From Mobula hypostoma (lineage: Eukaryota), in NCBI RefSeq assembly GCF_963921235.1, contig NC_086106.1, positions 25,482,001 to 25,546,000 on the forward strand: 64,000 nt of DNA, given 5' to 3'. Under the pieces are notes generated by a model. The model searched no databases. It was not told the origin of the DNA and saw only the letters and a list, made by a program, of their open reading frames with translations. Positions 1-64,000 of this stretch are shown in pieces. Numbering within the stretch: the first letter of the stretch is position 1; every line of letters begins with the position of its first letter. The position numbers and the translations under genes were made by a program.

Positions 1-590
1 CGATATTAATCCAAGTTCCCTCCTTTCCCCACTCTAGCCCTTTCCGCTCCCTGGCTATTTTTCCGACCTCTTTCTCGCTCTCCTCCTACATCTCCTTGCG
101 CTTTCTTCTACTTCCCTCTGGTTGGCATCATTTTTTTCTCGCTCTCGCTCTGTGTCGCTCTCGTTCATTCATTCACTTTCTCTCGCCCTTCACCATATTT
201 CGCTCTCCATATTTCTTTGGCTATCTTGCTTTTTAGTTTCTCACGCATTGTTCTCGAAATCCTTCTGTCCGCTCCTCAGACACAACACACTGTTTACATT
301 CATCCTCATCATACTCTGGCTTACTCTATTGCACATCGGAACAATGCATAAGAGTCATGCCACTGACAGTAGAGAGAAAGAGAGCAGAATTTGCTCGGAG
401 GAGGGGTGGTAGTGTTTTGCAGAGCGTATCCCCCGTCGCTGAAGCCTTGAGCAGCCTGTCCGGAGGAGAATGCGATGACGTCTTCGCCCCATGGACGAGC
501 TTGATTTGAATTTTGAGGGAACACCGAAGGTACCCGTTAGAGCAAGCAAACACTAACAACTCTGTGGCATCCGGTTCCTGTATTGACGTG

Positions 591-871
591 CAACGTTAAG
601 TACGGAATTGCGCAATGCTATTCGGTGAGGACAGCAGAATCCTCCCGAACATATTTAAGCGGAACAGCTGCCATTTTTGTACAGAGACCCGAAGTCCTGA
701 CCGATCTGTCTTCGCCTAGAACTATATCTCCAGTCATGAATGTTTTCGTAGTTTTTTCCAGAATATTGAACTCCGCCAGATTGCAAGTTACTGCAGCACA
801 GTAACACGGTCTGCCCTTCCAAGGCCATTAAATCCTTTCTATTGGGGTTACAAAATCTGCACCACTCGACC
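591..871 (-). pseudogene. TCR V relic, family C copy 1
   Basis: Acceptor TTGTAACAG at 872-873. Reads GSSGADFV..DLMALEGQTVLLCCS..VQYSGK..EDSAV..*HCA with frameshifts and stops. Paralogous to 36207-36496 and 44846-45132. Confidence 0.55.
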
Positions 872-1599
872 CTGTTACAAACCTCAAATGTTTGAGCGGC
901 GCCGGAACGCACTGACCCTGCAGAACACGCTCCGACCGAATAAACAAATTCAACAGGTAGAATAATCGATACAAAAGAACATCCATGGGGTAGTTGTATC
1001 GGCAACATCGTACATTAAATCAATTAAACAGATCATGATTTGAAAACGTTACTGCGATATAAGACAGGTGATTAAATTAAGGACTAGCAGTGACTTTCTC
1101 GGAGACTCTGTACTTTCGTTTCGAAGTATTTTCGCCTTTTACTTCTAAAATAGGTCATGAGAATGGACTGACGTTTATTGACTCATTTCTTCTCTTCCTA
1201 TTCTCTCTCTCTCTCTCTCTCTCGCTGTTCCATTCACCCTTTCCCCCTCATTCCAACCGCTATCTTTTTTTTTGTTTCGGCTTTCTACTGTATTTTCCTT
1301 TCTCCTTCACTGTCTGATGTATCTCACTGTCTCATTTCATCTCGCTTACGTCCGCCTCTCTATGTCCTCATCCTATTCGACTCTCTCAGTTTCTCTCTGT
1401 CACTGTCAAGTCCTCTTTCTAATTCTTGCATTCTCTATCCCGCCTTAAGATCTTTCCCACCCACCTCTCCGCAGCACCTTTCCCAGATGCTGAAAACGGC
1501 CCCAGATAAATAAGTAACAATATAAAATTGTGATACGAAGAATTTGTTTCCAGCGGATGATGTTTTGCAATCCTCTCTCACAAAGAGCTGCGGAGGCAG

Positions 1600-1870
1600 T
1601 GATTTCCTCTAAAACACAGAGATTATGTTTACATCGTCAAGAACTCCAGGATATCTGCAAGCTTCTGTAAAATATAAACAGAGAATTTTGAGGGGTCTCA
1701 GATAGTTTGGTCTTTCTCTGCTCGCCTTTGAGTGTAAACGTGGAACTAGTCCTGGTTACGGCGACAACTACTCCTTATTCAAGTATCCAATGTCCACGTC
1801 TCGCATACTTACAAAACAGAGTAGGGAGATACTGCAACAATGTTTTACGGAAAGGGAAATCCTGACCACA
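1600..1870 (-). pseudogene. Highly decayed TCR V relic
   Basis: One frame from 1864 reads QDFPFRKTLLQYLPTLFCKY...LQISWSS*RCKHNLCVLE. Q-to-Cys spacing is 17 and 82 codons versus 17 and 84 in the intact V at 40 kb. Degenerate heptamer CACTGCC at 1595-1601. Confidence 0.4.
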
Positions 1871-1877
1871 AAGATAA

Positions 1878-3073
1878 AGGCTACGTCCTCACTAGACCGG
1901 ATAATTTTGAAAACGACAGGCGTCCACACTAGGCGTTTATCAAAATATCTCTGTACACACTAAAACGGATATTTGGGCGATACTACTCCACTGTGCAAGC
2001 GCAGACACATCTGCAGAAAACAGGCGAAGAGGAAACGGTTTAATATTTACGTTTCCACGGGTGCGTTGTGCTATTTTCATTGCTGAAAAACTAGAGTACC
2101 AGTAACACCAGCGAAAGAAAGTTTTCAGCTATGTCTTCGAGGAATACAAAGAAAACCTCTGCTGGGAAAATCAGACTGGACTTCTTTGTTTAGATGGACA
2201 ATGAAGTCGAGCTGTTTCTCCGAGTTACAAACGACTACTCAGTCAGCAAAGCAGTGGAGCTGTTTAATTCCAAACAAACTATTAACGTAGACAATAAAGT
2301 AAACAACACACACATGAAACCGTCCTCTACCCAAGATCAACAAGATCAACAATTAAATGTTTTATGGTCAACTCGACATAGAGTACCAATCTACCATCAA
2401 ACGCAAACCAATTAGGAGCAGAAGAGGGCATTCAACTGAATGTGAAATACTAACTACCAAGTAAGATGTGTGCAGAATTTCATTTTCCCCCGCACAATTA
2501 AAGCATGGAATAATCTTAATCCGAAAACAGTCACACAACCAAACCCAATTAAATTTAAGGCAGCTTTTCTTCTTCAAAAATCTACTTTTAAAGCCCACCC
2601 TCCGCCACTCCCAGTTTAAATTCCATGCGGAATACCTTGGAGGATCAAGAACCAAGAGAGTGGAATCTTCTGTCGGTAGACCTGCGCAGTATTTCTGACA
2701 GTAATATTTTTTAAAGGTAGACTCAATCAAATCAATTTAGGGGATATAGTCAAAAAAGCTTACTTTACAATTTAGCTCTCACTCCGTTCACACCACACCG
2801 ACTGCACGTTATAACAACTGCCCGGCAGTGCTTGCGCAGTACCAAGCAGAAGCAGAAAAAAACATTATTGTGGTGGTGTTGTCATGAAACGTTTCACTAC
2901 CCGGTTCTCACTACAACGCGAAACACTCGTTTTCAAATTTACACACCCTGGAGAGTGTTTTCGAAAATCTCCGTTTTCGGGGGATGAAAACGCTGTTTCA
3001 GTGAGACGGAGGGACAAAGCGAAAAGAAAAATCTTCGTTTTCAAAATTATCCGGCGTAGTGTGCACGTAGCCT
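1878..3073. mobile_element. Non-autonomous PIF/Harbinger-like DNA transposon
   Basis: TIRs AGGCTACGTCCTCACTAGACCGGATAATTTTGAAAAC and reverse-complement AGGCTACGTGCACACTACGCCGGATAATTTTGAAAAC, flanked by TAA/TAG. Internal FV*MDNEVELFLRVTNDY resembles the Harbinger Myb-like ORF remnant. Confidence 0.7.
2345..2745 (+). mobile_element. LINE 3' end fragment nested in the Harbinger element
   Basis: Remnant of an RT C-terminal motif (..SFFPRTIKAWNNL-like) at about 2475-2520, followed by an AT-rich tail. Confidence 0.4.
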
Positions 3074-3228
3074 TAGGGTGAGGTGGATGTTCTTTCACCA
3101 GAATATCGGGCATGTTTGATGTTTTATGAGCTATGTTTGCTTGTCTGCTGCAGAAACAGCGGTGATCGAGCAGTTTCGATCTGTATTGGAGATCACAGGG
3201 ATAGGTAATGCTGATGTTAAATCAGTGT

Positions 3229-3267
3229 GACTATTGAGAAGGCAATGTGAATATTGAGAGCACAATG
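3229..3267 (-). other. Degenerate 23-RSS of the V at 3268-3543
   Basis: Heptamer CATTGTG (3261-3267), 23-nt spacer, nonamer TCAATAGTC (3229-3237). Confidence 0.5.
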
Positions 3268-3543
3268 GGTTGAAAGGCACAAAGCGAAACGATGGAATCC
3301 GGAAGAGTCTCGGAAATATATAAATGATACTGCTGGCCAGTTTTGTTCAGAGAACCTGAAACCCTGAACGGAATGCCTTCAGATTGAACTGCGTTTCCAT
3401 TCCAGAATAGTATCAACAATGTTTTCCGAGATTTTCCAGGACGTTACCAGTTTCCGAGTAGCTGCATCTCAGTGACACTCTCTCTTCTTCATCAATCATT
3501 AATTCCGGCCAATCCTGAATCACAGAGTGTGCCCCACTTGTAT
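3268..3543 (-). pseudogene. TCR V exon (family E) cut off from its leader by the LTR insertion
   Basis: Acceptor TTACAG. Reads TSGAHSVIQDWPELMIDEEERVSLRCSYSETGNV, then a frameshift/deletion losing the Trp, then LLILFWNGNAVQSEGIPFRVSGSLNKTGQQYHLYISETLPDSIVSLCAFQP. Confidence 0.75.
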
Positions 3544-3549
3544 CTGTAA

Positions 3550-4435
3550 TGTTACATGCTCAAGGAGATACGTTTTATTTTTTGTGAAAATGATGTAATA
3601 GTCTTTTGGAGGTCACCTGATGTGATTTTCTCGCCGATGTGAGGTCACGTGATGACATGTGCCCCGTGACTATATATGGGCGGACCCAGGTGACGCAGGA
3701 GTCTTTCTTTTAGTTTGTAGACTTCCAGGTAGAACGTGCTGTATCTCCGTTTCTGTTGCGTGTTTGTTTTTGGTGACGTAGTTTTATTTTTAAAACGGAG
3801 TGTGCGTTCTGTTGCAAAATAGCAAACTGGAATATTTTGCTAGATGTGTTGATTTAATCAATTCCAACATTAGAAGGGAGAGTGAAGATTCTATAGAAGT
3901 TACAGGATCGAAGGACCGAAAGGAGTCGGCATCATTTGGCAGTTTAATAAAGGATCGACCTTATTGAGTCTTCGTTGGAGGAGTAGCGACCTGCTTCGAG
4001 ATAACTCTTGCCAAAAAGAGCAAGGAGTTCATGCAAAAAGGCGCTCTCTCTCTCTAAAGCAATTTAAGACAGTTGATTTAAATTGCTTTTTTTTCGGCAT
4101 CGTGAATCCTGTGGACAGAACCAGCAGGAAACTTGAGTCTGTGAAGAAATCCTTCTCCAGAGAAGTCTCTCCCAATTGAACGTGTAATTCTGTTGGACTT
4201 TCGAAGTTATCGCTTTAAGAACTATATTTGATTTTATCGCTTTAAAAACTGTTTTCGCATTTAACGCTTTAAGAATCAGAGCCGAGTGGCGAATTGGTGA
4301 ACGGGTGCATATCTGTTAACTTCCGGTTAAAGTTTTTGTTTATTTTTTCCTTATCGGTTATCCGTGTTTCTTAAATGTTTGGTTGTTTTTATATAACCTG
4401 TCTCGATTGATATTCATTGTTGCCGTTTTCGTACA
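3550..4435 (+). repeat. 5' LTR of outer Gypsy element
   Basis: Starts TGTTACATG and ends CGTACA. Collinear with 13952-14837 but visibly diverged. Confidence 0.9.
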
Positions 4436-4571
4436 TTAAACAGTTGGTGCTCGGTCAGGATATGTCCCGATTTTGAGTTTAAGTGCTGGTAATTGCCATT
4501 TTGATTTGGAAAATTTGGAAAACTGTCCCGATTTTTTTTTTGACTGGTGTGCGTGTTTTTTTCGGCAAACA

Positions 4572-5086
4572 ATGGATATTAACGGGTTTTTGGATACGCC
4601 TGATTCGAGATCATTAGAGAATGCCAGAAAACCTGAGGTATTCGAGATTTCAAGGAAGTTGGATATTAAAGGAATTACGAGAAATTCTACGAAGGCTTTC
4701 ATACAAAGAAAAATCGCTGAACGTTATATGAATTTGGAATTGTCTGATGCTGAGGTGTTAGAGCAGTTTCCACTGAGTATTCTGGAAATGCAGTTACATC
4801 TTCAACAGTTAAAGTTTGAAAGATTTAAAGTGGAAATGAAAGAGAGAGAAGCTGAAAACCAGAGGAAGTTTGAGCTAGAGATAGAGAAAATAAGGTCTGT
4901 GAGTCAGTCTTCTGGTTCTACGGAACAGTTTATTGCTAGTCGTGCGTTGTTTTAGCTCCTCCATTTAATGAAGCTGATGTGGGCACTTATGACCAACATT
5001 TCGAAATAGTTGGTCTGCGTTTAAAGTGGCGAAAGACCAATGACCAGTGATGTTACAAAGTGTAATTATAGACAAGGCACAACAAG
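4572..5086 (+). pseudogene. Gag fragment of outer element
   Basis: MDINGFLDTPDSRSLENARK..., homologous to the N-terminus of the 9234-12209 ORF. Stop at 4955, then LQSVIIDKAQQ, truncated by the Penelope insertion. Confidence 0.8.
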
Positions 5087-7125
5087 AGGGAGGGATGGAG
5101 CCAAGAGCCGGACAGGTGATTGGTAAAGGGGATATGAGAGGATCATGGGACAGAAGGTCCGGGAAGAAAGACAACCGGGGGGGGGGGGGGTACACAGACG
5201 ATGGGCAAGGAGTATATTCAGAGGGACAGAGGGAGAAAAAGGAGAGTGAGAGAAAGAAAGTGTGTATAAAAATAATGACCAGATGGGGTACGAGGGGCAG
5301 TTGGCGCATTAGCGGTAGTTAGAGAAGTCGATGTTCATGCCATCAGGTTGGAGGCTACCCAGACGGAATATAAGGTGTTGTTCCTTCAACCTGAGTGTGG
5401 CTTCATCTTTACAGTAGTGGTGGCCGTGAATAGACATGTCAGAATGGGAATGGGATGTGGAATTAACATGTGTGGCCACTGGGAGATCCTGCTTTCTCTG
5501 GCAGACAGAGCGTAGGTGTTCAGCAAAGCGGTCTCCCAGTCTGCGTCGGGTCTCGCCAATATATAAAAGGCCATATCGGGAGCACCGGACGCAGTATATC
5601 ACCCCAGCCGACTCACAGGTGAAGTGATGCCTCACCTGGAAGGACTGTTTGGGGCCCTGAATGGTGGTAAGGGAGGAAGTGTAAGGGCATGTGTAGCACT
5701 TGTTCCGCTTACACGGATAAGTGCCAGGAGGGAGATCAGTGGGGAGGGATGGGGGGGACGAATGGACATGGGAGTCGCGTAGGGAAGGATATCTGCGGAA
5801 TGCAGGGGGGGGGGAGGGGAAGATGATCTTAGTGGTGGGATCCCGTTGGAGGTGGCGGAAGTTACGGAGAATAATATTTTGGACCCGAAGGCTGGTGGGG
5901 TGGTAGGTGAGGACCAGGGGAACCGTATTCCTAGTGGGGTGGTGGGAGGATGGAGTGAGAGCAGATGTACGTGAAATGGGGGAGATGCGTTTAAGAAGAG
6001 TTGATAGTGGAGGAAGGGAAGCTCCTTTCTTTAAAAAAGAAAGACATCTCCATCGTCCTAGAATGAAAAGCCTCATCCTGAGAGCAGAAGAGGCAGAGAC
6101 GGAGGAATTGCGAGAAGGGGGTGGCGTTTTTGCAAGAGACAGGGTGAGAAGAGGAATAGTTCAGATAGCTGTGAGCGTCAGTAGGCTTATAGTAGACATC
6201 AGTGGATAAGCTGTCTCCAGAGATAGAGAAAGAAAGATCTAGAAAGGAGAGGGAGGTGTCGGAAATGGACCAGGTAAACTTGAGGGCAGGGTGAAAGTTG
6301 CAGGCAAAGTTAATAAAGTCAACGAGCTCTGCATGCGTGCAGGAAGCAGCACCAATGCAGTCGTCGATGTAGCGAAGGAAAAGTGGGGGACATATACCAG
6401 AATAGGTACGGAACATAGATTGTTCCACAAAGCCAACAAAAAGGCAGGCATAGCTAGGACCCATGCGGGTGCCCATAGCTACACCTTTAGTTTGGAGGAA
6501 GTGGGAGGAGCCAAAGGAGAAATTATTAAGAGTAAGGACTAATTCCACTAGTCGGAACAGAGTGGTGGTAGAGGGGAACTGATTAGGTCTGGAATCCAAA
6601 AAAAAGAGTAGAACTTTGAGACCTTCCTGATGGGGGATGGAAGGATGGGTAGCCTCCAACCTGATGGCATGAACATCGACTTCTCTAACTTCCGCCAATG
6701 CCCCACCTCCCCCTCGTACCCCATCTGGTACTTATTTTTATACACACATTCTTTCTCTCAATCTCTTTTTTCTCCCTCTGTCCCCCTGAATATACCGCTT
6801 GCCCATCCTCTGGGTACCCCCCTCCTTGTCTTTCTTCCCGGACCTCCTGTCCCATGATACTCTCGTATCCCTTTTGCCTATCACCTGTCCAGCTCTTGGC
6901 TCCATTCCTCCCCTTCCTGTCTTCTCCTATCATTTTGGATCTCCCCCTCCCCCTCCAACTTTCAAATCCCTTACTCACTCTTCCTTTAGTTAGTCCTGAC
7001 GAAGGGTCTCGGTCTGAAACGTCGACTGCACCTCTTCCTAGAGATGCTTCCTGGCCTGCTGCATTCACCAGCAACTTTTATATGTGTTGCTTGAGTTTCC
7101 AGCAACTGCAGAATTCCTGTTGTTT
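5087..7125 (-). mobile_element. Penelope-like retroelement (RT + GIY-YIG), 5'-truncated, with inverted terminal-repeat copy
   Basis: RT motifs GVAMGTRMGPSYA and LRYIDD (ORF 5991-6698). GIY-YIG VIYCVRC..LYIGETRRRLGDRFAEH (ORF 5309-6076). The terminal segment at 5087-5365 recurs inverted at about 6645-6925. Confidence 0.9.
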
Positions 7126-7700
7126 TAGTAATTTTATGTCTGGGTTATTTCAACAGATAGTTTAAAAACTCGGAGCAAAATAGATTGTTTCCTCAGCCTA
7201 TCATCCAGAATCACAAGGAGCCTTGGAGAGATTTCATTCTGCACTAAAAACTATGATTACGATGTATTGTGTAGAAAATGAAAAGGAATGGGATGAAGGT
7301 ATACATTTACTACTTTTTACAGTAAGGGAGGCTGTACAGGAATCATTAGGTTTCAGTCCTTTTGAACTTGGGTTTGGACATAGAGTTCGAGGACCTTTGG
7401 CTTTGTTGAAGGAACAGTGGATTAATAAGGAAGTACAGACTAGTTTGCTAGATTATGTTTTGAAATTTAAAGACAGATTGTACAAAGTTTGCAGCTTGGC
7501 AAAGGAAAATATAAATTCGCTCAAGAGAAGATGAAGACGTGGGATGATAAGGAAGGTAGGATGAGGTCATTTAAGCCTGGAGGTAAGGAGTTGGTTCTTT
7601 TCCCAGTTACAAGCCAAATTCCATGGTCCTGATGATATTAAATCTAAGGTAAATGATGTGGATTATGTGGTAAAAACCCCAGAATCGAGAAAGACAACTC
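7126..7700 (+). pseudogene. Integrase fragment of outer element
   Basis: YHPESQGALERFHSALKTM..WDEGIHLLLFTVREAVQESLGFSPFEL. Confidence 0.85.
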
Positions 7701-7879
7701 AACTGTGTCATATAAATATGCTATACCGTACTATGAGACAGAAGTTTCTACTATGGCTGTTGTGGTCAATAATGAGTCTGATCTTGATGAGAACTTTATA
7801 GAGGAGTCATCTGAAGCGCATTTTAAACCCAACATTATTTCAGCCAGGTTACGAAATTCAAAAATTCTGGAAAATATTG

Positions 7880-8180
7880 ATTAAAAAAATAGCTCATTTA
7901 CAGCCGGAGCAGAAAGAGAAGATGAAACAGTCAATTTTTAAGTATAGAGATTTATTTCCAGACATCCCTAGAAGAACCATCGTAGCTACACATGATGCAG
8001 ATGTTGTAGATGCCAAACACATAAAACAGCATCCATATAGAATGAACAGGGAAAAATGTGAACTTGCTGAACAAGAAATTAAGTATATGTTACAGAATGA
8101 TATTATTAGACATTCCAATTCGATTTGGAGTTCACCATGTGTTATGGTGCCTAAGCCAGACAATAGTATTAGGTTTGTAT
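7880..8180 (+). pseudogene. RT N-terminal part of outer element
   Basis: IKQHPYRMN..IIRHSNSIWSSPCVMVPKPDNSIRF. Continues after the nested element at 13190. Confidence 0.85.
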
Positions 8181-9061
8181 TGTTACGTACCCCGTAACTG
8201 GGTTGCCAAACCAGCAGAAATGGATCACTCAGTTGGAGTCTGGAGTACTAGAACTAAGAAAGTTTTATTAAAGAAACAAGCAACACAGTAATCGAAAGGA
8301 TAATAAATGCAACAGTTCAGTGATGATAAACACACATGTGCACAGAATTAAGATAACAGCATCAATCAAGCTCTATCGTTGTCTAGGGGTAAATGACCAA
8401 TTTCAAAATGACTCAAAGTTCAGTCCAGTTTAGTAGTTCAGTTCGCAGTAATCGTTGCCATGGCGGTGGACAATGTGGGGGAAGAGAGAGAATGAATAGG
8501 AACAACTCATCATTCAGAACGGCTTCACTCACAGACCAGCAGGATGGCTCACAGACCAGCGAGATGGCTCACAAACAGCTTTTTGGGCGGGTCCTTGGTG
8601 ATGTCACCTGAGGTCACCGACTGTGACCCCTCCTCCAGATGCGGTCGATCCTCTGCAGTGAACCCGGCACCCAGGCAAGGGCGGACACACACCGGGTTCC
8701 CGCTGATCGTACCTTTCCACCCTTGTCGTTGTCTGGGACTTCTCACCCACTCGTGAGAAGCGCACCGCTTCCAGGGTCTCGTTACCTCGGGTGGCGTGTG
8801 TGTCTGTCTTAGCGAACCTGTCCCTTTTTATCCCCCTGCTGGGGTATCGCCTGTCCATCACTTCAAACAGTTCAGGGTTCAAAGGGGGGAGCCGCTCCAG
8901 ACAGCTCTTCCTCCCACATCCCTTCATTACACATCTCCAGACGCTGCTCCATTGTTCCTTATCTCTCCTTCCCCTGAGGGCAGGTGGCAGACCAACTGCT
9001 GATGCCACTGATGCTAGCCCAGGCCAGCAAACATCTTAATTTTATGTGTATTCTCGTAACA
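8181..9061 (-). repeat. 3' LTR of inner element
   Basis: TGTTACG...CGTAACA, direct repeat of 12309-13189. Confidence 0.95.
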
Positions 9062-9233
9062 CTTCCCCCCTTTAAGGATTTTTACCGGGAGGTAAAAATT
9101 ACAAACATGACTACATTATCTGATACATACACAATATACATCTTTAACAGTTATTTAGCTAATACAGAGAATTTGAAGCTGTCAACACCTTGACAGACAG
9201 TCATCACATTTTCTGTTCCTTTTACACGTGTTA

Positions 9234-12209
9234 TTAATAATCCCTTAGACCAGGCTCCAACTCAGCAAACTTCATAGTGGCCAAAAACACTGATGAATTG
9301 CGACCAATGTAACCTCTCATTTGGTTTTGTCCCGGACCACAATAACAAGGGTCGTCCCATTCCGACTCAGTTTTCTCTCGCAAGGGCTTAGTAGGAGGGG
9401 GACGGGTATTGACCGCAGAGTTATTGCAAAACTTCCTGCAGTACCCCACCATCTCCAAGAGCCTTCTGAGGGCCCTCCTGTCTGTCGGGGTTGGGAGGTC
9501 AGCGATAGCCTGCACTGTAGCTTGCATCACTGCCAGCTGCCCCTGTGTCACCACAATTCCCAGGTAAGTGACTCTCGTGTGGCCGAATTCATTTTTTCCA
9601 AGGCTCACTATCACGCTGGCTTCAGACAGCCGTATTAAATTGCCAATACACACCTCTGTGTTCATCAGCCCTTTAGTCACTGAATTACTCAAAAAATATG
9701 GGTGTTGTTTACTTGGCCGCCCTATTGTAACCGACATAACCCAACGTCCCAGTTCTTTGCATTTCCTCGGGACAATCAAACACATGGGTGCGAGTCGTTT
9801 AATTACTCCTTCGGGGATTAAGGGAGAGACCTTATCAGTAGACCTGGCCAAAACAATAGCCTTCTCCCATCTGACCGATCCCATCCTAATCTTTTCAAAA
9901 TGGTTTTTTCCTCTTATCAAGGGGCCCCTAGCTTCATTGATTTCCACGCTAACACCGACTAGGTTTGTTAGCATATCAAAAGCCGGTGACCGTCTCAGTT
10001 CGCGTCGGTCATGATCAATAACATTCTTCCCCCTGGGCAGCCGGTAAATCTCTTTCATGATTCCACCAACTGTTTCCTCCAGCACCGCAAAATGTCCACC
10101 GGGGGGTACCTCGTGGGCCATGTTAAAAACCTCATCCCCATAACTCTTTTGCACCACCCCCCACTCCTCATCTGCGGATGCTGTACTTGATTTCCCTTTC
10201 TTCCTTAGCACTTCCTCATCCGCACAATAGCCTACTAGTTCCCTTGTCAAGGCTGTGTCAGAGAGAGCTGTCTCGGCCAAAACCATCAGCCCCTCGTCTC
10301 GCTCCTGCGTCTGCACAAATTCTTTCCTGGCTACTGCTACGTCCGTCCCAGCTCCCTCACTACCTCTTATCTCACTACACCCTGTCTCATACAAGGTTGG
10401 CAGGAATGTTTCAGCCAAATTCACCATCGCGGGCGGGGCCCCCATGCTGGCAGGCTGACCCGTCAATCTCACGACTGGGAACACGATTCCTCCGGCGATG
10501 TCATTACCGAGCAAGACTTCCACGTCTTTCATCGGTAATTCGGACCTCACCCCGATCGTGACTAGTCCAGAGACCAGGTTGCTCTGTAAATGTATCTGGT
10601 GCAAAGGGACTGACTCTGTCCCTTCCCCAACACCTTTGACCTCTACCTCCCCAGTCTGGGTCTCTGAGCTAAACTCTAATACACTCTTCAGTATTAGTGA
10701 CTGACACGCTCCCGTGTCTCTCCAGATCCGCACTGGAACTGGTTTTAACCTCTTTTTCACTGACACCAGTCCGGCCGAGATAAACCTCTCGCGCCCTTCC
10801 TGGACTTTTTCAGACCTGTCCTTCCCTAGCGGTTCGCTTAACAGCTCAATACAGCCATTCAAAATTTCCGCTTTTCCTTTCCCCGTCTCCTTCCTTGGGG
10901 CAAAGCACCTGGACGCAAAGTGTCCGACTTTCCCACAATTATAACAGACGACTCCAGGAGACTTCCTACCAGACTGCTCCCGGTCTACCTTATCCTTTTC
11001 ACTAGTCCCCGGCTTACTTTCTGACTTTTCCGGTGGACTCTCCCCGCCGTCCTGACTACCCTTCTGGTAGCCTTTACTCGGGGCAACCTTCATTTTATGC
11101 GTCAACGCATACTCATCCGCTAACTTAGCAGTTGCGGCTAACGTGGCTGCCTCTTTCTCATCGAGGTAGGGTCTCATACCCTCAGGGACACAACCTTTAA
11201 ACTGCTCAATCAGAACCAGTTGCAGCAGTCTGTCATAATCCCCCTCTACCCCTTTCGAGGCGCACCAACGCTCACAATATGTTTGCATCTCGCGAGCAAA
11301 CTCCAAATACGTGCGGTCCCACCGCTTCCTCGCATTTCGGAACCTCTGCCGGTATGCCTCCGGGACCAACTCATAAGTCCTGAGGATGGCCTCCTTCACC
11401 ACCTCATACTTCTGGGCATCTTCCGGGGATAAAGCGGAGTAAGCTTGTTGGGCTTTCCCTTTCAGTACACTCTGAAGTAAAACAACCCACTTATCCCTCG
11501 GCCAGTCCTGACTTATAGCTACTTTTTCGAAGTGGAGAAAGTACCGATCCACATCGGTATCGTCAAATGGGGGAACCAGCCTAACCTCCTGGGTCGCCCG
11601 GAACCCTCCACCTTGGTTCGGCACGAGCCCCTGCTCGGCCCTTATCTTTAACTTCTCCAGCTCAAATTCCCTTTCCCTCTGTTTCTCCTCTCTCTCCAAC
11701 TGCCTGTCCCTCTCTCTCTCTTCTCTCTCCAACTGTCTTTCTCTCTCTTGCCTTTCTAACTCTTTCTCTCTCTCCCGCCTTTCTAACTCTCTCTCTTTCT
11801 CCTGCCTTTCTAACTCTCTCTCTTTCTCCCGCCTTTCTAACTCTCTCTCCTGCCTTTCTAACTCTCTCTCTTTCTCCCGCCTTTCTAACTCTCTCTCCTG
11901 CCTTTCTAACTGCTTCTCTTCGTGTTCTAACTGCCGTACCCGGAACTCGTGCTCGAGTCTCAGTTTTTCAAGCTGTACCTGTACCGCGTCTCCAGCAGGT
12001 TTTTCAATAGACACCACCCCCAGCTCACCTTGGGGAAACACACCTTTAGATACATAGTGCTCTACAATAGCTCTGTGTATCTCCTCTCTCCTCAGTGTCG
12101 ACCTCACCTTAGCAAGATTCACCCGTTTTGCCACAGCTATCAATTCCGATTTCCTGGCATCCTCTAATGCCTCCAAGGTCGGCGCCTTTATAAATTCCTC
12201 AACCTCCAT
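9234..12209 (-). CDS. 991-aa Gag (coiled coil, SCAN-like capsid, CCHC knuckle) - protease - deleted-pol fusion ORF
   Basis: LVPPFDDTDVDRYFLHFEK, ELVPEAYRQRFRN, CYNCGKVGHFASRC, RDTGACQS. Remnants AHEVPPGGHFA (integrase Zn finger) and GHTRVTYLG..LEMVGYCRKF (RT C-terminus). No YxDD motif. Confidence 0.9.
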   Translation of the reverse strand: MEVEEFIKAPTLEALEDARKSELIAVAKRVNLAKVRSTLRREEIHRAIVEHYVSKGVFPQGELGVVSIEKPAGDAVQVQLEKLRLEHEFRVRQLEHEEKQLERQERELERREKERELERQERELERREKERELERQEKERELERREREKELERQERERQLEREERERDRQLEREEKQREREFELEKLKIRAEQGLVPNQGGGFRATQEVRLVPPFDDTDVDRYFLHFEKVAISQDWPRDKWVVLLQSVLKGKAQQAYSALSPEDAQKYEVVKEAILRTYELVPEAYRQRFRNARKRWDRTYLEFAREMQTYCERWCASKGVEGDYDRLLQLVLIEQFKGCVPEGMRPYLDEKEAATLAATAKLADEYALTHKMKVAPSKGYQKGSQDGGESPPEKSESKPGTSEKDKVDREQSGRKSPGVVCYNCGKVGHFASRCFAPRKETGKGKAEILNGCIELLSEPLGKDRSEKVQEGRERFISAGLVSVKKRLKPVPVRIWRDTGACQSLILKSVLEFSSETQTGEVEVKGVGEGTESVPLHQIHLQSNLVSGLVTIGVRSELPMKDVEVLLGNDIAGGIVFPVVRLTGQPASMGAPPAMVNLAETFLPTLYETGCSEIRGSEGAGTDVAVARKEFVQTQERDEGLMVLAETALSDTALTRELVGYCADEEVLRKKGKSSTASADEEWGVVQKSYGDEVFNMAHEVPPGGHFAVLEETVGGIMKEIYRLPRGKNVIDHDRRELRRSPAFDMLTNLVGVSVEINEARGPLIRGKNHFEKIRMGSVRWEKAIVLARSTDKVSPLIPEGVIKRLAPMCLIVPRKCKELGRWVMSVTIGRPSKQHPYFLSNSVTKGLMNTEVCIGNLIRLSEASVIVSLGKNEFGHTRVTYLGIVVTQGQLAVMQATVQAIADLPTPTDRRALRRLLEMVGYCRKFCNNSAVNTRPPPTKPLREKTESEWDDPCYCGPGQNQMRGYIGRNSSVFLATMKFAELEPGLRDY
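11695..11930 (-). repeat. In-frame tandem repeat encoding an E/R/K-rich coiled coil
   Basis: Repeated CTTTCTAACTCTCTCTC units encoding ERQERELERREKERELE. Confidence 0.85.
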
Positions 12210-12285
12210 TTCTGCTGTTTGTCTTTTCTTTCTTTCGGGAATTTTAACCCAATCAATTTACTCCGTCCAAAATTTAGCGTTCAAA

Positions 12286-12304
12286 ATCGCGGACGAGAAC
12301 CCCA
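12286..12304 (-). promoter_or_regulatory. Primer-binding site, tRNA-Pro-like
   Basis: TGGGGTTCTCGTCCGCGAT versus the canonical Pro PBS TGGGGGCTCGTCCGGGAT, 4 nt inside the 5' LTR. Confidence 0.7.
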
Positions 12305-12308
12305 CTTA

Positions 12309-13189
12309 TGTTACGTACCCCGTAACTGGGTTGCCAAACCAGCAGAAATGGATCACTCAGTTGGAGTCTGGAGTACTAGAACTAAGAAAGTTTTATTAAA
12401 GAAACAAGCAACACAGTAATCGAAAGGATAATAAATGCAACAGTTCAGTGATGATAAACACACATGTGCACAGAATTAAGATAACAGCATCAATCAAGCT
12501 CTATCGTTGTCTAGGGGTAAATGACCAATTTCAAAATGACTCAAAGTTCAGTCCAGTTTAGTAGTTCAGTTCGCAGTAATCGTTGCCATGGCGGTGGACA
12601 ATGTGGGGGAAGAGAGAGATAGAATAGGAACAACTCATCATTCAGAACGGCTTCACTCACAGACCAGCAGGATGGCTCACAGACCAGCGAGATGGCTCAC
12701 AAACAGCTTTTTGGGCGGGTCCTTGGTGATGTCACCTGAGGTCACCGACTGTGACCCCTCCTCCAGATGCGGTCGATCCTCTGCAGTGAACCCGGCACCC
12801 AGGCAAGGGCGGACACACACCGGGTTCCCGCTGATCGTACCTTTCCACCCTTGTCGTTGTCTGGGACTTCTCACCCACTCGTGAGAAGCGCACCGCTTCC
12901 AGGGTCTCGTTACCTCGGGTGGCGTGTGTGTCTGTCTTAGCGAACCTGTCCCTTTTTATCCCCCTGCTGGGGTATCGCCTGTCCATCACTTCAAACAGTT
13001 CAGGGTTCAAAGGGGGGAGCCGCTCCAGACAGCTCTTCCTCCCACATCCCTTCATTACACATCTCCAGACGCTGCTCCATTGTTCCTTATCTCTCCTTCC
13101 CCTGAGGGCAGGTGGCAGACCAACTGCTGATGCCACTGATGCTAGCCCAGGCCAGCAAACATCTTAATTTTATGTGTATTCTCGTAACA
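12309..13189 (-). repeat. 5' LTR of inner element
   Basis: Direct repeat of 8181-9061. Confidence 0.95.
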
Positions 13190-13760
13190 GTATGGATTAT
13201 AGAAATGTGAATGCTGTGACAAAAAATAAAAAGGCTGATGCATATCCAATCCCTAGAGTAGATGATTGCGTGGATAAAGTTGGACAGGCCAAATTCCTGA
13301 CAAAAAAATGATTTGTTGAAAAGTTCTTGGTGTGTTCCGTTGACGGATAGAGGTAGAGAGATTTCAGCATTTGTAACCCCATCTGGGTTATATGAATATA
13401 ATGTTCTTCCATTTGGGATGGAGAATGCACCAGGTAATTTTCAGAGGATGACAAATGGCGTGATTCAGACAAACAGATGCAGATGCCTATATTGATGATT
13501 TAGTACAGGGAATAATACGTGAAAGCATATGTTACGGCGGTGGAGAAATTATTTGAGAGACTTTCAAAAGCTAACTTAACTACTAACCCAGCTGAAAGTG
13601 AATTTGGTAATGCCACTGTGACAGTTAAGGAAAAAGGTTAGGGCATTTGGAATCCAATTTAATACCACAGTTTAATGTTAAAAGATTACAATATTTTGAT
13701 CACTCATATTAAGGGTAAAGATAATATGATCACAGATTGTCTATCTAGGTGTTTAATGGA
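13190..13760 (+). pseudogene. RT continuation of outer element, heavily deleted
   Basis: DYRNVNAVT..AYPIPRVDDCVDKVG..SAFVTPSGLYEYNVLPFGMENAPGNFQR, and terminal HIKGKDNMITDCLSR. Confidence 0.85.
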
Positions 13761-13951
13761 CGATAATAATTTGTTTTTTTTGGAGTGATGTTTTAACATT
13801 TGTAACACTCCTACTGTGCATTAGTTTGTAAAAGGCTGAAAGATAAGATTGTATGTCTTGTGTACTTTGTAAATTTTATACCTTTTATTATTTTTGTAAA
13901 AATTGTTAACATTATTTTCTTCAAGAGACCAATTATTTTTTTCGAGGGAGG

Positions 13952-14837
13952 TGTTACATGCTTGAGGCGATCTGTTTTTTTTTGTGAGAATGATGTAATT
14001 GTCTTTTGGAGGTCACCTAATGTGATTTTCCCGCCGATATGAGGACACGTGATGACATGTGCCCTGTGACTATATAAGGGTCAACCCAGGTGAAACAGGG
14101 GTCTTTTTTTTTAGTTGTAGACTTCCAGGTAGAACGTGCTGTATCTCCGTTTCTGTTGCATGCTTGTTTTTGGTGACGCAGTTTCGTTTTTAAAACGGAG
14201 TGTGCGTTCTGTTGCAAAATAGCAAACTGGAATATTTTGCTAGATGTGTTGATTTAATCAATTCCAACATTAGAAGGGAGAGTGAAGAATTTATCGAAGT
14301 TACAGGATCGATGGATCGAGAGTAGTCGGTATCATTTGGCAGTTTACTAAAGGATCGACCTTATCGAGTCTTCGTTGGAGGATCAGCTACCTGCATCGAG
14401 ATAACTCTTGCCAAACAGAGCAAGGAGTTCATGCAAAAAGGTGCTCTCTCTCTCTAAAGGAATTTAAAGTCAGTTAATTTAAACTGTTTATTTTTTGCAT
14501 CGTGAATCCTGTGGACAGAACCAGCAGTAAACTTGCGTCTGTGAAGAAATCCTTCTCCAGAGAAGTCTCTCCCAATTGAACGTGTAAATCTGTTGGACTT
14601 TCGAAGTTATCGTTTTACGAACTATATTTGACTTTAACGCTTTATGATCTTTTTTCGCATTTAACGCTTTAAGAACCAGAGCCGAGTGGCGAGTTGGTGA
14701 ACTTCTGCATATCTGTTAACTTCCGGTTAAAGTTTTCGTTTATTTTTTCCTTATCGTTTATCCGTGTTTAATAAATGTTTGGCTATTTTTTATATAACCT
14801 GTTTCGATCGATGTTCATTGTTACCGTTTACGTAACA
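13952..14837 (+). repeat. 3' LTR of outer Gypsy element
   Basis: TGTTACATG...CGTAACA followed by TSD GTAA. Confidence 0.9.
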
Positions 14838-14920
14838 GTAAAAACTCCCAGAGTCTGTGAGCGGAGCCGAATCGCACCGACCACGTAGGACAAGCGCTAT
14901 CCGATTAGGCCGAGACACGC

Positions 14921-14966
14921 CAGGGAGCGCAGACGTTAGGGTCATCGACCAACACAGGGGAAATAT
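14921..14966 (-). pseudogene. Orphan leader exon of the V at 3268-3543
   Basis: 46 nt reading (ATA)IFPLCWSMTLTSALP-G with a mutated donor GCGTGT. Same length and phase as the intact leaders. Confidence 0.65.
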
Positions 14967-15401
14967 GCTGTCTGCATTACAATCAATAATAGGCTTTTTT
15001 TTGAAATTGTTACTGGAGAAGGTAACAGGTTCAGTTCAGGGGCAGAAGAGACTCAGGTGGACCTAGAAAGATTGTCTCTCGCAACTCATTCCTCACCTAC
15101 ACAAGGTGTAGGATTATGGAATCAATCAGTACAATTATGTGTTCACAGAATCTCTCGGTTTCCCACTCATGATCCCTCTCGGCGATCCTCTTCTTGTAGT
15201 CTGAATCCTTCCCACACTGGCCCTCCTTGCTTTTTTTCTGTCCCGTTGTTAACTTCTCACCTGTTTATCACTCTTTTCTCCTTTCTTTTTCCCCTTCTCT
15301 TTTCCTTTCACAGTTTTGTTATCCCTCTCTTTTATCCAATTTGCTTTTGCTTTCTTTATTCTGCTCCCTCTCTCTCTCACACACACACACGTGCACACAC
15401 G

Positions 15402-15452
<51 letters not shown>

Positions 15453-16717
15453 ACTCTCGCTCTCCCTCTCTATCGCTCGTTTGCTCTGTGCCACATGCGA
15501 GTACACATCTTGTATAATAAAGATTATACGATGTTGAAATTCTGAAAGAGGTTGTTTACTTGTGAGGGGCCTGGAGACAATGCAGCGATTAATATCACGT
15601 AGACAAATTGTGGGATATGTGCAGACAGCCGAACGTTGGATGCTGATGTTAGAGAATGAAGATGATACCTGGAGTGGCGAAATGGCCTGTTCTTTCTCCT
15701 CTTGCTAATGATCGTTACACTGTAACTCATCCTGGTAATTTTGGTTAACTGTTCAGAAATTTGATCGGCTCAGCTCATTTTCTCAGTAAACAGAGCAGAA
15801 AGCATGGTGAGAATAGTCAAGGACAAAAACGAGGTCTTCGTTCTTGTGTGGTTCCGGATTTAAAAGGAAAATGGACTCCTTCTCTACGAAGCACTTTCAC
15901 GGAAGCTTCATTCGGAGTGCAGTGGCTCTCTTTGGAACAGATGGTTCAGCAGGTTCGGTGTTTATAGTGCTGAAGATGCTGTCTGCCAAAAAAAAACATA
16001 TCGATTGAACGGTTTTCATCTGTGTTGCAGAGAGAAGAATAAGCATTATTGGACATATAAAGTTTGGATGTGGCTTACACAGTGGACCGAGGACACTTCT
16101 CCTGGCAAAAGCAGCCAGGGTATTGTGACTTCGATAGGATTGACAGACCTTGTCTTCAGAATGTGGTTTGAATATGGTGGAATCATACAGGAAAGCGATG
16201 CAACCTGCAACCAGATAGGGGCTGGCTATCGAGACGCTGGGCGGAAGGGGGTCGAAATAGGTTATCAAGAAGAGATCGGAGTAGTAGTGGAAAGAAAATA
16301 ATTCTCGGGGGGGTGGAGGAGGTTGGACAAGTGGGATTTTCTGAGGGGATTTACGTTGATCAGAAGGAGAGACAGGAAAAGGGATAGCCGGAACAATCGA
16401 ACATGGAGAAATAAAATTTAATAATGTAGTTTTGCAGGTACCCCATGGGAAAATACAGTGCAGTTCTTTCAGTTTTCAATTTACCTCATCCTGCTGTTGT
16501 TGGAAGCCGGCAAGTTCCGACTCTCCATTTATATCAAAACGTTATCCTCATCTGTGCATCTTTGGGTCTTCCTCCCCTTCGAGTTTGAAACTGTAAGCAA
16601 ATAAAGAAAAACAATAAGCAACGTCTTTTTTTGTGCATAGGAGTTGTGTGTTCCGTCTCTTGTACCCAAACAGTGTTGTCTTCAAAGGGCTCTGTCTTGG
16701 GAAGGTGTGAAGGATCT

Positions 16718-16756
16718 ATTTTTTGTCCATATCCGCCTCCAACCACAAAATCTGTG
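16718..16756 (-). other. 23-RSS of the relic V at 16757
   Basis: CACAGAT + 23 nt + ACAAAAAAT. Confidence 0.7.
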
Positions 16757-17037
16757 GTCTGATTTGCGCAAAGATACAGCGCAGAAACCCACCCAAGAAC
16801 TACGGAGGTAGTTTCCTGCTCTGGAAATCAGACATCCTAACAGGGTTATCTTCAGACCGAGCCACGTATGCGAGGATGAACGTTGTAAATATTTTCTCTG
16901 AAGTTTCCACGAATGTTGATTGTTGCACAGATAAGCAATGACAATTCCCGAGTAATTTTAGCTCAGCGACGTGCTCTGTACTTCCTAATTCAATAATTCC
17001 TTCCGAACCTGGCTCAACTAATACGGCCCATTCATAC
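16757..17037 (-). pseudogene. TCR V pseudogene (family C-like), leader displaced by CR1
   Basis: GMNGPY*LSQVRKELLN*EVQSTSLS*NYSGIVIAYLCNNQH...SALYLCANQ. Cys23 is a stop and the Trp is lost. Acceptor AG at 17038-17039. Confidence 0.7.
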
Positions 17038-17104
17038 CTCTAACAAACCCAAAGTTTCTGAGGGGCGTCGGATCCTTATGGGTTGAGTTAAGAAACTGCG
17101 AGGA

Positions 17105-18725
17105 TTACGGACACCTGCTGGCAGCTATATACAAGCCTCCCGACAGTAGGTAGAATGTGGAGCACAGATTCCAAGAGGAAATAGAAAAGGAGTCTCAAAG
17201 GGTAATGTTATGATTTTCATAGGAAATGTCAACATGCAAGTTGATTGGGAAAGTCAGGTTAGATATGAATCTCAAGAGAGTGAGTTTGTTGAATTGCAAT
17301 GAAACGGCATCTCAGATCAGATTGTCCATCACCCAACAAGGGGATCAGTTGTACAGGATTGGTTGCTGTGCATTGAACTGGAGATAATTAGTGACCTTAG
17401 GATAAAAGAACAATTTGAAGGCAGTGATCCCAATATGACTGAGTTCAACTTGAAATTTGCCACTGAGAAAGTAAAGTCTGACGAAGCAGAATTTCAGCAC
17501 AGTAAAGGAAATTTCAGTGGTATGAGAGGGGAGTTGGCAAACGAATTCTGAATGCAGGACTTGGAAGGACAGGCTGCAAGGGAGGACAACAGAGCAGAAA
17601 GGGCGAGAATACCTGGGGAAAATGAGAAAGGTGCCCGACAGCTGTATCCAAAAATGAGGAAACACGGAAATGGAAAAGTAGTGCAACCGTGGCTGACAAG
17701 GGAGTTAAAGCTAATGTAAAAGCAAAAGAGCGGGTATACAACTAAGCAAAATTAGTTTCAAGACAGAGGATTAGGAAGCTTTCAAATCCCTGGAGAGAAA
17801 CTAAAAGAATCATTAGGAGGAAAAAGATCATATATGAGCGTACGCTAGTAAACAATATCAAAGTGGATTAAAAAAAAGTTGTTTTCAAGAATGTAAAAAA
17901 AATAAAAGTAAGATGAGAGCGCATATAGAAAACAAGAAAATGTAGCCGAAGAAGTAATGCTGGGAGACAAGCTGATGACAGATGAACGATATGAGTATTT
18001 CGCATCAGGCTTCACTGTGGAAGATCCGAGCAGCGGGTCAGTCGTTGAAGGGTGATAGGGATGACATGTCAGTGCAAATACAGTTACAAGGGTGAAGGTC
18101 CTGAAAACACTAAACGCTAGAAAGGAATATAAGTCATCCAAACCAGATGAACTGCACCCTTGCGCCCAGAAAGTGGTAGCAGCAGAGATTGCGAAGGCAT
18201 TAGGAATATTTTTTCAAAATCATTGGCAATGATATAGATGATGGAATACATGGTTGTGTTCCCAAGTATGTAGATGATACAAAGATTGATGGAAGAATAA
18301 GTCATTCTGAGGAAACATGCAGGCTACAGAAGGACAGAAAGATGAGGGAATGGACAAGAGATTGGTGGACGAAGTACAATGCACCAAAACGCATGTCATG
18401 CATATTGGTATAAGAAATAAATGTGCAGACTATTTTATAAGCAGGTAAAAAATACAAAAATCTACGATGCAAAGAGAATTGGAGGATCCAAGTACAGAAC
18501 ACCCTGAAGATTAGCTTGCACGTAGAGTCGGTGGTGAGGAAGAGAAATAAAATGTTAGAATTCACTTCAAGATGTTCAGAATACATGGGCAGAGACGTAA
18601 TGCAAAGGATTTATAAGACACGTGAGGCCTCACCCTAAGCATTCTGAACAGTTTTGGGTTCCTCTTCTCACAAAGATGTACCGGCATTGGAAAGGGTTCA
18701 GAGGACATTCACATGGATGACACAG
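17105..18725 (+). mobile_element. CR1 LINE ORF2 fragment, decayed
   Basis: YEYFASGFTVED, PDELHP..EIAKALGIFFQ and YVDDTKIDG motifs. Duplicated at 21130-22055 and 49535-51125. Confidence 0.8.
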
Positions 18726-18870
18726 TCAGTCCCGCAAGCAAAGCAGCTGTCCAACTAACTGAAAAATGTAGTCAGTAATTTCTCCCCTTTCCCCTGGAGT
18801 GTCGCCTTCTTAAGCCAATCACGTGACAGTGGTGGATCTGTGTTTGCGCCCCGGCTGTTTTCCGGCAAAG

Positions 18871-18885
18871 GGCTCCCTCTAGCGA
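18871..18885 (-). promoter_or_regulatory. CTCF-like motif 23 bp beyond the RSS nonamer
   Basis: TCGCTAGAGGGAGCC versus core CCASYAGRKGGCRS. Identical at 51273-51287. Confidence 0.55.
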
Positions 18886-18908
18886 GCGCTCACTGCATCA
18901 CGGAGGTC

Positions 18909-18947
18909 GGATTTTGTCGAGAGCCGTCATCGCCTTGCAACACTGTG
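18909..18947 (-). other. Canonical 23-RSS
   Basis: CACAGTG + TTGCAAGGCGATGACGGCTCTCG + ACAAAATCC. Confidence 0.95.
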
Positions 18948-19371
18948 GGCATCATGGCACAAAGATAAACGGCGGAATCCGACACAAGAGCACCAGAGAT
19001 GTTCAAATGGGCTGCCTTGCTGTCACGCTGCCAATCAGCGGTAAACCTCGCTGGATTCCGGTCCATCGTCCCACTGCTATATACCGTCAGCAAATATCTT
19101 GGAGATTTCACGTGATGCTGAACGTACCAAACAATATATTGAGGATCGCCAGTGTAATTACAGTTCAGTGTTACACTTTGTTCGTCCGCAATGGTTAATT
19201 CAAGAGGCCATTGCGTCACCGAATCTTTCCCATTTGTTCCTGCAATAAAAGGACAGAATGCATGAACAGATTGGGCTTTCTTCGTACATACCGAACAGAT
19301 ATAGGCCGTTATCGCGGAGACTCACCGGGCATCATAGTCAATATAATCAGCAGATAGCACAGAAAATTCAT
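18948..19371 (-). CDS. TRAV/TRDV: Intact TCR alpha/delta-type V gene, family A (leader 19326-19371, V exon 18948-19239)
   Basis: MNFLCYLLIILTMMP-G|TNGKDSVTQWPLELTIADEQSVTLNCNYTGDPQYIVWYVQH..DSAVYLCAMMP. GT-AG intron of 86 nt. Cys23, Trp41 and Cys104 present, no stops. Confidence 0.93.
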
Positions 19372-19504
19372 GGTGTCTGGCTTCAAACTCGATCGAAAGA
19401 GCGCTTACTTTCAACAAGTTAATATCCTTGACCGATCTTGAAGAGTAAAATCAGATCTGCGGCATATTTCAGTTTGCGTAAATCTGGGGGCGTTGCCCTT
19501 CCGA

Positions 19505-19560
19505 TTGATTGGCTGTGAGCACCGATCTGCGCCGGTCCGAGCACCAATCACAGATCGGTT
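19505..19560. promoter_or_regulatory. Putative V promoter with two opposed CCAAT boxes
   Basis: ATTGG (19508-19512) and CCAAT (19544-19548), plus the inverted pair ACCGATCTG/CAGATCGGT. Conserved at about 22617-22670 and 51910-51965. Confidence 0.45.
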
Positions 19561-20424
19561 TGTTTCAGTTCCTTTCTATGCTTTTAGAAATCCGACGCCC
19601 GGAGCTCTAAATAGCGTCGCGCAACCACTGTGCGAGAGTGGTTATACTTCATTTTCTCTCTTGCATTCTTCTTCCAGTCAGGCTCCCATCTCTATTTCTC
19701 TCTCCCCCCGATGTTTATCGCTCTACTCTCTGTTCTATCGATCATCATCTCTCGCTCTCTCAATTCATTTCTCTTACGTCTCCCCGGGTTATCCACTTTG
19801 TCATTCCATCATACCAAACCGCCCACTTTCTCCCCCCATTTTACTCGCCATATCAACCGCCCCCCGTTTTCCCTGGATATCACTTCCTTTGCCCTCTCGC
19901 AAACCGGAATTCACACTCAGACGCGTTTATCTTCAGAATTCTCCGCTCGGGGAAAACGGCGAAACGCCACTGAGGCAACAAGTCGAGAAACGTCTTCACT
20001 CGGGGGAACGGCGGATGTGCTTTCTGTGCTAGTCTCTTGTCTCTCTGCGCTTCAGTCTTCTCTCTCCAGGAAAGTTCTTGTCGGTTCAGTGTTGTGGACG
20101 GGCGAGCGTTGGATGAAAAAATTGCAGATGCTGAAAATCCAATACAACTCTAAAACTTTGGAGGAAGTCAGCAGGTCAGGCAGAATCTGGGGAACATGTA
20201 AATAGTCGACGTTTCGGGTCGAGACCTTTCTTCAGGACTGAGAAGTAAGGGGGGGTATGCATAAATTAAAATGTGAAGGAACATGAAAGAGTCTGACTGA
20301 AAGGCTACAGGTGAAACCAGGTAGCTGGGACAGGCCAAGGGCTGTAGAAGAAAGAAACTGATGTTCTTATTGAACTGCGGAGCAGGTTCGATGGGTCAAA
20401 TGGCATACTCCTAGTCTTATTTCT

Positions 20425-20631
20425 TAAGGCCTTGTGTTCTGCCCTTCCACGGTCATTAATTTCCTCACATCCTGAGTTAAGGAATTTACCCCACTCGTAT
20501 CTGTAACAAATCTCGGAGAGCGTGATTGGCGACGAATCTTAATGACGGTGTATAACACGCGCAAACTAATGAAGAAGAAATTACCCAGACAGAGCAGCCA
20601 TTAAAATCAGCAACAAACACGAGGGTGATAT
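20425..20631 (-). pseudogene. Truncated V (family E): leader + FR1
   Basis: Leader (ATA)SPSCLLLILMAALSG at 20586-20631, acceptor TTACAG, then TSGVNSLTQDVRKLMTVEGQN. Cut by repeats at about 20100-20420. Confidence 0.6.
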
Positions 20632-20869
20632 GGAGTCGGCATTAACATCAACAATAGGATCTTATCAAATTCTGAACCAGGTGAAGGTAATTGCGTCACG
20701 TCAGGAGCATCAGATGCTCGGGGGAGACACGTGCCCTTCCTCTCGAACCAGATTAGTATATTGTCTATGATGTACCTTCGACTCGGCAGGCGTGTTGGTT
20801 CTAGGTCATCTTCTCTTAGGGCTTCATTTTACCCCTCTTCCTTTACATAGTGTAGTAGATGGTTGTTGT

Positions 20870-21125
20870 GTTCTCTTCATGGCAGATGTTGGAGACCTGA
20901 GAGATCCAGAGTCTCCCAGGGAACTACATCTGCAAGGAATGCATCTGGCTGAAGCTCCTTGAAGACCATGTTAGGGATCTGGAGTGACCAGCTCAATGGC
21001 CTTCGGCTTGTACGGCAGAGAGAGAACATAATCGATCGGAGTCATAGGGAAGCAGCCACCGCGAAGGTGCCGGAGGCAAGTGGCCATTGGACTATCAAGA
21101 GAAATGGAAATGTGAATAGACAGTT
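20870..21125 (+). mobile_element. CR1 ORF1 fragment
   Basis: YICKECIWLKLLEDHVRDLE..-type motif. Longer copies at 24020-24500 and 52530-53090 include the esterase-like AIGDSAIMGTDSRFCG. Confidence 0.7.
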
Positions 21126-21129
21126 AGTA

Positions 21130-22055
21130 ATAGGACAGAGAATTAGAAAGTTTTCAAAACCCTAGGGAACAACTAAAACATCATTAGCAAACAATATCAA
21201 AATGGATACTAAAAGGTTTTTTTCAAAAATGTGAAAAAATAGAAGTGATGTCAGAGTGCATATGGAAGGCAAGAAACTGTCGCCGAAGAAATAATGCTGG
21301 GAGACAAGCTGGTGGCAGATGAACTATATGAGTATTTCGCATCAGGCTTCCCTGTGGAAGATCCGAGCAGCGGGTCAGACGTTTAAGGCTGCAGGGGAAG
21401 ATATCTAAGCGTAATTATAGTGACAAGGGTGAATGTCCTCAAAACGCTGGAGGACAGAAGGGTATATAAGTCGTCTGAACCAGCTGAACTGCACCCTTGC
21501 GCCCAGAAAGTGTTAGCGGTAGAGATTGCGGAGTCATCAGGAATGATTTTTCAAAATCATTGTCAATGATATAGATGATGGATTATATGACTGTCTTGCC
21601 AAGTCTGTAGATGGTACAATCACTGATGGAAGGATAAGTCGTTCTGAGGAAACATTTAGGCTACAGAAGGACGGAAAAATGAGGAGAATAAGCAAGCGAA
21701 TGGCAGACGAAGTGCAATGTACCGAAATGAATGTCAACCCATTGGTATAAGAAATAAATGTGCAGACTATTTTGTAAACGGGGAGAAGATCCAAAAATCT
21801 ACAATGCAAAGAAATTTGAAGGCTCCAAGTGCAGAACACCGTGACGGTTAACTTGCAGGTAGAGTCGATGGTGAGGAAGGCAAATAAAATGTTAGCATTT
21901 ATTTCAAGATGTCCAGAATACATGGGCAGAGATATAATGCAAAGGCTTCGTAGGACACGTGAGGCCTCTCCTTGAACATTCTGAACAGTTTTGGGTTCCT
22001 ATTTTAACTAAGATGTACTGGCATTGTAAAGGATTCAGAGGACATTCACAAGTAT
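21130..22055 (+). mobile_element. CR1 ORF2 fragment (duplicated with the V unit)
   Basis: Collinear with 17780-18725. Confidence 0.8.
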
Positions 22056-22242
22056 GACACCGTCACACCGCAAGCAAAGCAGCTGTCCAACTAACTGAAA
22101 AATGTAGTCGGTAATTTCTCCCCTTTCCCCTGGAGTTTAGCCTTCTTAAATTACTCACGTGACACTGGTGGATCTGTGTTTGCGCTGCGAATGCTTAAGG
22201 CAAAGGACCCCTGTAGCGAGCGCTCACTGCATCACGGAGGTT

Positions 22243-22281
22243 GGATTTTGTCTGGAGCCGTCATCGCCTTGCAACACTGTG
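22243..22281 (-). other. Canonical 23-RSS
   Basis: CACAGTG + 23 nt + ACAAAATCC. Confidence 0.95.
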
Positions 22282-22572
22282 GGCATCATGGCACAAAGAT
22301 AAATGGCGGAGTCCGACACAACAGCACCAGAGATGTTCAAATGTGCCGCCTTACTTCCACGCTGCCAACCAGCGATAAACCTCGCTGATTTCCGTTCCAT
22401 CGTGCCACAGCTATATACCGTCAGCAAATATCTTACAGATTCCACCCGGTGCTGAATGTACCAGAAATAGATGTAGGCTCGCCACTGTAATTACAGTTCA
22501 TTGTTACACTTTGTTCTTCCGCAATCATTATTTCCAGAGGCCATTGCGTCATCGAATCTTTCCTATTTGTTC
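22282..22572 (-). pseudogene. Family A V, leaderless and frameshifted
   Basis: TNRKDSMTQWPLEIMIAEEQSVTMNCNYSGEPTSI, then a 1-nt deletion, then WYIQHRVESVRYLL..DSAIYLCAMMP. The intron joins directly to the promoter (about 225 bp including the leader deleted). Confidence 0.9.
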
Positions 22573-22761
22573 CTGCAATAAAAGGACAGAATGCAGGGCA
22601 GTACCCTGCCAATGGATTGATTGGCTGTGAGCACCGATCTGTGCCGGTCCGAGCGCCAATCGCAGATCGTTTTGGTTCAGTTCCTCTATATGCTTTTATA
22701 ATTCCGAAGGCCGGAACTGTAAATAACGTCGCGCTGACCACTGTGCGAGAGTGGCTATACT

Positions 22762-22814
<53 letters not shown>

Positions 22815-23599
22815 TTTGCATTCTTCTTCCAGTCAGGCTCTCATCCCTATTTCTCTCTCCTCCCAATGTTTATCGCTCTACTCTCTGTTTTATCGATCAC
22901 CAACTCTCGCTCACTCACCTCTTCATTTCTCTTACATCTCCAAGAGTTATCCACTTTGTCATTCCATCATACTAAACCGCCCACTTTCTCCCCCAGTTTT
23001 ACTCACCATATCAACCGCCCACCGTTTTCCCTGGATATCACTTCCTCTGCCCACTCGCAAAGCGCAATTCACACTCAGACGCATTATCTTCACATTTCTC
23101 CCGTCTGGCAAATGGGCGAAACGCCACTGAGGCTGACAATAAGAAAAACTACTTCACTCGGGGGAACGGGGATGTGCTTTGTGTTCTAGTCTCTTGTCAT
23201 AATGCGGTTCAGCCTTCTCTCTCCAGGAAAGTTCTTGTCGCTTGTGTCTTGCGGACGGACGAGAGTTGGATGAAAAATTTGCAGATGCTGAAAATCCAAC
23301 GCAACTCACAAAACTCTGGATGAAGTCAGCAGGTCAGGCAGAATCGGTAGAATTTTTTTTTTGTCGACGAATCGGGCCGAGACCCTTCTTCAGGCCTGAG
23401 AAGTAAGGAGGAAGATGCAAAAATGGAAATGTGAAGGGACATTCAAGAGGCTGACTGAAAGGCGATAGGTGAAACCAGGTAGCTGGGAAAGGCCAAGGGA
23501 TGTAAAAGAAAGAAACTGATAATCTTATTAAGGCATGATCTAATTGAATTGCGGAGCAGGTTTGACGTGTCAAATGGCATACTCCAAGCATTATTTCTG

Positions 23600-23778
23600 A
23601 TTGTCTTATCTTCGGTCCTTCCACGGTCATTAATTTCCTCACATCCTGAGCTACCGAATTTACCGCATTCGTATCTGTAACAACGTATCTGACGGCGTAG
23701 AAAACGCGCTAACTGATGAAGAAGGAATGATCCAGACAGAGCAGCCATTAAAATCAGCAACAAACACGAGGGTGATAC
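23600..23778 (-). pseudogene. Truncated family E V, second copy
   Basis: Leader 23733-23778 (LLILMAALSG), then TNAVNSVAQDVRKLMTVEG. Confidence 0.55.
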
Positions 23779-24641
23779 GGTGTCGGCATTAACATCAAAA
23801 ATAGGATTTTATCAGATTGTGATCCAGCTGAAGGTAATTACGTCACGTCAGGAACATCAGAGGCCCAGGGGAGACATGTGCCTTCCTCTCGAACCGGATT
23901 GGTATATCGCCTATGATGTGCCCTTGACTCGACAGGCGTGTTGGCTCCAGGTCAGCTTCTTAGGGTTCCATTTTCCCCCACTTACTTTACATAGTGTAGT
24001 AAATGGCTGTTGTGCTTTCTTCAGGGCAGATCCAGAGTCTCCCAGGGAGCTACATCTGCAGGGAATGCATTTGGCTGAAGCTCCTTGAAGACCATGGTAG
24101 GGATCTGGAGTGAGCAGCTCAATGACCTTCGGCTTGTACGGCAGAGCGAGAAGATAATCGATCGGAGACATAGGGAAATAGCCACAGCGAAGCTGCATGT
24201 GGCAAGTGGCTGTTGGACTATCAGGAGAAATGGAAACGTGAATAACAGTTAGCGCAGCGCACCCCTGTGGTCATTCCTGTCAATAGTATGAATATTTTTT
24301 TCTGCATACAGATGTGGGGGCTGAACTCCCAGGGGAATACTAGGGAGACAGGGCTACCGCAACGCAGCACTGGTCCGTGCTGCAGATGGGAAAGACGAAG
24401 AAGGGAGCGGTTGCGATAGGGGACTCAGCAATCATGGGAACAGACAGCAGATTCTGCGGACGAGAGCACAGGGCCCTGATGGTATGCTGCCTTCGACATG
24501 TCAGTTTGGAATCACTCTTATCACCTATTTCCTCTCCTTTCTGCCCATTCTCTATACCCCGTTCTTTCTGTTTCTCTTCTTTTTTGTCCTCGACTTTTCG
24601 TCTCTAACTTTCGTTCACTCACTTTCCCTTCCCGTTTCTCC

Positions 24642-24718
<77 letters not shown>

Positions 24719-25045
24719 ATCTCCCTATCTCCTCCCTCTTTTGCACGTATTCCGTGTGGATGCTCCTGACTGAGGCCCACGGGCGCCATGCGTCCATTGG
24801 ACGCAGTATCTGTTCAGCCCAGATCGGCAATTGTACTGCATTAGGGAGGGCTGTTCATGCAAATAGACATAGAGGAACCCTTCCCAAAACCACTGTAGAT
24901 ATTTAAATCCAACCAGTGGAAATTTCATTTCCAAACAACCTGATATCTTCACCTATGTAGTTTACCACTGAGTTTCGCTCGCATAAGTCAACCACGTGAC
25001 TGTTGCAAATACTTGGTTACGCCACTTCGACTTTTCTATCACGAC

Positions 25046-25480
25046 CCGCCCTCTAGCGATGGTTCACTGCATCACACCTCGCACATTCAGTATGTGTTTT
25101 AAACATAAATTCACTTTGAACAATGACAATTTCTCACAGTCCAGAAATGCAACGACCAAAATACTCTTTGCATTCTCTATCACGCTAAACATCCGCAGGA
25201 TCTGTCGCATTATCTGAATACTCAGTATAAATCAGAAGTAGCCACTGCAACATCCTTAATTTCTGCAGCATTACACTTGCTATTCTTTGTCAAACTAAAG
25301 CAAATAATTTGCCCATGCTCTGTTTTCCTTCAGTGAACCACTGTCCTATTTAAGTATATTGCAGTTCCACTTCGTCCATATTACTTCTCTGTGCAGAAGC
25401 TCGAACAATGTGGCCAAAGACAACGTCATTCTACGTTGCCAATGGTGATATGCCGTTGCAGCAAAGAGGGTGGGTGAATG
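25046..25480 (-). pseudogene. Ancient V relic retaining its CTCF-like site
   Basis: CCCTCTAGCGA..TCACTGCATCAC matches the family A post-RSS flank. Remnants of NC...NYLL and a TGCA acceptor context. Copies near 39480-39860, 47050-47224 and 55217-55650. Confidence 0.4.
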
Positions 25481-25689
25481 CACATTGCCGTATCCCGGAA
25501 ATACATTATAAGGATCCAGTCTGGGTGCGCGCTGTAGTCATGAACCGTTCCATTACCTTCACCGCCTTCTGTTGGTGATTGCAGCGCTGTTAAGCAGGGC
25601 CCGTGACCACGGCTGATTTCAGCGTGCGCCCTACCACTTTCTCGGCAAAAGTCGCCCTCGAGTGAGAACTTTTTTCATTGTACAGAACC

Positions 25690-25728
25690 AGTTTTTGTCC
25701 GGACCCGCCGTCTTTAGGCAACAGTGTG
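25690..25728 (-). other. 23-RSS with variant heptamer
   Basis: CACACTG + 23 nt + ACAAAAACT. Confidence 0.9.
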
Positions 25729-26160
25729 ATAGTCATTGCACAGAGATAGATGCCAAAGTCCGTCACAAGAGCTTTAGCGATATTCAGTTGAGCAGTCTTG
25801 CTGCCTTTCTGCAAACTAGCGGTAAATGCCACTGGGCAATCTGGATGCCGCTCCATTTTTCCTGTGCTATAAACCTTCAGCAAATACTTTGGAGATCCTC
25901 CACTATGTTGAATGTACCAAAAGGTATCTTCATCAGCGTCCCTGTAATTAGACTTCATTGTTATGGTCTGCACTTCCTTAGCCGTTACGTCGAGAGGATC
26001 CTGCGATACTGAATCTATCCCAGACGATCCTGCAAGAAAGGACTGAATGCTTTAACATCGCTAGCTTGTATTGGACACCGGGGAAATTCGCGGGCCACTT
26101 TAACAGAGACTCACCAGGCAGCAAAGGCAATGAAATCAGTAATGAACAGTGGGAAATCAT
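25729..26160 (-). CDS. Open V gene, family D, lacking Cys23 (leader 26115-26160, V exon 25729-26029)
   Basis: MISHCSLLISLPLLP-G|SSGIDSVSQDPLDVTAKEVQTITMKSNY..FWYIQH..HPDCP..DFGIYLCAMT. TGT>TCT at the first Cys, splice sites intact. Confidence 0.85.
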
Positions 26161-26423
26161 GGTGTATAATTTTGCTCTGAATCGAACGGCAGATTCCTTT
26201 CAGGACGTAATTATACCAGATATTATGATGTGAGATTGTTTCAGCGGTGCCTTTCACCTTTTGTAGGACCGAGGACGTTTCGTGGTTTAAAGGATTCGCT
26301 GCCAGGAAGTACGGATACCTTCGGCGGAACAATCAGGATCTGCTTTGTTTCCAGAGCGTCATTCTGCCTATTTCCTTGCTCTATCCTGGTACCACGTTCC
26401 CCTCCCCCCCCCCCACTCTCTCT

Positions 26424-26464
<41 letters not shown>

Positions 26465-27007
26465 ACACAGCAGTCTCACGGTTTGTAGAACACCTTCCGT
26501 AACCGTACATGTTCTACATATTATTCAAAAGTGACACAACAAAGGTGCCAGTGTACTGGAACTGAATGTCAATCGAATAAATCAACCATTTACTCCCCAG
26601 TCATTTTCTGACAGTGGTAAAACATCTTTCGTTGCAACATGCCAACGTCAATAATATTAACTACAACAATCGCCATTAGAGTGATATCCTATCCAATATT
26701 TGTCCGGAATATAAAGACATTGTGCACACAGAGATTCCTTCATCCTTGAGGAGATCTACCAAAGACAATTGCGATAAAGATGTCAATGTGCACACGAGCT
26801 TTGCGAAGATACTACGTGAGCGTGTGATCTCACATGGATTCAACGTAAGTTCTTTAGCTTGTACGATTTGTCTTGGTGAATATCGCCCTGATGAAATGGA
26901 CCTCGAGACCTTCATTGATCTGTGTACATCTATTATACTGTTTCAGAAAAGCGCGCCTCTGCCAACGGCCTGTTTTTACGGGTCTTGCATGTCCCTGCGA
27001 CAATATG

Positions 27008-27420
27008 AGTTCCAGGATACAAATGACAGAAGAACCGCGAGGATACAGAGATATTGAAATGAACCATATTCCTATCTTGCTGCAGAAAAGCTGTAAAGGT
27101 CAGGGCTCATTCTAGAGATTGTTACTCCTTTGTGTTGTACTCCTTCAGCAATTATCTTAGCCGTTCTCTTCGATGCTCAATATAAAAACGAATACACCTA
27201 TTTTAGATCGAGTAATTTCAGTTGTTTAATATTGGCTGCAATGCTTAGCAGTTAATTTAGGAGGGTATTGCGCTGCTGAATCTTTCCCGACTGAACACCT
27301 GTAATAAAGGACAGAATGTCTGGACTGCCTAGCTTCACATTCAACTGAATATATACACGTTGGCCTTTTTTTGCAGAGATTCATCGTACTGCATGGTAAA
27401 TATAACAGTTGGGGAAAGCG
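27008..27420 (-). pseudogene. Decayed V relic
   Basis: Acceptor TTATTACAG, then GKDSAAQYPPKLTAK...HFNIS. Heptamer relic CATATTG at 27001-27007 and a nonamer-like A-tract. Confidence 0.55.
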
Positions 27421-28769
27421 GGAGCACTGCCGTCGGCGTTGATAAAATCATTCTGGTATTTAACACAATTTTACCGATACTGGAGAATGAGTTCAGACCC
27501 ACCTTGATCAAAACTAAGCACCGATCAGAATGGCCTTTGACTTTAATCCAGTGTCACTGTCTGCCTGTGTGTCTCATCCCTCATATTCCGTCTCCCTTCT
27601 CACCACACGGCTGTCACGCACACTAACTCTCTTCCTTAGAATTTAATAACAGTTGCTTGAATTAAGCGAATATTGATTCCAGAAAAAAGAGAAATTAAGA
27701 AAAACATTGAAGGTCCAAGTATTTTCAAAATCTGATGTTCGTAATGCAATAAGTAAGATGAAGGGAGGAAAGGATCCTTTTTATGTCCGTTCTGTCGAGG
27801 TTTTTCAACTCAAAATTCCGACACTACTTTTTTTTATAGACCTTGACTCTCCTGCTCAGTTCCTCGAGCATTAGGTGTGTGTTGATCTAAAGGCAAATTT
27901 CATTCAATAAATAAGACTCTCTTACTGCTCTGATCAGCTCAACAAGTGAGGGAGAGGGTGGCGATTCTTACGAGAGATTCGGAGACTTAAAGCAATAACG
28001 TCATATGTCAATGCGACCTTCGCCGCTTGGTTCTTCATTAATTGATTTACCACAGCCAGTTGAATATCCCGTCTGCGCCGCAAGCAAAGCAGGTAACTAT
28101 CTGAAAAATAAAGCAGTAATTTATCTCCTTCCCCTTGGAGTATGCTCCTAAACGCCGCCAGCTGCTCCACTGGGCTTCACGCTGTGCAAACAAAAAAACT
28201 TCCTTCCAACGTTTGCATGTAACACACGGAAGTGGAAAACGGATTCTCTTACATGAAAGAGCGCACCAGATCAGCAGCCGAACATTTGAGACTCTCTGCC
28301 TGTCTTTGTCTTTGTACATATCAGAGACAGCCACTCATCGGACATCTGAGAGGTCTGCTCCATCCAATATTCCTCCTCCGCCTCTCGGGGATGTGCTTCA
28401 CTCCCTTTACCATTATCAGCCTACGATAACATTGTTTCTCCGCCGGTGTATTTGGCCATTAATGTGGTGGGGATATTAGCGCTGATACCTACTCAGAATA
28501 TTTTCCCTTGCTGGAGGACTCATTAGACCTTCCACATCTGATAACTCCTTCCCTTCACTCCGAAGCAACGATATCAACTTGTCTTTGAAGTCTCCAACCT
28601 CAGCTACGGGAAATTCGGGTTGCAATTCGGTACTCTCACTTCCACTGCACTCTTGTCTGTAGGCATGGGCCAGCTTCTCCCGGGACCACAACAGCACGAG
28701 GCTAAGCAACTGCCGTCACATCTTCCCCAGCCTGGACGAAAACGAAATATCTGCCCGCTGCTTGGTCAA

Positions 28770-28920
28770 ACTATCTACGTCACTGAATTTTGAGCCATCG
28801 ATTTTTGTAACGAAAGACAGAATCATTCAGCATCCCTGGAGGGTGCTTAACCCGGGAAATTTTGAGGTACTACGAGAAACTCACCAGACACAATTACTAA
28901 GATAACCAGAAATATGACGC
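28770..28920 (-). pseudogene. Leader and V-start relic
   Basis: ...ATCTTAGTAATTGTGTCTG|GTGAGT donor near 28880, then a QNSVT* remnant. Confidence 0.4.
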
Positions 28921-30050
28921 TGATCAAGATCAGCAGGGTTCCGGTAAATCGGGTTTACTGCCAGTTCTAGCCTGTTTGTTTGTAATTACTTCCGCCGACC
29001 TCTTTCTTACACGCTCCATTTATTTCTTTTTTCATTCGCCGCCCTTTCGTTACATCCTTTGACTTCCTGTTTATTTCATACGGCGCCGTTCACTTTGCAA
29101 CACCTTTCGTTATCGCCGCGCTATTCCAATCTCTCTCGCTCTCTCTCCCTCTCTCACCGCCCACCCCCCCCCCCCCACCCCCGGCCCTCTCTTTCTCTTT
29201 CTCTTTTGCCCCTCTCAATTTAACTTTTCCGGTTCTTTACGGTCCTACCTATTTCTTTTCCCGTGTACATCACTCTCTTCCTCCACTGCATCACTCCCAA
29301 ATTCTTAGGATTTAGCAACTAGACCGTTGCTCAACTGGTAATGTGACATTCACCGTGAGCGGGATAAATATCCTGTGAGAATTACTCATACGAATGAATT
29401 TCAATATTTCGTTGCACATCGTTGCGCTGTAGCAGAGAAGGGAACATAACACAGATCACGATATATGCAATTATGTGGGCATTTCTTTCAGGTAATGCAC
29501 TTCTAGTCGACTGTATTTTTTCACAAGCGAGTTTCAGTCAAACACTTGCTGAATGAGGTAAATTCAAATAAGATTAGACGATACGGTGTGATTTTATTAA
29601 GACACAGATGAATGAAAGTTTGAATCAGAAAATCAAACATTTTGTGAAAAGTCCAAATAACAACGTTTACTGAAACAATTACTGGACATAACTAGAAATA
29701 CTCAGTCTGCCTGGAAAGGACTATGGAGATTAAAGTTTCAGACCCTTCATGAGACTGTGAACTAACTTGGGCAGTGTCACCAAAGGGATTGTTTCATGCA
29801 TATCACCAGAGTACAATAATAGTGGTAAAATATCAACTTAGAAGTTTGAAAACAGATCATTTCATTCTGTTCTCCTTACTTCGACAGTAAACTGAACATT
29901 CTGTCTGTTCTCTTTTCCAGTCGTGCAGGTAATACATTGTGTACAGAGATAGTTTCTGCTCTGCATTTATAGGACTGCAGGATGCAGGATGAGATAGTCT
30001 CTTAACCCCAATGCACTTGTTCTGGCCTTACACTTAGCTGTCATGCAATA
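28920..30050 (+). repeat. Segmental duplicate of 59345-60390
   Basis: Collinear similarity starting TGATCA..GATCAGC..GGGTT. Confidence 0.8.
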
Positions 30051-30123
30051 TTTTTCGCCACTTCCCGATATTCGCTAGGCAAAAGGCCAGTGCAAATTAT
30101 AAGGAACAAAGGAATGGCGCATG
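29690..30123 (-). pseudogene. Possible very old V relic with leader relic at 30077-30123
   Basis: ACACCATG start and MRHS-LFLIICTGLLP-like leader with a dead donor. Weak RQNVQ-YC and FNLH..Q.D remnants. Confidence 0.3.
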
Positions 30124-30179
30124 GTGTCGGGCTACTGACTCTGTGGAAAGGCAGTCTAGTTCCAAGTAGCTACTTTTAA

Positions 30180-30416
30180 TTAACAGATATTGGGAATCGC
30201 GAGTATAAGTAAAATTCAGTGTTATAGTCCGTCCTTCTTCGAGCGTTACTTCAGGAGGGTCCTGTTTCACTAAATCTTCCCTCTCGCTTCTGCAAGAAAG
30301 GACACGTGTATGATCATCGCTGGTTTGCAATACAACCACCGGCCACTGATTGTTCATCACAGAGACTCACCGTACAGAACAGATAACCTAATTAGTAAGG
30401 AACGGAGGGGACGCAT
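30180..30416 (-). pseudogene. 3'-truncated V
   Basis: Leader MRPLRSLLIRLSVLY-G (30371-30416), frameshift at exon start, then DLVKQDPPEVTLEEGRTITLNFTYTRDSQY. The remainder is missing. Confidence 0.7.
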
Positions 30417-31149
30417 AGTGTTGGCATAGGCGATAGACCTGAAACGAAACTGTAGGCTGAGAATGGATCAGAGACATGGTTCTCCATGGGTAAGCTTGGG
30501 GCGTTTTCCTAATAAAGTATTAGATGATAAAGCGGAATCCGGCTTATTTAGGCAGAAATCGGCATCCGCGTTCGTTCTTTTCCTTTCTGCTATTCTATCC
30601 GTTCTTTCAATCATCGAAGTCATCAGGAATCTGATAACTATCGCTGCCCTAGAGTCTCCTGACACCCGACAAGCCTATCTTTCCAGAAATGTTTAATTCT
30701 GTCTTTGGCTCTCTACCGTTGGTGATCTTCCTCTCATGCTCCCTGCACCGTTACAGTCGCTGTAGCATTGAGTTATTGAGGCTCCAAGACAAATGGGTGA
30801 CGTGGTAGAGTGTTCCAGATAGACTAAATTTCCATTGCCTCTACATGCGGGGGGTGCAATGCTACCCTGGTCTATTGAAATAATTTTTGCTTCTGTTTAT
30901 CGGTGTCGGTGCTTGAACTTCTTTTTATTGTATGGAAAGAATGGACGTTTAAATCCGAAATGGCGCCTAACTGTAACTTCTTTGCTTGCAACTTCGGAAA
31001 CAGCTCAATTTCCATCTTTAATATCTCTATTTTTCCCTTTCAGGGTTCGTTTGAAGACGCTGACCTCAGTTACATGCTGACATCAGCTGTTTGCGGAAAA
31101 GGGCCCTGCTCCCGGGTGTCCATGATTGGCCGTTATTCCGTATCAAGGA

Positions 31150-31750
31150 TGCGGCCTAAGAGATTAGGTCGCCTTCTCAGTCCCAGGATCTCGTGGCTCT
31201 GGAGACGCGCGGACCGAAGGTCAGTGTCTCTGCAGGATTGCGGTGTGTGGAGTGCACGGAAGAACGAAAGCAGCGAGCTGGCTGCTGGCTGTGTGCCCCT
31301 AGACCCTCTTTATTTACGCACATAGCTCGGAAAACGGACTTTTGACATCGCAAATCACCGAGTTGTTTGTTATGACTCCCCTCTGAATGTGAAACGGAGA
31401 CATCTCTTCCTTCCTGATAAGAGAGACAGAGACTTGCAGTATGTCGAATACCGGTGGAATAAATAGTCTTTCGGATAGTGCAGGTCTGTGTCTTTGCTGA
31501 CGCTTTGCTGCACGGTGCTGGGTGCCGATGCTTTTTTTGCTTGTGGGGGAGAGGGGATTGTTGATTTGCTGCTGTTTACGCGTTGGACGGTGGAGCTGGG
31601 GGTAGTCTTTGGGGTTCTAACTTTTAAATGTCGATCATACTTTGGGGGCATTCCTCTGTTTGTCCTGGATCATTGCGAAGAATAGAAGTATTTTCGGATG
31701 TAAATGGTATATATTTCTCTCACATTAATTGCACCTTTGAAGCCTTTGAA
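31150..31750 (+). mobile_element. LINE 3' UTR/tail fragment
   Basis: Ends ..ATTTCTCTCACATTAATTGCACCTTTGAAGCCTTTGAA, a repeated-tail pattern typical of LINE ends. Confidence 0.45.
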
Positions 31751-32792
31751 ATCTAATCAGTGTTGACAACAGGAGAAATGGGCCACATGACTTGAAATTT
31801 TCAGCTGGTCTAAAAAGGTGTCAGGGGAGAGGACATTCAGGTTGTTCATCACCACGTTCTCCTGAAAATGTCAAAGAACACTAGCGCGCAAAATAGAAGT
31901 TTCATAAATCTTATATTTATCAGGATAGCCATTGCTGATCCAGGATGAGAAGGTTAACGTGATTACGGACTCCTTAAATCAATTTATCGTAAAATGCAAC
32001 TCGTAGAGGCCAACGTGGAAGAGCACAGTCTTTCCAAACCAGTTTGAAGTATTCCATGTCTTGTTTGAACAGAAGAGAGCAGTGAGGTTACGATCCACAC
32101 AGAGATCTTCCAATGCACATGAAGCCACAGTCAGCGCCGTGGACGTAAGGCCCATGATCAGCAGAGTGAACCCGTGGAAAGTACCTGGACTGGGTGGTGT
32201 CTAAGGCACTGCGGTTAGTTGCTGCACAACTCAGTTCGCAAGGCTACATGCTGAACATTTTCTCCTCGTCCCACTTCAATATCGGGCTCCCACCTGGCTT
32301 AGAAAATCACTATTAAGTTTGCTCCTCAGGAAAAATGAAATAACGTGCCTTATTGACCTCCGGCCAGTGACTCTGAATCTCTGAATCCATCATCATTACG
32401 TGATAATGGCATAGATTAACTCCAGCTACCCGGCCAAATTCGACCCACTGCTGTTCACTACTGCCAAAGCAATTTAACAGTGGACGCCTTCTTCCTAGTC
32501 TTACATGCATCTACAGGTGTACTTTAAGCGAACCCACATTCGCTAGACAGCAGTTATCGATCGCGCTATGTAAAGTCCCAGTTTGGGTGCGCGTTGTAAT
32601 CAGGAACAGTTCCTTGAGCTGCCGCGCCCTGTGCTGCTGATTGCAGCGCTCTGAAGTAAGGCAGGAAACCATGGCTGATTTCCGGGTGCGCCCCTCCACC
32701 TCCTGGGCAAAAAGATGCGCTCAACTGAGAACATTTCGCATTATTCAGGACCAGTTTTTCGTACGGACCCGCCATCTGCATTCAACCATATG

Positions 32793-33226
32793 ATACTCAT
32801 TGCACAAAGATACATGCTGGAGTCAAAAACATGAGCTTAAACGATCTGCAATTGAGCTGTCTTGCTGCCTTCCTGCTGACTAGCGGTGAATCTCACTGGG
32901 CAATCTGGATGCCGCTGTATTCTTCCTGTGCTATATACCGTCAGCAAATAATTTAGGGGTTTTCCACAATGCTGAATCCACCAAAAGATATCCGCATCAC
33001 CGTTGGTATAATTACATTTCAGTGTTATGGTCTGTCTTTTTCAGCCGTCACGTTGGGAGGATCCTGCGTCACTGAGTCAATGAACTACTCGTTCCTGCAA
33101 TAATGGGCAGAATACATCAACATCACTGTCTTGTACTGAGCGCCAGAGAAATTCGCCGGCCACCTTCGCAGAGACTCACCAGGCAGCACAGCCAGTGCAA
33201 ACACTAATGAACAGAGGGAAATTCAT
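32793..33226 (-). pseudogene. Family D V pseudogene
   Basis: 47-nt (frameshifted) leader, FR1 indels and an in-frame TAA. CNYTNGDADIFWWIQH..HPDCP..DSSMYLCAMS. Heptamer decayed to CATATGG (32786-32792). Confidence 0.85.
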
Positions 33227-33984
33227 GGTGTCTAATTTCTTGCTGAATCGACCGGCAGACTCCTTCCTCGTCGTCAATATCAGTTAGCGGTTACTGTTGT
33301 GTGGGATCTTTGAAGAGGTACCGTTTACTGTGTGTAACTTCGGGGACGTTTCCCTGGTTAAGGAATTCGCTGGCACTAATAACCGAGCCTTTCTGAGCGC
33401 CAGTCAGAATCCACTTTGTTTCCATTCGTCATTCTGGATTTCGCTCCCCTCTTTCAAGGTCCCGCATCCACCCCCCGCCCTATCCCGTCTCTCTGTCTCT
33501 CATTCTCTCATCTCACACTCTATCTTTCTCAGTGTGCCCAAATGTCGCTGCCCCCTTTCCTCTGCATATTCACAGCATATTCACATACTTACCGATGTGT
33601 AATCCAAATCAATTATGAATTTTCACGTGGTTACTTAGCAACAATTATCAGTCTTCCGGCATTGAACTAGTTATTCAATGTCAGCAAATGTTCATCTAGT
33701 TATTCCCTCATCGTTGTTTGCTGTTAGGGAGCCAATCTTCTATCCACGCCAAAAGACTCCTGACAGCACCCTTTATGGTGCCACCACTCCTTTCGTTAAA
33801 AAAAAAACTCACATTTGGCAGTTCCCTTGTAATTTCTTCCCATCGCCTAAAAATATCGTCCTCTCGCATGACCCATTTCCACCCTTAGCTTGTCCACTCT
33901 ATCTTGCCTCTTGTCATATTATACATAGTTATTAACTAAACCCTCATCTTCCGTCTTTCCAAAAAAAATGTTAGTTGTTCGCAG

Positions 33985-34210
33985 AAACTGAAATGTCCCG
34001 GGAAATATACATGAACTTGCGGGTGTGCAGCTGAACTTCAGCATTACGATTCGTCCTCCTTTAATCGTCCCAAACTATTCTACAAAAGAAGGACAAAATG
34101 ACTGAACATCCATTGCTCCTGCTGCACCTGCAAGACACCCACTGTATATTTGCCCAAAGTTTCACCGAGCAACACAGCCCATAGAATCAGTAAGAATCAA
34201 GGAAGCACAT
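33985..34210 (-). pseudogene. Truncated V relic (leader + FR1); copy at 41200-41439
   Basis: ATG...LLILWAVLL-G|GTGAAA donor, TTTTGTAG acceptor, then TIKGGRIVMLKFS. Followed downstream by a CR1 3' fragment (about 33690-33930). Confidence 0.5.
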
Positions 34211-35066
34211 GGTTTGTGGTTTCAAGCGCGATTTAAATCCAGATTACATACAAGAAGCTAAGACCACATTTTGAAAGAATGTTATCAGATACGCTGCACC
34301 CTTCATTTCGTGTAAAACCTGCGAACATTGCTCTGCTAAATGGGAATGGAACCGGGGAAGGCACAGCTGAGCCTGTTTAGCCACCGATCTGACTGGAACT
34401 ACTGCACTCTGTTTAGTTCTATATTTCTATTCTACTTGTCGATCTCAACCCTCATCTCTTCGTTCCTTCTTTCTCCTATATTTCCGTCCCTGCGTCACTC
34501 GATCGCCCTCTTTCTGCCTGTATATTTCAATCTCCATTTTTTCTAAATCACCAATGCAGATTTTAACTAGTTGTGGGAACATCGTTTAATCCAATTCCAG
34601 TCCACTCGGGATTCATTTTCAATCCGAAAGATAAACATCCATTTATCTACACTTTGACGAAGCTAATGTTTATACATGCCACCTGAAAATTATCTTGATC
34701 TAAGCATTTAGTGTTACCGCTAATAGGATGCTGTCTGGTCATATACACCCTCAGTATCTCCAGGTTGCACTCGTCTTCACTGCTAATCCCTCAAGGTAGA
34801 GAAAAATAGCCACAAGATATTGTTATTGGCAGGAAGGAGAGACATGGTCACCGAGATGTAGTGGAAATGTTCCGGAAATCTGCCACGATATCCCTAGGTA
34901 AAGCTAAATTTAAGAAGGGTTCCACAAAGTTTGGCGCATTTTGCTGCTGAAAGCCGCGTTTTAAGTTGATCACGTGATCCTCATGCTCTGCGCGTGCAGC
35001 TGTTCCAGTTTCCCAACACACAAGGCTGGATGTTGCCCGTAACCGCTGTCTCCCTGCAACACTGAG

Positions 35067-35585
35067 TGGTCCATTGCACAGAGGTATAGGCCAGAGTCCA
35101 GGACAAGAATTCCAGAGATATTTCAATGAGCTTATTCTGCGTTTGTGCACATCAGCTGGAAACCTCGTCGAATATTCATTCTGGGGGCCGCTCCAGTGTT
35201 CCTTTGCCATTTAGCTTCAGCAGTATTTTTTTTCAGAAATGTTCCGCAATTCTAGCGTATCAAAAATATTTGCATTAGTTCGTGTATAATTACAGAGTTA
35301 TGATCTGACATTCGTCAGCCATTAAATTAGGAGCATCCCAGATCATTCAATTGTTCCCTCTCGTCCCTGCAGTGACGGGCAGAATGCAGTAATATTCCTG
35401 ACTTGCTCTGAACTAACGTGGCACTCTCTGGTTGTGTATGCTGGATGACGAAAGTAATCAATGATAAACGGAGGGAACACATACTCCCTGGCTTCAGCCT
35501 CGACAGAACGGCAACTTACTTCCGAGAATTTATCTCTACGGCAAGTATTAAAGAGTAAAACTGTATCAAAATAGAATTCTCGGTG
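35067..35585 (-). pseudogene. Family B V pseudogene, copy 1
   Basis: Exon 35067-35366 with multiple stops, ending DSGLYLCAMD. RSS CTCAGTG + 23 + GCAACATCC (35028-35066). Leader lacks an ATG. Confidence 0.85.
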
Positions 35586-35698
35586 CCCTGCTGAAAGATG
35601 GCAGATAAAACAAATTGAGGCTACATGAGGACGAATCAGAATCCGCTTTCTTTGGATTCCCATCTTTGCCTTTTTCCCGACACTATAACTCTCTCTCT

Positions 35699-35735
<37 letters not shown>

Positions 35736-36206
35736 TATCTATTTATCTATCTTTCTCTATTCTGCGCTCTTTCTCCCTGTCTCTCTTTCTCGCTCTCTTG
35801 TTCTCTACCTGCCTTCTTCTCCCTCTCGGTCTCATTCCAAATATTAATTTCTATTTTATTCGATTTACCCACCTCTTTTGTTCGCTCTACCAGCTCACTC
35901 TCGCTTACATTGGCATTCTGACCTGCTCTCTCCCTCTTACACCATGTGACACCATGCGAAGCAGCGTATTACTGATTCATTAGCAAAATTTTGACTTGCC
36001 TCTGCTTCTAAAATCATCAGTCTTTTAAGATATTGACGAATTCCTTTCAATCTTTCAGCATTCCGCTGGATATTCCTTGTCAATAGCACACCAAATATTT
36101 ATTGCCGTGGACCAGCTGGGGTTGGATGCTGAGGAGATACCGAAGGCACCCGTTAGAGCAAGCAAACACTGCGAACACTGAGGTGTCCGGATCCTGTATC
36201 GCTGTG

Positions 36207-36600
36207 GGAATTTGAGTGTTGATCTGCGTACGCTATTCAGTGGTGTCCGGCAGAACGCTCCCGTAAATATTTAAGCCTTTTTTTTTTGCCCAGAGAGCAG
36301 AAGAAACTGAACGGACTGTCCTCGCGTAGACCCAAAATCTCCAATCATGAATATTTTCATCGGTTTTCCAGAATATTCAACGCCCAACATATAGCCTCTG
36401 CCAGACTCCAACCAACTGGAACTCAGTGACATGGTCTGCACTTTCAAGTCCATTTAATCCCTCCTATTGGGGTCAGAAAATCTGCCCCACTCGTCCCTGT
36501 AAGAAGCCCCGAATGTGTGAGGTGGCATTCTGACCGATTAGACAGATTCAACAGCCAAAGTAGTCGATACAGAGAAATTCCAGGAGGTGGTTGTAGCGGG
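36207..36600 (-). pseudogene. Family C V relic, copy 2
   Basis: DLKVQTMSLSSS..VEYSGKPMKI. Heptamer relic CACAGCG at 36200-36206. Confidence 0.55.
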
Positions 36601-36869
36601 AACATAGCACAATGAATAATGTAAACAGAGGTTGATTTGAAGGTATTACTCCAATAAAAGAGAAGTAATTCAAGTAAAGATAAGCAGAGAGTTTCCGGGA
36701 GAATCGGTGCTACCGTTTCGAAGCATATGCGAATTTTATTACTAAATTAGGGCACTATAGCAATCCTTAGACTGCACTGGAGTAAATCGAACACCCCCCT
36801 CAACTCCTCTCCATGAATTATGCCTCTGCCTCTCTCCGTCGTGCTCCTGTGCGTCTCTGTTACTGTCAC

Positions 36870-37240
36870 TTTACAGAGGGAGTTAAAGTGCTGTTACACA
36901 TTATTACACATCGGGTGATTACGCATGGGTTTGAGTACAGAGTACAGAGAGGAAATTAAGAACCTGGTGGCATGGTGCGAAGACACTAACCTATCCCTCA
37001 ACGTCAGCAAGACGAAGGAATTGATTGTTGACTTCAGAACGCCCAATTTGCATCGGTGGTGCGAAAGTGGAACAGGTGAAAAGCTCTTTCTTCCTCGGGG
37101 TCAATATCACAAATGACCTGACTTGGTCCAACCAAGCAGAGAGCAATGCCAAGAAGGCTCACCAGCGCTTTAGTTCCCGAGAAAGCTAAGGAAATTTGGT
37201 CTGTCCCCTGAAACCCTCACTAATGTTATAGATGCACCTC
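36870..37240 (+). mobile_element. Rex/Babar-type LINE RT fragment
   Basis: YREEIKNLVAWCEDTNLSLNVSKTKELIVDFR. Confidence 0.75.
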
Positions 37241-37253
37241 AGAAAGCACTCTC

Positions 37254-37665
37254 AATGTCAGTCTTACACAGATGCCAGAATTCAACGTAAGAGCTTGGGG
37301 GCTATGCAATTGAGCCGTCAGCTGCCTATATGAAAAGTAGTGATAAATCTCATTGGGCAATCTGGATGTCGCTCCATTACTGCTGTGCTGGAATTTGCTT
37401 CAGCAAATTATGTGGAGTTTTTTCCACAATGTTGAATTTACCAAAATCTATCTGCATCAGCGTAACTGTAATTACATTTGAGTCTATCCTCTCTCAGCCG
37501 ATCAGTCGGTAGGATCTGGTGTCACTGAATCTTTCCTACTCGTTTCTGCAATAAAGGACAGAGTGCATCAACATAGCTGGCTTGTATTGAAAGCCGGGCA
37601 AATTCGCTTGTCACCTTCGCAGGCTCCCCAGGCAAAACAGCCAACGCAATCAGTCCAAAACAGAG
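37254..37665 (-). pseudogene. Family D V relic; RSS replaced by LINE, leader truncated
   Basis: TSRKDSVTPDP..CNYSYADAD..HPDCP..NSGICV with stops. Donor GT>GG. An (ATTAG)n insertion cuts the leader. Confidence 0.75.
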
Positions 37666-37780
37666 GTTAGATTAGATGATTAGATTAGATTAGATTAGAT
37701 TAGAGTCAACTTCATTGCCATTGTGCCGAGTACAAATACAAAGCACACCACCCCACCCATCTCTCTCAATCTCTCTTTCC

Positions 37781-37913
37781 NNNNNNNNNNNNNNNNNNNN
37801 NNNNNNNNNNNNNNNNNNNNNNNNNNNNNNNNNNNNNNNNNNNNNNNNNNNNNNNNNNNNNNNNNNNNNNNNNNNNNNNNNNNNNNNNNNNNNNNNNNNN
37901 NNNNNNNNNNNNN
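37781..37913. other. N-run (assembly gap); others at 54572-54703 and 63703-63869
   Basis: Each is flanked by CT-rich sequence. Confidence 0.95.
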
Positions 37914-37919
37914 AGAATA

Positions 37920-39720
37920 CCACCGATTCCCAGTTGGGGATATCGGTATGAAAAGAATACTTCATACTGACTGAAACACCGAAATAGTGACTGTTGATTC
38001 CCCTCTCGCTTTTGAACGAGCCATATCAGTCTCTCATGTATTAGGAAGAGTGAGAGAGAATGCCTGTGTAACGATGAAATGTTGCAGTAAACAGCTAGCT
38101 TTTGTTGTACGGTAGACCAAGTCCCTCTTTGAGTTTGTAGTTGTTTCGATGGCGGTTGGTGGTGGAACTGCTGATGCTATAAGTGAGAGATGCAGAAGCT
38201 GGTCAGGTTAATGCTGCTTGCCACTGATTGTGCGAGGGATGTGACAGGGAACTTTTAGATTTTTATCTTTTTTTTGATATTGTTTTTATTCTGTTTTAAG
38301 GACGTCTGTGGAGACTGTAAATTTCAGGTTGTGCATTTTGTACCTCTCTGACTTTAGCGGGACCATTGAAACAAGCTGGGCATTCATTTCGCTGTACCCT
38401 GATACGTCTGACAACAACACATATATAATAAATATAAACCATTTTGATGTAACTGTGAGCGTCTGCAAAGTGAAGGAATATATCAGGCTCTCCTTCATTA
38501 GTGCATTCAACATGGGTTGAGCCGGAAAGTGGCTGTGGTGGTGGACTGCAGAGTGCCTATCATGACATCCTGGCGACATCTGGTGTCATCTCCCAGGGAT
38601 TTGGTTCGATTCTGACCTTCCGATGCTGTCAGCGGATCCTTCCGTGCTCAGCTTCCACAATTCCCGAGTTGTTATGTTTACCACTGCCCGAAAAGGACGC
38701 TCTGGGTAGCACGTGCTCGTGATCGGAGGATCAGTGAATGCACATGTGAAGAGGAATTTGCGAAATTGTACAGATAAATCAGTTGACAATAAGACCATTA
38801 GATATAGAAACTGAAGTAGGCCATTTGGCTTGTCGAATCACCTCCGCCATTTCAGAGGAGAAGGTGTCGTGATGGAATTATTCAATACACTATACATACA
38901 ATTAAAATGAAATTTCAAAAAGTCGAAATATACCTTTGGAAACAGATGCTATCAGTTTGTGCTCCTTCGACAGTAACCGGACGTTTTCACTGTCTATCTC
39001 TTCCATCGGTGAGAAAACACAAAGTTCTCAAAGGAAGATCCCATGAAACGACAATAGACTATTCCCACTTGCAAGAGTACTAAACTGTAGGGTGAAATTG
39101 AATCTTAATCTCGGTATGACCACGCTGTTTATTTCCTGCCTGCGCTGGATTTTATACGTCTGTTGCGTTTTATTTTTGTACTATTTTATTCTTTTACTTT
39201 GTACTATCTCGATAAGATGTGTAGTGAATGCATCTGTACAAACAGAATCAATGCAATAATGCGACAATAATAAACAAATTCCGTTTTCAATTTAGATATG
39301 TAGCAAAATGCTACACGTGGTGATAACATCGGATCCGTTAAATCGGATTGGGAAACCAGATTATACAAGCAATCAATCTGTTGTGATCCCATTCCCTCTC
39401 TCTTCCTTCGCTCTCTTTTATACTGAAAATGCCTTCAGAAATATGAATCTCGGTGTACTACGCTGAACGTATATGTTCTTTAATCATAAATTTAATTCAA
39501 ACGTTGAACATTTTTCTGACAGCTTGGAAATGCAATGCCCAAAATATTATCTGCATTCTCCAACGCGCTAAGCATTCGCAGGTTCCGCCGAATTATCTAA
39601 ATACTCAGTATAAATAATATGTAGCTGCTGGAACATCCTGAATTTCAGTAGCAAGCCACTTGCAGTTATTTGTCAAATTGAAAACGACCAATTTTTACAC
39701 CCTCTGTTTTCCTTTAGTCA
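37920..39720 (+). repeat. Tandem-unit flank duplicated at 45420-47224
   Basis: Collinear similarity ending CCTTTAGTC. Unit period is about 7.5 kb. Confidence 0.75.
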
Positions 39721-40006
39721 GCCGTTGTGCCATTTAAATATATCCCGGTTCCACTGCGTCCTCATTATTTCACACTGCAGATACTTGAACAAAGTAGCCA
39801 AAGACGATGTCAGACAAGGCTGTCAATCGTGATATGCCGTTGCAGCAAAAGATGGTGGGTGATTGCACATTGCGGTATCCCAGAAAGTTATAAAGCTGAG
39901 TTTGTGTCCGCGTTGTAATCAGGAACTGCACCTTCAGCTTCGGCGCCTTCTGCTGCTGAATGCAGTGGTCTGAAGTAGGGCACGTGACTGTGACTGATTT
40001 CCGGGC

Positions 40007-40048
40007 GCGCCCTCTGCAGATTCCTCGGAAAAAGGCGCCCTCCACTGA
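40007..40048 (-). promoter_or_regulatory. Tandem pair of CTCF-like motifs beyond the RSS
   Basis: TCAGTGGAGGGCGCC (40034-40048, 24 bp from the nonamer) and TCTGCAGAGGGCGC (40007-40020). Confidence 0.6.
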
Positions 40049-40072
40049 GAGCTTTTTGCAATATACAGATTC

Positions 40073-40111
40073 AGTTTTTGCACGGACCTGCCGTCCCCAT
40101 ATAACAGTGTG
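40073..40111 (-). other. 23-RSS with variant heptamer
   Basis: CACACTG + 23 nt + GCAAAAACT. Confidence 0.9.
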
Positions 40112-40534
40112 GTACTCACTGCACAGAGATACATGGCAGAGTCCGACACAAGAGCTTCACGGATATTCAACTGAGACGTCTTGCTGCCTTTCTGTGAAGT
40201 ACCGGTAATCCTCTCTGAATACTGCTGCGTTCCTCCTGTGCTATATAACTTCAGCAAATAATTTGGAGGTCCTCCACTTTTTTGAATGTACCAAAACATA
40301 TCTGTATTAGCGTAGGTGTAACTGCAGTTCATTGTTACGTCCTGTCCTTCCTCAGCCGTTACATCGGGAGGATCCTGCGTCACTGAATATTGCCCACTCG
40401 TTCCTGCAAGAAAGGACAGAATATATCAACAACGCTGGCTTGTATTGAATGCCGGGCAAACTCGCTAGCCAGCTTCGCTGAGACTCACCAGGCAGCACAG
40501 CCAATGCAATCAGCAATGAACAGAGGGAAATCAT
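40112..40534 (-). CDS. TRAV/TRDV: Intact TCR alpha/delta-type V gene, family D (leader 40489-40534, V exon 40112-40403)
   Basis: MISLCSLLIALAVLP-G|TSGQYSVTQDPPDVTAEEGQDVTMNCSYTYANTDMFWYIQKSGGPPNYLL..DSAMYLCAVS. All hallmarks present. Confidence 0.93.
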
Positions 40535-41553
40535 GTTGTCTAGTTTCTGGCTGAACCGAACGGCAGATTCCTTCCAGGGCGTTATTATCACAACAGATAT
40601 TGTGGTTGGAGATATTTTCAGCGATACCTTTCACCTTGTGTAAAACCGGAGGTGTTGCTCTGGTTAAAAGATTGGCTGACAGAAAGAAACGAGCCTTCCT
40701 GAGCACCAATCAGAAGCTGCTTTGTATCCATACGTCATTCTGCCTGTTTCTCCGCTCTTACAATGTCCGCATTATTGCATTTATTTTGCTGTTTGGTTAT
40801 TTGAAGATACATCCTACAGTAGGCACTTAAATCAGATGTTTCAATCTTCCTGCATTGAAATACTTATTCAAAGATCATCAAGAGTTCATATAGATATTTC
40901 CAAATCTTTGTTTTTTGCTAGGGTGCCAATTCCTTATCTACACCAATAGACTCCTGACAGCACTTTTTGTGTACCCAGCACTTCCTTTCTAAAACAAAAA
41001 AAAAACTCACATCTGGCATTTTCCTTGTAATTTCTTCTATATGCCTCAAGATATCATCCTCTCGTATGAGCCATTTGCACCCTTAGGTGAAAGAGCTAGT
41101 TGTCCACTTTATTATGCCCCTTATCATTTCATACACAGCTATAAGTGACCCCTTACATTCCGTCGTTCCAAAAAGAAAGGTCCTTACTCCCAAAAACTGA
41201 AATGTCCCGTGGAATATAAATGCACTTGCGGATATGTAACTGAATTTCAACATTACGATTCGTTCTTCTTTAATCGTAGATGAAGAGAGATAAATCATTC
41301 CCAGACGATTCTGCAAAAGAGGGACAAAATGACTGAACATTCAATCCCCCCATTAACATGAGAGACACCAGCTCACTATTTGTGCAAATATACGCCGGGC
41401 AGCATGACCTACATTATCGGTAAGGGTCTGGAAGCACATAGAGTCTGCTTTCAGGCGAGATCTAAGCCTGATTACATTCAACAAGCTGATACCACAGACT
41501 GGCGAAAATTATGTCAGATACGCTACACCCTTCACTTTGTGAGAAACCTCCGT

Positions 41554-42708
41554 TGTTGCAAGAGGGCGTTTAAGGATACCGACCCCAAAGCAAGACACAG
41601 ACACCGAAATACGAGGAACTGGACTAAGATTATCAAGAATGCAAGCGAAGTCGGGAAGCAGGGATTGTTCAGAGGATAATCCAGGAAAGAGCAAAGCGTA
41701 AGCGGGAATAAGCGTAGCTGGACACGGACACAGGCCCTGGACTAGACTAAGACTCAGGGCCTGGGATAGGACTTGGACTAGGAGCACAGGACCCGGCCGT
41801 GGAACTTGGAACAAGGAGCCTGGACTAGGAACTCGGAACTCCGGAACCAGAATCTTTACAGGGAAGCTGGGTCTTATCTCGGTACTGGAACGCGGGCCTA
41901 GGCTAATACTCGGGGCTATGATCTTGGCTAGGACTCGGAAGGAGGACTTGGATCGGACTTGAAATTCGTTTGGGACTTGGATCAGAATTGACACTCGACT
42001 GGGACCTGGAACACGAATCCTTGACTGGACTGGACTGGAACACGAAGCCTTGACTTGGACTAGACTGTAACACGAAACACAGAGCCGGGACCCCTCATTG
42101 GATACCGGATATTGGGCCGGGACTCATGTTAGACACGGAACACCGAGCCACGAGCCCTCCTTGGGTAAAAGACATAGGGCCGGGACTCTTCTTATGCACA
42201 GAACACTGAACACTGAACACTGAACACTGAACACGAAGAGACAGATCTCAACTCAAGCTATTGGCAAACAGCAAACCCTACCTAGCAAAGGCGAGGATAC
42301 GAAGAGACAAGTCTACGCAACAATAGACTGTTCCTTATATTGACGACACAAGGCTCCAGTCTCACTCCGGCGGGTTAACTTGACGGGGATTCTGACGAAA
42401 TCACAGACGAGGTCGCAGAGAAGGTCGCAGACGAGGTCACTAACGAGGCCACTGACGAAGGTTGCTGACAAAGTTTCAGAGCAGGTTTCAAACGAGGTTA
42501 CAGACGAGGTAACTCACGGGTTTCTGAAGGAAACGGTCCAGCCATTATCACTGGACCCCAGAGCTATTTATGTTGCCAACCCGAGAGGAGAATCAGGTGC
42601 CTCAGTTAAGGCCCCGACGGAACAAGGGAAAAACGAAATAACCGGAGAACCAAAACCACGGACCGGACTCTGAACCGGAATGCCACCTTCACGGAATGGA
42701 CCGTGACA
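41554..42708. mobile_element. Solo LTR-like insertion with internal tandem repeats
   Basis: TG..CA ends and a 5-bp TSD TCCGT on both sides. The empty site is visible in the paralog near 34320. Confidence 0.8.
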
Positions 42709-43027
42709 TCCGTAAATTGCTCTTCTAAATGGGGGCTGAACCAGGGAAGTCAGAACTGAACCTATTTAGCTAGCGATCTGAGTGGAACTGCGACACTCTC
42801 GGTTCCTTAATAATTTACTGTAATTCTAATGTAAGTGCCGACGTCACAACTCTGTCCTTCGTTATACTTTAATGATACTTCATTTCTAGCAATGGATCAC
42901 CGTCCTTCGTCCGTCTTTCGTGACTCTCTTAAATTTTTGTCGCCGTGACACGCTGGGTCTGTCTCTGTAGTCCAATCTAGTCCTTTATTTGTCTACCCCA
43001 TACTCCCGCCGTCCATCCATCTCTCAT

Positions 43028-43103
<76 letters not shown>

Positions 43104-43596
43104 ATTCTCGCTAGCTCTGTGGGTATATACGTTTACAAGCTGCCAGTTCAGTCGGTTTTCCGGTATTCATTGTCAATCTGAAAAAAAAACAATTGTTCTC
43201 CACTTTTAAGAAGCTAATGTTAATAGAGTCCACCTGAAATTTATCTTCATCAGAGGGACTAACATGACAGCTTAGCCGATGCTGTCTAGTCACATGCACC
43301 CTCAGTATCTACAGGTTGCAGTCATCTTCACTGTTCATCGCGCAAGCTCGTCAAAAATTATGTCCGGCCAAATGTTAACCACACAGTATTGTTATAGGCA
43401 ATAGACACGCAATATTGTTATGGACACTGAGATATAGTGAAAAATGTTTCGGAAAAATCCCACTGTAATCCGAGGTAGAGCTGAATTCAAGAAGTGTTCC
43501 TCAATGTTTGGCGCATTTTGCTGCTGAATGCAGCAGTTTAAGTCGACCACGTGATTCTTATGGTTTCTTCGTGCGGCTGTTCCAGTCTCCCAGATA

Positions 43597-43612
43597 TGGC
43601 GCCCTCTAGCGA
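43597..43612 (-). promoter_or_regulatory. Strong CTCF-like motif next to a dead RSS
   Basis: TCGCTAGAGGGCGCCA. Confidence 0.6.
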
Positions 43613-43650
43613 TCACGAATCCGGACCCGCTGTTTCCCTGCAATTTTGTA

Positions 43651-44190
43651 GGGTGCATTTGCACAGTGGTATACGCCAGAGTCTGGAACATGAATTCCAA
43701 ATATATATAAATGAGCTGACTCTGCCTCTGTGTATATCAGCTGAAAATCTCGCCGAATATTCTGGAGGTTGCACCAGTGTTCCTGAGCCATATACCTTCG
43801 GCATTTACTGTTCGAGATATTCCGCGTTGCAGAGTGTATCAAAAATATTTGCATTCGTTCTTGTGTAATTTCAGTTTTAGTGTTATGAGCTGACTTTCGT
43901 CAGCCGTTAATTTGGTAGCATGCTAGATCACTGAACCTTTCTCTCTCGTTCCTGCATTAAAGGACAAAATGCACTAATATCCCTGACTTGCACTGAACTC
44001 ACGTGGCGCTCTCTGGTCATATGTGCAGAGTCCTGCCTGTCAGGATGACGAATGTAATGAGTACGAAACAACTGCCGCCCAATTTCTGACTTCCGCCTCG
44101 ATAGGACGGCAGGTAACTTCCAAGAAATTATCGCTATGGCAGATGTTAGGGAGTGAAATCATATGAAAAATAAATATCACAGAGCCCTGC
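43651..44190 (-). pseudogene. Family B V pseudogene, copy 2
   Basis: Exon 43651-43951 ends AHLYIFGIHVPDSGVYHCAN. Spacer intact (43621-43643), heptamer and nonamer destroyed. Confidence 0.8.
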
Positions 44191-44845
44191 TCAACGATTG
44201 GTAGATAAAACGCAGCCGAGGCTCTATGAACACGAAAAAGAATCGGATTTCGTTGATTTCCGCCCTCTGCCTTTTTCCCCCACACTATAAATCTGTTTCC
44301 GCATCTTTCTCTCTCATTTTCCTTTCTCTCTCTCCGCTCCCTATCTCTCTCCATCTATCTATTTATCTCTTTCTCTCTTTCTCGCTCTTTCTCTCTGTCT
44401 CGCTTTCTCACTCTCTTGCTCTGTCCCCACATTCTTCTCTCTCTCTTTCTCACTCCGGGTATTGATTTCTATTTTACTATTTATCTACACGTTTGAACGC
44501 TCTAACAACTCACTCTCGCTTTCTTTGCGATTCCGCAACTTCTCTATCCTTTTTCACACGTTGTCACTCCATGCTAACCAGCGTATCCGCGACGATTCCT
44601 CCGAGTCATCCGCAAAGTTATGACTTTTGCTGCTGCTGTTATCTAACTTATTATTAGCCTTTTTAAGTTATTGTCGGAATACCTTTCAATCTTCCAGAAC
44701 CCCGTTGGATAATTCTTGTCAATAGAACATAAAATATGTAATCCCATGGACGAACTGGGATTAAATGTTTAACGAACATGGAAGACTCCGGCAAGAGCAG
44801 GCAAACATTGTGAACATTGGGGTGTCCACATCCTGTATCCCTGTG

Positions 44846-45256
44846 GAATGCTGGTGCTGAACTGCGCAAAGCTATTCAGTAGATTCCGGCACGATTCCCT
44901 GGAACTTATTTAAGCGGAACATCTTTGCCCAGAGACCCGAAATATTACTGGACTGTCTTCGTGTAGAACAATATCTCCTGTCATGAATATTTTCAACGGT
45001 TTTCCAGAATATTGAACGCACAACAAACAGGTTCTGCTAGATTCCAAGTGACTGAAGCTCAGTGACACGGTTTGCCCTTCCATGGTCATTAAATCTCTGT
45101 TTATGAGGTTCACAAATCTGCATCACTCGTCCCTGTATCAAACCCCGAAGGTGTGAGGGGCCCGTGAACACAGTGACCTTGGAGGGCACGGTCTGACAGC
45201 TTCGCCAGATTCACCAAACAGAGTAGTAAGTACAAAGAACATCGCAGTGGGAACAT
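44846..45256 (-). pseudogene. Family C V relic, copy 3
   Basis: Leader 45215-45256, then RDLMTMEGQTVSLSFS..VQYSGKPLKI..E*LCAV. Heptamer relic CACAGGG. Confidence 0.6.
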
Positions 45257-47224
45257 GGTAATTTGAATAAAACAAACAGAGGAAGATTTGAAGATTATAC
45301 TCCGATAAAGCAGAAGTTACTCAATTAAGTTCAAGAGACTTTCCGGGAGACTCGGCGCCTTCGTTTCGATGTATACTCGTGTACCCTCTCTCTTCCTATG
45401 TTCCGATGGGAGAATTTACTGCCGATTGCCTGTCCGTGATATTGGAATTAAAAGAATGCTTGACTGTAACATCGAAACAACGACTGCTGTCTCCTCTCCC
45501 GCTTTCGAGCAAACCATATAAGAATCTCCCTTGTTAGCGTGAGAGAGAGAATGCCTGTGGGTCGACGGAATGTTGCAGTAAACAGCTATTTTTTCCTGTA
45601 CTGCAGGCCAAGCCTCTCCTTGTACCTTTACGGTGACTTCGATGGTGGTTGGTGGTGGAAATGTTGATGCTTTATATTACAATGAGTAAGTGAAGTAGAA
45701 GCTGGTTAGATTAATGCTGCTTGCCGCTGATTTTGCGAGAGATGTAGCAGTGGGCGTTCAGGTTCTTACCTTTTTTTTTCTGACATTGAAGCTTTGGGTT
45801 TTTGTTCTGTATTAAGGATATCTGTGGAGACAATATATTCAGGTTATGTATTGTGTCCATTCACTGATTTTAAACGTAACTGTTTAAGCATGCTGGGCAT
45901 TCTTTTCGCAGTACTCTGTTATATCGGACAACAGCAAATTATATAATAAACGTAAACCAGTTTGGGGTAACTGTTAGCGTCTGCAAAGTGACGGAATACA
46001 TCAGGCTGTCTTTCATTAGTTCACAAAATATCGGTTGAGCGGGGAAGTGGTGGTAGTTGTGTACTGCAGAGCGCCTATCGTGGCACCCTGGCGATATCTG
46101 GTGTTATTTCACCATGGATCCGATTGGATTCCGACAATTTCAATGCTGTCAGCAAATACTTCTGTGCTCAGTTTCCGCTTTTTGCGTGTTACCAAGTGTT
46201 ACACTGCCCGCAAAAGACGTTCTGGGTAGCATGTGCCCGTGATCGGAGGATCACTCAGTGTGGACGTTATGAGGAATGTGCGATAATTGGGCTGATAAAT
46301 CAGTTGACCATAAGACCATAAGAATCGAGGAACCGGATTAGGCCACTTGATCTATCGAGTCTGCTCCACCATTATCAGAAGAGACAGTGTAGTAATGGAA
46401 TTCTTCGACACAGTAAACATGTAATTAAAATAATAGCTTCAAAACATCGAAATATACCTTTGGAAACAGAAGCTATCACTTTGTGCTCCCTCGGTAGTAA
46501 TGTGACGTTCCCTCTCTTTGTCTCTTCGATCGTGAGGTGATTAAAAGTTCTTAAAGCAGCAATACATTATTTCCTCTCCAAGAGTACTGAACGGTAGGAT
46601 GAATTTGAATCTCAATCTTATCCACCCCGGTATGACCTTGCTCTTTAATACCTTCCTGCGCTGCATTTTTATATGGCTCTTACAATTCATTTTTGCATTA
46701 TTTTATTGTTTAACTTTGCACTACCTCCATCAGGGGTGTTTTGAATTCATCTGTAAAAACCGAATCAAGGCAATCATGTGACAATAATAAACAAATTCCT
46801 ATCCAATTTACATATGTAGCAAACTTCACCTGGAAATAAAATTATATCAGTTAAATCCGGTTGGGAACATAGGTTATTCAAGCAATCACCCCGTTGTGAT
46901 CCCATTCCCTCTCTTCTCCCTTGCTCTCTTTTACACTGAAAATGCCTTCAAAAATATGAATCTCGGAGTAGTATTCGATCGCGTATATGTAGTTTAATCA
47001 TAAATTCACTTTAAGTATTGAACTCCTTTCTCACAGCGACGACCAAAATGGTATCTGCATTCTCTATAACGCTAAGCATCCGCAGGTTGTGTCTCATTAT
47101 CCAGATTCTCAAAATAAACAATAAGTAGTTTTTCCAAACATCCTGACTTTCATTAGCGTGCCACTTGCAATTCTTCATCAATCGGAAAACCACAAATTTT
47201 CTCACCATCTGGTGTCCTTTAGTC

Positions 47225-49461
47225 CAATGGTCCCCAATCACCGGGCCGTGGACCGATACCGGGCCGCAAAGCATGTGCTAACGGCCCGCGGGAAAACGAT
47301 ATGATTTGGCGATATGAAACCATATGAGTCAGCTGCACCTTTCCTCATTCCCTGTCACGCCCACTGTTGAACTTGAATGCACGCGAGTTCATTACTCACG
47401 CGAGGACACCAGTTGGTCAATCACCTGCAAGTACTCAATGAGTAAAAAAGCAAACGTCGCTTGAGAGTTTCTTTGAAATAGATGGTAGCAGATATAAAAA
47501 GGCCTAACGATGACGGTAACGCAGAGACAGCTGAGGCCGAGACTGCAAAAAAAAAATAACAGAAAGCTTCCTTCAACAGAAAATGGTGACTGGCACGTTC
47601 CAAGCCCCCTGTGTGTGATTTGTGGCGACAAGCTGTCTAATCAAACAATGAAGTCCTCAAAACTGCTTCGTAACCTTGAGTCCTAGCACCCTGCATTTAA
47701 AGACAAACCCGTTGAGTTTTTTGAGCGGGAGAAACGTGATCAAGCGGAACAGAGGCAAGTGCTGAGAACCACCACATTCACAAATGCTGCTGCTCTGAGA
47801 GCGTCGTACTTAGCGGCTAACCGTATTGCTGAAGCTAAGAAGCCTTTCGCTGTTGCTGACGATTTGATACTGCCTGCTGCCAAACACATATGCTGCGAAC
47901 TGTTGGGAGACCCTGCAGCTAACAAGATGGCACAGGATTCTCTTGCAGCTACCACAAAATCAAGGAGCATCGATGACATAGCGCAGGACATCGAAGCAAA
48001 GCTGTTGGAACGGCTTAACTAGTCTGCTTTCACTAACCGAGTCAAAGAGGTTGCTCCTGAATGCCAGTCTACACACTGTGTCACACACGGGGAAATCGTG
48101 ATTAGCCGAACAATGTCAGCTGACCGTAACAGCGTATTGACTGACGTTGTTGAAGTTAACAATCACATCAAAGCAAAAGCCCTGACCTCACGTCTTTTTG
48201 AACAGCTTTGTGAGGAAATGGATACAGGACACAAACGCCTTTTCATAACACTGAAGTCAGGTGGCTCTCAAGGGGGAGAGCCCCGGCCAGGGTTTTCGAG
48301 ATAAGAGGGCGGATACTGCGATTTCTTTCGAGAAAAAAGTCACCACTGGCAGCACACTTCAGTGACGAGGAGTGGACAGCAAAACTCGCTTATCTGTGTG
48401 ACATCTTCAACCTGCTCAATGAACTCAATTTGCCACTTCAGGGGAGAATGAGAACTGTCTTCAAGTTGGCAGCTAAAGTGTCTTGTTTCACAGCTAAACT
48501 AGAACTGTGGGGACGGCGAGTGGACAGGGGCATATTTGACATGTTCCCAACATTAGCAGGGAATCTGGGAGAAACTGAGGCTCACAGCTGCTGCAGGATC
48601 ACCTATCTTCGCTGTCGACAGATTTCGAGCGTTACTTCCCAACAGCAAATGACCCAAGACGTGCAAAGCCGTGACCCATTTGTGAATGTCCCTGGGGAAT
48701 CATCTATGTCAGCTTGAGAAGAAGATCAAATCATCGGCCTTGCAAATGACGGTGGGCTGAATACTATGTTTGATATAACATCCCTTCGGCATTCTTGATC
48801 AAAGTCAAGGCTGAGTATATTGAGATAGCCACGAAAGCACTGAAACGTTGCTTCCATTTCCAACATCATATCTCTGAGAAGCGGATTTTCTGCAATGAAT
48901 GCAAATGAACACTAAATTGCGGAATAGATGGGACACAAGGAATCCCCTTATAATTAACTTATCACTATATTCATGCGAGGAAAATATGCGCTGTGTGTTT
49001 AATATTAAATTCGTTAGATAAACCCTTTTAGAAACGAAATTGAGTGATTAGATTATATTATTAGTTTATGAGGACACGCAGTCCTCTTATATTGTCATTT
49101 AGTAATGCATGCATTAAGAACTGACACAATATTCCTCCGATGTGATATCACAAAACCACAGGACAGACCAAGACTGAAAAAATAAAAAAAAACATAATTA
49201 TAACATATAGTTACAACAGTGCAACAATACCATAACTTGTTGAAGAGCAGTCCATGGCACAATGCGTCGCGCTGCCATCTTCTCCTCCCGCCTGAGCGTA
49301 TTAGCCACTGACAGAGTATTAGATTGAGTCAATTAGCCACTGATAAGGGCCTTAGAGTTGATTTACCACCTGTAATCTGCTCCCCACCCCCGTCGGCCAG
49401 GCCGAAAGAATATTGTCAATGTTAAACCGTTCCGCGGTGCAAAAGAGGTTGGGGACCGTTG
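47225..49461 (+). mobile_element. hAT (Buster/Charlie-like) DNA transposon, defective
   Basis: TIRs CAATGGTCCCCAA and TTGGGGACCGTTG. Transposase remnants PLCVICGDKLSN..KDKPVEFFERE..RASYLAANRIAEAKKPF..LILPAAK. Confidence 0.9.
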
Positions 49462-51310
49462 CTCTAACAAACCCAAAGTTTGTGAGAGGCGCCGGATCCT
49501 TACGGGTTGAGTTAAGAAACTATAAGGGTTAAGGAACCCTGCTGGCAGCTATATACAAACTTCCGGACAGTATGTAGAATGTGGAGCACAGATTACAAGA
49601 GGAAATGGAAAAGGCGTCTCAAAGGGTAATGTTATGATAGTCATGGGAGATGTCAACATGCAGGTAGATTGGTAAAGTCAGGTTAGGTATGGAGCTCGAG
49701 AGTGAAACGACATTTTAGAGCCAATGTCCATCACCCTGCACGGCGATCAGTTGTACAGGATTGGGTGTTGTGTAATAAACTGGAGATAATTAGTGACCTT
49801 AGGATAATAGAACAATTTCAAGGCAGTGATCCAAATATGACTGAGTTCAACTTGAAATTTGCCAGTGAGAAAGTAAAGTCTGACGAAGCAGTATTGCAGC
49901 ACATCAAAGGAAATTTCAGTGGTATGTGAGGCGAGTTGGCCAACGAATTCAGAATGCAGGACTTGGAAGGACAGGCTGCAAGGGTGGACAACAGAGCAGT
50001 AATTGCGTGAATTTCTGGGGGAAATGAGAAAGGTGCCCGAGAGCTATGTCCAAAAAATGAGGAAATACGCAAATGGAAAATTAGTACAACCGTGGCTGAC
50101 AAGGGGAGTCAAAGCTAAAATAAAAGCAAAAGAGCGGGTATACAACTAAGCAAAAATTAGTAACAAGACAGAGGATCAGGAAGCTTTCAAAACTCGAGAG
50201 TAAAACTAAAAGAATCATTAGGAGGAAAAATATTATACATGAGCGTAAGCTAGCAAATGATATCAAAGTAGATAAAAAAAAGTATTTTCAAGAATCTAAA
50301 AAAAAATAAAAGTGAATGGAGAGTACATATAGAAAGCAAGACAATGTGGCCGAAGAAGTAATGCTGGGGGACAAGTTGATGGCCGATGAACGATATGAGT
50401 ATTTCACATCAGGCTTCACTGTGGAAGACCCCAGCAGCGGATCAGACACTGAAGGGTGCAAGGGAAGACATCTGAGTGCAATTACAGTTACAAGGATGAA
50501 GGTCCTCAAAACGCCGAAGGACAGAAAAGCATATAAGTCATCCAAACCAGATGAACAGTACACTTGCGCCCTGAAAGTGTTAGCGGTAGAGATTGCGGAG
50601 GCATTAGGAATGATTTTTCAAAATCATTGTCAATGATATAGATGATGGAATATATGGCTGTGTTGTGAAGTTTGTAGATGATACAAAGATTGGTGGAAGG
50701 ATACGTCGTTCTGAGGAAACATGCAGGCAACAGAAGGCCGAAAGATGAGGAGAATAGGCAAGAGATTGGCAGACGAAGTACAATGCACCAAAAAGCATGT
50801 CATGCATATTGGTATAATAATTAAATATGCAGACTATTTTGTAAGCGGGGAAAAATCCAAAAATCTACGATGCAAAGATATTTGGAAGATCCAAGTGCAG
50901 AACACTCTGACGGTTAACTTGCAGGTACGGTCGGTGGTGATGAAGTAAATGCGATGTTAGCATTCATTTTAAGATGTCCAGAATACATTGGCAGACACGT
51001 AATGCAGAGGATTTATAAGACAGGTGAGGCCACACCTTGAGCATTTCTGATCAGTTTTAGGTTCCTATTCTAACAAAGATATACTGGCGTTGGAAAGGGT
51101 TCAGAGGACATTCACATGGATGACACAGTCATTCCCGCAAGCAAAGCAGCTGTCCAACTAACTGAAAAATGTCGTCAGTAAATTCTCCCCTTTCCCTGGA
51201 GTTTCGCGTTCTTAAGTCAATCCCGTGTCAGTGATGGATATTTGATTGCGCCCCGGTTGTTTTCCCGCAAAGGGCTCCCTCTAGCGAGCGCTCACTGTAT
51301 CACGGAGGTC

Positions 51311-51349
51311 GGATTTTGTCTGGAGACGTCATCACCTTGCAACACTGTG
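51311..51349 (-). other. Canonical 23-RSS
   Basis: CACAGTG + 23 nt + ACAAAATCC. Confidence 0.95.
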
Positions 51350-51775
51350 GGCATCATGGCACAAAGATAAACGGCGGAGTCCGACCCAAGAGCACCAGAG
51401 ATGTTCAAATGGGCTGCCTTGCTGCCAGGCTGCCAACCAGCGATAAACCTCGCTGGACATTCTGGATGCCGTTCCATCGTGCCAGTGCTAAATACCCTCA
51501 GCAAATATCTTGGAGATTCCACGCGATACTGAATGTACCAAACAATAGATTGAGGATCGCCAGTGTAATTACAGTTCAGTGTTACAATTTGTTCTTCCGC
51601 AATCGTTAATTCAAGAGGCCATTGCGTCACCTGCAATTTGTTCCTGCAATTAAAGGACAGAATGCATGAACAGATCGGGCTTTCTTCGGACATATCGAAC
51701 ACATATAGGGCGTTACCGCGGAGACTCACCGGGTAGCATAGTCAATATAATCATCAGATAACACAGAGAAGTCAT
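51350..51775 (-). pseudogene. Family A V inactivated only by a lesion at the exon start
   Basis: Leader MTSLCYLMIILTMLP-G (51730-51775). Exon starts GA ACA AAT TGC AGG TGA (stop). The rest, VTQWPLE..CNY..WYIQ..HPECP..DSAVYLCAMMP, is open. Confidence 0.85.
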
Positions 51776-53149
51776 GGTGTCTGGCTTCAAACTCGATCGA
51801 AAGAGAGCTTACTCTCAACAAGTTGATATCCTTGACCGATATAGAAGAGTAAAATTAGATCTGCAGCATATTCCAGCTGGCGTAAATATTGGGGTGTTGC
51901 CCTGCCAATGCATTGATTGGCTGTGAGCACCAATCTGCGCCGTTCCGAGCACCAATTATAGATCGGTTTGTTTCAGGTCCTCTACTTCCTTTTATAAATC
52001 CGACGCCCGGAGCTGTAAATAGCGTCGCGCTAACCACTGTGCGAGAGTGATTATACTTCATTCTCTCTCCCCCCTCGATGTTTATCGCTCTACTCTCTGT
52101 TCTATCAATCACCATCTCTAGCTCACTCATATCTTCATTTTTCTTGCCTCTCCTGGAGTTATCCCCAGAGAGCTTGAGTGGCGCCGAATCGTAAAGACGG
52201 TGTAGAATACGGGCTAACTGATGAAGAAGAAATTATCTAGATACAGCAGCCATTAAAAATCAGCAACAAACGCGAGGGTGATTCGGTGTCGGCATTCACA
52301 TCAACAATAGAATATTATCAAATTGTGACCCAGGTAAAGGTAATTACGTCACATCAGAAGCATCAGAGGCTCCGGGGAGACATGTGCACTTCCTCACGAA
52401 CCGGATTGGTATGTTGCCTATGATGTGCCTTCGACTCGACTAGAGTTTGGCTCCAGGTCAGCTTCAATTAGAGCTTCATTCTTTCCCCTCTTACTTTACA
52501 TAGTGTAGTAGATGGCAGTTGTGTTTTCTTCATGGCAGATGTTGTAGACCTAGGAGATCCAGAGACTCCCAGGGAGCTATATCTGCATTGAATGCATCTG
52601 GCTGAAGCACCTTGAAAACCATGGTAGGAATCTGGAGTGACCAGCTCAATGACCTTCGGCTTGAACGGCAGAGCGAGAAGATAATCGATCGGAGTCATAT
52701 GAAAGTAGCCACCACAAAGCTGCAGGAGGCAAGTGGCTATTGGACTATCAGGAGAAATGGAAATGTGAATAGACAGTTAGCGCAGAGAACACCTGTGGTC
52801 ATTCCTGTCAATAGTAAGAAAACTTTTCTGGAGACCGATGTGGGGAATGAACTCCCAGGGGAATACTAGGGAGACAGGGCTACTGCCACGGAGCATAGGT
52901 CCGTACTGCAGATGGGAGAGAGGAAGAAGAAGGGAGTGGTAGCAATAGCGGACTCAACAATCATGGGAACAGACAGGAGATTCTGTGGACGTGAACACGA
53001 CACCCTGATGGTATTCAGCTTCCCAGATTTCAGTTTCGAGTCTCGTCCACGACATTTTAGAGAGGGAGGAACAGCATCCAAATGTCCTGGTACACATTGG
53101 CTCCAATGACACACGAAAGAAAAGCACGGAGATCCTGAAAAGGGTATTT

Positions 53150-54300
53150 GCAGAGCAACGAAGACAGCACTAGCAGATGTTGACGGGTGCGAGGGAAGTA
53201 CAGTTAATATTATAAGGCTCAAAGAGCCGAACGAGCTAAGTCATCCGTACCAGATGAACTGCAACCTCTGGTTTTGATAGAAGTAATAGCACTAGCTGTT
53301 GGGTAGGAGGTAACGAATAGTACTAAAATAATCCGGTTGGCTGCCGGTGACAAGTAGTTCTCTGCAGGTGTCCGGCTGGGAGTAATGCTTTTTATGCTTT
53401 ACATCAATGATTTATATGATAGAACCCTACGCATTGTTGCAAGGTTGCAGATGATACGAAGACTGATGGAGGGTCGGGGTGTATTGATAAAATAGGTAAG
53501 CTACAGAAAGCCTGAGACAAAAGACCAGCATGGGAAAGAGAGTGGTAAATGAAATATAATGTTGGAAAATGCTTGGTCATGCACTCTGTTGCAAGAAATA
53601 ATTATGCAGACTATTTTCTGAACGTGGACAAAAGCCAAAACTAAGATGTGCAAAGATGCAACGAGGCTTGGTAGTCCCTGTGCAGATCACCCTAGAGATT
53701 AATTTTCTCCCAGAGTCGGCGGTGAGGAAGACAAATACAATTTTAGAACTCATTTCAGAAGGTCAAGAATACAACAGTAGGGATGTGATGATGACTCTTA
53801 AAGGCACTGTTGAGGCCCCACTTTGAGTATCGTGAACAGTTTTGGGCTCCCCATTGAAGAAAAAATCCTTTCGCATGGATGATTCCAGTAATGCAAGTGT
53901 TATCATACGAGGAAAGATTAGTATTATTTAGAGTCTGTGTCCGCTGGAATTTAAAAGGATGAAGGGGATCTCACGGAATCCTTTCGAATGTTGAAAGGCA
54001 CAGACAGAGCAGATGTGTAAAGGATATTTCATATAGTGAGGGAGTCTACGACAAGAGGGCAAAGCCTCAAGAGAGACTGGCGTCAATTCAATACAGAGAT
54101 GCGGAGAAATTGCATGTGCTGAATTTGTTGCATTTGTTAGCACGGGCAACTGGGGAGGTCAGGTGGTTTGGTATGCTTAAGGCAGAGCGTGATATGTTTT
54201 TGATTGGCCTCGGTATCAAACGTTCCGAAGGGAAGGCCGACAGTGGGGCTGAGAGAGGTTCAATCGATCAGCCATGACTTAATGGCGGAGCAGATTCGAT
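53150..54300 (+). mobile_element. CR1 ORF2 3' fragment
   Basis: PDELQP, YINDL and VADDTK motifs, followed by a CR1-type 3' region. Confidence 0.75.
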
Positions 54301-55956
54301 GAACCAGAAGCCCTAATTCTTCTTCTCAGTTTTATGGTCTTACGGTCTTACCCTCTCTTCCGAAATGGGCAAGTTTTACCGGACATTCAGTTTTTCACTT
54401 TCGACCCTCTTCGAGTATCTTCTTCATGCTGTATCCGTACCCGAATATGTCTCCTTCCCTTCCAGGTCTCCCTTAATCACTCTAATCACCTGTTTCTCTC
54501 TCTTGTCTGCTCATTCTCTGTACCCTGCTGTTTCCGTTTCTCTTTCTTTTGTCCTCCAATTTTCTCTCTATNNNNNNNNNNNNNNNNNNNNNNNNNNNNN
54601 NNNNNNNNNNNNNNNNNNNNNNNNNNNNNNNNNNNNNNNNNNNNNNNNNNNNNNNNNNNNNNNNNNNNNNNNNNNNNNNNNNNNNNNNNNNNNNNNNNNN
54701 NNNTATCTATCTCTTCCCTCGTTTCCTCGTTTGCACGGATTCACTGCGGATCTTCTAATTGGCAAACATTTATCCACGCATCAGTATATTCCTCCTTATA
54801 CGAAACTGCTACTAGGGGTTCTGGGTGTATTGTAGCTCTTGTCCCCCCGCCCCTTCACCCACTTGTAGCCCCTGAGCAGCGAGGTTGTGTTCTCTCCTGA
54901 GGACGGGGCGTTGTTCGATATTGAGCAGGATGCGGTGGGCAGCGGACGCCCTCCATTCCAACCTCCCGTTGTACGCAGGATCTGTTCTGTCCAGATCGGC
55001 AATCGCACTGCGTTAGGGAATGCTGATCATGCAAATATACATAGCGGAACCCGGCACAAAACCATGAAGATACTTGAATCCAAGCAGTGGCCATTTCATG
55101 TCCAAACGTCCTAAAATCTTCACCCATGTCGTTTGCTACTGAGTTTCACTCTCATAAATCAACCACGCGATTCTCGCAAATATTTGGGTGCGCCACTTCG
55201 ACTTTTCTAGCACTACCCGCCCTCTAGCGACGGTTCACTGCATCACACCTCGCACAGACAGTATGTACTTTCAACATAAATTCACTTTGAACAATGACCA
55301 TTTCTCACAGCCCTGGAATGCAACGAACAAAATACTATTGCATTTTCTATCACGCTAAACAGCCGTAGGATCTGTCTCATTTTCGAAATACTCAGTATAA
55401 ATTACAAGTAGCCACTGCAACATCCTTAATTTCAGCAGCGTGGCACCTGCTGTTCTTTGTCTAACTAAAAACAACGATTTGCCCACGCTCTGTTTTCCCT
55501 CATTGAACCACTGTCCTATTTAAATATATTGCAGTTCCACTCCGTCCTTATTACTTCTCCGTGCAGAACCTCGAACAATGTGGCCAAAGACGACGTCATA
55601 CTATGTTGCCAATCGCGATATGCCGTTGCAGCAAAGGGGGTGGGTGAATGCACATTGCTGTATCCCGGAAATACATTATAAAGATCCAGTCTGGGTGCGC
55701 GTTGGAGTCATGAACTGTTTCATGACCTTCGGCGATTTCTGTTGGTCAAAAGATTGATTGGTAGATCAAAAATAAGCACCGATCAGAATAGCCTTTGAGT
55801 AGTGTCAAAGTTTCCACTAGCTTTCAGTGTCACTATCTGCCTGTGTGTCTCATCTCTCATATTCCGTCTCCTTTCTCACCATACCGCTCTCAAACACACT
55901 AACTGTCTTCCTTAGAATATATTAACTATTGCTTGAATTAAGCCAATATTGATTCC

Positions 55957-56658
55957 AAGTTTTGCCTAGAGAAGAGAACATGTGACCTTCGCTGGTTAGT
56001 TTACCTGTTGTGAGGGGATCCAGGAGTATCCCAATTAACTGTTTGGAGAGAGACATTTATCATTGTTGGTTTGTTTGGGAAGGAGAGAGAGACAGAGTTA
56101 TTTACCACCGATATGTTGCTTTTGAAAGGAGAGAGAGAGACGAAGATTAACGGTTGGACTGTCACTTCAAGGCACTGGAAGTAACTTTGGATCTCTACTG
56201 AGTTTGGAGTTGGAGACAGCACCGAGCAGCTCGAAGGTTGCTATAATGACCAAAGACAGATTGTAGATGTTACTTTCAAGGACGTGTTGCCTGCTTGCAC
56301 TCCTTTACAGACAAAGGAGGGAAGGACTCTTTGAATGACAGGTGATGATCAGCCTGGTGAAATAAATGAAAGGTCAGATGATACAGACCTCAGACACATG
56401 ATCTTGATACTGAATGAGCATCGTTGTGCCCGCAGGAAAAGTGGGTTTGGAGGATCGATAAGGCGGATCGATCCAAATTGCTATTCCATCGGTGAAGAAG
56501 GGGTTGACTGGTGGGGAGTTGTCTATGTATCCACCCTCGCCTGAGTGATACCTCCACCACAGAAGACCGGTCCCCTTGGTTAAAGTCTCAGTCGGCGACT
56601 TGTAAAGGATTTCGGAGGACGACGAGAAGATCGACGGCATCAGCTCACCTGAAGACTC

Positions 56659-56723
<65 letters not shown>

Positions 56724-57016
56724 CCCCTCTCTCCATCACTACTCAACTAAATACCACGAACTGAACTGAACTGAGCTTTACTCAACATCGTAAGACTGTA
56801 TTTTTTTACACCTGGACTTAACGAAGCTTGATTTTCATACATCTATATTCCACACTTACTTTTAAGTTAAATGATTGCTAACCTGTTTGATTTGGCTACA
56901 TTTGCATTACTGTATTACATAGTTACTAATAAATATTATCAGTCCATAGCAATACGAGACTCCAAAGTGGTTTCTATTTCTCCTGGTTCTTTATCCCCGT
57001 CACGGGGTCCGTGACA
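55957..57016. mobile_element. Truncated LTR (Gypsy-type)
   Basis: Ends GGGGTCCGTGACA and contains internal CT and GAACT repeats. Absent from the paralog near 27680. Confidence 0.6.
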
Positions 57017-57662
57017 CTGTGCATGTGTGCATATCTGTGTTTGTGTGTGGGGCTGGGTGGCAGCGGTGTATTTTTTAATGTGTGTCCCTGTGTGAACGCA
57101 TGGCTCGCCGTCTGTGTTTATATACAGTATACAATATACTGTGTTTATATACAGTACCCATTATCTCGTGTCTTCCAACTCGATTTCCCGCAATGTTGTC
57201 AATTAGTATAACAATTCAGACAACTAAGAATCGTAGATAATGAGTCCCAGAAATGCAAACAAAATGCTCAAGGAATTCATCAGGCCAGGCAGCATCTATG
57301 TAAATGAGTACAGTCACCATTTGGAGTCGAGATCGTTCAGCAGGACCGAAAGGATCAGGCCCGAAACATCGACTGTATTTTTTCCATAGACGCTCTCTGG
57401 CCTGCGAATTCCTTCAGCATTTTGTGTGTGTGTTGCCTTGTTCGTGAGTCCAGGGAATGCTCTGTTAAGTTCATCCTTATACATAAAGATACGCGTTGAA
57501 TTCACTAAGTATAAACTGTGTTACTGTTTAACCTTAACTCGCTGTTTTTAGGTGTGAGTCACTACGGTTAATCCGCATCCACTGATATAGGCCTATTACA
57601 AACCTAGGGGTAGGAAGAAAAGATACACCTGGAACCTGGTATCCCTCAAGCTCTAAACAACA

Positions 57663-59340
57663 GAGAATCTGCATGTGCTGAAAATCGGAGAAACACACAA
57701 ATGCTGGCGGAACTCAACAGGCCAGACAGAATCTATGAAAAAATTACAGTCGACGTTTCAGGCCGAAACCCTTCGGTAGGACTGGAAAAAAAAAACGTCC
57801 TCCTGTTTGTCGGCAGCGTACAGTAGTCTATGTCTCAAGCTTCTGCTTACATCAAACAAAAGGGGTAGCCACGAGGACGCGAATGGGTCCCAGTTATGCC
57901 TGCCTGTTTGTAGGCTCTGTGGAACACCAGTACACTGCTGACCGCCCCGTACTTTTCCTACGCTACATCGCCGACTGCTTTGGTGCTGCTTCCTGCACCC
58001 ATGCTGATTGCATCCACTTTGGCTCCGACTTCCGCCCTGCCCTCAAATTTATCAGTTGAAGTTCCGACACCTTCCTTCTCTTTCTGGATTTCGCTGTCTC
58101 TGCCTCTAGGGACAGCTTATCCACTTATCTCTATTACAAATCCACGAACTCACAAAGCTATCTGGACTATACCTCGTCCCAACCTGCTACTTGTAAAAAC
58201 GTCATCTCCGTCTCTCAGTTCCTCATCTGCTGGCAGGATGAGGCTTTTCATTCGAGAACGAAGGAGATGTCATTTTTTTTCCAAAGAAAGGGGCTTCTCT
58301 TCCTCCACCATCAACGTTGCCCTAAACCATATCTCCTCCATTTCACGAATGTTTGCTCTTACTCCATCCTTCGGCCTCCCCATCAGGGATAGGGTTCCCC
58401 TTGTTCTCACCTACTAATCCACTAGCCTCCCCGTTCAGCGCATAAGTCTCCGAAAATTCCGCCACCTCCAACGGGATCCCACAGTAAGTGCATTTCTCCC
58501 TCTCCCAACCTCTGAACCTCACCCGACCCCCATTTACTGCTTTCTGGAGGGATCGCTCCCTACGCGAATACCTGGTCCGTTCAGCCTTCCTCACTGATCT
58601 CCCTCCTGGCATTTATCCTCGCAAACGGAACAAATGGTGCACCTGCCCCTATATTTCGTCCACGCAACCATTCATGGTCCTAAGCAGTCCTTCCAGGTGT
58701 CGGCTATTGGGATCATATACTGTGTTCAGAGCTCCCATTGTGGCCTGCTTTATATCTGTGCGGCCCGACGTACATTGGGAGACAGCCTCGTCGTGCATCT
58801 GTGCTCCATCCTCGTGAAAAAAGCAGGACTTTCTAGTGGTCATTCATTTTAATTCCACTTCTCATTCCTTTTTCAATAATGTACATCCATGGCCTCCTCT
58901 ACTGTCGTGATGAGGCCACACTTACGTTGGAAGTAGAACACCTTATATTCCGTTTGGGTAGCCTCCATCCTGATGGCTTGAACATCGATTTTTCAAACTT
59001 TCGGTAATGCCTCCCACAACTTGCCCCCTCCTTCACTATTTACCATTCCCTTTTCCCTCGTTAACATTACCGCCTTCCCGCCCATCGCCTCTATCTTGGT
59101 GTTCCTCTCTAACTTTTCTTTCTTCCACAGACATTTGTCTCATTCACTAATCAACTTTCCGGCACTCTCTTTCATGACCTCCTCCAAGTTTGAGCTATCA
59201 CCTATTTTTCTCTCCTCCCTCTCCCCACCTACAGATCTAGTTCTCAGCTATTTATCTCCGTCCTGTCAACGTGTTTCAGCCCAAAATCCCAACTCTAATT
59301 TTCCATAGATCCTGAGTCTCCTGCTCAGTTCCGGAAAGGG
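57663..59340 (+). mobile_element. Old Penelope-like element
   Basis: Decayed RT (..MGPSYACLFVGSVE-like) and GIY-YIG regions homologous to 5087-7125, with an inverted terminal copy at the left end. Confidence 0.8.
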
Positions 59341-59543
59341 GACCCTGATCAGGATCAGCTGGGTTCCTATAATATCGGGTTTACTACCAATTCTAGCCTG
59401 TAATTACCTCCGCCGAAATCTTTCTTACTCGCCTCATTATTTAGTTTCTCATTCGCCGCCCTTCCGTTACTTCCTTTGACTTCCTTTTTCTTTCATACTG
59501 CGCCGTCCACTTTGCAACAGCTTTTTATTATCGCCATGCAATT

Positions 59544-59582
<39 letters not shown>

Positions 59583-61322
59583 TTCTCTTTTGCATTTCTC
59601 AGTTTATCATTTCTGGTCCTTTACTGTCCCACCTATTTCTTTTTCCTTGTACATCACTCGGTTCCTCTACTGCATCACTCGCACATTCTTAAGGAATAGA
59701 CGGTTGCTCAAGTAGAAAGGTGGAATTAGCGGGATAACTCCCCTGTATGAATTACTGATACTAACGAATTTCAATATTTCGTTGCATATCGTGTAGCTCA
59801 CTGTAGCAGAGACGAGAGTGTAATACAAATCACGATATATGCAATTACGTGGGCATATCTTTTAGGTGATGCACTACTAATTGACGGTGTTTTGCAGGAG
59901 CAAGTTTGAGACCCACACTTGCTGATAGAAATAATTTCAAAAAAGATTAGACGGTACGGTGTGATTTTATTCAGTCTCTAGTGTATGAAAATTTAAATCA
60001 GAAAATCAAACAGTTCGTAAAAAGTGCAAATCACAACGTATTACGGAAACAATGACTGGACGTAGTGGAAGTAGTCAGTCTGTCTGGAAACAACGATGAA
60101 GATTAAATTTTCAGACCTTTCATGGGGACTGTGAACTAATTTAGGCAGTGTGATCAATAGTATTGTTTCATGCATGAACACATGATTAAAATGATAGTGG
60201 TAAAATATCAAGTTAGAAGTTTGAAAACGGATGCTTTCATTCTGTTCTCCTTACTTCCACAGTAAACTGAACATTCTGTCTGTTCTCTTTTCAGTCGTGC
60301 AGGTAATATATTGTGTACAGGGATAGTTTCTGCTCTGCGTTGATAAGGGTAATGAGCTGCAGATGAGATAGTCTGGTAACACCCAATGCGCTCGTTGTGG
60401 CCTTACTCTTTGCTGTCATGCATTATTTTTCTTTTTTTTTCTTCTTTGCTGTTACTTTCTTCTGCGTTCCAAAACTGTTTAATGTATACTATTTCGTCAC
60501 ACAGTGCAATGAATTGATCTGTATGATCGGAAACAATTCAACATTTCACAATATGTTGGCACATTTCACTATTGTATAAATGCAATTCGAACTTCGATAT
60601 TTAAAACGAAGTTGGAAGGAAGACATTGCCATTGACATGTCTATTCTGGAGACATTAAACAATCTCGTTTTATGCTATCTTGTCACTCAATTCCTTCCTC
60701 ACAGATTGTGAGCGCATCTATCACAATGGTATCCGCTATATGTATGATACTATAGATCCATAGGTTGTGTAACTTATGTAAGTAATCAATAAAATGCTAA
60801 GTATTTGTAACAACATCCTATCTTTCAGTGGCATACCATTTGTTATGCGTAGTGAATCCGAGGAACACCGATTTTCCCCACTCTGATTTTCTTTATTGAA
60901 TCAATGTCAATAGATTCCACGTGAGCTTTCGGCTTGATCTGTCGCATTTGATGTTGCACCGCATTCAATGTTCTCTATTTCCAAGTTCGACGATAAACTC
61001 ACTGTTTCTCTATCAAGGATCCCTGACAAACTGGCAAAAAAACAACGTTGAATACAGTTGACAATCGTGATATGGCATCCCATGCAAAAGTGGGTATTTA
61101 GATACCTAAATTTGGATTTTTTTTTTACAAGAAATCCAATGTAATGCTTTCATTTGGTTGAATTCAAAAATAGTACTCAAGCTTGACTAATTCTGCGACC
61201 GAGTGGCGCCCATTTAAGTCGACCACGTAACCTTACTAATATCTGAGTCCGCACCTTGCAGTTAAATGGCAAAACAGACCCTCCACTGACATTTGTTGCA
61301 TCACCAGGAACTGTTTTATTTT

Positions 61323-61354
61323 TGCTTTTTTCCGGACCAGAGGTTTCCCTGCAA
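61323..61354 (-). other. Orphan RSS spacer + nonamer belonging to the V at 63114
   Basis: TTGCAGGGAAACCTCTGGTCCGG (23 nt, family B spacer) + AAAAAAGCA. The flank at 61210-61235 matches 43535-43560. Confidence 0.8.
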
Positions 61355-63113
61355 GAAACACACATCAAAGTTGCTGGTGAACGCAGCAGGCCAAGCAGCA
61401 TCTCTAGGAAGAGGTACAGTCGACGTTTCAGGCCGAGACCCTTCGTCAGGACTAACTCAAGGAAGAGTTAGTAAGATATTTGAAAGTGGGAGGGAGAGGG
61501 GCAGATATAAAATGATAGGAGAAGACTGGAGGGAATCCGACGGGATCCCACCACTAAGCACTTCTTGCCCTCCCCCCATCTCTCTGCTTTCTGCAGGGAT
61601 CGCTCCCTACGCAAATCATTTGTCCATTCATCCCCCCCCCCCTCCCACCCCCGCCATCCCTCCCCACTGATCTCGTTCCTGGCACTTATCCTTGTAAGCG
61701 GAACAAGTGCTACACATGCCCTTACACTTTCTCCCTTACCACCATTCAGGGCCCCAAACAGACCTTCCAGGTCAGGCGACACTTCAACTGTGAGTCGGCT
61801 GGGGTGATATACTGCGTCCGGTGCTCCCGATGTGGCTCTTTATATATTGGCGAGACACGACGCAGACTGGGAGACCGCTTTGCTGACACCTACGCTCTGC
61901 CCGCCAGAGAAAGCAGGATCTCCCAGTGGCCACACATTTTAATTCCACATCCCATTCCCATTCTGACATGTCTATCCACGGCCTCCTCTACTGTGAAGGT
62001 GAAGCCACACTCAAGTTGGAGGAACAACACCTTATATTCCGTCTGGGTAGCTTCCAACCTGATGGCATGAACATCGACTTCTCTAACATCCGCTAATTCC
62101 CCACCGCCCCCTCGTACCCCATCTTTATTTATTTTTATACACACATTCTTTCTCTCACTTTCCTTTTACTCCCTCTGTCCCTCTGAATATACCACTTGCC
62201 CATCCTCTGGGTTCTCCCCGCCCTGTCTTTCTTCCCGGACCTCCTGTCCAATGATCCTCTCGTATCCCTTTTGCCAATCACCTGTCCAGCTGTTGGCTCC
62301 ATCCCTCCCCCTCCTGTCTTCTGCTATCATTTTGGATCTCCCCCTCCCCATCCAACTTTCAAATATCTTACACACTCTTCCTTCAGTTAGTCCTGACGAA
62401 GGGTCTCAGCCTGAAACGTCGACTGTACCTCTTCCTAGAGTTGCTGCATGGCCTGCTGCGTTCACCAGCAACTTTGATGTGTGTTGCTTGAATTTCCAGC
62501 ATCTGCAGAATTCCTGTTGTTTGCGTTTTTAACTTCACCTTTGAGTCGGCTTGGGTGATATTTTGCGTCCGGTGCTCCCATTGTGGCCTTCTATATATTG
62601 GCGAGACCCGACGCAGAATGGGAGACCGCTTTGCTGAACACCTACGTTCTGTCCGCCAGAGAAAGCAGGATCTCCCAGTGGCCACACATTTTAATTCCAC
62701 ATCCCATTCCCATTCTGACATATCTATCTAGGGCCTCCTCTACTGTAAAGATGAAGCCACACTCAGGTTGGAGGAACAACACTCTATATTCCGTCTGGGT
62801 AGCATCCAACCTGATGGCATGAGCATCGACTTCTCTAACTTCCGCTAATGCCCCACCTCCCCCTCGTACCCCATCCGTTATTTATTTTTATACACACATT
62901 CCTTCTCTCACTCTCCTTTTTCTCCCTCTGTCCCTCTGACTATACCCCTTGCCTATCCTCTGGTTCCCCCCCCCCCCTTGTCTTTCTCCCCGGACCTGCT
63001 GTCCCATGATCCTGTCAAATCCCCTCTGCCAGTCACCTGTCCAGCTCATGGCTCCATTCCTCCCCTTCCTGTCTTCTCCTATCATTTTAGATCTCCACCT
63101 CCCCCTCCAACTT
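61355..63113 (+). mobile_element. Composite Penelope insertion (inverted tail + two tandem GIY-YIG/terminal repeats)
   Basis: IYCVRCSRCGSLYIGETRRRLGDRF present twice (about 61800 and 62560). Inverted tail at 61355-61530. Confidence 0.9.
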
Positions 63114-63625
63114 ATACAGAGGTATACGCCAGAGTCCGGGACAGGAATCCCAGAGATATTTAAACGAGCTTATTCTGCGTTTGTGCACATCAGCTGGAAA
63201 ACTCGTCGAATATTCTGGAAGCCGCTCCAGTGTTCCTGAGCGATATAGCTTCAGCAATATCTTTTTGCGAAATTTTACGCAATGCTCAGTGTATCAAAAA
63301 TATTTGCATTAGTTCTTGTATAATTTCAGTGTTATGATCTGACATTCGTCAGCAATTAAATTAGGAGGATCCTAGATCAGTAAATTGTTCCCTCTCGTTC
63401 CTGCAATGAAGGACAGAATGCTGTAATATCGCTGACTTGCTCTGAACTAACGTGGCACTCTCTGGTCATGTGTGCAGGATGACAAATGTAATCCGTAATA
63501 AACGGAGGGAACACATACTCCCTGGCTTTAGCCTCAACAGAACGGCAACTTACTTCCGAGAATTTATCACGATGGCAAGCATTGAACTGTAAAACTCTAT
63601 CAAAATAGACTTCACGGTGCCCTGC
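63114..63625 (-). pseudogene. Family B V pseudogene, copy 3, truncated at Cys104
   Basis: Exon 63114-63400 with TAG/TAA/TGA stops ends DSGVYLC, immediately followed by Penelope sequence. Leader starts GTG. Confidence 0.85.
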
Positions 63626-64000
63626 TCAACGATGGCAGATAAAACAAACAGCGGTTCTATGAGGAAGAATCAGAATCCGCTTTGTTTGAATTCCCACTTT
63701 TGNNNNNNNNNNNNNNNNNNNNNNNNNNNNNNNNNNNNNNNNNNNNNNNNNNNNNNNNNNNNNNNNNNNNNNNNNNNNNNNNNNNNNNNNNNNNNNNNNN
63801 NNNNNNNNNNNNNNNNNNNNNNNNNNNNNNNNNNNNNNNNNNNNNNNNNNNNNNNNNNNNNNNNNNNNNTCTCTACCTGCCTTCTTCTCTCTCTCGGTCT
63901 CAATCCGAATATTAGTTTCTATTTGTTTCGACTTACCCACCTCTTTTGTTCGCTCTACCAGCTCACTCTCGCTTACATTGCGATTCTGCCCTGCTCTCCC

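What the first reader, a model, noticed from the sequence alone, without database searches (positions are those of the whole stretch)
18846..18947. RSS-proximal, same-orientation CTCF-like sites on an apparent chondrichthyan TCR V array
A CTCF-core-like motif lies 23-24 bp beyond the nonamer at the V genes at 18948 (TCGCTAGAGGGAGCC), 51350 (identical), 40112 (TCAGTGGAGGGCGCC, plus a second site TCTGCAGAGGGCGC) and 25729 (TCACTCGAGGGCGAC). It is degenerate at 22282. Both V families share the spacing, and every motif has its G-rich strand on the minus strand. In mouse Igh, CBEs just downstream of proximal VH RSSs are known to promote contact during cohesin-driven RAG scanning. I infer that a similar architecture may operate in this locus and so be very ancient. 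Motif calls are by eye.
Basis: partly seen in the sequence, partly recalled or inferred. Interest (0 to 1): 0.8.

Follow-up and report, generated by a model that had tools for sequence, protein, structure and literature searches.

The report
CTCF-like box behind ray TCR V signals
In this ray's T-cell-receptor gene array, each usable V segment has a conserved, same-direction stretch resembling a CTCF docking site about 23 bases past its recombination signal; little skate has a stronger version at the same spot, as next to some mouse antibody V genes, but binding is untested.

Summary

As CTCF sites they are only moderate.
- 18870-18888 and 51272-51290 score 10.4 bits (p=3e-5).
- 40033-40051 scores 8.3 and 40005-40023 scores 10.3.
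- The 25729 copy (5.0) fails p<1e-4, and the 22282 copy has decayed.

The window's excess of CTCF-like hits is on the minus strand only (18 against 8.5 expected). V flanks account for all of it.

The box is an island of conservation. Between V families it is 0.70 identical against 0.42-0.48 beside it. Between ray and little skate it is 0.72-0.82 against 0.35-0.42.

All three skate V segments fetched carry a strong site (16.7-17.3 bits) at the same offset and orientation. It was absent at three TRAV-like shark V segments, 11 toad and 7 lizard V segments.

My reading: an ancestral batoid CTCF anchor next to the V RSS, partly worn down in this ray. Binding and function are untested.

The scan had already noted the same element in other windows of this genome.

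The parts
18948..19239 (-). V exon of V18948 (family A, open frame). The leader exon is at about 19326-19371.
   Evidence: Translation and tblastn. Pfam V-set E=1e-13. The top PDB matches are all TCR alpha V domains.
18909..18947 (-). 23-RSS of V18948: heptamer CACAGTG 18941-18947, 23-nt spacer, nonamer ACAAAATCC 18909-18917.
   Evidence: The RSS starts at position 15 counted from the Cys codon, as described for V-alpha in PMC10322711.
18870..18888 (-). It scores 10.44 bits, p=3.2e-5. PWM position 15 is A where CTCF prefers C.
   Evidence: Related ray species read G at this position (18874).
18815..18825 (.). CACGTG E-box (18820-18825) abutting a CCAAT box on the plus strand (18815-18819). Part of the conserved post-RSS module.
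   Evidence: The E-box region is 0.63 identical between families. The E-box is broken in V51350, V25729 and V32795.
51272..51290 (-). S1 behind V51350 (RSS 51311-51349), identical to the 18870-18888 copy.
40033..40051 (-). S1 behind V40112 (family B; RSS 40073-40111). 8.33 bits, p=8.3e-5.
40005..40023 (-). S2, the second CTCF-like site of V40112. 10.31 bits.
   Evidence: It aligns with 32691-32709 (13.6 bits) behind pseudogene V32795.
39941..39959 (-). S3, a stronger same-strand site 113 nt past the nonamer of V40112. 14.43 bits, p=4e-6.
25650..25668 (-). S1 behind V25729 (RSS 25690-25728). 5.02 bits, which fails p<1e-4.
25560..25578 (-). S3 behind V25729, 111 nt past the nonamer. 15.61 bits, p=2e-6.
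22204..22222 (-). Decayed S1 behind frameshifted pseudogene V22282 (RSS 22243-22281). -10.3 bits.
43597..43615 (-). The best S1 copy in the window (16.91 bits, p=1e-6). It lies behind pseudogene V43669, where the nonamer and linker are deleted.
25044..25062 (-). V-less relic of a family-A-like flank that keeps S1 (9.54 bits) and the E-box (24993). Its paralogue is at 55215-55233 (10.53 bits).

Best explanation
The window holds a one-directional array of TCR alpha/delta-type V segments. Each usable V carries a conserved module of about 200 bp directly after its 23-RSS.

The first element of that module, S1, starts 23-24 nt past the nonamer. I read S1 as a CTCF-binding element inherited from the common ancestor of rays and skates. 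It reads 5'-CCAsyAGrkGGC-3' on the V-sense strand. By the convergent-motif rule (recalled from memory, not cited), it therefore points toward where J-C should lie if the V segments join by deletion.

Inferred mechanism, by analogy with mouse proximal VH CBEs: bound CTCF stalls cohesin that is extruding chromatin past a J-side recombination centre. That holds the neighbouring V RSS near RAG and raises use of that V.

In this ray the S1 copies beside functional V segments have lost informative bases. Family A has C15 changed to A, and family B has lost A9. They are probably weaker binders than the skate copies. Family B also carries further same-strand sites (S2, S3) that may take over.

Shown here: position, orientation, motif similarity, and conservation between families and between ray and skate. 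Inferred: CTCF occupancy, cohesin stalling, and any effect on recombination.
For: - Position and orientation are fixed in two V families with 47-50% amino-acid identity.
- Between-family identity forms an island: motif block 0.70, against linker 0.42, next block 0.48, V exon 0.65, and about 0.35 beyond +140. Flank homology is gone beyond +250 (z about 0).
- Ray against skate: S1 0.72 (0.82 for the closest pair), against RSS spacer 0.55, linker 0.42 and following sequence 0.35.
- S1 is the top non-coding 19-column window across the whole -300 to +300 unit (0.74, against a flank median of 0.32).
- All three little skate V segments have 16.7-17.3-bit same-strand motifs 21-28 nt past the nonamer. 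These are the only forward-strand hits >=10 bits in 13.5 kb.
- An unidentified contig, L005, has an 18.1-bit motif 22 nt past the nonamer.
- The frequency matrix of 10 lineage copies correlates with the CTCF matrix (mean column r=0.59; 1 of 2000 column-permuted nulls reaches it). The information profiles correlate at r=0.60.
- The excess of hits is on the V-sense strand only and is fully accounted for by V flanks.
- The V plus flank is low-copy in related species' assemblies, unlike the neighbouring repeats. So this is not a transposon-borne site.
- Skate TAD boundaries show a CTCF orientation code, called with the same MA0139.1 matrix at threshold 8 (PMC10115646).
- Mouse precedent: PMC5859386 Table 2; bioRxiv 10.1101/2020.01.01.891473; PMC7930373.
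Against: - No binding data exist for any copy.
- The copies beside functional V segments here are weak (5.0-10.4 bits). None reaches p<1e-5.
- In family A the key C at PWM position 15 is A. It reads G in two related species, so that position is not held.
- The best copy sits behind a pseudogene whose nonamer is deleted. V-less relics keep the box as well as functional V segments do.
- Within families the box is no better conserved than the surrounding sequence in family B (about 80% against 76%).
- PWM position 4 is T in 9 of 10 copies where CTCF strongly prefers C. Positions 8 and 11, and an upstream GCA..AG, are more fixed than the CTCF matrix requires. This hints at an additional or different reader.
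- The box is absent at the shark, toad and lizard V segments sampled.
- J-C is not in the window, so 'pointing toward J-C' rests on V orientation alone.
Confidence: 0.55

Rival explanations
1. The block is a real constrained element, but a factor other than CTCF reads it, or it serves another role. For example, it could be part of a post-RSS promoter or accessibility module together with the CACGTG E-box and CCAAT box (germline or antisense transcription). The resemblance to CTCF would then be partial and coincidental.
For: - T is fixed at PWM position 4, and A at position 11 is 10/10.
- The upstream GCA..AG is conserved. None of these is demanded by the CTCF matrix.
- The module includes other conserved blocks: GGGCGCA, an E-box, CTTAAG.
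- Family A reads CTCGCTAGAG, one base away from the TCTCGCGAGA promoter motif (recalled from memory).
- S3 has a TTCAGCA half-site like a REST site (recalled from memory).
Against: - The most conserved columns (C5, G10, G13, G14, C15, G16) are the CTCF core contacts.
- The skate and L005 copies are near-canonical CTCF sites at 16.7-18.1 bits.
- The E-box is lost in several copies, including skate 3446, while S1 stays.
Confidence: 0.17
2. S1 is an evolutionary relic. An ancestral batoid CTCF site was copied along with every V duplication. In this ray it no longer binds or matters and is decaying slowly. The shared position and orientation only reflect common descent of the V units.
For: - The copies are degraded at key positions in all four functional V segments.
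- Position 15 varies among close relatives.
- A pseudogene and V-less relics keep the motif as well or better.
- Within-family conservation of S1 is not clearly above background in family B.
- All V segments are co-oriented, so the strand bias follows automatically.
Against: - Island-like conservation between families and across the ray-skate split (roughly 200 million years, from general knowledge), while adjacent bases are saturated.
- The two family-A copies are identical over the block's 22 aligned positions at about 14% overall divergence (about 4% by chance, my arithmetic).
- Frameshifted pseudogene V22282 did lose the box.
Confidence: 0.22
3. Chance: GC-rich strings picked out by eye next to RSSs.
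For: The individual scores are modest. About 4 hits at >=10.4 bits are expected by chance in the window.
Against: - The offset and strand are the same in two families and in skate.
- No dinucleotide shuffle out of 200 reached the minus-strand counts.
- The toad and lizard TRAV arrays, run through the same pipeline, give no post-RSS hits.
Confidence: 0.02

Closest known systems
RSS-associated CTCF-binding elements of mouse Igh proximal VH segments (such as the VH81X-CBE)
   Same: Both are a CTCF-type motif within 100 bp downstream of the V 23-RSS. All copies share one orientation along the V array and point the way the V is transcribed. In mouse these elements promote use of the neighbouring VH during cohesin-driven RAG scanning, and nearby pseudogenes tend to lack them (PMC5859386; 10.1101/2020.01.01.891473; PMC7930373).
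   Different: This is a TCR alpha/delta-type V array in a ray, not Igh. The copies here are weaker matches and the best one is beside a pseudogene. They come with extra sites (S2, S3) and an E-box. Binding and function have not been tested, and homology with the mouse elements is not shown.
CTCF sites of the mouse Tcra/Tcrd V array
   Same: Same type of locus. Most sites (129 of 144) point toward J-C, roughly one per V unit (PMC5859386).
   Different: In mouse they lie mostly upstream of V promoters or between genes, not next to the RSS. The lizard TRAV locus fetched here (L002) likewise has its strong co-oriented motifs about 840-920 bp past some V RSSs, not adjacent.
Post-RSS CTCF motif of little skate TRAV-like segments (L003, Leucoraja erinacea GCA_028641065.1)
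   Same: Same offset (21-28 nt past the nonamer), same strand, and a homologous sequence. With its upstream context, the closest skate copy is nearly identical to ray family A.
   Different: The skate copies are intact core motifs at 16.7-17.3 bits. The ray copies beside functional V segments score 5.0-10.4 bits.

Membership tests
CTCF-binding element | Match to the CTCF core motif at a conventional threshold | tested here: inconclusive
18870, 51272, 40033 and 40005 pass p<1e-4 and the PWM threshold of 8 used for skate in PMC10115646.
CTCF-binding element | Occupancy by CTCF in vivo (ChIP or CUT&RUN) | not testable with these tools
   No such data could be reached. The runs found were genomic DNA and small RNA sets.
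CTCF-binding element | Conservation concentrated on the core contact positions | tested here: met
   C5, G10 and G14 are 10/10. G13, C15 and G16 are 9/10. Profile similarity r=0.59, reached by 1 of 2000 nulls. Conservation island shown. Exception: position 4 is T, not C.
RSS-associated V CBEs (mouse Igh proximal VH type) | Lies within about 100 bp downstream of the V RSS | tested here: met
   23-24 nt past the nonamer at V18948, V51350, V40112 and V25729.
RSS-associated V CBEs (mouse Igh proximal VH type) | Uniform orientation, convergent with CBEs at the D/J-C end | tested here: inconclusive
   All copies are on the V-sense strand. The J-C end and its CBEs are outside the window.
RSS-associated V CBEs (mouse Igh proximal VH type) | Functional V segments have the element and neighbouring pseudogenes lack it | tested here: inconclusive
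   Three of four functional V segments have S1 at p<1e-4. Five of six pseudogenes lack it, but pseudogene V43669 has the best copy.
RSS-associated V CBEs (mouse Igh proximal VH type) | Promotes contact with the recombination centre and V usage | not testable with these tools
   Needs 3C or Hi-C, repertoire data and mutagenesis.
TCR alpha/delta V gene segments | V-set domain closest to TCR alpha V, a 23-RSS, and a split leader | tested here: met
   Pfam V-set. Top PDB hits are all TCR alpha chains. 23-nt spacers. Leader exon and intron seen.

The most novel reading that the evidence does not exclude
Oriented CTCF anchors placed directly behind V RSSs were already part of the antigen-receptor V unit early in jawed vertebrates. 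Batoid TCR alpha/delta arrays and mouse proximal VH segments would both retain this, while other lineages moved the anchor elsewhere in the V unit. Cohesin-driven RAG scanning would then be about as old as V(D)J recombination in large arrays.
Probability: 0.1. Interest if true: 0.85.

Novelty: new variant of a known kind. Interest (0 to 1): 0.6.

Why it matters
RSS-adjacent CTCF elements are known to steer V usage in mouse Igh. I found no paper describing anything similar in a cartilaginous fish or in a TCR alpha/delta locus: the CTCF + RSS + shark full-text search returned nothing relevant.

A conserved, oriented CTCF-type box at a fixed distance from the V RSS in ray and skate gives a concrete, testable handle on one question: was loop-extrusion-guided V choice already in use in early jawed vertebrates, or did it arise more than once? 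Little skate is a laboratory model with Hi-C and ATAC data (PMC10115646), so the test is practical.

The weak ray copies also offer a natural series of motif strengths to compare with V usage.

Tried and rejected
- **Word-index protein search with V18948:** no hits. The exhaustive profile search worked instead.
- **Contig look-ups:** P0025 and P0092 are not on record. The basking-shark P0038 and horn-shark P0061 loci returned no DNA. Shark sampling therefore stayed at three TRAV-like V segments, and the earlier notes' claim that sharks have the box intact could not be confirmed.
- **Horn shark and basking shark loci L007 and L008:** these turned out to be NAR-TCR gene models. Their supporting V segments lack the box.
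- **CpG observed/expected in the flank module:** 0.70-0.99 against 0.71 for the whole window. Not informative.
- **Related species' contigs:** short and multi-copy. Only the best-supported differences are listed, so no substitution-rate test on S1 was possible. One useful datum came out of it (position 18874).
- **RNA run X11:** no coverage over 18800-19999, so there is no evidence for or against transcription.
- **RSS-like hit at 1995:** not preceded by a V.
- **Transposon-borne CTCF site:** rejected on copy number and on the fixed offset from the RSS.
- **Extended RAG contact as the cause:** considered and set aside. The block starts 23 nt past the nonamer and the linker between them is poorly conserved (0.42).

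Full report
**What is in the window**

The minus strand carries an array of TCR alpha/delta-type V segments.
- Five have an intact 23-RSS, with heptamers at 18947, 22281, 25728, 40111 and 51349.
- tblastn and self-comparison add pseudogene or relic V segments ending near 32795, 35072, 37321, 43669 and 63116, a fragment at 30112-30276, and a fragment at about 3262-3365.
- V18948, V51350 (family A), V25729 and V40112 (family B) have open V exons. V22282 is frameshifted.
- The V exons match Pfam V-set, and their best solved-structure matches are all TCR alpha V domains.
- Families A and B share 47-50% amino-acid identity.

**Checking the observation**

Its consensus and its behaviour on canonical sites are as expected. 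I computed exact p-values.

| Site | Coordinates | Bits | p |
|---|---|---|---|
| S1, V18948 | 18870-18888 | 10.44 | 3.2e-5 |
| S1, V51350 | 51272-51290 | 10.44 | 3.2e-5 |
| S1, V40112 | 40033-40051 | 8.33 | 8.3e-5 |
| S2, V40112 | 40005-40023 | 10.31 | 3.5e-5 |
| S1, V25729 | 25650-25668 | 5.02 | 3.2e-4 |
| S1, pseudogene V22282 | 22204-22222 | -10.3 | decayed |

The sites are real but only weak to moderate matches. The mismatches fall on informative positions: T for C at position 4 everywhere, A for C at position 15 in family A, and loss of A9 in family B.

**More than chance?**

Against 200 dinucleotide-preserving shuffles, the plus strand has the expected number of hits. The minus strand has 18 against 8.5 at p<=1e-4, 13 against 3.3 at >=10 bits, and 6 against 0.8 at p<=1e-5. 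No shuffle reached these counts.

Sorting the 18 minus-strand hits by context, ten lie in V flanks or V-flank relics and eight elsewhere. The eight equal the chance expectation. The strand bias is therefore a property of the V unit, not an independent locus-wide signal. It follows from all V segments being co-oriented.

The roughly 200 bp after the RSS forms a conserved module. It contains:
- S1, 20-21 nt past the nonamer (start of the 19-mer PWM window).
- In family B, S2 at about +49 (40005-40023 at 10.3 bits; 32691-32709 at 13.6 bits).
- A GGGCGCA block.
- A CACGTG E-box, intact in five of eight copies.
- CTTAAG.
- In family B, S3 at +111 to +113. This is a better CTCF match than any S1 beside a functional V (25560-25578 at 15.6 bits; 39941-39959 at 14.4 bits).

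The best S1 in the window (43597-43615, 16.9 bits) sits behind pseudogene V43669, whose nonamer and linker are deleted. Two V-less relics of a family-A-like flank keep S1 and the E-box (25044-25062 and 55215-55233).

**Is the box conserved beyond shared descent?**

Between families A and B, identity by region is as follows:

| Region | Identity |
|---|---|
| V exon | 0.65 |
| RSS | 0.64 |
| Nonamer-to-box linker | 0.42 |
| S1 block | 0.70 |
| Next 30 nt | 0.48 |
| E-box region | 0.63 |
| Beyond +140 | about 0.35 |

Alignment scores against shuffled sequence confirm homology from +40 to about +250 (z=4-8) and none beyond (z about 0).

Within families the evidence is thin. The two family-A copies are identical over 22 nt at about 14% overall divergence (about 4% by chance, my arithmetic). 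The family-B copies differ as much in S1 as elsewhere.

**Other species**

An exhaustive profile search with the four V exons, followed by contig look-ups, gave these loci (names). Each was run through one pipeline: tblastn for V ends, a 23-RSS search, then PWM scoring of the flank.

| Locus | Species | Post-RSS motif |
|---|---|---|
| L003 | Little skate, *Leucoraja erinacea* | 3 of 3 V segments, same strand, +21 or +28 past the nonamer, 16.7 and 17.3 bits |
| L005 | Unidentified contig | 1 of 1, 18.1 bits at +22, with a second CTCF-like string by eye about 48 nt past the nonamer, not scored |
| L006 | Bamboo shark, *Chiloscyllium punctatum* | 0 of 2 |
| L008 | Basking shark, *Cetorhinus maximus* | 0 of 1 TRAV-like |
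| L007, L008 | Horn shark *Heterodontus francisci* and basking shark, NAR-TCR-type V | 0 of 3 |
| L001 | Spadefoot toad, *Pelobates cultripes* | 0 of 11 |
| L002 | Skink, *Lerista edwardsae* | 0 of 7 adjacent to the RSS |
| L004 | Unidentified contig | 0 of 1 |

In the skate locus, the three post-RSS motifs are the only forward-strand hits >=10 bits in 13.5 kb.

The skink does have strong co-oriented motifs about 840-920 bp past some V RSSs, which recalls the mouse Tcra layout.

Ray-versus-skate identity by region is V exon 0.63, heptamer 0.89, spacer 0.55, nonamer 0.74, linker 0.42, S1 0.72 (0.82 for the closest pair), then 0.35, 0.47 and 0.29.

Across all lineages, the S1 window is the third most conserved 19-column window of the whole unit and the top non-coding one (0.74, against a flank median of 0.32).

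**Is it CTCF-like in detail?**

I built a frequency matrix from ten lineage copies. It correlates with the CTCF matrix at the expected register and orientation only (mean column r=0.59; 1 of 2000 column-permuted nulls reaches this). The information profiles correlate at r=0.60.

The invariant or near-invariant columns are C5, G10, G13, G14, C15 and G16. Three features are not explained by the CTCF matrix: T at position 4 in 9 of 10 copies, A at position 11 in 10 of 10, and a conserved GCA..AG just upstream.

**Related rays**

Contigs of three related species laid on 17000-22999 show two things.
- The V plus its flank is low-copy (summed depth 25-108), while neighbouring segments are high-copy repeats (depth in the thousands). 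A transposon-borne site is therefore excluded.
- Window position 18874, which is PWM position 15, reads G on the V strand in two of the species. So this key position is A or G in devil-ray relatives but C in skate, in family B and in pseudogene V43669. It is not being held in family A.

**Interpretation**

The best reading is an ancestral batoid CTCF-binding element placed directly behind the V RSS. It is oriented the way the V is transcribed, and so presumably toward J-C.

It is analogous to mouse proximal VH CBEs, which lie within 100 bp of the RSS and promote use of the associated VH during cohesin-driven RAG scanning (PMC5859386 Table 2; bioRxiv 10.1101/2020.01.01.891473; PMC7930373). Skates have a CTCF orientation code at TAD boundaries (PMC10115646), so the machinery is available.

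In this ray the copies next to functional V segments are worn. Whether they still bind is open. Family B's S2 and S3 may compensate.

The main rivals are a different or additional reader of the block, and a non-functional relic. Chance is excluded.

The claim of great antiquity, in the sense of homology with the mouse Igh arrangement, is not supported by the small shark, amphibian and reptile sample. It is also at odds with mouse Tcra/d, whose CTCF sites are mostly promoter-side (PMC5859386).

**Relation to earlier scan notes**

The same element had already been noted in other windows of this genome (s1-141898, s1-141899, s1-141836, s1-142025). Those notes identify the genome as lesser devil ray.
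- My tests on this window and on skate agree with them.
- Their statement that sharks have the box intact was not reproduced at the three shark TRAV-like V segments I could fetch.
- Their mention of bony fishes was not tested.

**Limits**
- There are few independent lineages.
- There are no binding, accessibility, repertoire or 3D-contact data.
- J-C is not in the window.

Noticed in passing
Its left half, TTCAGCA, also resembles a REST/NRSE half-site (recalled from memory, not scored).
   Followed up: partly
window 24990-25100 and 55160-55270: V-less relics of a family-A-like post-RSS flank. They keep the CTCF-like box and, in the 25044 copy, the CACGTG E-box, with no V or RSS upstream. They are duplicated together as part of 24794-25576 and 54966-55746 (86.8% identical).
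   Followed up: partly
L002 (Lerista edwardsae) 952, 2810, 8669, 12511, 16658, 20253: The lizard TRAV array has strong co-oriented CTCF motifs (15.5-22.6 bits, most reading TTTCCACTAGAGGGC). Those at 2810, 12511 and 16658 lie about 840-920 bp past a V RSS. The layout is one per V unit but not RSS-adjacent.
   Followed up: no
L007 18131-18330 and L008 24120-24330: Behind the NAR-TCR-supporting delta V of horn shark and basking shark, the whole RSS (heptamer, 23-nt spacer, nonamer) plus about 25 nt is reiterated in tandem at least three times, with a period of about 64 bp.
   Followed up: no
window 3262-3365: The 3' part of a V of another family (ending ...SLCAFQ) with a degenerate heptamer CATTGTG and no CTCF-like box behind it. 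It borders the retrotransposon nest noted by another reader (3268-14966).
   Followed up: partly
window 17000-18800, 20000-20400, 20800-21400, 21600-22000: Segments with summed contig depth in the thousands in related species and in an RNA library. They are high-copy interspersed repeats packed between the V units. The repeat begins only about 110-150 bp past the V18948 nonamer.
   Followed up: no
window 18874: Two related ray species read C here (G on the V strand) where this genome and a third species read T (A on the V strand). This is CTCF matrix position 15, which is C in skate and in family B.
   Followed up: partly
window 43620-43668: Pseudogene V43669 has lost its nonamer and the linker to the box, apparently by a deletion of about 33 nt. 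The 16.9-bit box now directly follows the RSS spacer remnant.
   Followed up: no
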